NCBI GenBank assembly: GCA_951406725.2
Contig: CATOCA020000001.1
Coordinates: 7,254,001 to 7,318,000 of the forward strand
Origin: Octopus vulgaris
Lineage: Eukaryota
DNA: 64,000 nucleotides
Direction of reading: 5' to 3'
Position numbers and translations under genes: made by a program. A model generated the notes under the pieces. It saw nothing but the letters and a program-made list of their open reading frames with translations. It was not told where the DNA came from and did not search any database. Below are positions 1 through 64,000 of this stretch, piece by piece (positions within the stretch are counted from its first letter, which is position 1; every line of letters begins with the position of its first letter).

Positions 1-236
1 TATTTAATCCACTCAGAAGCCTTGATCAGCCATGGGATTTAGAAGAAGGTACTTGCCCAAGGTGTCATACAGTGGGACAAAACTGGTGGTTGGCGTTTGG
101 AAGGGCATCCAGCAGTAACAACCTGATAAAATAGACAGTAGCCCAGGGTAGTTTTTTCTACCTGGCCTGCTCCTGTCACCCATCTTACTCATGAATGGAT
201 GAAAAGTGGACGTTAAGTGATGATGGCAATGATATA

Positions 237-282
<46 letters not shown>

Positions 283-873
283 TGTATGTATGTATAATGG
301 AAATTTATTAAATAATTATGAAATAGTCATAAAGATATTTTCAAAAATCTATAAAGTAAGCACTTGCTGATAGTTTCTGATTTGATCTCATCTACTTTGC
401 TAGTGTTTCGACAAAGATCAATACAGGAGGTTTTATTGAACAAACTCTGTTTCATTGATTCTTTTACTATTTTTCGTAAATTTACCTTTCTTCGAGAATC
501 AGTTTGTCTTTGATATAAAGTGCCCTCCACCGTAGCTGGGGTATGATCCACAGATTTATAGCTCAACATGTACGCTGCCTTTACGTAGCTGATCAACAGA
601 CTGTACATTCCAATATTGAGGGTTTAATAGTAACCAGTCAATATGTAATCTAACCTAGAGACACAACACAATGACTGTTGTTAGGTTTATTAGTGTCAAG
701 AAGAACATTCAGCTATGAATAATACTTTAGATAAACTGAAGTTTACAATATCAATGTTATCTTTTGCAAGATTTTAGAACCATCAACTTCTGTTTATTGT
801 TGTTTAACTCATTTTATAAGTTTTTAAAAACTGTTTTGCTTTCTTTCTTTTTTGACTGTTTTATTCAAAAGAC

Positions 874-951
874 ATGGCGGATTTCAGACAGAAAATTAGA
901 AATGGTGACGTCGAAGGAATTCAAAAATTAGTGAAAAAGGATCCAACAATA
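874..951 (+). CDS. ANK-RING-DD gene, first coding exon (MADFRQKIRNGDVEGIQKLVKKDPTI), N-terminal ankyrin cap
   Basis: ATG at 874 follows a pyrimidine tract plus AG (870-871), suggesting an upstream non-coding exon. GTAAGT donor at 952, phase 0, joins 9602 in frame. GDVEGIQKLV is ankyrin-like. Confidence 0.75.
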
Positions 952-1784
952 GTAAGTTGTTCTCTTTATTGCCTTCTCAAATTTGACTGTTTATTATTTT
1001 ATACACAATATGAAATGTTTTATACACAATATGAAAAGTAGCCACATATATTTGTCCATGATATTTCATTTCTTTCTTCACCTCTTTTCTCTAATCCTCA
1101 TCATCGACATTTTTATAAATATTTATCCAAACATTGAGGCATGGCAGAATTGATGGAATGTGAGTGAGAAAGAAATCCATCACACACTGCAATGGGGTGT
1201 TCTGGCGGGAAGTATTCAGTTCAAGAGATGAGAGACAGATGGAGCCGATAAATGGATGGTGACTTTTTAAAGAAGTCCTCTTGCCATACAAAGTTGAAGG
1301 TTTTACTGGTGTCAAGGGCTACACCATTTTTGATAGAATTTGTTACACATATGAAAACACTGGTGTGTCACATAGGAATCAAACCCCACTTTATAAAACT
1401 GTACTGGTGTTCATTGAATCCAGAAAGACACCTAAAGGGACAAAGGTGATTTTTTTAATGAAGTTTAATTTACTATTGAAATATTGGAAGTTAGAATGAC
1501 AGGATGGCAGTCAATAGATGGGATAGTGTCTGCAGGAATATAGAGCAGGGCTTCTCATAGTGGTCACTACCACCAATGTGTGGGGGCCGTGGGAACATGT
1601 TATATTAGTTTATGTATATATGGCACTCCAAGTGAGTTTGGCAGAATTAAAGGTTAAATAAGTAAAAAAAGCGAAGTGGTGATGCATCAAATATTTACTT
1701 ATTGTGAGGTGGTGTTGTGGTAAGTAGTCACCCACCAGGGTTGCGAGAAAGGTAAATAAATACCCCCTTCCCCCGAAAAATGGC

Positions 1785-2735
1785 TTCATTGAATAGGCCT
1801 GTACATAAGATCGGGACAGTTACAATTTGCCCTGTCATCTGTAGTGGAGGAATTTAAAGTAGCAAAATGTAATATTGTAATGATGTAGAGAGACTCTAAG
1901 GACGAGCTTGTCAGACATGCAGGTATTACCACAAGGTGTGGGTAACTAGCACCGCTGTCGCTCAGGCTGAAGGCATGCTGGAGATACGCGTCATATTTCG
2001 AGCTACATGTTGGGGTCACCAGGGACTTGGCTCTTCCTATTTCCAACAATAGAAGAAAGTAGACACCAAGGAGAGGCGGGTTATGACTCAGAAAGCATTG
2101 TGGTACCAGGAGGAAGATACAAGGAAATCAATAGCTGTGGAGTTGGTATCTCTGAGTGCATGAACTAAATAGGATCTCCCTAAGAGGAAGCTCTCATGGA
2201 CTGACCTATGGAGGCTGGAACCTTTGTACATCTCCTTCCTGCATGGAGCGGTGTATGACACACTCCCGATGCCAACAAACCTACACAGATAATGTTTGAG
2301 GGAAGACCAGCTGTGTAGACTTTGTAGGAAAGGGGTTCTCTGGCACACATCTTGGCAGGGTACTGAATAACACTTTCTCAAAGCAGATACAAATACTTGC
2401 TCACACCCTGGAGCAGTAAAAGTGTAAGAATCATCATCACCAAGGGAATATAACTGCCGCAATTAAGTTCGTGGAAGAGGGAGAGAAAGCAGTAAAGCTA
2501 GCAAAAGCAATACACATCTTGCTGCAAGGGTCTCAACAATGGGATATGAAGGTAGACTTAGGGAAGAGATTGCAGTTTCCCCAGGATATCCATACAACCC
2601 TGAGGCCTGATGTGGTCCTGTGGCCTGAAAAGGCTCAGAAAATTATCATAATTGAATGAACAGTCACGTGGGGAGCGGGTTGTAACGAGGCCCATGAACG
2701 GAAGTGTGACAGATATAAGAGCTTTCTGCAGGCTC
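1785..2735 (+). mobile_element. Decayed 3' part of a HERO-like non-LTR retrotransposon (CCHC knuckle plus restriction-like endonuclease)
   Basis: Translations SSVVEEFKVAK, AVYDTLP.PTNLH, C..C...G.LAHILAG and TLRPDVVLW...IIIE, with stops and frameshifts. Confidence 0.8.
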
Positions 2736-2844
2736 CATTCACTTTGGTGAATAGATAAAACACATCCTTACAGGTGTTATTAACTCGTATATATGTGTGT
2801 GTGTGTGTTTGTGTGTGTATGTGTATGCATGTGTATCTATGCAA

Positions 2845-3030
2845 GTGTGTGTCCCTAACTGCTAATTGATAATCGGTGTCGGTGTATTAGCATCCCTGTT
2901 ACTTTGGCCTGAAGCAAAAGAGATCTATAGGTTGGTGCTAATTAGACAGAAAAGGTACCACACATAAAAGACAAAATCGAGGAGGAGCCCCAGCATGGCC
3001 GCAGTCTCATAAGTGAAACAAGTAGAAGAG
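2845..3030 (+). mobile_element. 3' portion of the major octopus-type SINE
   Basis: ccccagcatggccgcagtc...gaaacaagta matches the 3' end of the copies at 15004 and 59309. Confidence 0.7.
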
Positions 3031-6000
3031 AGAAAGAAAAAGAAAGAGAAAAAAGAAGAGAAGAATAGAAAAATAGAAGAAAAAAAAGGAAAATTGAGAG
3101 AGAATTATAGAGAAGACAAAAAGAGAAACAAAACAGAGAAGGAGAGAGAGAAAAAGGAGAGAAAAGATAAAGAGAATGAGATTGAAAAAAGAAAACGAGA
3201 GGAAAAGAAAGGGAGAGAGAAAAGAAAAGGAGAGAGAGAGAGAGAAATGAGAGGAAGAAAGACAGAAGTGAAAGAGTGAGAGAGAGGAAAAAGGATAAAA
3301 AGAAAACGAGAGGAAGAAAAATGGAGAAAAAAAGAGAGAGAGCGAGAAAAGAAAGAAAGAGAAAAAAAACAAGAGGAAGAAAGAGAGAAATGAAAGAGTG
3401 AGAGAGAGGAAGAAGGATAAAAAGAAAACGAGAGGGAGAAAGGAGAAAAAAGCGTGAGAGCGAGAAATGAAAGAGAGAGAGAAAAAGAAACGAGACGAAG
3501 AAAGAGATAAATGAAAGAGTGAGAGAGAGGAAGAAGGAAAGAAAGAAAACGAGAGGGAGAAAGAGAGAGAAAAAGAAACGAGAGGAAGAAAGAAAGAAAT
3601 TAAAGAGTGAGAGAGAGGAAGAAGGATAAAAAGAAAACGAGAGGGAGAAAGAAGGAGAAAAAAGTGAGAGAGCGAGAAAAGAAACAGAGAGAGAATGAAA
3701 CGAGAGGAAGGAGAGAAATGAAAGAATGAGAGACAGGCAGAAGGATAAAAAGAAAACGAGAGGGAGAAAAAAGCGAGAGAGCGAGAAATGAAAGAGAGAG
3801 AGAAAAAGAAACGAGACGAAGAAAAGAGAGAAATGAAAGAGTGAGAGAGAGGAAGAAGGAAAGAAAGAAAACGAGAGGGAGAAAGAGAGAGAGAAAGAAA
3901 GAGAGGAAGAGAGAGAGAAATGAAAGAGAGAGAAAAAGAAAAGGAGAGGAAGGAAGAGAGAAATGAAGGAGTGAGAGAGAGGAAGAAGGAAAGAAAGAAA
4001 ACGAGAGGGAGAAAGAGAGAGAGAGAAAAAAAGGAGAGGAAGACAGAGAGAAATGAAAGAGTGAGAGAGTGGAAGATGAATAAAAAGAAAATGAATGGGA
4101 GAAAAGTTTGAAAGCGAGAAAGAGAGAGAGAGAAAAAGAAATGAGAGGAAGAAAGAGTGAGAGAAAGGAAGAAGGATAAAAAGAAAACGAGAGGGAGAAA
4201 GAAGGAGAAAAAAGTGAGAGAGCGAGAAAAGAAAGAGAGAGAAAAAGAAAAGGAGAGGAAGGAAGAGAGAAATGAAAGAGTGAGAGAGGAAGAGGGATAA
4301 AAAGAAAACGAGAGGGAGAAAGAAGGAGAAAAAAGTGAGAGAGCGAGAAAAGAGAGAGAAAAAGAAAACGAGAGAAAGGAAGAGAGAAATGAAAGAGTGA
4401 GAGAGAGGAAGAAGAATAAAAAGAAAATGAGAGTGAGAAAGAAGGAGAAAAAAGTGTGAGAGCGAAAAAAGTAAGAGAGAAAGAGGAAGGAAGAGAGAAA
4501 TGAAAGAGTGAGAGAGCGAGAGGAAGAAAGAGAGAAATGAAAGAGTGAGAAAGAAGAAGAAAAAAGAGAGAGAGCGAGAAAAGAAAGAGAGAAAAAAGAA
4601 ACGAGAGGAAGAGAGAGAAATGAAAGAGTGAGAGAGAGGAAGAAGGATAAAAAGAAAACGAGAGTGAGAAAGAAGGAAAAAAAGTGAGAGAGCGAGAAAA
4701 GAAAGAGAGAAAAAGAAAGGAGAGGAAGAAGAGAGAAATGAAAGAGTGAGACAGGAAGAATGATAAAAAGAAAACGAGAGGAAGAAAGAAGGAGAAAAAA
4801 GTGAGTGAGCGAGAAAGAGAGAGAGGAGAGAGTGAGAAAGAAACGAGAGGAAGAGAAATATAAATGAAAGAGTGAGAGTGAGGAAGAAGGATAAAAAGAA
4901 AACGAGAGGAGAAGAAAGGAGAAAAAAGTGAGGGGGCGAGAAAAGAAACAGAGAAAAAGAAAGAGAGAAATGAAAGAGTGAGAGAGAGGAAGAAGGATAA
5001 AAAGAAAATGAGAGGGAGAAAGAAGGAGAAAAAAGTGAGAGAGTGAGAAAAGAAAGAGAGAGAGAAAGAAAGGAGAGGAAGTAAGAGAGAAATGAATGAG
5101 AGAGAGAGAGGAAAAGGATAAAAAGAAAGTGAGAGTGAGAAAGAAGGAGAAAGAAGTGAGAGAGCGAGAAAGGAAGGAGAGAGAGAAAGAAAGGAGAGGA
5201 AGTAAGAGTGAAATGAATGAGAGAGAGAGAGGAAGAAGGATAAAAAGAAAACGAGGGGGAGAAAGAAGGAGAAAAAAGCGAGAGAGCGAGAAAGGAAGGA
5301 GAGAGAGAAAGAAAGGAGAGGAAGTAAGAGTGAAATGAATGAGAGAGAGAGAGAGGAAACAGGATAAAAAGAAAACGAGAGGGAGAAAGAAGGAGAAAAA
5401 AGCGAGAGAGCGAGAAAAGAAAGAGAGAGAAAAAGAAAGGAGAGGAAGAAAGAGAGAAATGAAAGAGTGAGAGAGAGGAAGAAGGATAGAGAGAAAACGA
5501 GAGAAAACGAGAGAAAAAAGTGAGAGAGCGAAAAAGGAAGGAGGGAGAGAAAGAAACGAGATGAAAGAGAGAGAGGGAGGAAGAAGGATAGAAAGAAAAC
5601 GAGAAAGAGAAAGAAGGAGAAAAAAGTGAGAGAGCGAGAAAAGAAAGGAGAGGGAAAACGAAACCAGAGGAATTAAGAAAGAAATGAAAGAGTGAGAGAG
5701 AGGAAGAAGGATAAAAAGAAAACGAGAGGGAGAAAGAAGGAGAAAAAAGCAAGAGAGAAAGAAAAGAAAGAGAGAAAGAAAAAGAAACGAGAGGAAGAAA
5801 GAGAGAAATGAAAGAGTAAGAGAGAGGAAGGATGATAAAAAGAAAACGAGAGGGAGAAAGAAGGAGAAAAAAGCGAGAGAGCGAGAAAAGAAAGAGAGAG
5901 AAAAAGAAACGAGAGGAAGAAAGAGAGAAATGAAAGAGTGAAAGAGAGGAAGAAGGATAAAAAGAAAACGAGAGGAAGAAAGAAGGAGAAAAAAGCCAGA

Positions 6001-9000
6001 GAGCAAGAAAAGAAAGAGAGAAAGAAAAAGAAACGAGAGGAAGAAAGAGAGAAATGAATGATTGAGAGAGAGGAAGAAGGATAAAAAGAAAACGAGAGGA
6101 AGAAAAAATGAGAAAAAACGAGATTGCAAGAAAAGAAAGAGAGAAAGAAAAAGAAATGAGAGGAAGAAAGAGAGAAATGAAAGAGTGAGAGAGAGGAAGA
6201 AGGATAAAAGGAAAACGAGAGGGAGAAAGAAGGAGAAAAAAGTGAAAGAGTGAGAAAAGAAAGAGAGAGAGAATAAGAAACGAGAGGAAGAAAGAGAGAA
6301 AGAAGGATTAAAAGGAGAGAAACGAGAGGTAGAAAGAGAGAAATGAAATCGTGAGATCGGGGAAAAAGGATAAAAAGAAAACGAGAGGGAAAAAGGAGAA
6401 AAACCTGAGTGAGCGAGAAAAGAAAGAGAATGAAAAAGAAACGAGAGGAAGAAAGGGAGAAATGAAAGAGTGAGAGGGTGGAAGAAGGAGTAAAAAGAAA
6501 ACGAGAGGGAGAAAGAGGGAGAAAATGCCAGAGAACAAGAAAAGAAAGAGAGAGAAAAAGAAATGAGAGGAGAAAGAGAAGAAGAATTGGAGAGAGAAAG
6601 AGAAATAGAAAGAGAGAAAGACAATGAGGAAATGAGAGAGAGAACAGACAAAGAAAACGAGCGAAAGAGAGAAAAGAAAAAGATAGAGAGATAGAGAGAG
6701 AAAGGAAACAGAGAGAGAAAGAGAGAAAAGGAAACGTTAAAGAGAGATAGGGAGAGGAAAACCAGAAAATAAAAAGAGAGAGAAAAGAAGCAGAGAGGGA
6801 GGAAGCGAGAATAGAAAAAGAGAAAGAGGGAGAGGAAGAGAGAAAGATGGAAGATGAGAGAAGAAAAAGGGACTGAGAGAAATAAAGAGAGAAAAAGGGA
6901 GAGAGAGAGAGGAAGAAAGAGGAAAAACAAACAATGAAAGAGAGAGAAATGAGAGAGAGAGGGATAAAAGAGACGTAAAAGGGATAAAGAGAATGAGAGA
7001 AAAGAAAGAGGAAGAAAGAGAGTAATGAAAGGGAGAAGGCAAGAGAGGAGAGAAAAGAAAAAAGTAAGTCCCTTAAAGGGAGAAAAGGAAAAGAGGGAAA
7101 GAAGAGAAAAAGGAAATGACAAACAGACAGAAAGAAAGAGAGGGAGAGGGAGGAAGGGAGAAAAGGAAAGTGAGAGAGCGAGAGGAAGAGAGAAGAGAAA
7201 AATTACCAGCGAAAGGAGATAACAGAGAGAAAGAGGAAGAGAGGAAAGAAAGAGAGAGATAAAAGGAAGCGAGTAAGGGAGAGAGAAAGAGGGAAAATAA
7301 AAGGAGAGAGATAAAGAAGAGAGAATAGAAAAAGAGAGAAAAGTAAAGCAGGAGAGAATGGTAAAAGAGTGGGGGAGAAGGAGATAAGAGAAAAAGAGAG
7401 GGGGAGAAAGAAAGAGGGAAAAGGGTAAAAGAAAGTGAGAGATATGAATAGGAGAGGGAGAGAAAGAGAAAAGAGACAGAGAGGGAAAGAGGGGAATATA
7501 GGAGAGAAAAGAGAGTGGGAAATAGAGAGAGAGAGGAAGAGAGATAGAAAAGCGAGGGAGAGAGGAAGTAATATAAGAAATGCGAGAGATGAAAAAGCGG
7601 AAGGAAAGAGAGAGAAAGAGAGAACAAAGAGTAAGAGACATTGAGAGAGAAAGACAGAAAAGAAAATGTGAGAGAGTGAGAGAAGAAGAAAGAGAGAGGA
7701 AAGGGAGAGAGAGAGAAAAGGAAAGAGAAAGGACATCAAAGAAATAGAGACAAGTAAAAGAGAAAGAGGAAGAAAGATAGAAAAGGCAAAGAGAAGCACA
7801 GAGAGAAAGAGAGAGAGAGGAAGGAAAGAGAGAGAAAGAGAGAACAAAGAGTTAGAGACATTGAGAGAGAAAGACAGAAAAGAAAATGTGAGAGAGTGAG
7901 AGAAGAAGAAAGAGAGAGGAAAGGCGGAGAGAGAGAAAAGGAAAAGAGAAAGGACATCAAAGAAAGAGAGACAAGTAAAAGAGAAAAGGAAGAAAGATAG
8001 AAAAGGCAAAGAGAAGCACAGGGAGAAAGAGAGAGAGAGGAAGGAAAGAGAGAGAAATAGAGAACAAAGAGTAAGAGACATTGAGAGAGAAAGACAGAAA
8101 AGAAAATGTGAGAGAGTGAGAGAAGAAGAAAGAGAGAGGAAAGGCGGAGAGAGAGAAAAGGAAAAGAGAAAGGACATCAAAGAAAGAGAGACAAGTAAAG
8201 AGAAAGAGGAAGAAAGATAGAAAAGGCAAAGAGAAGCACAGAGAGAAAGAGAGAGAGAGGAAGGAAAGAGAGAGAAATAGAGAACAAAGAGTAAGAGACA
8301 TTGAGAGAGAAAGACAGAAAAGAAAATGTGAGAGAGTGAGAGAAGAAGAAAGAGAGAGGAAAGGCGGAGAGAGAGAAAAGGAAAAGAGAAAGGACATCAA
8401 AGAAAGAGAGACAAGTAAAGGAGAAAGAGGGTGAAAGATAGAAAAGGCAAAGAGAAATGTTGGGTGAAAGAGAGAAAAGGAAAAGTGAAGGAGACAGAGA
8501 GAGAAAGATAGAAAAAAGGTAATAGAGAGAGAGATAAAGAAAGAGAAATAGAAAAAGAGAGAAAGAGAAAGAAAAGGAGAGAAAGAGAGAAAAGTAAAAT
8601 GGAAAAAGAGAGAAAAGAATGACAGAGGAGGAAAAAGAGGAAAAAGAGAGTGAGAAAGAAAGAGAGAAAAGAAAAAGGGAAAGAGAAAGAATGTAAGAAT
8701 AGAAAGAGAGGGAAATGAAAGAGGGAGAGATACGGAGAGAGAAAGAGAGAAATTGAAAAATAGAGAAAGAGAAAGATAAGAGAAAAATGAGAAAGAGAAA
8801 GAGTAAGGAAATGAGAGATAGAAAGAGAGGAAAGGAAAATGGGAAAAGAGAAAAGAAAGAGAGAGAGAGAGAGAGAGAGTAAAAGAGACATGGAGAGAGA
8901 AAGAAGGAGAGAAAGACAGAGAAGGAGAAAGAAAGAGAGAGAAAGTGAGAAAAGAAAGAGAAGGAAAGAAATGACAGAGGGAGATAGAGAGAGAAAGGAG

Positions 9001-9556
9001 AGAAAGAGGAAAGAAAACGAGAAAGAGAGTGAGAGACAAAGAGAGAACAGAGAGAGTAAAAGAGACACGGAGAGAGGAGAAAGAAAGAGAGAGAAGGAAA
9101 GGAGAAAGTGAGAAAAGAAAGAGAAGGATAGAAATGAAAGAGGGAGATAGAGAGAGAAAGAAGGAGAGAAAACGAGAAAGAGAGTGAGAGACAAAGACAG
9201 AAAAGAGAGAGAGAGAGTAAATGAGACACGGAGAGAGGAGAAAGAAAGAGAAAGTGAGAAAAGAAAGAGAAGGATAGAAATGAAAGAGGGAGATAGAGAG
9301 AGAAAGAATGAGAGAAAGAGGAAAGAAAACGAGAAAGAGAGTGAGAGACAAAGAGAGAAAAGAGAGAGAGAGTAAAAGAGACAGGGAGAGAGAAGAAAGA
9401 GAGAGAGAAAAAGGGGAAAGAGAGAGAAAGTGAGAAAAGAAAGAGAAGGATAGAAATGAAAGAGGGAGATAGAGAGAGAATGAAGTAGAGAAAGAGGAAA
9501 GAAAACGAGAAAGAGAGTGAGAGACAAAGCGAGAAAAGAGAGAGAGAGAGAGAGAA
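3025..9556. repeat. Purine-rich (GA) compound satellite, ~6.5 kb, with ~120-bp degenerate units and a 220-bp unit at ~7600-8450
   Basis: + strand is overwhelmingly G/A; ttgagagagaaagacagaaaagaaaatgtg recurs at 7641, 7861, 8081, 8301. Confidence 0.95.
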
Positions 9557-9601
9557 AATGGAATTTCTCTATTTCACATGTCCTCACTTTCTTCATTACA
9601 G

Positions 9602-9762
9602 ATTAATAAACCTATTGATGGATTGGGACGAACTCCTTTAATGATTGCCTGTGAAGTGGGCGCCGATAGAAGAATCATCGACATTTTGATAAAAGCTGGT
9701 CCGGAGTTAGGAGCGAAAGACAGATGGGGTGGTTGTACAGCTTTGCATTATGCTGTGTCGAG
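9602..9762 (+). CDS. ANK-RING-DD gene exon 2, ankyrin repeats (INKPIDGLGRTPLMIAC...GCTALHYAVS)
   Basis: ttacag acceptor, AG|gtaagt donor, phase 0-2; ankyrin motifs GRTPL and GCTALH. Confidence 0.92.
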
Positions 9763-9848
9763 GTAAGTTGAGAATCAAGTAAAATGTGCAGATGTGTTTT
9801 TGTTTGTAAATTTGTTGCAATTGCAGACACAGGTTCAATATCCAAAGG

Positions 9849-9935
9849 ATGTTGAGGAGGAGGAGGAGGAGGAGGATAATAATGATGATGAGGAGGAGGA
9901 GGAGGATGATGATGATGACGATGATGATGAGGATG

Positions 9936-9981
<46 letters not shown>

Positions 9982-10016
9982 GGATGAGGATGATGATGAG
10001 GATTATGGTGATGATG

Positions 10017-10059
<43 letters not shown>

Positions 10060-10085
10060 GGAGGAGGAGGAAGAGGAGGAGGATG

Positions 10086-10175
<90 letters not shown>

Positions 10176-10286
10176 ATGATGATGAGGATGATGATGATGA
10201 TGATGATGATGATGTTGATGATGATAATGCTGCTGCTGCTGCTGATGATGATCATGAGGAATAGGAGGAGGAAGAGGAGGAGGATG

Positions 10287-10320
<34 letters not shown>

Positions 10321-10808
10321 GAATGATGATGATGAGAATGATGATGAGGATGATGATGATGAGGATGATGATGATGATGATGATGATTATGATGATGATA
10401 ATGATGATGGTGATGATGATGATGTTGATTATGTTAATGAGGATGGTGATGATGATGATGATGATGATGATGATGAGGATGATGATGATAATGATGATGG
10501 TGATGATGATGATGATGAGAATGATGATGAGGATGATGATGATGAGGATGATGATGATGGTGATGATGATGATGATGATGAGGATGATGATGATGATGAT
10601 GAGAATGATGATGAGGATGATGATTATGATGATGATTATGATGATGATGATGATTATGATGATGAGGAGGAGGAGGAGGGGGAGGATTATGATGATGATG
10701 ATGATGAGGATGATGAGGAGGAGGAGGAGGAGGAGGAGGAGGAGGAGGAGGATGAGGATGAGGATGAGGATGATGATGATGATGAGGATGATGATGATGA
10801 GGAGGAGG

Positions 10809-10840
<32 letters not shown>

Positions 10841-11207
10841 AATGATGATGATGATGAGGAGGAGGATGAGGATGATGAGGATGATGTTGGTGATGATGAT
10901 GATGATGATGTTGAGGATGATGATGATGAGGATGAGGATGATGATGAGGAGGAGGAGGAGGAGGAGGAGGATAATAATGATGGGGAGGAGGAGGAGGAAG
11001 ATGATGATGACGATGATGATGATGATGATGAGGATGAGGATGATGAGGATGATGGTGATGATGATGGTGATGATGATGAAGAGGATGAGGATGATGATGA
11101 TGATGATGAGGAGGAGGAAGAGGATGACAGTGATGATGATGATGATGAGGAGGAGGAGGAGGATTATGATGTTGATGATGATGAGGATGATAATAATGAT
11201 GATGATG

Positions 11208-11241
<34 letters not shown>

Positions 11242-11895
11242 GGATGATGATGATGATGATGATGATGAGGAGGAGGAGGAGGAGGATGATGATGATGAGG
11301 ATGATGATGATGATGATGAGGATGATGAGGATGATGATGATGATGATGATGATATTGATGAGGTTGATGATGATGATGATGATGATGAGGATGATGATGA
11401 TGATGATTATGATGATGAGGATGATGATGATGATAACGATATTATGATGATATTATGATGATAATGATGATGTTGAAGCCGAGGATGATGATGATGAATA
11501 CGATGAGGTTGATGATGGTTATGATGTCTATGATGATGCCGATGGTGATGGTTATGATGATAGTTGCGATGAATGTTGATGAAGATGATGATGATAATGT
11601 TGATTATGTTAATGTTGGAGATTATGATGGTGATGGTGGTGATGAATGATGATGATGATGGTGATAATGGCAATGATGGTGATGATGATGATGGAGATGA
11701 TGATGAGGATGATGATGTAGGCTATGATGATAATGATGGCGATGATGATGATGGTGATCATGGCGATGATGGTGATGATGGTGATGATGTTAATGATGTA
11801 GGTGGTGGCAATGATGACGATGGCTATGATGTTGATGATGATGATTGCGATGACAATTGTGCAGGTGATAATGATGGTGATGATGATGATGATGT
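9849..11895. repeat. Imperfect (GAT)n/(GAG)n trinucleotide array in intron 2
   Basis: Directly visible. Confidence 0.97.
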
Positions 11896-11964
11896 TTCGT
11901 CTGAAAGCCAAAATAATTTCATATTTAATGTAAATTAGTCATTGTTTCTATCTTTTCCTCTCAG

Positions 11965-12118
11965 GAATCACCTTCAAGCTGTGGAGCTATTACTCTCTCG
12001 GGGCAGCAATGTCAACGAGAAGACCATCCACGGCAATACTCCTCTCCATTTGGCTGCAAGGTCATCTCCGGAATGGACAGATGGTGTGAAAGCTATAATG
12101 AAAGAGGAAGCTGTTGAG
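11965..12118 (+). CDS. ANK-RING-DD gene exon 3 (NHLQAVELLLSRGSNVNEKTIHGNTPLHLAA...AVE)
   Basis: ctctcag acceptor, gttagt donor, phase 2-0; canonical ankyrin consensus. Confidence 0.92.
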
Positions 12119-12527
12119 GTTAGTGACTATATATGTGTGTGTGCGTGTGTGTGTATGTCTGTGCGTATATACATATATATACAAATAAAATGTATGGATG
12201 TATATATAAAGTAAATTGTGGTGTGCATATGTTAGTGTTTCTCTTCATTCATATTATATTCTGAAATAATCCAAATCTTCCCCGAAAGGATTTTCTCTAA
12301 ATTTTCCTAACAATTTATCCGTCTTTTGGTAAATTACGAGGAAACAAAATCTACTCTTGCGAATTTTTACTCAACTCCTCTCCCGACCTTTGAGGAACAC
12401 TTATATAGGTATGTATATATAATCGTATATATACCGTATGTACACTGTATATATGCCTATAAGATATAAAAGATATATATATATACATATGTATATACAC
12501 ATATAAATAAGTATATATATACATATA

Positions 12528-12648
<121 letters not shown>

Positions 12649-12902
12649 AAAAAGGGTGAAATATAATTAATTTAATAAAATTGATAAATTTCACCTAGTA
12701 GATTTTTCGGTATGGAAAAGACCATATTTGGTGAGAAATATATTAATTATAATAAAGGGTTAATTGCAACAAATTGCTCAAAACCACATACCGAAAATAT
12801 TAGGAATAGCAGCCAAATAGATCCCTAGATATCTATATATATGTATATAGATATATATATATACATGAGTATATATATACATATACACACACACACACAC
12901 AT

Positions 12903-12974
<72 letters not shown>

Positions 12975-13170
12975 TTCCTGAGCCCCCTTATTTTTCCCCC
13001 ATAACTTTCTGGTGTTTCCGATTATGTTGAGAAAATAAAATCATTTCATGTGTTTCAAACCAATCCCAACTCCAGACATAATTGTTGATTAAGACATTGA
13101 AAGGGATGGATTTTCAGAAAATTTCACTAAGAAATATCTATTTTAAAAAGCTTCATGAGGAACATACAAC

Positions 13171-13265
<95 letters not shown>

Positions 13266-13706
13266 CACAGGAGTGGTTGTGTGGTTAGTAGCTTGCTTAC
13301 AAACCACATGGTACCATAAGAAATAGGTTTCCCAATTTTTTACACTCATCGATTTTTTTTTTTTTTTTTCATGTAACCCCACTTTGCCCATGGGTTGAGA
13401 ACCCTTCCAGCAAGGAAAATAGAACGTCCAAAAGCGCTCCTGATCCTCTGTGTGAGAAGCGGTTATGTTCAGATCACAACTACATTTATATATATGGGTA
13501 AAACACACACACACGCAAACATATACGTACATACACCTATTGTATACATGTTTTTGCACGCCTTTGCCCCTGCCACTGTCCCGCCACCACCTCCTACCTG
13601 AGTATTACCATCAATTGAAGCAAATTTGGCACCTGGAAGTAAGTTTTGTAACAGGAATAGAGAAGTCTACCTTCTCCCGCAGAGATGTGAAAGTCATACC
13701 TCTCCT

Positions 13707-13960
13707 GGTCAAACTAAAGCGTTTGACCCGGTCATTAAACAAACAAAATATAGTGTAATAGGTGTAAAACAAATTCCTCTAAACGAATATGAACCAAAAA
13801 ATGCGCGCTCGCGAAAGGGTGCGGGGGAGAGGCCTCGGAAAATTCACATCGTGAATGTTACGTGTCTGACCCGGACACAAAAACAAAAAAAAATAGTGTA
13901 ATAGGTGTAAAACAACTTGTTCTAAACGATTATCCAGAACATACACACACACACACACAC

Positions 13961-14036
<76 letters not shown>

Positions 14037-14247
14037 GAGAAATGTTTGGTTCAAGGCAAGACTGCATTGAACTGAATTTAAATAAGCAAGAAAGATATTA
14101 TCAAAGAAAAGGCCATAGGCCTCTCCTCCCCCCCTCCTTTCGCGAGCGCACATTTTTTTGGTCATATTCGTTTAGAGGAATTTGTTTTACACATATTACT
14201 ATTTTTTTGTTTGTTTTTATGACCGGGTCAAACGCTTTAGGTTGACC
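13707..14247. mobile_element. Non-autonomous DNA transposon (MITE), ~130-bp TIRs, 8-bp TSD CCTCTCCT (MULE- or Merlin-like)
   Basis: GGTCAAACTAAAGCGTTTGACCCGGTCAT at the left end mirrors ATGACCGGGTCAAACGCTTTAGGTTGACC at the right. CCTCTCCT at 13699-13706 and 14248-14255. Confidence 0.88.
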
Positions 14248-30495: not shown

Positions 30496-30512
30496 CATAT
30501 ATATATAATATG

Positions 30513-30544
<32 letters not shown>

Positions 30545-30614
30545 GATATATATATACTATATGTATAATATATGATATATATATATATATAAAAATATAT
30601 ACACACACAGACAC

Positions 30615-30657
<43 letters not shown>

Positions 30658-30702
30658 TATAAACGGCGGTGCATCACCATGGCCGCAGCTCTGAGCTGAA
30701 AC

Positions 30703-30759
<57 letters not shown>

Positions 30760-31079
30760 GTACAAATCATGCAAAGGCATTCACATCTATCCATCACTAT
30801 TGTTAACCGTTGCAGAATTCAAGCAACTCCCTGCTACCCGCATAAATAAAGGACACTTGAAATGTGGGACAATTTTTTCAATCAGTTGATGATTATCTGT
30901 GTATTGTAGTAATGTCTACTTTGGTGTGAGAAACCAGTGACCTCTCCACCTACTGGAATTTTCCATCCGACTAACAGTTTGAACAGTTTATGAACTATAA
31001 TGTGTTAGTGCACATACTCAATCGTGACACCAGTTCGTTCTTCTCTTTCGTCACATTCATCATCAAAGCATTTTTTTAT

Positions 31080-31400
31080 TAATTCATCATCATCACGTTT
31101 TTCTATGCTGGCAGACGTTGCACTATTTGACAGGAACTGGCCAGCTGAGGAGCTATCAGGGCTCCATGTCTGTTTCCATATGCTTTCTATGACTCAGTCC
31201 TTTGTCATCTGCTCTGTGAGGCCCAACGTCTAATGGTCCTTTATCACCACTTAATCACACGTCTTCCTGGGTCCACCCCTTCCGCACTTTCCTTCCACAA
31301 TCAAAGATCTGCACTTCTTGATGCAGCTGTCTTCATCCATATGCATTACATAATAATACCATCGCAGTCTTCTCTCTCGCACACAACATCCGATGCCCTA
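31080..31400 (-). mobile_element. Decayed RTE-type LINE 3' fragment
   Basis: catcatcatcacgtt..tctatgctggca tail shared with 36683; reverse strand encodes a G.RxGRP-like C-terminus. Confidence 0.5.
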
Positions 31401-32048
31401 TATATCCAGTTTTTCTTTCAAATCCACTTAATTATGGAAACATTATTGATCTGTTTAGATATGTCTGTGTGTTTTTGATTTAGTTGTTATTATGTTGTTG
31501 GTATTCTCTTTTCTGGTATAACTTACATTATTTGGGTTGTTATATTTATATATACAATACTCTTCCGTAAGCATTTCTCTTGCTATGGCCATTTGGCTTT
31601 ATCAAGCCAGTTGTAGAGATAGGTTCTTGTTGGTTTGTTGTCTTTCATTATTGTGACATTTCTGTCCTTATACGTTGTATATTTGACTTGATGTTATAAT
31701 AACTTTATATTGTGTTTTAATTGAATAGTTTGTGACATTTGTGATTGGCAAGTAAATATTTACTCATTAAATATCATTGTTAAGCAATAACGTTGACCAC
31801 TAATGTGCGTTTTGTTCAATATAATGATCATAATTTTTGTCTTAATGTAGAACGTAAAGTAAAACAAATGATAATGAAAAGTGGACTCAACTAAGAGATG
31901 ATGTAAGAAATCAACTCTGTGTGAATAGTTTAATCACTGGGGAAACAAACTATGTGTAAATGTAGTTGAACTGTTGTGTAATTTGGGGCATCTTTAGTAT
32001 ATGTTTGTGTAATCTTTAACTCATCATTTTATATTTCATCATTTGTAG

Positions 32049-32226
32049 TTCTGCAAGGATCTGAAACTGGGAAACGAAGAAAGGTGCTCTGGTGTGGTAG
32101 TTGCCTGCTACCTAGCCCACCACGGGGCCAACTTTTACTGTAAAAACAAAATTGGCAGAACACCATTGGACCTAATAGAAAAGGAAAATTTAAAAAAGAC
32201 GTTAAATATGTTATTCCACCAACGCA
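32049..32226 (+). CDS. ANK-RING-DD gene exon 7, last Mind-bomb-like ankyrin repeat (VACYLAHHGANFYCKNKIGRTPLDL); apparent 1-nt deletion near 3' end
   Basis: ttgtag acceptor, gtaagt donor at 32227. Resembles the final Mind bomb ankyrin (IACFLA..GADL..RN.KG.SPLDL). Ends in phase 1 whereas exon 8 needs phase 2. Confidence 0.88.
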
Positions 32227-32742
32227 GTAAGTATTCACTGGCAATGACAAGATAAACCATTACATTTTCTATTTTGTATATAACCGTGTTTATATGTTTA
32301 TATTGTTTTAATTCGACTGATACATTATACTGTCTTAGTGGCTTAATGAAAGGTTACGCAACAACAGTAAGAAGAACAATAAACAATATGCAGTTGTTAA
32401 GCTAATTAAAGAAAGAACACTATTTTGATTACATTCAAATGATTGGTTGCGTTGACTGTTATACCTCTCCTAAAATCCCCACCCACCCACCTCTCTCAGT
32501 TCCCTATTTAAAAGATTTGGGACCAATGAGAAAATGTAGAAGTAAATAGTGAAGTGATGGAATTTATCTGTCTACCAACAGATTTTCCCTCTGTCTTCTC
32601 TGTCCCACCCAGTCATGTCCATGTGAGCTATCCTGAGAAAATCGCCTACAAACACATACAATGAGTGTACATACATGGATACATACATACATACATACGT
32701 ATTTATACATGCATACATAGATACATACATTATATATATAAT

Positions 32743-34357
<1,615 letters not shown>

Positions 34358-34387
34358 TATATATATATATATATATATACATATACG

Positions 34388-34726
<339 letters not shown>

Positions 34727-34827
34727 AGTGAATTATATTTCTGGAATATATGTTGTTCACTTTGCGTAAATCAGTTTTTGTGATGTATCAATGTCATGAC
34801 ATATACTTATTAATATTTGTGTCCATT

Positions 34828-34874
<47 letters not shown>

Positions 34875-35061
34875 CTCTGTCTGTGTCTGTGTGTCTGTGT
34901 CTGTGTGTCTGTGTCTGCATTTATATACACACAAATTCGCCCATATGTAATTGTTTAATTGTGGTGTCGCATAATATTCTCTACTGTAAATATGCACACA
35001 ATGTAATATTTGTTATAAATGAATGTTATTAATGGGATGTGTTCATGTTTTTGTTCCTCAG

Positions 35062-35204
35062 ATGTGTGTTTTGTGAAGACGAAGTGGCCACAGAGACGTT
35101 CTTTCCATGTAAACATCTTTCGCTGTGTAAGAAATGCTGTCCCCCAAAGATACCTAAACGATGCCTCAAGTGTGGACAGAATATAACGAGCAAAAATAGT
35201 TTGG
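35062..35204 (+). CDS. ANK-RING-DD gene exon 8, RING-HC (C3HC4) finger CVFC-x11-CKH-x3-CKKC-x8-CLKC
   Basis: ttcctcag acceptor, G|gtaaga donor; full set of Zn ligands with MIB/IAP-type spacing. Confidence 0.9.
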
Positions 35205-36012
35205 GTAAGAATACTGTATGATCTGTCTGTTTGTCTCATGGGCTTTATGGTGTGGAATATTGTATTTCTGTTGTTGTGTAGATCCAGTTCTGCTTAATCA
35301 AGCACACTTTTGATAAAAGATGTTCCAGGTGTCTTTTCTCTGTCATATTATGTCTCTCACTACTCCCACTAAACATTGTTCTTGTCCAATTAGAAGACTT
35401 GTCACACTTCAAGATGGTTACTTTCTGCAACATAAAAATAATAAAGAATACTGAATTATAAATGGTGACTAAATGCCAATAAATCACCAAGGTTCTATCA
35501 GTAAATACCGACATCTTGTGTGTGATTAGAGTGATTAATGATTTATCAATATCTTCGGAAGCTGATAATTAAAAACAACTGCATTTATATGAATATCAAA
35601 GTGAGCTTTTATAAAATAAGACTCAATAAGAAAATCTCAACTGAGGGTTTAGGGGCCAACATTAGAGAGGGGACATCAAAAGGGTGGGGAAACTTTGATT
35701 GATGTATAGATTAGTATTCCCGAGTATCAGTTCTTCTGAACCGTTTCAAATATTTTCACAGCAATAATGTGTGGACGACAAGTTTTATGTCGTTAATGAG
35801 GTTTTGTGTGAATGTAGTGTGTTAATTTAGGACACGAGATATCACTTCCTGTTAGACCTGATGTCACTTTCTGTTCGACCTGCTTTATTCAGGAGGATGA
35901 ATGACATTGAAATATCTTCAGATATTTCCCCACATCTGATTACATTCTGGAGAACTGTGATGTGGGTAATTAAAATTAAAGATTACTAGTAGTAACCAAT
36001 AACAAAGAGAAC

Positions 36013-36064
<52 letters not shown>

Positions 36065-36526
36065 TGAAGTGGTGTTTCGTGTTTGGGGTTGGATATTTGA
36101 TGCGCAACTTGGTTGACATTTGAATTTAGCAGAAGATGAGACGAATATTGATTAGAGATCTCTGGAGGTGAAATGACGATGTCTTGTCAAAGATCTGGAA
36201 CAAACATAAGAAAACCAAAACGAAACTAAGAGAGAATCTGTTGTTATTAGGTGATAATTAAATTAGATAATTTCAGAATTGTTAGAATTGCTGGATGCCT
36301 TAAGAGACAGAGAAGGGTTGTTAAGTGTAGTTTATGCTGTTGTGGACCTAAATTTTGAATAATTACATTGTAATACTGTAGAAATTATACAAATGCTCTC
36401 CAAAAGCATGATGGTCACCAGTTGACCAATGATGATAGGATTGTCTAACAATAATAAAACATCGATTATTAATAATGATAAAGACTTTTTTCTACAGTGT
36501 TTAAAACATGAAATTGTTTATTTCAG

Positions 36527-36577
36527 AGGGTCCAAAGTCGTCAAAGCCGGAAGTCCAGATGTTGGCAGAACCACCTG
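36527..36577 (+). CDS. Linker exon L1, 51 nt, phase 1-1 (EGPKSSKPEVQMLAEPP)
   Basis: tatttcag acceptor, G|gtgagt donor, open in the RING frame. Confidence 0.8.
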
Positions 36578-36682
36578 GTGAGTAGAAAATAACTGTACCT
36601 AATTATGTAAGACCATAAGAAGCATAGGGTTGGTTTCCCGGTTCCCCCGAGGTATATATTCTTCCATGAACAGGACGCTAGT

Positions 36683-37055
36683 CATCATCATTCATCATCA
36701 TCATTATTTAGCGTCCGCTTTCCATGCTAGCATGGGTTGGACTGTGCAACTGGGGTCTGGGAAGCCAGAAGGCTGCACCAGGCCCAGTCTGATCTGGCAA
36801 AGTTTCTACGGTTGGATGCCCTTCCTAACGCCAACCACTCCGTGAATGTAGTGAGTGCTTTTTACGTGCCACCGACACAGGTGCCAGACGAGGCTGGCAA
36901 ACGGCCACGATCAGATGGTGCTTTTTACGTGCCATCGGCACAGAGGCCAGACGGGCGGTGCTGGCAACGGCCACGTTCGGATGGTTCTTTTACGTACCAC
37001 CGGCACTGGTATCACAGCTACAATTTCCATTGATGTTGATCGATTTTGATTTTGA
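36683..37055 (-). mobile_element. RTE-associated SINE/LINE 3' end with (CAT)n tail
   Basis: catcatcattatttagcgtccgctttccatgctagcatgggttgga...ggatgcccttcctaacgccaacc; related sequence in the opposite orientation at ~85-230. Confidence 0.6.
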
Positions 37056-37059
37056 TTTA

Positions 37060-38330
37060 GTCCGCTGTAAAATTACATATTTTCGCCAGCTGAGTGGACT
37101 GAAGTGTTGGACATATTTTAATCATGTGATTTTGACTCAGAGGATTTAGTAACGAGGATTTATGTGGACTGGGCCTTCCTGATGTGCCTAACTTCCCCAG
37201 TGAATGATTTCCTTCAAACCGCTAAAAATGTGTTTGATACTCTGCATCAACCCCATTTCATAGCAAAGGCTCAAACTAGTCTCCTTTTTCATCAGAAAGA
37301 TGATCTGACATCAAATCAAGCAACAGTATTGTCAGACTTGGCAGAAAATTATAGTTTTGTAGAAAGGATTCGGAGCAAGGGTTTCATTGGAACAACTCCC
37401 AGGCCAATATATTCATCCATTCGCGATCTACTATAAGACTGGTTCAAACCCTCAATGCACTTCAATCTGTGTCATATCTGATTGTTTGAAACATGACAAT
37501 ACCACAGTGCATGCTTTTATTACGAGGGTGATATCGCATATAAAGACAGAACTTCCATTCATAAACCATCTCCTGTACTTCAGTGACGGTGCAGCCGACC
37601 AATACAAGAACTAGAGACACCAAACAAATCTCTGTCATCATCAGAATGATCAAGGACTTGAAGCGGAGTCGTTTTTCTTTGCCATGTCATGTGGAAAAAG
37701 TACATATGAGGGAATCAGTAGGATGGTGAAATGTGTTGCTGAAAAAGCAAGTCTACAAGCAACCAAGAAAGACATTTTCTCACAGGTTGCAAGATGTATG
37801 GCTGAGCATGTGCAAGCATTCCAGAGATAATGTTCTTTGACATGTCGGCAGCCGATGTCATCCAAAATGAAAACAGCTTCGACTTGCTTTCACGAATCAG
37901 CAGCTCAGTGAAATTAGTTGGCACACGATCCCATCACCGCTTCGTCCCTTCTTCAAGATCTGATCTTCTAACGAAGAAGATATCAGCTGATGACAATTTC
38001 ACTCTTTTAGGTGAGGAGAGACCAGCATCTGAGCAAGATATTTCAAAGTTAAAGTCCTGAAAATATGTTGGATACACGAATGAAAATGATTGATACATTG
38101 GTCGTATCATTGAACTCTCAGATGAAAACCAAGATTTATTAATTTCATGCACCAATCAACGCATGACTTCGGTCATGGCGTTCCTCGATCTGTACCAATG
38201 CTTGTCGGGTGCCCTAACAGAACATTATCTGATTGGTTTGAGAACCTGGGACAGAGAACCAGGTTTTATAAGCTGGCGCCTGAGGATCTGCTCTCATCCA
38301 GAAGAGGTTGTCATCGTTTATATCTAGTTA
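37060..38330 (+). mobile_element. Decayed DNA-transposon transposase, Sola2-like
   Basis: Fragments DLAENYSFV, CVISDCLKHD, YFSDGAADQYKN, FFFAMSCGKSTYEG resemble DFAENY / SDGA..QYKN / HGK..CDG transposase motifs; multiple stops and frameshifts. Superfamily assignment tentative. Confidence 0.6.
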
Positions 38331-38579
38331 TTTTTACAATCAAAAATACAAAAACGTATAATAATGATCTAATTAGATAATTGTCTGTTAATATGTAATC
38401 AATGAATTGTAAATCAATAACATCTCAAATTGTAATTAGGAGTTTTACTTTAATACCATAAGCATTTCAGTATGAAAATAATATGATTTAAAATATAAAT
38501 TTTTATATGTAAAATAAGATCCTTTTTAGCAAATAGGCGGCTTATATCTGCCCTTTTATTGATCTTCTGTGATCATTTT

Positions 38580-38960
38580 CAGGGGAGGAAATGAGGCGAG
38601 TATATCGACCCCAGTACACAACTGGTACTTATTTTATTTACCCTGAAAAAATGAAAGGCAAAGACAACCTCGGTGGAATTTTAAACTCAGAACGTGAAGA
38701 CGGACGAAACGCCACTCGGCATTTTGTTCGTCGCGCCACCGATTCTGATAGTTCGCCGCTTTAATATTATTAAATAATAGATAAGGTGACCCCTGGCAGA
38801 ATCGTTAATGCACTTAACTGCATTTCGTCCGTCTTTAGGTTCTAATTTCAAATTCTGCCGAGATTGACTTCGCCTTTTCACCCCTTCAGGGTCAAAAGGA
38901 AAATACCAGTTGTGTACTGGGGTCGATGTAATCAATGTACTCCCTCCCCGAACTTGCTGG
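38580..38960. mobile_element. Two copies of a second SINE family in inverted orientation
   Basis: atcgaccccagtacacaactggtac (38603) is the reverse complement of taccagttgtgtactggggtcgat (38904). Other copies at ~59870-60050 and ~63310-63492. Confidence 0.8.
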
Positions 38961-40567
38961 TCCTGTCACTTTTTTTAACCTTGTGTGATAAAAGTTGTCA
39001 GAGAACTGTGCAATTTTGTTAAAAAGCACATATTGGAAAATAAAATTAATTATGAAGAAGTTAAGAGCAAACTTTGAGATTTTGAACGAATAAAGTGTAG
39101 ATTATACAATCTTGGAGAATGAGTTTCGATCCATTGTTGAATAGGACACATGGTGAAGTGGCGAGTTGAAAATTGTCAAAAACACGATTTTTACACCCGG
39201 AACGAATATCAGAGGCCTCTAAATATCATATTGTATATTGTGAATCTTCTTTTCATTGGTAGATCATTTCTCAAATTGTAGAACCTCAACAGAACTTAGC
39301 ATCTTCGAGTAACATTCTACACCTTATTACTCTCTGTAATTTTACAATTTTCCTTGGTTACATGACCACATCCATACGAACCGTGATTATGGTTCCTATG
39401 TTTCAGTATGTTTTGATGTTATTGTGTTTTCGATTCATTTCATAGGAAACACTATGTTGTGGAACATTTCTGTATACGTATTTGACACTAATTAGATGTA
39501 TTTTATAAAACATTTTAGAAACGTTTTCAATTAGTTAACATCAATGATCATTAGTGACAAATGTGGTAAAATAGTGATGGTGGAATGGGGTATGAGCAGG
39601 GTTTCATATTCCTTGTAATGTTGTTACCTACGACATCAGGAAGACGGTTTCTGTCAGGTAAATATTTCTACAGAGATGTCCATTTCGTCCCCTCAGATTT
39701 GATTGAACTGAGTTTTCAGCCCATTCAGAGGCACCGCATTCATTAAGGGGACATCAAAGGAGAGGTGAAAGTTTGGTTGATATATAGAAGCGGGTTGTCA
39801 GAGATATCCTAGAGTTTTCAGAATCACTTCCATTCTACCATTTCAGATCTTTGCACTGCTATAATGTAAGGACGAAGAGTTACCTGTAGTAGAGTGAAGT
39901 TTGTGCAAGTGTATCCTCTTTGAGGACACCTGCTATCATTTTCTGTTCCACCTGTGTAGAAGTAATCTTCGCTCATCTTTATAAACACTGCTCTATTAAG
40001 GTGTTTTAAAGCATTTCATGCATCAGCTGACATTCTGGTGAACAGTGATGCAGGAAGTTGAAAACTAATCATTACCTGCTGTAATGTTTAAGAAGGAGAT
40101 CAGGTTTGAGTGTTTATACAACTTAAAGTGGTGTGCGTAATGTGTTTATGGTTAGATCATGGATAACCAAACTGGTTGCCATCGGAATTAAGCAAAGATG
40201 AGAATAATGTTGGTTAGAGAAGGGCAGAAGTGAGGGCACAATTTCACGTCGTATGTTTAGTGCAGATATGAGAAAGGAAAGACAGACCTAATAAAAGATT
40301 GGTGTTATCAAGTGATAATTAAATGAAATAATGACACAGTTGTTAGATGACGTCGAATGTCTCAAAAGATAAAGGAAATTTAGGAAGGCAGTGTAAATAT
40401 TAAACTATTACATGGTAATCCTGTTCAAACTATAAACATTCTAACCAAAACCTTTGTCTTCAACAGTTGATTATCTATGAAAGGAATCCCTGATATAAAA
40501 TATAGATTATTAATAAAGATAGAGAAATGTTTCTAAAATGTTTAAAACTTGGAAATATTCATTTCAG

Positions 40568-40618
40568 TGAATCGAACATTTGAAGACAAGGAAATGAAGA
40601 CACTGGCTGAACCTGTTG
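40568..40618 (+). CDS. Linker exon L2, 51 nt, phase 1-1 (VNRTFEDKEMKTLAEPV)
   Basis: catttcag acceptor, G|gtgagt donor; duplicated at 48943. Confidence 0.82.
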
Positions 40619-40920
40619 GTGAGTATAAAATAACAGCACTTGATTGATTCCTGTAAGGTTTATCTTCTGCTTATTTTGATATCAGAATGATAAAGATCAG
40701 CTTCCATTCTTACCTGTCAATGGGAAGTTTTAGCATTAAACTAATCATATTAAACATATCGATACTATTGACATTTCATAAAGTATCCAATCAGGTTAGC
40801 ACGGTTGGTGAAATGGATAAATTAGAAGCTAAATAGATTTCAGGTTCTCTTTTGGAACAGCCAAATAATATATGTTGTGGTTTAACAGGTGAAGTAATGA
40901 CAAAGGTTTTGTTTGTTTTA

Positions 40921-41302
40921 TACTCTTTTACTCGGTTCAGTCATTTGACTGTCACCATGCTGGAGCACCACCTTTTTAGTCGACCAAATTGACCCTAGGA
41001 CTTATTCTTTGTATGCCTAGTACTTATTCCATCTGTCTCTTTAGCCAAACTGCTATGGTACGGGGACGGAAACACACCAGCACCGGTTGTCAAGCAATGT
41101 TGGGAGGACAAACACATACACACATACATACATATATACATACATACATATATACATACATACATACAACATGCATACGACGGGCTTTGGTTGGCTCGAG
41201 GCTATAGTAGAAGACACTTGCCCAAGGTGCCACACAGTGGGACTGAACCCAGAACCATCTAATTCGTAAGCAAGATACTTACCACACAGCCACTCCTACG
41301 CC
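40921..41302 (-). mobile_element. Major SINE inserted only in duplicate copy 1
   Basis: Reverse complement of the 15004 family; empty site visible at ~49300. Confidence 0.9.
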
Positions 41303-41599
41303 TGTATTTTTAAAATGTTTACTGACAAGATATTCTTGTTATTTTACCTGATGTCTCTCATAATCTGGCAGACTTGCAATGAAACGGGTTCCAAATATGA
41401 CCACCCTCATATTTTTCACTGATAATAAATCTATCATTGCATCCAGTAAACATTGTCTTTATTCAAGTGGAAGACGTTGGTTTGCTGCTCAGAAAACCGT
41501 TGTCTCTTTCCTTTCTTCAAACTTCATAGAGGCTGTATGATACAATACAATCAAATACATTCAAAGAGACATCGGACGGGTTGAAAGAAGAAAGGATAG

Positions 41600-42260
41600 T
41601 TATATGACTGAAAATATCCAGAAGACTAGAATCCGGAGAATGTCTGTGTGTGTAGAACATGTATTTTAAATCTGGGATACCATATAAAAAGCAAAGAAGA
41701 ATAAAAGGGATTCGGATGTAGTATGGCTTGATCTGGCTAATGCTTATTGTTCTGTACTACACACATTGTTGATGGAAACAAGGAATTTCTTTCATAAATG
41801 GGAGGAGATTAAGGATCTGATGAGGAGATGCTATAACAGTTTCAAAATGTGTTTCATAGGATAAAACTTCACAAAAGACTGCCAGGTTCTGGATCTGGAA
41901 TAACTGTAGGTTGCACAATATCAGTTGGTTGGTGATCTTTATAGTTATGCTAATTAGATTAACAGAATGTCCAGAAGAAATTGCTCAACGGAAAGATATT
42001 CATGGCTGACATAACAATACTAACAAGAGACTAAAAGGATATGCAAATAGTTCTGGTTAGTAGACTCGATAGAGTAAGTACTTAGTCAAGAATGTGGTTT
42101 CAAGCAAATAAGTAATGCAGTCTATAATTTGTGAATGGTCAGCTGGAGCAAGGGAAGTTACGAACGGCAGGAGAACTCATGCCAAAAGTTAAAGACAAAC
42201 CAAAAGTTAAATATGGTGGTACGCTATCTTGTTGACTGATACATGCTGGGGTAGTGAGAC
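41600..42260 (+). mobile_element. Decayed HERO-like RT fragment (paralogous piece at ~49600-50570)
   Basis: DVVWLDLANAYCSV at ~41716 and NVLWLKLVNAFG at ~50230 resemble the WLDLANAYGSVPH RT motif. Confidence 0.65.
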
Positions 42261-43132
42261 CATGGCAAAGCTGAAGATGGACAGAAAACAACTGATAATT
42301 CAAAACTACTAAAAAAATGCAAAATTTCATGTTTCCAGTTCGATTTATATATTCTTCAGAATAAATTGTTAGTTCTCAATTTGGATATAACCCCTTTGTA
42401 ATAATGTGTACATGAACAGTTATTTTGTAGTTAAGGATGTTTTGTACAAAAGTAGTGTTTCAGGATACCTGTTATCGCTTACCTCTCCACCGTTGTAGAA
42501 CTAATCATTGCTCACCTGAAAAAAGTCGCTTATTAAGAAATGATGACATTGAAATATTTTCAAATATTTCCTTAATCAGATTATATTCTGATGAAGTGTG
42601 ATGTGGTCAGTTAAAATTAAAGATTGCCAACAGTGACCTTTAAAAAAGAGAGCGGGGTTATGTTTATCCTACCTGAAACGATGTGTCATGGTTTTGTGGT
42701 CCGATTTTTGAGGACCAATTTGGTTGTCATGGTATTAAGTAGAAAACGAGAAGAATGTTGATTAGTGAAGTCTAGAGATGAGAGGACAATCATGTCATAG
42801 ATTAGATTAAATATAAGAAGGAGATTAGCAGTGTTAACAAGTGATTATTAAATGAGATAAGTGCAATAGTGTTAGATTATGTAGGATGTCTTAATAGTGC
42901 GAGGAGATTTAGGAAGGTCAGTCTATTTAGTAGTAGACCTATATATTGGGTTATTACACGGTCCTACATTTGGCGCATTTAATAGGATCACAGTAAAAAG
43001 TATAGAAATGTTGGTGGAAAAAATAGTGCTCACCAGTTGATTATGGACGATAAGAATATCTCACAACAATAAAATATAGATTATGAATGATAACGAAACT
43101 TTAATGCCTGAAACTTGAACATATTTTTTCAG

Positions 43133-43198
43133 AGGCTCCAACGCATGGGAAATTCTCGAAGGTGTCAGAGCCTACATCCTCTACAACAAAGCCAGTTG
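43133..43198 (+). CDS. Linker exon L3, 66 nt, phase 1-1 (EAPTHGKFSKVSEPTSSTTKPV)
   Basis: ttttttcag acceptor, G|gtgagt donor; flanks homologous to those of L1 and L2. Confidence 0.78.
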
Positions 43199-44126
43199 GT
43201 GAGTATAATATTACAGCTTCATATTAAAGCTTCTGGGCCGAGGATTGCTTCAAATGGATAATACTTTGAGGGCTGTAAAAGTGTAAACGTGTAAAGCTAA
43301 GTGAATAAAATAATATTGCAAAATTCCAGTTTTTCGCAGGTACCTCCTCGAATACTTTTCAAATGTTTTCATATGATAATGTGTGAGAGATATCATGCTA
43401 TTTCGCCCCCTGTGCAGAATCTAACCATTACCCACCTGAACAAATGCCCTTATTATGGAGAATGTATGGCGTTCAAATATTTGCAAACATTTCTTGAGTT
43501 ACATAACATTCCGGTGTACAGTGATGTGGACAGTTTGTGTTCCACCTGTGTAGAACTAATCATCTCTCTCCTTTAAAAAAGCTGCTTTAAGAAGGAGTCT
43601 TCAAATATTTCCTGAATCAGATGGTGAACCGTGATGTTAGTTAAAGATTACCAGCAGCAACGTTAGCAGATGCATGTCTATTCTACTTGGTGTGAGGTGC
43701 CATGTGTTTGTGGCTGCATGTTTGACGGCAAACTGGGTTAATATTGGAATTAAGCAAATGAGAAGAGAGTTGGTTAGTGAAGTCTAGACGCCAGAGGCCA
43801 ATGCCATGTCATAGATTTCGCACAGATGTAATGGAAGAAATACAAAACTAAAAAAATACTGTGATAATTAAATGAGATAATAGTAACATTATTACACTAT
43901 TTAAGAAACCGTAATAGAGATAGGAAATTTAGAAAGGTTAGTGTATTTTGATGTGGGCCTTAGTATTGAGCTATTATATGAGGCCTCCGTGGAAAGTATA
44001 ATGCTGACCGAAACCATAGCGGTCACCAGTTGACCAATTATGATAGGAATTTCTCACAATAATAAATATAGATTATTAATAAAGAAAATTAACTTTAAGT
44101 ATCTAATTTCGGAATATTTATTTCAG

Positions 44127-44198
44127 AGTCTCCAGTGTTAGATGAAAAGTTTCTCCAAGATGTCGCACAAAATTTAGGAGGAAAATGGCAACAAGTCG
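44127..44198 (+). CDS. Death domain 1, first exon (ESPVLDEKFLQDVAQNLGGKWQQV)
   Basis: tatttcag / G|gtgagt, 72 nt, phase 1-1; DD pattern L..VA..LG..W..LG..LG continues in the next exon. Confidence 0.88.
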
Positions 44199-46981
44199 GT
44201 GAGTATAAAATAAGAGTACCTAATTGATTTATATAAGTTTCAGACTGAAAAAAAGATCTCATTCCTTCTATCCTATTGAAAGGTTAGCTTTAAAGTGATT
44301 CTTTAAAGTGACTCAGAAAATATCCACCGATGTCAGCAGTTTTGATAATAATAGATAGAGGACATATTTGAGAGTACAGGACGGCATCATTAAATGGTCC
44401 TTTCTCACAGCTTTCTGTGTATATTGGGAGACATGTAGCCTCTCCACTGTCCAGTGTCCATCTAGTAGTGTACCAGGCATCACCCACATATAGTGGCTTA
44501 TTCTATGTAGGTGAATAACGTAGAGGTTGGTGAGTCCTGCCTTCTTTCCTACTAACTAAATCTCTTCTCATTTCTAGCTTTATCATAACACCGATCCATT
44601 ATTGATTTCTCTCTAAATCATGGCATTGACACCGTGAAAGAAATGCGTATCATTCTTTTTTTGTTTGCTTTAACTTTTGAAATTTTATTATCAAGGGGAA
44701 ACTATTGATATATTGCTTCATACTGAACCTGATCTTATTCACTTGTTCCAGAAAAATTTCTTAAAATGTTAGCAGATTAAATTTTGATAATTTTTACCCA
44801 ATGAGAAAACAGGATTTGGAAGCAAGCATTTTGAGCGGGATCACAAAACAGCGACAACAGATGACGACATTACGACGACAAAAAATTCAACGACGGAAGT
44901 TTTAATAAGTTTTAATCAATTAACTTATGTGAAATATCATAACAGGCATGAGAAAAATTAGAAAAACGAGAAAAAAACAATATAAACTAAATGGGAATGT
45001 TGAATTACGAAAAAATAACGAAAGTTTGCGACGCAGTTTAGGAGTTTGTAACAGAAAATTCTGATTTAAGCATCCCATTTGAACCTATATATATTTTTTT
45101 TATTTTTTTGAGTTTTGAGAAAATGTTTGCAAATGTGAGTCCTACTCACGGGAATTCCTATGATTAAGCAAACTTATTTCAAAACATTTATTAATCCCTT
45201 ACCTTCATACATCCTAAAATTTATACTCTTTTTCAATTTTTTTGTTTTTCAAATCAGAGTTTGAAATACAGAGTTTGTCCGAATTATTTGCCTAAATCCC
45301 AGCAACGGACCACCCTTCACTGCATGATCATTCCATTTAATGAGTTTATGGGAGGAAAAATATTGAAAAACATCAATACATGTCATAGTAGCAAGGAAAC
45401 GAGGAAGATGTCAGGTGGTCAGGAGATGTGCTAAAAACAACAGCTAAATCGCCATTAACAGACAAGATGGTGAAGATGCCGACGACCGCTTTGTTCAAAG
45501 TCTCCCTTGACCTCAAGTGGCCTGAACTCTTTACATGAACACCACCCTGTACTTAACTACATGTCCCCCTACATGGCCTTGCTTTTTGCTTTTGAGCCAA
45601 AAAATTAACTTAACTTAACTCACACAGATTTTTACTTCATAATTTTATAATTCCCATGTATAGAACACAAATTTGCAATCAGTTTCTGAAAATCCCCCAA
45701 AATACAGTAAGTTATTTGGGATTATGTGGGGATAATAAAACCAGAATTCCTGCCAATTTCCGTAATCCCTGTGCCAAATAAACTCGCAGAGACACGAGTC
45801 AACCTTAGAAGGGGAAGTTTCAGAGTGACAATAACAGACGTGTAAAAGCAAGAATAAAAGGTAACAGACGAGTAAGGAGGCTACACAACACCTTCGCTTG
45901 ATACCATGGAAACGGGTGCCAATGCATTTGTGGATTTCGAGTGACTAAAGTACAATACAAAATTTGTAGATTTAAAAGCTGTTAAGTTTTTATTTATTAA
46001 ATTATGGGGAAAGTGAATTTCATTTCCATAATTAGCATACAACTCTACATCAATACATGAAATTTGAAATCAATCGGAAAAAAATTGAAGGAATTGAAAA
46101 GTGAAAGCCAAACAGATGGACAAAATATAATACGTTGAGGTCATTTTTGTATCTTGTCTTTTCGTATTTTAATTAGTTCAGATGTACCTAGTTTTTTCTG
46201 AGAGTTCAATCCAGAAAATCAATCAAGATATTTCTAAATCGTGATATGCTTTAGTCATGATCATAGGATGTTATCAAACAGTAAGAATGAGATTCCATTT
46301 ATGGGTCTTTAGAGTAACATTACTCAATAGAATGTATAGTTCAGAAATATGGGAGTCTCTTCATGTTCACATCTCTGGTACTACAAACATATGATCGGAA
46401 TGTCGCAAGAACAAATTAAAGGAGAGATTCCTAAAACAAAACCAATGGAGTAGAAGACCTAGTGGTAGACCAAAAACGAAATAGTTGGATCATATTCATA
46501 GTCTTAGTTGTTTGCGCTTAGGAAACCAACCAAAACGTCTTACGATGGTTGCATCTGATGGGACCCTATGGAGGAGGCCTCTACCCCCAAACCCTCCCAG
46601 GAATATTGACCAGTGGAATGGACAGATGGATCAAATGGTTTGACTGTTGGTCGTCTATGTTGATTTTCTAGGTTCTCATATACTTTTGCCCCCACAAACA
46701 CTTCTCCTGCCATCTCTTTACCATATTCTCAAATGTAATTTACAATTAATTCTCTTTAAAATCTTCACAATTTTCATCCTGTACTTCAACCTCTTTGTTA
46801 TTATTTAATCAGCGTTCTTAGAAATAGAGAACGATGTCTTATATATTTTATTTTTCTTAACTACTTCTCATTCCTCTATGGACATAATGCCTTTGTTGTA
46901 TTGATAACAAACTACAGTAAAGATCTTTTATAATATTGTTAATGTTGTTGCATTTATTTCTAACTGTTGTATGTTTTGCAG

Positions 46982-47166
46982 GGAGGGAATTAGGAATTGA
47001 ATCTGTTCAATTGGAAATCATCAGATATGACTATCCTTATAACACCGTGGAACAGAGCTTCCAGATGCTGCGGAGATGGTTTACACGTTGTGATCCAGAG
47101 AAACGAACACACAAAACACTCAGAGAAGCTCTTGAGAAAGGTGAGTGTTTCGATGCACTCGAATGA
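46982..47166 (+). CDS. Death domain 1, second exon (GRELGIESVQLEIIRYDYP...QSFQMLRRW...TLREALEKGECFDALE*); internal donor after 47140
   Basis: ttttgcag acceptor; DD motifs ELG, EQ.FQML..W, L.EAL. TGA at 47164-47166; AAAG|GTGAGT at 47140/47141. Confidence 0.88.
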
Positions 47167-47645
47167 GAATCACTTCCATTCTACCATTTCAGATCTTTTC
47201 ACTGCCCATAATGTAAGGATGAAGAGTTACCTGTAGTAGAGTGAAGTTTGTGCAAGTGTATCCTCTTTGAGGACACCTGTTATCATTTTCTGTTCCGCCT
47301 GTGTAGAAGTAATCTTCGCTCACCTTTATAAACACTGCTCTATTAAGATGTCTTAAAGCATTTCAAGCATCAGTTGACATTCTGGTGAACAGTGATGCAG
47401 GAAGTTGAAAACTAATCATTACCTGCAGCAATGTTTAAGAAGGAGATCAGGTGTGAGTGTTTATACAACTTAAAGGGGTGTGTGTAATGTGTTAATGGTT
47501 AGATCATGGATAACAAAACTGGTTGCCATTGGAATTAAGCAAAGATGAGAATAATGTTGGTAAGAGAAGGGCAGAAGTGAGGGCACAATTTCACGTCATA
47601 TGTTTAGTGCAGATATAAGAAAGGAAAGACAAACCTAATAAAAGA

Positions 47646-48675
47646 ATAATAATGAAATTATTGTATACAGTGCTCAGGTGCACCACAACTTGTCAGAGAG
47701 TGCGTATGAAGTACATGCTGTAATGGACAAATGTCTGGAAAGCTGACAATGTATGTGTCAGACACATGCTTGTGTGTGTATGGAGGGGAGAAAATCAGAT
47801 GTAGTGTTGGCTAATCTCAGAAAGCATGGAAGTTTTGAAGGATGCAGTGCTCTAGCAACTAACAACTGATTCCGGCAGTTTGTTCCATGCTTCAGCAACT
47901 CTCAGCGTGAAAAAATGTTTCCTAAATTCATAGGAACTGTGCTATTTTCTGACTTTGTAAATATGTCCACGGGTGTTAGACGGGTGGAGTTTGAAAAGGT
48001 TCTCAGAGTTATTGTTTGTAAGATGGTTAATAATTTTATGGGTGTCTGCCAAGTCAGCTGCCAGACGTCGGAGTTTCAATATATGCATGCCCAGGAAGGT
48101 AAGGCGTTCAGAATATAGCAAATGCCTGATGGAGGGTATTCTTTTGGTTGCACGTCGCTGAACGGCTTCCAGACCATTAATATCCTGGGCAAGATAGGGG
48201 TTCCAGACCGGTGATGCAAATTCCAGATGCGGTCTTACCATAGCTATATAAAGCCGCAGATAGGTAGCCGGAGAGCAGCTCACAAAGGACTTGGTGAGTG
48301 ATGCCTCAGACAATTTTAGCAATGTGTTTTGTCCAACGCAAATCACTATCGACAATAACACTCAGGTCACGTTCACACGAAGACTTTTTGAGATTAGTGT
48401 TGTGGAGGGAATAAGTGGACGCTGGATTTCTCCTCCCAAAATGCATAGTGGTACATTTGTCCACAGCCAGCTTGAGTTGCCAGTCCATGATCCATTGCTG
48501 CATTGTGTTTAATTCTGCTTGCAATAGAGATCTATAGTATACAGGATCTGACCTCTTTATTTCGAGGTACGGCTTGATGTCAACTGCATATTTCAGCACT
48601 GTGGCATTCTTTAAGTTGGCATCTATGGCATTAACATACGCAACAAATAAAAAGGGGGCCAAGAACAGATCAACA
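47646..48675 (-). mobile_element. 5'-truncated CR1-clade LINE inserted only in duplicate copy 2
   Basis: LYIAMVRPHLEFASPVWNPY...LEAVQRRATK, decayed YADD (KYAVD), TRGH; empty site aataaaagattggtgttatc at ~40290. Confidence 0.9.
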
Positions 48676-48942
48676 GGTGTTATCAAGTGATAATTAAATG
48701 AAATAATGACACAGTTGTTAGATTATGTCGAATGTCTCAAAAGATAAAGGAAATTTTGGAAGGCAGTGTAAATATTTAACTATTACATGGTAATCCTGTT
48801 CAAACTATAAACATTCTAACCAAACTTATTGTCTTCAACAGTTGATCATCTATGAAAAGCAGCCCTGATATAAAATATAGATTATTAATAAAGATAGAGA
48901 AATTTTTTTTAAATGTTTGAAACTTGGAAATATTCATTTCAG

Positions 48943-48993
48943 TGAATCGAACATTTGAAGACAAAGAAATCAAGACACTGGCTGAACCTGTTG
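48943..48993 (+). CDS. Linker exon L2' (VNRTFEDKEIKTLAEPV), duplicate of 40568-40618
   Basis: Two substitutions versus L2; splice sites intact, phase 1-1. Confidence 0.75.
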
Positions 48994-50887
48994 GTGAGTA
49001 TAAAATAACAGCACTTGATTGATTTCTGTAAGGTTTATCCCCTGCTGAACTATTTTGATATCAGAATGATAAAGATCAGCTTCCATTCTTACCTGTCAAT
49101 GGGAAGTTTTAGCATTAAACTAATCATATTAAACATATCGATACTATTGACATTTCATAAAGTATCCAATCAGGTTAGCACGGTTGGTGAAATGGATAAA
49201 TTAGAAGCAAAATAGATTTCAGGTTCTCTTTTGGAACAGTCAAATAATATATGTTGTGGTTTAACAGGTGAAGTAATGACAAAGGTTTTGTTTGTTTTAT
49301 ATTTTTGAAATGTTTACTGACAAGATATTCTTGTTATTTTAGCTGATGTCTCGCATAATCTGACAGACTTACAATGAAATGCGTTCCAAATATGACCACA
49401 CTCTTATTTTTCACTGATAATAAATCTATCATTGCATCCAGTAAACATTGTCTTTATTCAAGTGGAAGACGTTGGTTTGCTGCTCAGAAAACCGTTGTCT
49501 CTTTCCCTTTCTTCAAACTTCATAGAGGCTGTATGATACAATACAATCAAATACATTCAAAGAGACATCGGACGGGTTGAAAGGAGAACGGATAGTGAAC
49601 ACCTTAGATAAAAGCTCCTTAAGAACCCTTCTTACGATACTATGATTGTTTTTGCCGATGCTAAGAGGGGGATATTATAAGGCACTAAAGATGAAGAGAA
49701 CACGAATATACGGGACATATACAATGACCCCAAACGAAGTCAACCTTATCTCCTCATGTTTGGTTTGAAATGTCCAATGAAACCAGTAATCAAATATTTC
49801 AGCTTTGCGATTTCAGCAAGAAACAAGTATAAAGCTTAGTGAAGAAGGCAAGAACGGAGATTGCAACGGGAGGTGATTGTGTACCATAGAACATGTACAA
49901 ATGTTGTGCCCAGGTGTTATAAGCATTAATTACTATTTAGAGAGTTGTGGGATAAAGGTGAACTGATTAATGAATGGTGCAAGACAAAAGGATTTTATTC
50001 ATCAAAGTAAGTTAATGCAGAACTAAGTGACCAATTGGAGCCAATTTCAATCTTGAATGGCAAGATTTACAAGGCTGTACTTGCTAAGAGATCAGCTATA
50101 TATCTACAAAATAATGATTAAGTAAGATGAAATATCCAGAAGGCTGGCATCTCCAGAACCCCTGTATGTAGAACATGGATTTTCAGTCTGGGACTCGATA
50201 GAAAACACAAAGGGAAATTAAGGAATTTGAATGTGTTATGGCTTAAGCTGGTTAATGCTTTTGGCCCTCTATCAAGCAGTAAATATCTCCAATCAAGTGT
50301 TGATGGATGCAATGAACTTTAAATATGAGAGAAGAATAAGGATTTTATGAGGGGCTGCTATAACAATTTCAATATGTGTTTCATGAGAGAAAATTTCACA
50401 AAAGACTTGCATCATTTTGAAATTGGAATTGTTGTAGTTTGCAAAATATCAGTCATTTTGTTTGTGCCTCTTATGGAGATGTTCCTTTGATCAGCAGATT
50501 GATCAAGAGAGACCGGTTCGAGTGAAATAACCTAAGAAGGAAGACATCCATGGATGATATAAAAGTACCATGTAAGATATTTGGCACAGATATAAGAAAC
50601 AAAAGATAAAACTAAGGAAACAACAGTTTCTTCAATTGATAAATAAACGAGATAATTGCTACGTTACTTGATAATGAATGTAGGATTTCTTAATAGAGAG
50701 AAGTCTAGGAAGGTTAGTCTGTTTGGTTATCGACGTAAATATTGAGCTATTCCATGGGACCACGAAAGAAGTATAAAAATAATGGCCATTAATGATAAGA
50801 ATGACTTACATTTATAAAATAAAGACCAATTAACAGAGACAGAGAAATTATACTATGACGTGTAAAATTTGGAAATATTTATTTCAG

Positions 50888-50959
50888 AGTCTGTAAACCT
50901 GGATGAGAAACTTCTTCATAGTGTAGCAAAGAAGTTGGGGAATAAATGGCAGCAACTTG
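50888..50959 (+). CDS. Death domain 2, first exon (ESVNLDEKLLHSVAKKLGNKWQQL)
   Basis: tatttcag / G|gtgagt, 72 nt; paralogous to 44127-44198. Confidence 0.88.
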
Positions 50960-52173
50960 GTGAGTAAAAAAAAGCACTTGATTTCTATAAATTCTGCCAT
51001 CATTTCAACTTTTGTTTGTTAGAATGACTGAGAACAGGTTCCATTCCTAATTTTCTTTCGAATGGTTAGCTAAAGATATTACTGAAATATCACCGAGTAT
51101 GGTGAAATAGATAAATTAGAAGATACACAAGAGTTAATAGTGTCGTTTGGGACAGGTAACTAAATTCTATTATTGTTTACAAGTAAACAGGTGAGTTAAT
51201 GTCAATGTTTCTATTGGTTTACATTGCTATTTAATATACTGGTAGGTTGTTGTTGTTGTTTAGGCAGATGTATGCCTTAATCTGGCAGATTTTAGAGGAA
51301 AAGTGTCCCAGGTGTGACGCCGTTCTTTTCTTGGCAGAACAGGACCACATTATCAAATGCAACATTCTAACAGGAGACTGTATATCTCGTGTGACATGTT
51401 GTAGTAACTCTCCTGGTTAGCCTGTTTCTCTATATTTATTGTAGTCCTTTAGCCCCAGGACAACCTATAGTCCTCTCTCAAACCAGACAGGCCCTATGTT
51501 GATTATTTTCCAGGGTCGCCTGAACTCAGCCCATTAAGTTAAGGAAATGCAAAATATCAAATAATCATCCTAACAGAAGTTGTAAAGACAACTTGACTTT
51601 GTCAATTGAAATCATTTCACTCTTCTTCTTTGCTTTACAAACCTCATTTGGAAAGGCATGAACATCACAATAAACCATGTCTCCTTGTCTCAAAGTTTAA
51701 CAACAGAAAGTATCTTTTATACAATGCTCCTAGTATTTACAGTAATGTATTCTACCTCCCTATGGTACCTATATGCATGTAGGTAGAATGCACCATAGAG
51801 AAATGTCTTTACGTGGGACATTGAGCTTTGCTGGGGACTAGATTTGAACCTTCGTTCCCTGACACAAAAGGTCATGACAATCACCGCACTCAGCTGATAG
51901 AAATGATTATTAAGAAAGGACATCATGTATGACGTGGCCAACTTGTTATATCTTTTGAATTCATATAAAATGTACCAGTCATATACTGGGGTAAAATCGA
52001 TTCACTAACAGCAGTCCATTATCCTCATCTTCCGTTCATTTTTCTCCCACAGTTGTGTTTCTTTGTCAGGTTTAACTTTTTTCCTTCCATTTAGATCTCC
52101 TGCCATTTCTTTACCCAAATTTTATTTTTCACACTCCCACTCCCCATATTTCTACCATCTCCTCTCTCATGTA

Positions 52174-53458
52174 TTAGGGTGACAACTAAGTTCCCTCTAT
52201 TTTGTTTTAAAATTTAAAAGGTTTTATAAAAAATCCAGCTAATTAATGAATAATGTATTCACCCTTGTTGTTTACAACTTCTTTCCAACGTTCAACAAGA
52301 TTTGTAATACCTCGTTCGTGGAAATCACCCGATTTCGACTGGAAAAATTGATCCAACCAAGCTCTCAATTCTGCATCAGTATTGAACGAAACTCCGCGTA
52401 TATCATTTGAAAGAGATCGAAAGAGGTAGAAATCCGTTGGTGCCAAATCAGGAGAGTACGGCGGGTTTGGCAGCACTTCCCAGCCATGCGTTTGAATGGC
52501 TTCCTTGGTTATATTGGCGATGTGAGGGCGGGCTTTGTCGTGCAGCAGAAGAACTCCATGCTGACGATTAGGTCTTTTCTCTTGAATAGCTGTGTTGAGC
52601 CGTTGCATCTTTTGAACATAGAGTTCCGTGTTAACCGTTTGGTTCCGTTCAAGCAATTCGTAATGGATAATTCCTTCCCAGCCCCACCATACGCACAACA
52701 TCGCTTTACGCAGATGAAGATCTTTTCACGCGCGGTATCGCTTGTTTACTGGGGCTAAGCCATTCCTTACGCTGCTTCATATTGATGTTCAGGCACCATT
52801 TTCCGACTCTAGTAACGATTCGGCCAAGAAATCGTTGCCTGTGTCCATGAGTTGAGCGGTGACGAGCAAACAAGCCAGCAGAAATTGTGGCTCGTTGATT
52901 TCTGCTGTTGTCACTTAAAGCATGCTGAACCCATGCTCCATACTTCTGAACCCATCCCATCGAGTGAAGATGCTTCTCTATAGCAGTGTGAGAGCATTCC
53001 ATTTTCTCTGACTGTTCCCCTGTCATTTGACGTGAATTTTCGTGCAAAAGTTGGTTTAATCGCTCTTCATCGAACTCAACTGGACGGCCAGAACAAAGTG
53101 CATCTTTGAGGTCAAATTTTCCATTTGTGAACATGGCATACCAATCACAAGCGGTTCTTTCAGTTATGGCACCCTCTCCATACACTGTACAAATGTCGCG
53201 AGCAGCTTTTGCAGCCTTAGAACCTTGATTAAAAGCAAAAAAGTAGGTGTCGAAAATGCTCGTTTTTCTTAACTTGACATTCAGTTTTAATGATCTGAAA
53301 ATAAACAAAAATTAACTAAAATTAACTACAAAGAAAACAAAATAGATTCCAAAATGATTCAAAATAGAATTCTAAAAAACAAAAATAGATTCCAAAATTT
53401 AAAAACGCCATAAATTCCAAAATTTATAAAAACCGCGGGAACTTAGTTGCCAACCCAA
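52174..53458 (-). mobile_element. Mariner (DD34D) element with frameshifted transposase (ORFs 52706-53308 and 52243-52701)
   Basis: TA TSDs; TIRs TTGGGTTGGCAACTAAGTTCCC / TTAGGGTGACAACTAAGTTCCC; motifs SGRP, WVQHAL (WVPHEL), HDKARPH, YSPDLAPTDFYLF. Confidence 0.93.
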
Positions 53459-55091
53459 TACTATCTCTGCTTCTTTCAAGACAAAGTTTTCTTCCTGCTC
53501 ATCTTTTGTCCAGCATCTCTACACCTGAATATTTTACTTCTAGTGAAGTATGTCCACCTCATTTCATGCCAGTTTTTAATACATTTTCCACATTCAATGC
53601 AATATTGCACTTTAGAACTACACATCACTTTGCACTTCATCTGGAAACAGAATCGCTTCAATGCAAATAGACATAACAGCTCTCTGTACAATTTTGCAGT
53701 TCATTTACTATGCTTTCCGCATAGTCTCCTCCACTTCTAATCATATCTGTTAGGTAACAGAAACCAGCAACTACGTCTTTCTGAGTTGATATTACTTCAG
53801 ATTCATTTTGTATATTTCATACTTACAAACCCCTTGCCTTCTTTCAACTTCTCTCTGATCCCACTGTACACTTTGTGTGCATTGAATACACCATATAGAA
53901 ATCCTATTACCCCCACCTTTCTTTTCCTGCATATCGAATATGATAACCTCCCAGTTCAGGTAGATATTTATGGATACAGTAGTTCCTTCAGGATCTAACT
54001 GTTGTTGGCATGTAGATGGCGAGTCCTGCCTTCGTTTTTGCTAAAACACTTCTCATTGTAAGGGTTACCTTGAAACCTCTCCATTATAAGAATTTCTCTA
54101 AAGAGTGGAAGAAATCATTATTATGAGTCATGAATACAGAAAGACTAAGCTGTTGCCTTTTATAATATGTGATGTGTAGCAATCACTATGAAATTGTCTG
54201 TGTGGTTGACATCCTTCTACCATGCATTGTATGTATTTCTATTTTAATTGGTCCAGGTGTACCAAATATTATTGTTATTATTTGACATTTCAATCTCAGC
54301 TTTCTAGATATTTGTAAATATGACAATTTGAGGCATAAACCATGGAATGTTATCAAACGTCGGAAATAGACTCCTTTTGAAGGGTCTCTGGAGTAACGTT
54401 ACTCGACAGGGTGTGTAGGCTGGAGATGTGGGTGTCCCTCCAGGTCAAACGGCTGCTTCTCTGCATTGAGAAGTCAGAACTCCAGTAACACAGAAACGTG
54501 ATTAGAATGTCACAAAAATGAATCGCAAAACGGCTTCTTGAAGCTGAGCCAACTGACAGGAGACCCCTAGGGGTAGATCGAGACTAGATTGTTGGATAAA
54601 ATCCATAGTTTCAATTGGTCATCTTTGAGAATGGATTCAGAATATCTTCTGATAGGACCCGACGAAGGAGATTCCTAAAGACTCTACCCCAGCAACCCTT
54701 CTATGAATAAAGGACAGAGAAAATGGATGGATGGATCAAATCGTGTAACTGTTGGTCTCTATTGATTCTTTAGGCTCTCATACACTCTTACCCACAGAAA
54801 AACACTTCTCCTTCCTGCTCTTTACCAAACATTTTCTCGTGTAACTTTCAGTTAATTCTTTTTCAAAATGTTTTCTCCATTTCCAGCCTTTATTTCAAAA
54901 TGTTTGTTATTTTTGTCAACATCTTTAGAAACAGAGACCAATGTCTTCTATTTTCCCTGTTTCTTAAGTATTTCTCATTCCTCTAATCACATAATTTCTT
55001 TGCTATATTTATAACAACCCACCACACACGTGTGTTATACTATCTGTAATGTTGTTTTAATTATATTTTTGTATTGTTGTATCTTTTGCAG

Positions 55092-55297
55092 GGAGAGAAT
55101 TAGGAATTAAACAAGTTGACCTGAACATTATCAAGAGTGACTTCCCTAATGATACAGCAGAACAAAGTTTCCAGATGCTCTATAAATGGTTCCAGTGTTG
55201 TGATCCAGCGAATCGTACACTTAAAACATTAACGGAAGCTCTGGAGGAAATCGAGTGTTTCGACGCTCTTGAACATCTATCATTAGACACAAATTGA
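55092..55297 (+). CDS. Death domain 2, terminal exon (GRELGIKQVDLNIIKSDFPNDTAEQSFQMLYKW...LEEIECFDALEHLSLDTN*)
   Basis: ttttgcag acceptor, open to TGA 55295-55297; paralogous to 46982-47166. Confidence 0.9.
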
Positions 55298-55529
55298 ATT
55301 TTTGAGTAAACTGTCGCTGCTGTTGTGTCCTAAGTCTACATTCGACAAATGCCTTCCATCCAGGACTATCCTGCCTTTCACTTTAGAGAACTCAATACCA
55401 CATTGTCTACTGTGTCCTTCCTTCAGATGACATATTGTGAATTGAGTAGGATTCGGCTACTAATTCTAGCAGATCTGTCTACTCCATTGAGGGCAATTGT
55501 TTCCCTTGTTGTTAGAGATTAACTGTGGA

Positions 55530-55577
55530 AATAAAGATAAACTTTGAAATTTCATTTGTTGTTGATGTTGTTGTTGT
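55530..55577 (+). terminator. Probable polyadenylation signal with GT-rich downstream element
   Basis: AATAAA at 55530-55535, about 230 nt after the DD2 stop, then tttgttgttgatgttgttgttgt. Confidence 0.55.
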
Positions 55578-55795
55578 AAGTCCCTGTATCTCCCTAAACA
55601 CCTCCATTGTTATGTAGGCAGTTTTAATATCTTGTGGATTTCTTCATAAAAATGGAATGTGTAATTCCATTTTGTAAAGCTTGCTTAAAATCCCATTTTG
55701 CTTTCGAGTAGAACCTTCCTTCTTGTAAACACAATTGTCAGTAAATATAGGATTTCCATTTCTTGCAGTCAATAATTTTACATTAGGAGCTCAGT

Positions 55796-56110
55796 GAAGG
55801 CGCGTGGCTTAGTGATTAGGGCATTCGGTTCACGATCGTAATGTTGTGAGTTCAATTCCCAGCGACGCGTTGTGTCCTTGAGGAAGACACTTTATTTCAT
55901 GTTAATCCCGTCCACTCAGCTGGCAAAAATGTGTAGTACATGTATTTCAAATGGCCGGCCTTGTCACACTTTGTGTCACGCTGAATCTCCCTGAGAAGTG
56001 CGTTAAGGATACACGTGTCTGTGGAGCACTCGGCCACTTGCACGTTAAGTTCACGAACAAGCTGTTCCGTTGATCGTATCAGCTGGGATCCGTGTCGTCG
56101 TAACCAACAG
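55796..56110 (+). mobile_element. tRNA-derived SINE (third family)
   Basis: A-box gtggcttagtg, B-box gagttcaattcc, followed by tgtgtccttgagg aagacactt core. Confidence 0.72.
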
Positions 56111-57049
56111 AAAGTTCCTTCATTAACTCACCCAATGTTAAAACAAGATTTGGCTCAAATTGTTTTTGGTAATACCTCTATAAGGACAAGGAACACAACA
56201 CGTATAATTATAGGGCCAAACTCCTAAAGGTTTCAAAGATATGCTCCGCCAAAATTTGAGGGCCAAGTCCCTCGTGGAGAGTGGATGTCAATTTATACAT
56301 AATTTGCTGCTGAACATCTTTAAAACTAATCGTAGGCCAATAACATGAATTAAGTATGAAGGAGATGAGAAAACCAGTTGAAATTTTGAACGGATAAAGT
56401 ATGGATACATACATTCCTGCATCACAAGTTTCATTCCCTTGTTTAATTGTTCACAGGGTGAACTTACGAGGCAAATCCTGTCAGAAGAATGAGTTGTGTT
56501 CACCCCGAACCATTTTCAGAGGCCTCCTCTAAATATTGTTTATGCCTGGTACATTGTCAGTCTTCCTATCATGGACAGATTAGTCGTGAAATTGAAGAAA
56601 CTCAGCAGAAGTTTGCTTGTATTATGCTTCTTGGTCCCATGAGGGTCCCTTGAATATTGATTCTTTAAAACATTTCCGCTTATGAAAGGATTCATATTTG
56701 AAAGACCAATAACGTGAATATGGAGGAAGATAGAGCAATTCCGAAAGCAGATACTGACAGGGTGCGTTCAGATTACCCGGAGTGGCTAATCTTAGACAAA
56801 TAGTATCATTAGTATTAAAGGTGTTCAACACAATCTGTATAAACTGACATTAGAGCAACCCGAGGGGTGTAGCTCTCAAATTTTGGTGGGGTGTATCATT
56901 GAAACCTTTCGGAGTTGGACCCTAAAATCATAAGTATGTCCCTTGTGCATATAGCGGTATTCCCAAAATAATTTTGTGCCAAATCTGTGTTGGGCACGTC
57001 CACAGCTTTGACTGAGTTCTTTTGGAATGACCCATTAGCTTTCATCGAA

Positions 57050-57480
57050 ACGCTCGATAATGCAAAATACAGCTGAACGTGGGAGACAAATTGTGTGCGA
57101 AGATATATTCCAATTTGTTTAAACGTCTGTCACCGTGCTTTGTTGCATGTGGAGGGCAAAGGCTGCTTTACATGGAATTGTTTCTGTGCTAAATGTGAAT
57201 GGGAACTCCATTCATTGAAACCCATGTGGGATCTTTGATATTACCAGCATTGATCCTACAAAAGGACCACAAACAACCTCAGCCGCAATAACACGATCGT
57301 AGAAGCAGACAATGATGTAGCCTATGCCATTGTAATGGCCATGTGTAGCATCCACATTTCTGTAAAACCTAATGCAGCTTCTTTTCTTTCGCTTGAGAAT
57401 ATATAATGGAAACCCTGATGGCACGAGTTTGTTGAGGAACTTGAAAAGGTACAGAGAAGTATATAGATGTCATTTTTAAT
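57050..57480 (-). mobile_element. Decayed Pif1-helicase fragment, Helitron-like
   Basis: PSGFPLYILK...RNVDATHGHYNGIGYIIV...VIAAEVVCG...LVISKIP resembles the Pif1 segment SGLP.H.L.LK...LLRN...G..NGTR...V.IPRI. Confidence 0.65.
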
Positions 57481-57989
57481 TATATTACTTAAATTCCCTT
57501 CCATATATTAGGAGATAGTTTTATTAACTTTTATGAATTTTTATTATTATTGTCTTCCATAGTATTTTAAAATTTTGACTTTGCCTTCCTACATCGAGAC
57601 CCGACTATTTAACAAAACTTCTCTTTCATCTGACGACGTAGCTGAAGTTCTGAATTATTTTGAAAGGCATTTTAGCATTTTGCATTAATACAGGCCTGTA
57701 ATTTATTCATTATTAGAGAGAATAATATAAATTATTTCCATGTTTCAAGAAACGAAACAATTTGTCTTGAAAAAAGAATTTTCTTTCTGTTAAATAAATT
57801 TTCATCAAAATGTTATTTAGGACTTAAGACTTCAACAGAGTCCCTTCATCTGCGATCTAGTGGGCTCTGAGGAAGTTAGAGGTAGATGGGTGGCTAGTGA
57901 AAGGCATACAAGCCATGAACAGGGGATTTGTCAGCAAGGGGAAAGTTAATCATGAGTAGGGTAATGAATTTAGAGAGCAGGTACTTCAC

Positions 57990-58260
57990 CGAGGTTCGGT
58001 TCTTGGTCTCCTGCTTATCATTGTCCTCTTGGCCATAACAAGGAACTTACAAGTGACTCCTCTAGAGAACTTTTATATACGGATCACCTTCGTCTTATAA
58101 TGGGATCTGTATCAGAATTGGTAAAGAAATTTCAGGTGTGGAAGCAAAGATTGGGATCTAGAGGGTAAGAAGTTAACCTAGCAAAGAATAAAGTTGTAAT
58201 TACCAAGACAACGGATAGGACTCTCTCCCCACGAGGTAAACTGCCCGGATGTACAAGGCG
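57990..58260 (+). mobile_element. Decayed RTE-type RT fragment
   Basis: ELLYTDHL (LLYADDL-like) and KFQVWKQRLGSRG. Confidence 0.5.
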
Positions 58261-59308
58261 CAGTGTAGTGACCATCTTTTTATCCGGCAACCCGGATGCT
58301 CTTTCTACTGTCCTCGAATGGCTTCAAAGTTGACAGCACCCATTAGATGATGCTCAGTCAAGCTGCTTTCCATCCAGATGTCCTCACATCTCAATCTGTC
58401 ATCTTTAGCCGAACAAAGACTTAGTCCAGTGGCGTGAGATGGAGAGCGGAGACGAATGTTTGGGGATATCTATGAAATGCAGGTGGACAGAGAGACATCC
58501 GATGGGCACAGTCGTCTTTTGTGATCAATTATCGAATATGTAGGGTTTGCATCGCCAAATAACGTCCCCTCGTGTGGTCGAAGCCCTGGCTAGCAAAATA
58601 TATTTAGAGAATGAATTGCTGATGAATAAGACTATGTAGGTTATACTGCGTCACACCATACTGCACGGAACTACACCGAGTCACATCGCGGCACACCGCG
58701 TCTGCAAATGATGGATAATGCTGGGAAGATATGACAAAATAAACAGCAGTGTATTACACAATCCCCGCTGTATTAAAGTATCCGTGTTTGTGACTCTCTC
58801 TCAGATGTCCGGGGGGACACCTTCCATGTGTGTGTGTGTGTGTCCGTCACCTATTCACCGTCTAACTCTATTCTATTTGTGGGACACAGCTGCTGAGTCA
58901 TCTTTGGATTTTGTCTAAATAAAGGATCAGCCAAGAACTCGAAATTAAAATTCAATCGATAAGAAAACAAGTTGAGGTGATGGAACTGATTTAGCATTTA
59001 TCATATATTTGGAGAGATTTGGCTGACCAGTAAAGTTATGTGGCTATTGTAGGTAAGCATAAAAGAAAGAACAATAAGAAGCGTAAGTTTGAAACACAGC
59101 ACAATTATCTGATGTAAAATTGAAGTAAATCAATTGAGGTTTGAAAATACACAAGCTCCGACTGTCAATGTTAGATATCTATCTAAAACTTGTAGACATT
59201 TTGTCGTATCATTTATCATTTTGTTGTATCACTGTGCTCCGCTCCGAATTTGTTTTCTTATAACGTTCAGAAAATTGGAGATATTTTAAAGGAAATTTCC
59301 AGCTCATA

Positions 59309-59708
59309 GGCGCAGGAGTGGCTGTGTGGTAAGTAGCTTGCTAACCAACCACATGGTTCCGGGTTCAGTCCCACTGCGTGACATCTTGGGCAAGTGTCTT
59401 CTGCTATCGCCCCGGGCCGACCAATGCCTTGTGAGTGGATTTGGTAGACGGAAACTGAAAGAAGCCTGTCGTATATATGTATATGTATATGTGTGTGTGT
59501 TTGTGTGTCTGTGTTTGTCCCCCTAGCATTGCTTGACAACCGATGCTGGTGTGTTTATGTCCCCGTTACTTAGCGGTTCGGCAAAAGAGACTGATAGAAT
59601 GAGTACTGGCTTACAAAAGAATAAGTCCCGGGGTGGAGTTGCTCGATTAAAGGCGGTGCTCCAGCATGGCCGCAGTCAAATGACTGAAACAAGTAAAAGA
59701 GTAAAGAG
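59309..59708 (+). mobile_element. Major octopus-type SINE, full length
   Basis: ggcgcaggagtggctgtgtggtaag ... gaaacaagtaaaagagtaaagag. Confidence 0.9.
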
Positions 59709-62700
59709 TATATCTTTCGTATTGAGTAGATTAGGGTTACAGCGGATTCTGTTGTGATAAAAAAAAGGGTTTAATGGACACGCACACATAAATCCTGACA
59801 CGAGCTGACATCAGGGAATCGACTCCTGTCCTTGTGATCCATCAATTTATAATTCTTTCTATTATAGTCACAAGGCCTGAAATTTGGGTGGGAGGGGACT
59901 AGTCGATTACATCGACCCCAGTACTCAGCTGGTACTTAATTTATCAACCCCGAAAGGATGAAAGGCAAAGTCGACCTCGGCGGAATTTGAACTCAGAACG
60001 TATCGACGGGCGAAATACCTCAAAGCATTTCGTCTAGCTTGCTGCCTTCCATCAACTCATAATGGATATGCAACAGTTAGCGTGAACGTAGCTGTTCCCT
60101 TCTAATAAACTTCGAGAGATGACCGCGGTTTTGTCAGCCGGATCGAGCACACAAAAAAGTAATGATAATAAACAGATGTCTGTAAGGTACAGTGAAACTG
60201 GCGGATTATTATATTTATCGGACGATGACAACAAATATTTACGTTTTCTTCGGTCAAATTCAGTACGAAGGAGCAGACATCTGTTGGAGCACGTGAGACT
60301 AACGGTTTTACTATACTTCTGGGACAAGGATAGCGGCAAGTGGATCGAATGCAGATGGGGGCACACACAGAAGAACTGTCTTGGCGAAACATCCCAGTTC
60401 AGTGGTAAGAGTGTTCGAAATTGGAGTGGGAAGCTGGAAAGAGGGATGAATGTGCAGACACATCTGTGAAATGAAGGTGGTCAGAGTAACATCCGACGGC
60501 TGCGGCCGGTTTCGTGGCCACTTTTCCTTGCTTAATAGCCAAGTGTGTCGAGTTTATTAGGGGACGGAGTCCGTTTCGGTAATTGAAGCGTGCGAGTGTA
60601 GCAAAGGTTCAGGGTCGTCATCAATCGCTCGTCAAATAACGGCCTCTCATAGGAAGATCCTCCCTCTCTATCTCTATTCGTTGCCCAACAGTTCGCCGAC
60701 GGACACCTTCTGTGTATGTCCGTCTCTTATTCTACCTGCTAGCTGTTGATACGTCCAAATACGGAAAATAAACGTCTGGTGGCGAGCGGGGAGACCGCGT
60801 GAATTACCGCATCCAGTGGCCGCCAGTACATCGGCATCTTCAACCCTCTCCGGCTAATTGCGAAGACACAGACGTGTCGTGTGTATTCGTGTGTCCCGAA
60901 ACCACTTGAACAGCGGCCCACCACTGATAACGTCCACTTGGTCGTCCGACGAAATTGTTAACCACCAAACTCGTGGTCAGCCTTTCCTTCGTATAAATTG
61001 AGTCGAAAATGATTGCCTGCATACCACAAAGACCCACAGTTTGAAGTGACGAACAGCAAGCATACTGCCATCTGTTGGATCTCAACTGGCAAACAACAGG
61101 GCTATGAAGATTTTGCTGCGCTTCTCCCCATTGCACCGCACAACACCGCATTACACCAAGCTACATCGTGATCAACAAGCTAAATCACGCAACAGGGGAA
61201 GTCAGAGGGCGGGAAATACTTTCGTCGTTCGTATAAATGAAACCGAAATTCACGCGGTTGACTGTACATTCGTGACTAAAATGATGTCTGCATACGACTG
61301 CATTTACTGTTTTGGTGTGATGTACTTAGTAGAGCAGCTATCCACTTTGATCCACACTAAGGGTTGCGATGTTGCCGGGTGCACCGATTTTAGTTTTATC
61401 CGACGACATGACTTCTACATTTTGCGCTGCTCACTAAAGTTATTGCCAAGGACCCAGATTCCGTCTGTCGCGCGATGACGAACTCTGCTCCTTTCACGCA
61501 CGTTTCCAAATTGGTACATAACGACATTGATTCCGTTATGGAACATGCTCAACACAAACGGGAAAGGGGCAAAGTAGAAGAGCCCCGTGTGAGGATTTGT
61601 CTAGCTGCTTTCCATCGAGACGATCTCACATACATTTCTGTCACCTGCCACCAACCCCAATGAAAGGACGCTTACAATCTTTATTAGAAGAATCTCATGC
61701 TTTTGCATTTGTCTCTGAGGTTTTCTTACTGTTGGGGGTCAGGCGAAAATGGCAACAAACCCAGATATGTCGACGGCATGAATTATACATGGACATACAC
61801 ATATGATCTGGCTACTGGTGAACCAGACCCAAGCTTTGGGTACGCGGTGGAAAACGCACATGACTGCCCAGATTTCATCTGAACATTGCATCATCCGGCA
61901 TGTGCAACGGTGTGCAGGACAGTTTGTCTTTATTTATTTCTTGATTGATTTGTATCTGTCCAGGAACGAAGGACGATGTTAATTGCCAGAGTGTGAGTCA
62001 GTGTAAGTGTTCAAGTACTCGTCGGTCACTCAGCAAAACCTCTGTCTCGACGAAATTCCTGGTCAGTGCTGAAGAAAGAGAAGACAAAATTGGCGGAGGA
62101 GACTAAGATCGTTACAAGTGCTAAACCACACTGCATCGCTCTGAACTGTGTAACATCGTGCTACACAGCGCTGCACCACACCTCGAATGGCAGATCGTTT
62201 CTTATACAAAAAGAGACGCATTAAATGGCAGTGGAATGGCTTCTCTAGAAAGCACGTTCCAGCAAACAGCATTTCGAGTCGTGTGTAAGAGATCGCTTTT
62301 GTCTCGTTCTTTTCGAATGAGAGGGAAATAAAGAAATATTATCACCCAAGATGGTAAAGCTGTTTTTATATTTAGTGAGGATGAGAGAGAAATACGTTTA
62401 AACAGAGGAAACTGGGATTCAAGGTTTTGACAAATATAACAATTATTAAGGACCATCTGGATGCTGTACAAAGGAACTCGTCTACGAACAAACGGTGGAT
62501 GTCAATACTCTGAAATTATTGAAATAACTCAAGAAGTTATCTACTTAAACAAGAAAATATTAAATGAAATCTCGGCAGGAACAAAAGGTTTATGTTTTCT
62601 GGGGTGAAGCTACACAAGATTCTGTGAATATATGTCATTCATCTGATAATGTAATCAAAGAATGTTTAATGGAAGTGTGTGATGTAGAACGTGCAATCGG

Positions 62701-63589
62701 CTGAGGGACAGAGGAAATGATCTTACTTTTATAGGTAAGACAGGACTAACCGATAAAAAACAAGCTGTCAGTTCTAAGATGGCGTTGCTAAAATGAATGG
62801 AGTTATTGAGGAGTTTCAGTTTCGAATTCTCCTTTCTACAATGTAAAATATTTGTATGTTCACTGACATTCACTCAACTCTCTGGCAGAAAATCCAGCTG
62901 TATCATATTGAATCACGAGGGTTTGGTAAATCTCGCCGCAATACAGCCAGGTACCGTCTGACTTTTCTGGATTCCCTGGTAAACGAAATATACAGGGAAA
63001 CTAGTGACCCCCAGCTCAGTATGACCCCCTTCTGTAAATATCTGTCTATATAATTCTTTTTCAGCAGAATGTAGGAGGGTCGACTCAAACGCAATGACAA
63101 AGTGAATCTTGCTCTTCACACAGAGCAAGAAGATGACTCTAAATAATTTGATAAACTCGGCCCCTCTCCTCCTAGGAAGGTCTGTTAGGCTAATCTTTTC
63201 AATCCCTTCCGTTTCATTGAACTATTTCCTAATTTCTACCATAAGCACGTGGAGGGGCATAATCGATTATATCGACACTGGAATGCGACCGAGGCGTTAT
63301 TTTATGATCTGCAGATGGATGAAAGATGAAACAAACTTGAGCAGGTTTAAATTTAAAACATTATGTCAACACCGAAAAGATGAAAGCTGGAGATGACCTC
63401 GGCAGAATTTGAACTCAGAAAGTACAGACGGATTAAATGCTGTTCAGCATTTTGTCCGGCGTGTTAACGACTCTACCAGTTCACCGCCTTTCTGAGGTAA
63501 TTAATTTTGTCAAATGTTTTCGCATTGTAAAAAAAAATCTCGTTAGCGAGTTTGGTTGGCTGAAAGTGAAAGAAGGAAACCAACACAGA

Positions 63590-64000
63590 AGCAGAGAAAG
63601 AAAGAAATAAAGAAAGAGAGAAAGAAAGATAAGAAAGAAAGGACGGAAGAATGGAAGGAAGAAGGAAAGAAAGGAAGGAAGAAGGTAAGAAAGAAAGAAA
63701 GACGGACAGGAAGAAAGAGAGAAAGGAAGAAAGAAAGAAAGAAAGAAAGGAAGAAAGAAAGAAAGAAATAAAGAAAGAAAGAACGACTGAAAGACTGAAA
63801 GGAAGAAAGAAAGACTGAAAGAAAGAAAGAAAGGAAGAAAGAAAGAAAGGAAGGAAGAAAGAAAGAAAGGAGGGAAGAAAGGAAGAAAGAAAGAAAGAAA
63901 GGAAGGAAGAAAGAAAGAAAGGAAGGAAGAAAGAAAGAAAGGAAGAAAGAAAGAAAGGAAGGAAGAAAGAAAGGAAGAAGAAAGAAAGGAAGAAAGAAAG
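63590..64000. repeat. (GAAA/GGAA)n purine microsatellite
   Basis: Directly visible. Confidence 0.95.

What the first reader, a model, noticed from the sequence alone, without database searches (positions are those of the whole stretch)
35600..50990. Array of short phase 1-1 exons in homologous intron+exon units, apparently related to the first DD exon
Seen: six exons (51, 51, 66, 72, 51, 72 nt) are multiples of 3, phase 1-1, and share an acceptor (variants of gaa.at.t.atttcag), donor (G|GTGAGTA..a.a) and several hundred bp of upstream intron (gtgataattaaat.agataa-like motif at ~36251, 40312, 42841, 43861, 48687 and weakly 50637). The peptides align loosely: FEDKEMKTLAEPVG and EVQMLAEPPG versus LDEKLLHSVAKKLG. 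Inference: repeated tandem duplication of one exon unit produced both linker exons and DD helix-1 exons. Any subset can be skipped in frame, allowing tunable RING-DD spacing or swapped DD N-termini, a possible combinatorial splicing system.
Basis: partly seen in the sequence, partly recalled or inferred. Interest (0 to 1): 0.78.

Follow-up and report, generated by a model that had tools for sequence, protein, structure and literature searches.

The report
Death-domain exon recycled into linker repeats
In a large octopus family of ankyrin-RING-death-domain genes, 0 to 10 short in-frame linker exons per gene are homologous to, and likely copied from, the exon that starts the death domain, and many carry a motif predicted to bind the dimerising protein LC8; the copy in this window is a frameshifted, likely broken hybrid of two family members.

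Summary
Six phase 1-1 exons (51, 51, 66, 72, 51, 72 nt) sit in homologous intron+exon units: upstream introns beat all shuffles in 14 of 15 pairs. The gene is an octopus ankyrin-RING-death-domain (DD) gene from a family with at least 147 DD exons. In paralogs, 72-nt linker exons align without gaps to the first DD exon at 57-65% identity, so linkers likely arose from it. Linker number runs from 0 to 10 across 42 genes and changes in the DNA, by duplication and module exchange inside the shared units. Predicted O. sinensis isoforms skip whole linkers at 7 of 10 loci; no reads could be checked. New here: many linkers read [DE]-K-x-V-Q-T, an LC8/DYNLL-type motif. Its four anchor positions are the most conserved across linker lineages (pN/pS 0.29 against 1.12), but recent copies show no constraint and binding is untested. 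This window's copy is a poor example. It lacks one base in exon 7 (stop inside the RING exon), its own four linkers fail the motif, and its two DDs come from a unique fusion of two paralog types. It is not a Dscam-like array of swappable DD starts.

The parts
874..32226 (+). Exons 1-7, ankyrin repeats: 874-951, 9602-9762, 11965-12118, 15974-16128, 19885-19921, 24025-24234, 32049-32226
   Evidence: Open reading; Pfam Ank on two exons tested; P0006 matches exons 1-5
32049..32226 (+). Exon 7, 178 nt, off frame near its 3' end; the reading stops at 35184-35186 inside the RING exon
   Evidence: 15 of 18 parsed loci have 176 or 179 nt, 3 (this one included) are off frame; 2 of 20 loci not parsed; stop position
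35062..35204 (+). RING (C3HC4) exon, phase 2 in, phase 1 out
   Evidence: Pfam zf-C3HC4_3, E 5.5e-7, above cut-off
36527..36577 (+). Linker exon L1, 51 nt; LC8-like motif spoiled by Pro at -3 and Met at +1
   Evidence: identical peptide in O. sinensis P0023
40568..40618 (+). Linker exon L2, 51 nt; Lys at the anchor position where paralogs have Gln
42960..43132 (+). Likely crossover zone inside a unit intron: near-identical to the intron before a different linker exon up to about 42966, then only loosely alike, in register, to the acceptor
   Evidence: 91-95% over 1.5-2.5 kb to five paralogs, pairwise alignment with one; mosaic map
43133..43198 (+). Linker exon L3, 66 nt, no motif
   Evidence: identical peptide in P0023
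44127..44198 (+). DDa1, 72 nt: helix 1 and start of helix 2 of the first death domain
   Evidence: Identical in P0023, whose Pfam Death match starts in it; helix limits by homology to the model
46982..47140 (+). DDb1, 159 nt, phase 1-1: a terminal exon in relatives, here cut by a donor AAG|GTGAGT that removes the last helix; if the donor is unused the frame stops 8 codons later
   Evidence: 1 of 42 parsed DDb exons has this sequence
47165..47166 (+). Fusion joint: DDb1-type sequence ends, sequence like the intron before L2 (39820 on) begins
   Evidence: No other of 40 scored matches covers both sides
48943..48993 (+). Linker exon L2', 51 nt, 49 of 51 bases identical to L2
50888..50959 (+). DDa2, 72 nt: helix 1 and start of helix 2 of the second death domain
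   Evidence: Identical in P0002 residues 41-65; model helix 47-67
55092..55297 (+). DDb2, terminal coding exon; poly(A)-type hexamer at 55530
   Evidence: Pfam Death E 1.6e-8
35668..36526 (+). Example of the shared upstream intron (64-68% between units), with the GTGATAATTAAAT motif at 36251

Best explanation
The short exons are homologous units that likely arose by repeated duplication of the first death-domain exon with its intron; in the family most became disordered linkers, many carrying a motif predicted to bind LC8, and their number likely changes mainly by recombination between the shared introns, with in-frame skipping as a probable second layer. SHOWN: unit homology; gapless homology of 72-nt linkers to the first DD exon; 0-10 linkers per gene; mosaic make-up of this locus; the match to the published LC8 motif rules and its conservation across lineages; the frameshift and fusion in this assembly. 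INFERRED: direction DD exon to linker (DD is the ancient folded domain, and a decayed 72-nt DD exon stands directly before the intact one in 8 loci); recombination as the cause of the mosaic; real use of the skipped isoforms; LC8 binding, which would hold two chains side by side and so favour RING dimers and DD assembly in proportion to motif number (from LC8 client biology, PMC6607443 and PMC5963919; RING dimer dependence is recalled). This window's copy is likely a dying member: frameshifted before the RING, motif-less, and fused from two paralog types. I put about 0.9 on the duplication and shuffling part and about 0.6 on the LC8 part.
For: Six distinct 72-nt linkers against 31 distinct DDa exons: best gapless identity 0.57-0.65, shuffled maxima 0.43-0.49; five decayed DDa exons 0.60-0.62. 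120 of 124 linker exons are multiples of three and stop-free. Linker counts in 42 complete genes of 52 loci: 0 (6 genes), 1 (7), 2 (9), 3 (10), 4 (4), 6 (3), 7, 9, 10 (1 each); lower bounds, as one search found 9 missed donors. The best paralog switches along the locus at about 42970-43090 and at 47165. Strict motif rule, built from PMC6607443: 23 of 77 distinct linker peptides, 0 of 28 distinct DDa peptides. Chance rates: 0.06% for shuffled linkers, 0.03-0.07% for neutrally mutated DDa exons; 12 matches in 372,247 residues of 142 unrelated ankyrin proteins. Across 18 linker lineages K-3 15, V-1 13, Q0 15, T+1 13 of 18; pN/pS 0.29 there against 1.12 elsewhere; in 11 DDa lineages Q0 is 3 and T+1 is 0. 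That set of four ranks 1 of 495. One linker shares EDKGVQ with the gephyrin LC8 site EDKGVQCE quoted in PMC12057147. 3 of 7 distant family proteins carry the motif, one three times. Linkers are low-confidence coil in the model of P0002. An intact LC8 gene is in the genome.
Against: 34 of 77 distinct linker peptides fail even the relaxed rule, and only 13 of 42 genes have a strict motif; none of this window's four linkers has one. Within lineages the anchor codons show no constraint (N/S ratio 0.96 against 1.06), though the functional DDa exons show none either (0.82-1.16), so the test is weak. E/D-4 and K-3 are inherited from the DD exon, so part of the motif came free. I noticed the motif before testing it, and the 18 lineages are not independent. 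The intron tree is unresolved and does not show one origin of linkers. Two of five skip junction types exist as genomic neighbours in paralogs, so mis-mapped reads could explain them.
Confidence: 0.6

Rival explanations
1. The linkers are tolerated duplication debris that act only as spacers; the LC8-like look is a leftover of the DD exon plus one chance event, or serves some other partner.
For: Frequent motif decay (34 of 77 peptides); no recent constraint; 6 of 42 genes have no linker; 9 of 52 loci carry a lesion between RING and DD; independently decayed DD exons without the motif are also kept.
Against: The four positions conserved across lineages are those the LC8 literature names, with synonymous changes at each, and they differ from the positions conserved in DD exons; neutral origin of the motif is below 0.1%.
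Confidence: 0.27
2. One reading: a regulated combinatorial splicing system in which cells pick subsets of the exons, including alternative DD starts, as in Dscam.
For: All units are phase 1-1 multiples of three; predicted isoforms skip one to three linkers at 7 of 10 O. sinensis loci and the first DD exon at 1 of 10; three of five skip junction types have no genomic mimic among 52 loci.
Against: The longest isoforms include all linkers in series, so use is not mutually exclusive; no isoform swaps DD starts; genes have one DDa per DDb; the same differences exist hard-wired among paralogs; all donors of the six units are the same strong GTGAGT.
Confidence: 0.1
3. About this copy only: the missing base in exon 7 and/or the joint at 47165 are assembly errors, and the real locus is an intact single-DD gene or two genes.
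For: Paralogs are 95-99% alike, which invites chimeric joins; the joint is unique; one paralog has CCC where this copy has CC (L119), a typical homopolymer slip; O. sinensis has the 5' half as a complete gene (P0023).
Against: Other copies are also off frame in exon 7 (2 more of 18) and similar module joins recur across the family; a near-consensus donor sits 25 nt before the joint, in phase with the next exon, and only here.
Confidence: 0.25

Closest known systems
Multivalent LC8/DYNLL clients (ASCIZ, PMC5963919; gephyrin site quoted in PMC12057147; KANK1 linker, PMC12803091, listing only)
   Same: Tandem motifs of the form polar-K/R-x-V/I/T-Q-T-D/E in a predicted disordered linker next to folded domains.
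   Different: Here each motif is its own exon, homologous to a death-domain exon, and the number differs between paralogs (0-8 strict motifs); binding is not shown, and the window's copy has none.
Mind bomb E3 ligases (MIB1/MIB2), the name databases give these proteins
   Same: Ankyrin repeats followed by a C3HC4-type RING.
   Different: No MIB/HERC2 or ZZ domain found by Pfam, a single RING, then linkers and a death domain; over a hundred copies. MIB architecture is recalled.
Death domains of ankyrins, RIPK1, RAIDD, PIDD
   Same: Sequence E 2e-8 to 6e-4; fold match, rmsd 1.3-2.0 A to the top hits.
   Different: Encoded by two exons, of which the first is repeatedly duplicated and re-used.
Dscam mutually exclusive exon clusters and schistosome micro-exon genes (both recalled)
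   Same: Tandem homologous exons with shared flanks; symmetric short exons that can drop out in frame.
   Different: Exons are included in series, not one of many; the variation is largely fixed in the DNA of paralogs; the products are intracellular.
Expanded mollusc IAP families with RING and death-domain forms (PMC8917759, listing and abstract start only)
   Same: Tandemly expanded RING-bearing family with new domain orders in a mollusc.
   Different: Ankyrin repeats instead of BIR domains; a different family.

Membership tests
Mind bomb E3 ligases | N-terminal MIB/HERC2 and ZZ domains (recalled) | tested here: not met
   Pfam finds only Ank, RING and Death families in P0005 and P0023; the window's gene opens with ankyrin sequence
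Mind bomb E3 ligases | Ankyrin repeats followed by RING | tested here: met
Mind bomb E3 ligases | Two or three C-terminal RINGs, no death domain (recalled) | tested here: not met
   One RING stretch, then Death
Death domain | Pfam Death above cut-off and helical-bundle fold | tested here: met
   DDb2 35 bits against 22.6; model and fold search of P0002. DDb1 alone scores 21.8, just under, and lacks the last helix if spliced
Multivalent LC8 client | Motif polar(-4), K/R(-3), T/V/I(-1), Q(0), T(+1): family | tested here: met
   23 of 77 distinct linker peptides strict, 20 relaxed, 34 none; rule from PMC6607443 passages; +2 was left free
Multivalent LC8 client | Same motif: this window's four linkers | tested here: not met
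   0 of 4
Multivalent LC8 client | Motif lies in a disordered region | tested here: inconclusive
   Mean pLDDT 42-51 and no secondary structure over residues 1-40 of P0002; one model, shallow alignment
Multivalent LC8 client | Two or more motifs per chain | tested here: met
   6 of 42 genes have 2-8 strict motifs; P0107 has 3
Multivalent LC8 client | Physical binding to LC8 | not testable with these tools
Dscam-type mutually exclusive cluster | Tandem homologous exons | tested here: met
Dscam-type mutually exclusive cluster | Exactly one exon of the cluster per mRNA | tested here: not met
   Predicted isoforms carry up to four linkers in series plus the DD exon
Dscam-type mutually exclusive cluster | Docking and selector RNA elements | not tested
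   none
Symmetric cassette-exon array | Phase-symmetric, multiple of three | tested here: met
   6 of 6 here; 120 of 124 linkers in the family sample
Symmetric cassette-exon array | Skipping seen in transcripts | tested here: inconclusive
   Only predicted RefSeq isoforms, with a cross-mapping caveat; no reads examined

The most novel reading that the evidence does not exclude
A piece of a folded domain (helix 1 of a death domain) was turned, by exon duplication, into an LC8-binding module. Its copy number, set by recombination between paralogs and trimmed by exon skipping, works as a valency dial for dimerisation and ubiquitin-ligase output in an undescribed family of over a hundred octopus ankyrin-RING-death-domain sensors of infection or cell stress.
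Probability: 0.3. Interest if true: 0.85.

Novelty: new variant of a known kind. Interest (0 to 1): 0.6.

Why it matters
It would be a traceable case of a short linear motif born from a duplicated domain exon, with ancestor, intermediates and decayed copies in one genome, and a natural series of 0 to 8 motifs on the same scaffold for testing how LC8 valency sets activity. It also exposes a large, fast-changing octopus gene family with an immune or cell-death-like layout that databases mislabel as Mind bomb and whose short exons the public predictions for this locus miss (P0001 and P0006 have none of the six). The locus itself matters little if it is a pseudogene.

Tried and rejected
No sequencing reads could be examined, so splicing, the exon 7 frameshift and the 47165 joint are unverified. 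Complex prediction of LC8 with a linker was not available, so there is no structural test of binding. Direct exon comparison inside the window did not show linker-DD homology (6 of 8 pairs at chance); paralogs were needed. The tree of 66 upstream introns was star-like (18 of 63 inner branches open) and settled neither one origin nor order. The profile search with P0005 was swamped by ankyrin repeats: 7 of 149 other hits looked like family members. The genome-wide pattern for acceptor plus motif gave 221 matches against 14 controls, but many listed matches were background or an unrelated repeat, so I do not use it. A dispersed transposon as the source of the shared intron is not favoured: the 40 scored of 338 candidates fall on contigs and clusters that hold family exons (not each place was checked). 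Membership of the Mind bomb family was rejected. A cryptic acceptor at 35079 would restore the frame but remove the first two RING cysteines; its use is unknown. No earlier scan notes exist for this genome.
Full report
What is there. The six exons, their shared splice flanks and the intron motif are as described. They lie in a 16-exon gene on the + strand, 874-55297: ankyrin repeats, a RING exon, linkers L1-L3, a first death domain (DDa1 72 nt, DDb1 159 nt), linker L2', and a second death domain (DDa2, DDb2). Named hits at 97-100% identity come from Octopus vulgaris and O. sinensis. Upstream introns of the six units are homologous beyond chance in 14 of 15 pairs, and no other exon of the gene shares them.

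The family. The genome holds 147 matches to the terminal DD exon (150 of 161 candidates scored), 51 to the RING exon and 251 to the unit's splice-flank pattern against 1 control, mostly on contigs C29 and C31. I annotated 52 loci, this one included, chosen as the closest DD hits and the RING-DD pairs. In the 42 with RING, DDa and DDb, linker number runs from 0 to 10; nine further donors were missed by that scan. 120 of 124 linkers keep the frame.

Origin of the linkers. Within the window, linker and DD exons are barely alike (2 of 8 pairs). Paralogs bridge the gap: six distinct 72-nt linkers align without gaps to DDa exons at 0.57-0.65, above every one of 300 shuffles. In eight C29 loci a 72-nt exon that still resembles DDa2 (0.60-0.62) but has lost its hydrophobic core stands right before the intact DDa, and an O. 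bimaculoides protein appears, by eye, to show another such copy (P0073). That the DD exon is the parent is my inference from these intermediates and from the age of the domain; the intron tree does not resolve it. The model of P0002 shows that DDa encodes helix 1 and the start of helix 2 and that the linkers are unstructured.

How number changes. The locus is a mosaic. The intron before L3 is 91-95% identical to the intron before a different linker exon in five paralogs and changes partner about 165 nt before the acceptor. 43090-47165 matches one C1 paralog at 93-95%, and 47166-55500 matches another type at 95-99%. The DDa2-DDb2 block sits behind different RING types in other loci, in two cases joined at 50845, just before the acceptor. 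I infer unequal exchange within the shared units. O. sinensis has the 5' half as a complete gene ending in DDb1 (P0023) and the L1-L2-DDa2-DDb2 type separately (P0002). The joint at 47165 is unique among 40 scored matches. A donor 25 nt before it, found in 1 of 42 parsed DDb exons, would make DDb1 internal but drop the last helix.

Splicing. No reads were available. The longest forms include all exons in series, and none exchanges a DD start. Two of five skip junction types are genomic neighbours in paralogs and could come from mis-mapped reads; three are not, among my 52 loci. Skipping is therefore probable but not shown.

The motif. Family linkers read [DE]-K-x-[VIT]-Q-T at a fixed distance from the acceptor. 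PMC6607443 (passages read) gives the LC8 motif as polar at -4, often K/R at -3, buried branched residues at -1 and +1, Q at 0, P/D/E at +2 and no internal proline; PMC12057147 (passages) quotes gephyrin's site as EDKGVQCE. By a strict rule 23 of 77 distinct linker peptides match, 20 more by a relaxed rule, 34 not at all, and 0 of 28 DDa peptides. Chance rates are under 0.1%. Across 18 lineages the four anchor positions are the four most conserved of twelve, with synonymous variation, whereas DD exons conserve the hydrophobic helix face instead. Against this: the lineages are related, the motif was seen before it was tested, recent copies show no constraint, only 13 of 42 genes have a strict motif, and binding is untested. 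LC8 is present. If it binds, it would pair two chains between RING and DD; by analogy with ASCIZ (abstract read) occupancy could grade activity. That step is inference.

This copy. Exon 7 has 178 nt where 15 of 18 parsed loci have 176 or 179, so the frame stops at 35184 in the RING exon, upstream of the whole array, and the message would likely be degraded (recalled rule). Its four linkers fail the motif. Nine of 52 loci show other lesions between RING and DD, as expected of a birth-and-death family. An assembly error cannot be excluded.

What is known. Databases call these proteins MIB-like, but the defining N-terminal MIB domains were not found. Searches of the held library found no description of the family or of LC8 motifs arising by exon duplication; the main texts of two cephalopod genome papers do not contain 'ankyrin' or 'mind bomb' (word search only). 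Their supplements were not read and subscription papers are not covered, so a gene-family table could list it.

Verdict. Real, and part of a family-wide pattern. Duplication of symmetric exons is a known process; the derivation of linker exons from a death-domain exon, their LC8-type motif and their 0-10 copy range appear undescribed. New variant of a known kind, interest 0.6; the biology should be pursued in intact paralogs, not in this copy.

Noticed in passing
window 27375-30101 (-): 908-codon open frame in intron 6, antisense to the gene, with YRDD and VYIG motifs, like a Penelope-type retroelement (label recalled); no Pfam match at E 0.001.
   Followed up: partly
window 32731-34485: Element in intron 7 with about 330-nt inverted ends at 82% identity; looks like a decayed Tc1/mariner transposon (by eye, untested).
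   Followed up: no
window 3015-9550, 9860-11890, 16770-19425: Very long purine-rich and (GAT)n expanses in introns 1, 2 and 4.
   Followed up: no
G000:C2:152.04-152.47 Mb (L073-L085): Arrays of 57- and 66-nt exons with the same splice flanks but unrelated S/T/Q/P-rich peptides; no family protein match in the stretches fetched. The host gene is unknown.
   Followed up: partly
G000:C27:23.66 Mb; C29:21.14, 24.10, 29.60 Mb: Linker exons amplified as 154-166-nt head-to-tail units with introns of about 100-115 nt, up to eight in a row.
   Followed up: partly
G000:C31:5.59-5.62 Mb (L133-L135): Paralog with eight strict-motif linker exons in four roughly 5-kb repeats: the best candidate for a binding test.
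   Followed up: partly
window 32227-35061: Some O. sinensis isoforms carry an extra 16-residue stretch between exon 7 and the RING; no match for it in the window.
   Followed up: partly
window 47646-48675: About 1-kb insertion in the intron before L2', shared at 98-99% with the paralog at C31:2.08 Mb.
   Followed up: no
G000:C1:216.75-216.78 Mb (L046-L050): A RING-L3-DDa1-DDb1 gene followed 25 kb later by an orphan DDb2 exon without its DDa.
   Followed up: no
G000:C31:10.47 Mb (L125-L126); P0042, P0015: Family members in which the linkers lead into unrelated Ser-rich exons instead of a death domain.
   Followed up: no

Follow-up and report, generated by a model that had tools for sequence, protein, structure and literature searches.

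The window, a stretch of 64,000 nucleotides from Octopus vulgaris, holds on its forward strand one of many genes that encode ankyrin repeats (ANK), a RING domain, a linker and a death domain (DD). This gene family is large and has been recently amplified. It is densely clustered on C31, and further copies lie at least 64 kb downstream. A full-text literature search, judged by the titles and the starts of abstracts of the hits listed, found no paper on a cephalopod ANK-RING-DD expansion, which is no proof that there is none. The ankyrin exons E1 to E7 were placed with tblastn using family proteins, with AG/GT boundaries and with an open translation of 324 codons. The gene is made up of the following features.

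874-951, + strand: E1, ankyrin-repeat coding exon
9602-9762, + strand: E2, ankyrin-repeat coding exon
11965-12118, + strand: E3, ankyrin-repeat coding exon
15974-16128, + strand: E4, ankyrin-repeat coding exon
19885-19921, + strand: E5, ankyrin-repeat coding exon
24025-24234, + strand: E6, ankyrin-repeat coding exon
32049-32226, + strand: E7, ankyrin-repeat coding exon
32216-32217, + strand: homopolymer shortfall, CC where locus z6.71M reads CCC
35062-35204, + strand: RING exon (zf-C3HC4_3), 90-94% identical to family proteins
36527-36577, + strand: L1 linker exon, 51 nt, phase 1-1, 100% identical to P0003 and P0005
39820-41600, + strand: L2 repeat unit A, the part that recurs at 47166-49596; contains the L2 exon (40568-40618)
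41601-47165, + strand: block found at this locus only; contains L3, DD1-N and the truncated DD1-C
43133-43198, + strand: L3, within that block
44127-44198, + strand: DD1-N, within that block
46982-47165, + strand: truncated DD1-C, within that block
46982-47140, + strand: DD1-C as it would be as an internal exon if the candidate donor is used, 159 nt, phase 1-1, helices 2b-5
47166-49596, + strand: L2 repeat unit B, 5'-truncated; contains the L2' exon (48943-48993)
49750-60537, + strand: shared 3' block, 97-98.4% identical to at least five other loci
50888-50959, + strand: DD2-N exon, placed by tblastn
55092-55297, + strand: DD2-C, a terminal exon that carries a stop codon of its own, placed by tblastn; AATAAA at 55530

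The 3' half of the gene is a row of phase 1-1 mini-exons that each end in G/GTGAGT (the slash marks the splice site). This core is identical in the donors of L1, which has AG before it, and of L2, L3, DD1-N, L2' and DD2-N. The RING exon scores 29.7 bits against Pfam zf-C3HC4_3 (PF13920), above the cut-off of 27. Searched as single exons against Pfam Death (PF00531, cut-off 22.6), DD1-C alone reaches 23.8 bits and DD2-C 35 bits. Full family proteins match profile positions 2-82 of 86 with 35-52 bits, and a Pfam scan of these proteins at an E-value limit of 0.001 found nothing beyond ANK, RING-type and Death. Upstream the frame is broken in the assembled sequence. The 1-nt shortfall at 32216-32217 leaves E7 ending in phase 1 where the RING exon requires phase 2, and the canonical exon chain runs into a stop codon within the RING exon. 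The frame would be restored by a weak donor, GTATTC, 4 nt beyond the end of E7. Single-base indels in short homopolymers of coding exons are seen in three copies.

The end of DD1-C is abrupt. At 47164-47166 (+ strand) a TGA stop codon spans the breakpoint 47165/47166: TG is the remainder of a cysteine codon, and with the A begins a copy of the sequence from 39820 onward. DD1-C reads GCACTCGAATG up to the breakpoint and AGAATCACTTCC after it. Identity in the copy is 95.2% for 39820-40298 against 47166-47645, 95.9% for 40301-40922 against 48676-49301, and 96.0% for 41305-41600 against 49300-49596. Unit B has an insert of 1,030 bp at 47646-48675, in common with the sister locus c2.08M (98.25% over 47166-48765). 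None of the 39 other genomic matches to the DD1-C exon aligns past 47165. The junction codon is cysteine in 34 of these 39 paralogous exons (TGT in 33, TGC in one), CGT in two and AGT in one, and two are unaligned there. Every paralog aligned at this codon continues several codons further. A 100-base query centred on the joint is matched across only by the window's own locus; of its 11 other matches, three end at 47165 and eight begin at 47166. There is no microhomology, so the joint is blunt and non-homologous, and the whole window is free of N. This confirms what the initial annotation had claimed, that the stop codon is a product of the breakpoint. The same annotation took the missing tail of DD1 to be the HLSLDTN of DD2, and here it was mistaken, as the paralog tail is CLPQTM-like. 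In the C1 paralog the sequence past the junction is TCTACCTCAGACGATGTAA, which encodes CLPQTM and a stop. We also considered 47166 as a natural start of an L2 unit and rejected it, since the units of c10.1M and c2.08M extend 266-471 nt farther upstream.

The two death domains are not close to each other. Their C exons share about 74% of nucleotides and 66% of amino acids. For DD2 the genome holds five more copies, 98-99% identical, and DD1 comes closest to the C1 locus, at 89% in the exon and 94% with the intron. DD1 and DD2 belong to two different subfamilies and are not recent twins: they differ by about 26% in nucleotides and 34% in amino acids, and each has closer relatives elsewhere.

It is worth considering the sister loci. 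c2.08M is colinear with the window at 32700-41187 (96-97.6%, rising to 98-100% in the 35-38.5 kb bins) and again at 47166-60537 (98.2-98.4%). It has nothing that matches 41601-47165, and its two L2 units are adjacent. c10.1M is colinear over nearly the whole window, likewise without 41601-47165. Both flanks of the extra block are thus colinear with a single locus that lacks it, twice over. In both sister loci the order is L1-L2-L2-DD2N-DD2C and the L2 units run directly into DD2, which argues that DD2 is original and DD1 the added module. Both also retain sequence like 39349/39554-39819 before the equivalent of 39820, so the window holds the derived state. The shared 3' block recurs on C31 at 2.08, 4.12, 7.38 and 10.1 Mb and on C7 at 1.73 Mb. 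The L2 repeat units are about 2.2 kb long and their number varies between loci; copies of the L2-unit tail, 93-99% identical, occur at 33 or more places in the genome. We rejected a loss of the block from c2.08M through recombination of unit A with unit B, which could not restore the part like 39554-39819. We also rejected the idea that a DD2 block was inserted into the terminal exon of a DD1-type gene, as a genome search for a DD1-type tail or 3'UTR remnant at 90% identity or more found none elsewhere.

Within the block, 41601-42964 is 96-99% identical to Z-type loci and 43090-47165 is 93-95% identical to the C1 paralog. A genome search for a donor of 43090-47165 at 98% or more found none, the best being C1, and no donor of the patch is identifiable at an identity like that of the flanks. 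At informative sites the window groups with c2.08M over 34.5-37 kb (for example 10:0 and 14:1), is mixed over 37-41 kb and groups with the Z type over 41.0-41.5 kb (0:17). The left edge of the block lies within homologous L2-unit sequence and is diffuse. The right edge is the non-homologous join, 20 nt before the stop codon of the donor type. Between the two L2 units about 360-600 bp of recipient sequence was lost. The flanks are 1.5-2% from c2.08M, but since conversion is evident in this family, identity is an unreliable guide to age.

A candidate 5' splice site, GTGAGT, lies at 47141-47146 (+ strand) with AAG before it. The full AAG/GTGAGT (47138-47146) is 25 nt upstream of the joint and agrees with the consensus MAG/GTRAGT at 9 of 9 positions; the G at 47140 is in codon phase 1. 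Joins from 47140 to 48943 (L2'), to 50888 (DD2-N) and to 55092 (DD2-C) are all open and in frame, and at the equivalent position DD2 reads GAAATCGAGT. The initial annotation had called this a consensus phase-1 donor that leads in frame to L2' and DD2 and is missing from DD2, and all of this holds. The only one of the 39 paralogs with GT at the donor position is the C1 locus, which reads AAT/GTAAGT, and there the GT[AG]AGT sits unused inside a terminal exon. The G at -1 is peculiar to the window copy among the copies compared. The splice sites of L3 and DD1-N are intact, and the L2' acceptor has one difference from the L2 acceptor in the 25 upstream bases shown. It is likely, as predicted from the sites and frames, that the donor would splice a shortened DD1-C in frame to L2' and DD2. 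Skipping the L3 and DD1 exons (L2 to L2' to DD2) is also in frame. Downstream of the TGA there are AATAAA signals at 47637, 48646 and 48887.

The RNA alignment on 36450-56400 is dominated by transposon contigs. Its listing covers 15 joints out of 76 and 24 loose ends out of 1148, and stretches without coverage were given no weight as evidence. Among the 15 joints, for X22, X23, X24 and X17, none starts from 47140. RNA-like contigs X22 and X24 join 50959 to 55092 across GT..AG; these contigs are 97-98% like the window and could derive from any of at least six near-identical copies. Contigs extend past DD2-C to 55451-55473. The DD1-C contig among those listed (X22) is a transcript of a paralog; it has 17 mismatches in 179 and its alignment ends at 47165. 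A search with DD1-C for homologous proteins of near length, aimed at RNA-contig ORFs that cross the junction, gave no candidates. Two public gene models, P0001 and P0012, do join 47140 to 55092. They leave out E6, E7, RING, L1-L3, DD1-N, L2' and DD2-N and include a cryptic exon at 39263-39335. We read this as a probable detour of the predictor around the frameshift and would not take it as independent proof of splicing. The public models here are odd in general: exons are skipped, a cryptic exon serves as a bridge, and the first exon lies within a GA-rich repeat.

The effect on the fold can be read from the model of P0008, a protein of the DD2 type. It is a helical bundle (pLDDT 80-88) with helices at 47-67, 72-81, 86-100, 108-117 and 121-130. 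Mapped on this model, splicing at 47140 would cut directly after helix 5, and what is left of DD1 would no longer make a six-helix bundle. The initial annotation expected the spliced DD1 to lack its last residues. It would, and the loss covers helix 6 and the CFDAL motif, a motif that all 9 aligned proteins share unchanged. The form that ends at the stop codon keeps FDALE and loses the second half of helix 6.

We argue that the most likely route is that the block with L3, DD1-N and DD1-C was copied in between two L2 repeat units, as the order of the sister loci suggests. The whole reading, to which we give a probability of about 0.6, is that the TGA straddles a unique blunt joint, that the two L2 units of the gene received between them a patch copied from a DD1-type paralog, and that GTGAGT is predicted to splice in frame to L2' and DD2. 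Copying of the patch would have created the joint. The end product points to a repair or template-switch event with one side homologous and the other end-joined. DD1-C would formerly have been a terminal exon. It now has an acceptor and, 159 nt on, a consensus donor. By exon definition it would therefore be included, and the product would be L2-L3-DD1(minus helix 6)-L2'-DD2. A read-through form that ends at the TGA would need a cryptic poly(A) site. A regulated switch is less probable than a young chimera that is non-adaptive or in decay: splicing would deprive DD1 of the invariant CFDAL, and upstream of the RING exon the gene as assembled has a frameshift.

The initial annotation proposed instead a tandem duplication of the L2-to-DD module (39820-47165 as 47166-55273), with a new donor that creates a regulated switch between a 513-aa single-DD form and a 614-aa tandem-DD form. 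The joint does have the form expected of this, the end of a unit (DD1-C) against the start of a unit (the 39820 equivalent), and 39820-41600 matches 47166-49596 at 95%. However, copies of one module should diverge to a similar degree along their length and be closest to each other. Here identity is 95-96% over the first 1.8 kb, drops to about 70% right after 41600/49596 and is 74% in the DD-C exons. The 95% stretch is simply two L2 units, which are just as alike (93-99%) throughout the family. Both DD2, with its five copies at 98-99%, and DD1 have their relatives elsewhere, and the sister loci have no DD1 block at all. We therefore abandon the duplication. The switch is weakened as well, even though the joins are in frame, the G at -1 is found in the window copy only and both protein lengths can be reproduced by arithmetic. 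The arithmetic works only when the 1-nt clash is ignored: E7 and RING are out of frame, so 513 and 614 aa hold only if the clash is an assembly error. CFDAL is lost too, and there is no 47140 junction among the 15 of 76 RNA joints listed. Duplication and switch together are very improbable. An assembly artefact, in which two paralogous loci or haplotypes of a repetitive cluster were joined into a chimera, is just as improbable. C31 does hold many copies at 95-99% identity, and the homopolymer indels in three copies speak for errors; if the window is from the assembly of PMC10700109, it derives from ONT R9.4.1 reads polished with linked short reads. But misjoins driven by repeats switch within shared sequence, and this one goes from exon to intron without homology. 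The window is free of N and of gaps, and both sides of the block are ordered and oriented as in one sister locus.

A deletion is somewhat easier to accept and still unlikely. In this scenario a DD1-type and a DD2-type gene stood head to tail and were fused when everything between the last DD1-C codons and a point midway through an L2 unit of the downstream gene was deleted. The dense clustering on C31 with more copies downstream, the blunt joint and the lack of a tail remnant in the genome would all fit, and L1-L2-L3-DD1 is the architecture of a normal gene in a related species (P0003, P0005). Against this, the flanks 32700-41187 and 47166-60537 are both colinear with c2.08M at an equal 98-99% identity. 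Since both flanks match one locus with adjacent L2 units, this is expected if there was one gene and a coincidence if there were two. The strongest competitor, which we regard as possible but doubtful, accepts the structure as real and leaves the donor idle: L3 and DD1 would be skipped, or DD1-C would be the last exon, ending at the TGA and polyadenylated at a cryptic site, or the gene would be a silent pseudogene. Skipping in frame gives the ordinary product of the sister genes, the AATAAA signals are at hand, there is the upstream frameshift, and the C1 paralog leaves its own GT[AG]AGT unused. In X24 the DD1-N bin has zero depth and a DD2 contig is present, in RNA that is thin and not locus-specific. 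On the other side the donor has the full consensus, the L3 and DD1-N sites are intact, and the AATAAA at 47637 also occurs in unit A, which is a normal intron. Finally, one can imagine domain accretion caught midway. A terminal DD exon would have been captured in a sister gene, a pre-adapted phase-1 GT would have made it internal, a lineage-specific T>G change at -1 would then have sharpened that GT, a tandem-DD E3 ligase would be translated, and the frame clash would be an assembly error. The first DD without helix 6 might then serve, for example, as a decoy or as an altered oligomerisation surface, with the stop-codon form as a second isoform. We consider this improbable as a whole.

On the copied-patch reading the locus is a clean, datable-looking case of a modular immune-type gene family being reshuffled. 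The linker and DD exons are phase 1-1 and sit in units of about 2.2 kb, so a patch from a paralog can be taken up with the frame kept. A terminal exon can turn internal if a GT happens to lie in the right phase. The family is so repetitive that RNA mapping and the base-level consensus are both unreliable. A tandem form, provided that it is produced and translated, would be unusual among proteins in having two death domains, but a young chimera heading to decay is the more likely reading.

The closest solved relatives of these domains by sequence are the death domains of ankyrin-G/B/R and RIPK1. A PDB profile search with P0008 alone hit the Ankyrin-3 DD (4o6x, E 2.4e-8) and the RIPK1 DD (E 3.3e-7); the whole-family alignment was swamped by ankyrin repeats. 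The octopus DD differs in being C-terminal in an ANK and RING protein, and the Pfam scan showed no kinase, ZU5 or UPA. Like MIB1/MIB2-like E3 ligases, the octopus proteins have ankyrin repeats followed by a C-terminal zf-C3HC4_3 RING. Unlike what that name implies, they have a death domain, and the name is a best-hit label from the sources that does not imply orthology.

Exon shuffling of symmetrical phase 1-1 modules is a general principle. It applies here in that L1, L2, L3, DD-N and the 159-nt piece of DD1-C all begin and end in phase 1, so any combination is in frame. At this locus the modules move between paralogs of a single young family and not between unrelated genes, and one shuffled piece is a former terminal exon without its end. 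Chimeric genes are also known to arise with one homologous and one non-homologous end, through gene-conversion-like or template-switch repair such as SDSA with end joining or FoSTeS/MMBIR. The diffuse homologous left edge, the blunt non-homologous right edge and the loss of about 360-600 bp of recipient sequence are all in line with this. The difference is that here the mechanism is deduced from the end product, with no donor found at 98% or more. Terminal exons are known to become internal through cryptic 5' splice sites in read-through and fusion transcripts. The same elements are present at this locus, a former last exon with a consensus donor upstream of its stop and in-frame acceptors downstream. 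What sets it apart is that the donor is predicted, and that its GT predates the event in the nearest paralog, so only the G at -1 is new.

The window corresponds to G000:C31:7254001-7318000 within a 2.8-Gb animal genome, and has 36% G+C and zero N. Its + strand gene encodes, in order, ankyrin repeats, a RING (zf-C3HC4_3), short linker exons and a C-terminal death domain (DD). ANK, RING and Death are the only Pfam domains in the full-length relatives, and the MIB1/MIB2-like names of family proteins are best-hit labels. By sequence the nearest solved death domains belong to ankyrin-3 (E 2.4e-8) and RIPK1 (E 3.3e-7). Exons were placed using tblastn with family proteins from the protein search, which the source records name as Octopus, and inspection of splice sites. 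Every exon from the RING-exon donor onward starts and ends in phase 1. G|GTGAGT is the donor of all six of L1, L2, L3, DD1-N, L2' and DD2-N.

Features of the window gene (L, linker exons; DD1 and DD2, the two death-domain modules; N and C, their N- and C-part exons)
874-951, + strand: exon E1
9602-9762, + strand: exon E2
11965-12118, + strand: exon E3
15974-16128, + strand: exon E4
19885-19921, + strand: exon E5
24025-24234, + strand: exon E6
32049-32226, + strand: exon E7
35062-35204, + strand: RING exon (zf-C3HC4_3, Pfam 29.7 bits against a cut-off of 27)
36527-36577, + strand: L1
40568-40618, + strand: L2 (51 nt)
43133-43198, + strand: L3
44127-44198, + strand: DD1-N
46982-47166, + strand: DD1-C including its stop codon (exon alone, Pfam Death 23.8 bits against a cut-off of 22.6)
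48943-48993, + strand: L2'
50888-50959, + strand: DD2-N
52243-53311, - strand: mariner-type transposase remnant in the DD2-N/DD2-C intron (HTH_48 49.9 bits, Transposase_1 64.8 bits)
55092-55297, + strand: DD2-C (Pfam Death 35 bits)

At 47165|47166 a truncated DD1-C meets a second copy of the repeat unit that holds L2. The initial annotation held that the sequence from 47166 copies 39820 onward and that the DD1 stop codon is made at the breakpoint, and we agree on both counts. The two copies are 95-96% identical, apart from two inserts: 1,030 bp at 47646-48675 in the downstream copy and 380 bp at 40921-41303 in the upstream one. The stop is TG|A across the joint. The DD1-C exon has 39 other matches in the genome, and none aligns past 47165. 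Their junction codon is TGT in 33, TGC in 1, CGT in 2 and AGT in 1 (2 are unaligned), and every paralog aligned there runs on for several more codons. The closest (C1:216.75 Mb) reads on as TCTACCTCAGACGATGTAA = CLPQTM*. When 100 bases centred on the joint are used as query, only the window's own locus matches across it; 3 matches stop at 47165 and 8 start at 47166, one of the 8 being the window's own 39820. We found no microhomology at the joint, and the rest of the genome, when searched, gave neither a tail nor a 3'UTR of DD1 type at 90% identity or above. An 829-base contig from run X22, a second organism, has 17 mismatches to DD1-C at 46987-47165; its alignment ends exactly at 47165 with 244 bases beyond. 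Depth arithmetic suggests L3 and DD1-N on it as well, and the contig resembles an ordinary terminal-exon transcript of a DD1-type paralog.

The proposal of a duplicated DD module does not survive comparison. Two L2 repeat units account for the 95% stretch, and past 41600/49596 identity falls to ~70%. DD1 and DD2 are not recent twins: their DD-C exons with the upstream intron share 68-74% nucleotide identity, and their proteins 66%. Elsewhere in the genome the DD2-N region recurs five times at 98-99% identity (C31 at 2.08, 4.12, 7.38 and 10.1 Mb; C7 at 1.73 Mb), and all five DD2-type loci are 97-98.4% identical to the window from 49750 to at least 58.7 kb. The sole close relative of DD1 is the C1 locus, at 93-95% over 43090-47165. 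The DD1-C exon itself (46982-47165) is 89% identical to this paralog (L031), with 16 of 60 residues differing, and the flanking intron 94-95%. Its stretch IRYDYPYN is like other paralogs (P0002, C29 copies) and unlike C1. A conversion patch or altered selection may explain the exon's extra divergence. In the C1 paralog (L029-L031, G000:C1:216747962-216753275) the RING-exon block (window 34713-36145) adjoins the L3 block (43090 onward), and therefore L1 and L2 are missing from it. This layout agrees with proteins P0006 and P0007.

The tail of the L2 unit (41350-41600) occurs at least 33 times in the genome at 93-99%, sometimes as three tandem copies ~2.1 kb apart. The 51-nt L2 exon sits within a unit of ~2.1-2.3 kb (window 39349-41600), found in tandem 1-3 times depending on the locus (for example C31:1995398/1997485/1999627 and C31:6762197/6760111/6757970). 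This varying number agrees with proteins that bear one or two VNRTFE..LAEPV repeats. ANK-RING-linker-DD copies at 93-99% identity crowd the 12-Mb contig C31. Copies are also on C29 (an older, more diverged set), C30, C7, C10 and C5. First-look candidates number 64 (DD-C), 242 (DD-N region) and 186 (L2-unit tail).

Two loci on C31, c10.1M and c2.08M, are colinear with the whole window gene. The former matches at 92-97% from the first kilobase of the window through to its end. The latter matches 32700-41187 at 96-97.6% (98-100% in the 35-38.5 kb bins) and 47166-60537 at 98.2-98.4%, the 1,030-bp insert included. Both have two adjoining L2 units and then DD2-N directly, and 41601-47165 is absent in both. 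Their second L2 unit also extends upstream of the 39820-equivalent, into sequence like 39349/39554-39819. Since these loci have no block and an intact unit, the window's state is derived. On this comparison DD2 is the native terminal module, and the block of L3, DD1-N and truncated DD1-C was probably added between two L2 units with the loss of a few hundred recipient bases.

The left edge of the block was examined at sites where c2.08M differs from z6.71M, a Z-type locus. Over 34.5-37 kb the window agrees with c2.08M (two bins give 10:0 and 14:1); it is mixed at informative sites over 37-41 kb, and agrees with the Z type at 41.0-41.5 kb (0:17). The Z-type match continues to 42964 at 96-99% identity. 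The left edge of the added material is diffuse and the right edge is the blunt joint. With homology at one edge, none at the other and no tail left behind, the structure fits a repair or template-switch event. Judged from its product, this event would have used a DD1-type paralog as template and finished by end joining. The main rival is a deletion that fused two neighbouring paralogs. We give it less weight, as the match to one sister locus is equally good on the two flanks. No donor locus at 98% or more was found for 43090-47165, though the flanks differ from the sister locus by only 1.5-2%. One can also imagine that the joint is a misassembly, but this is unlikely as it lies between non-homologous sequences.

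The internal donor motif that had been proposed in DD1 is present, as AAG|GTGAGT at 47138-47146. At the GT position the 39 paralogs have CT (34), TC (2), AT (1), a gap (1) and GT (1). The lone GT is in the C1 locus, which reads AAT|GTAAGT, so within this small clade the GT predates the joint. Only the -1 G is peculiar to the window copy (Gly codon GGT instead of Cys TGT). Splicing from 47140 is open and in frame to 48943, 50888 and 55092, as the initial annotation had it, and skipping the whole block (L2>L2'>DD2) is likewise in frame.

DD1-C is probably a terminal exon in its donor type. The window copy has kept its acceptor and lost its last ~6 codons and 3'UTR, and an intact L2' lies 1.8 kb downstream; 1 of the 25 bases shown upstream of L2' differs from the L2 acceptor. 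With a full-consensus donor 159 nt past the acceptor, exon definition predicts that DD1-C would be included and spliced to L2', giving ...L2-L3-DD1(short)-L2'-DD2. A TGA-ended form would require a cryptic poly(A) site. The motif AATAAA lies at 47637, 48646 and 48887, the first of these also in an ordinary intron of the first L2 unit.

Among RNA-like contigs over 36450-56400 (runs X22, X23, X24, X17), one of X22 and one of X24 show the GT..AG joint 50959>55092, and contigs extend to 55451-55473. The DD2 contigs are 97-98% like the window and may stem from any near-identical copy. No splice joint from 47140 is among the 15 of 76 joints listed for these runs and this interval. Public records P0001 and P0012 join ...EALEK to G-RELGIKQ, which is 47140>55092. 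Their exon chain omits E6, E7, RING, L1-L3, DD1-N, L2' and DD2-N and uses a cryptic exon at 39263-39335. P0001 has an alternative first exon (7580, MREMKKRKERERKR...) inside a GA-rich repeat. PMC10700109, on a chromosome-level assembly of the species named by the sources, describes its gene models as a consensus that EVidenceModeler drew from ab initio, protein and transcript evidence, updated by PASA. The junction in P0001 and P0012 is weak support for use of the donor.

The Pfam Death profile in intact relatives extends to ...CFDALECL, position 82 of 86, and the five residues of its CFDAL motif are the same in all 9 family proteins aligned. For the DD2-type protein P0008, an AlphaFold model (alignment n=9 sequences) has helices at 47-67, 72-81, 86-100, 108-117 and 121-130, with pLDDT 80-88 in the DD region. 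The 47140 splice point maps just past the fourth of these, which is helix 5 of the domain, and the TGA falls halfway along the last. On this model the stop form would have half of helix 6, and the spliced form would have neither helix 6 nor CFDAL.

The predicted lengths of 513 aa (single DD) and 614 aa (tandem DD) are reproduced, but only if a frame clash between E7 and the RING exon is ignored. E1-E7 total 973 nt and so end in phase 1; the RING exon starting at 35062 requires phase 2, and the canonical chain hits a stop within it. The window has CC at 32216-32217, against CCC in z6.71M. A weak donor 4 nt downstream of the E7 end (GTATTC) would restore the frame. RING-exon indels are found elsewhere in short homopolymers, -1 in a C run (c10.1M; L072/L019) and +1 in an A run (z6.71M; L085/L086). 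The assembly in PMC10700109 was built on ONT R9.4.1 reads. If the window comes from it, consensus errors in such multi-copy sequence are plausible. The clash is either a pseudogene or a consensus error.

Other elements lie around these exons. The mariner-type remnant is within a block common to other DD2-type loci at 97-98%. The 1,030-bp insert is in the second L2 unit, not the first, and is common to c2.08M; the one long - strand ORF tested in it gave no Pfam match. RNA-like contigs are deep over it at 90-95% likeness, so it is a multi-copy element. The ~380-bp element (40921-41303) is in the first unit, not the second, and in unit 1 of c2.08M, and has an inverted 79% copy at 59308-59703, downstream of DD2. 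Introns hold repeat arrays at 3027-9557 (6.5 kb, purine-rich GA), 9882-11894 (2.0 kb) and 16770-19424 (2.7 kb), the last two (ATG)n/(GAT)n. An (AGAA)n array is at the window end (63595-64000).

Among the titles and abstracts listed by literature searches there was no paper on the ANK-RING-DD family in cephalopods. The anatomy is well supported, the splicing putative and the function doubtful. The process itself is of known kinds. We assign it to the shuffling of phase 1-1 exons, to chimeric genes made by aberrant repair among paralogs, and to terminal exons internalised by a cryptic donor.
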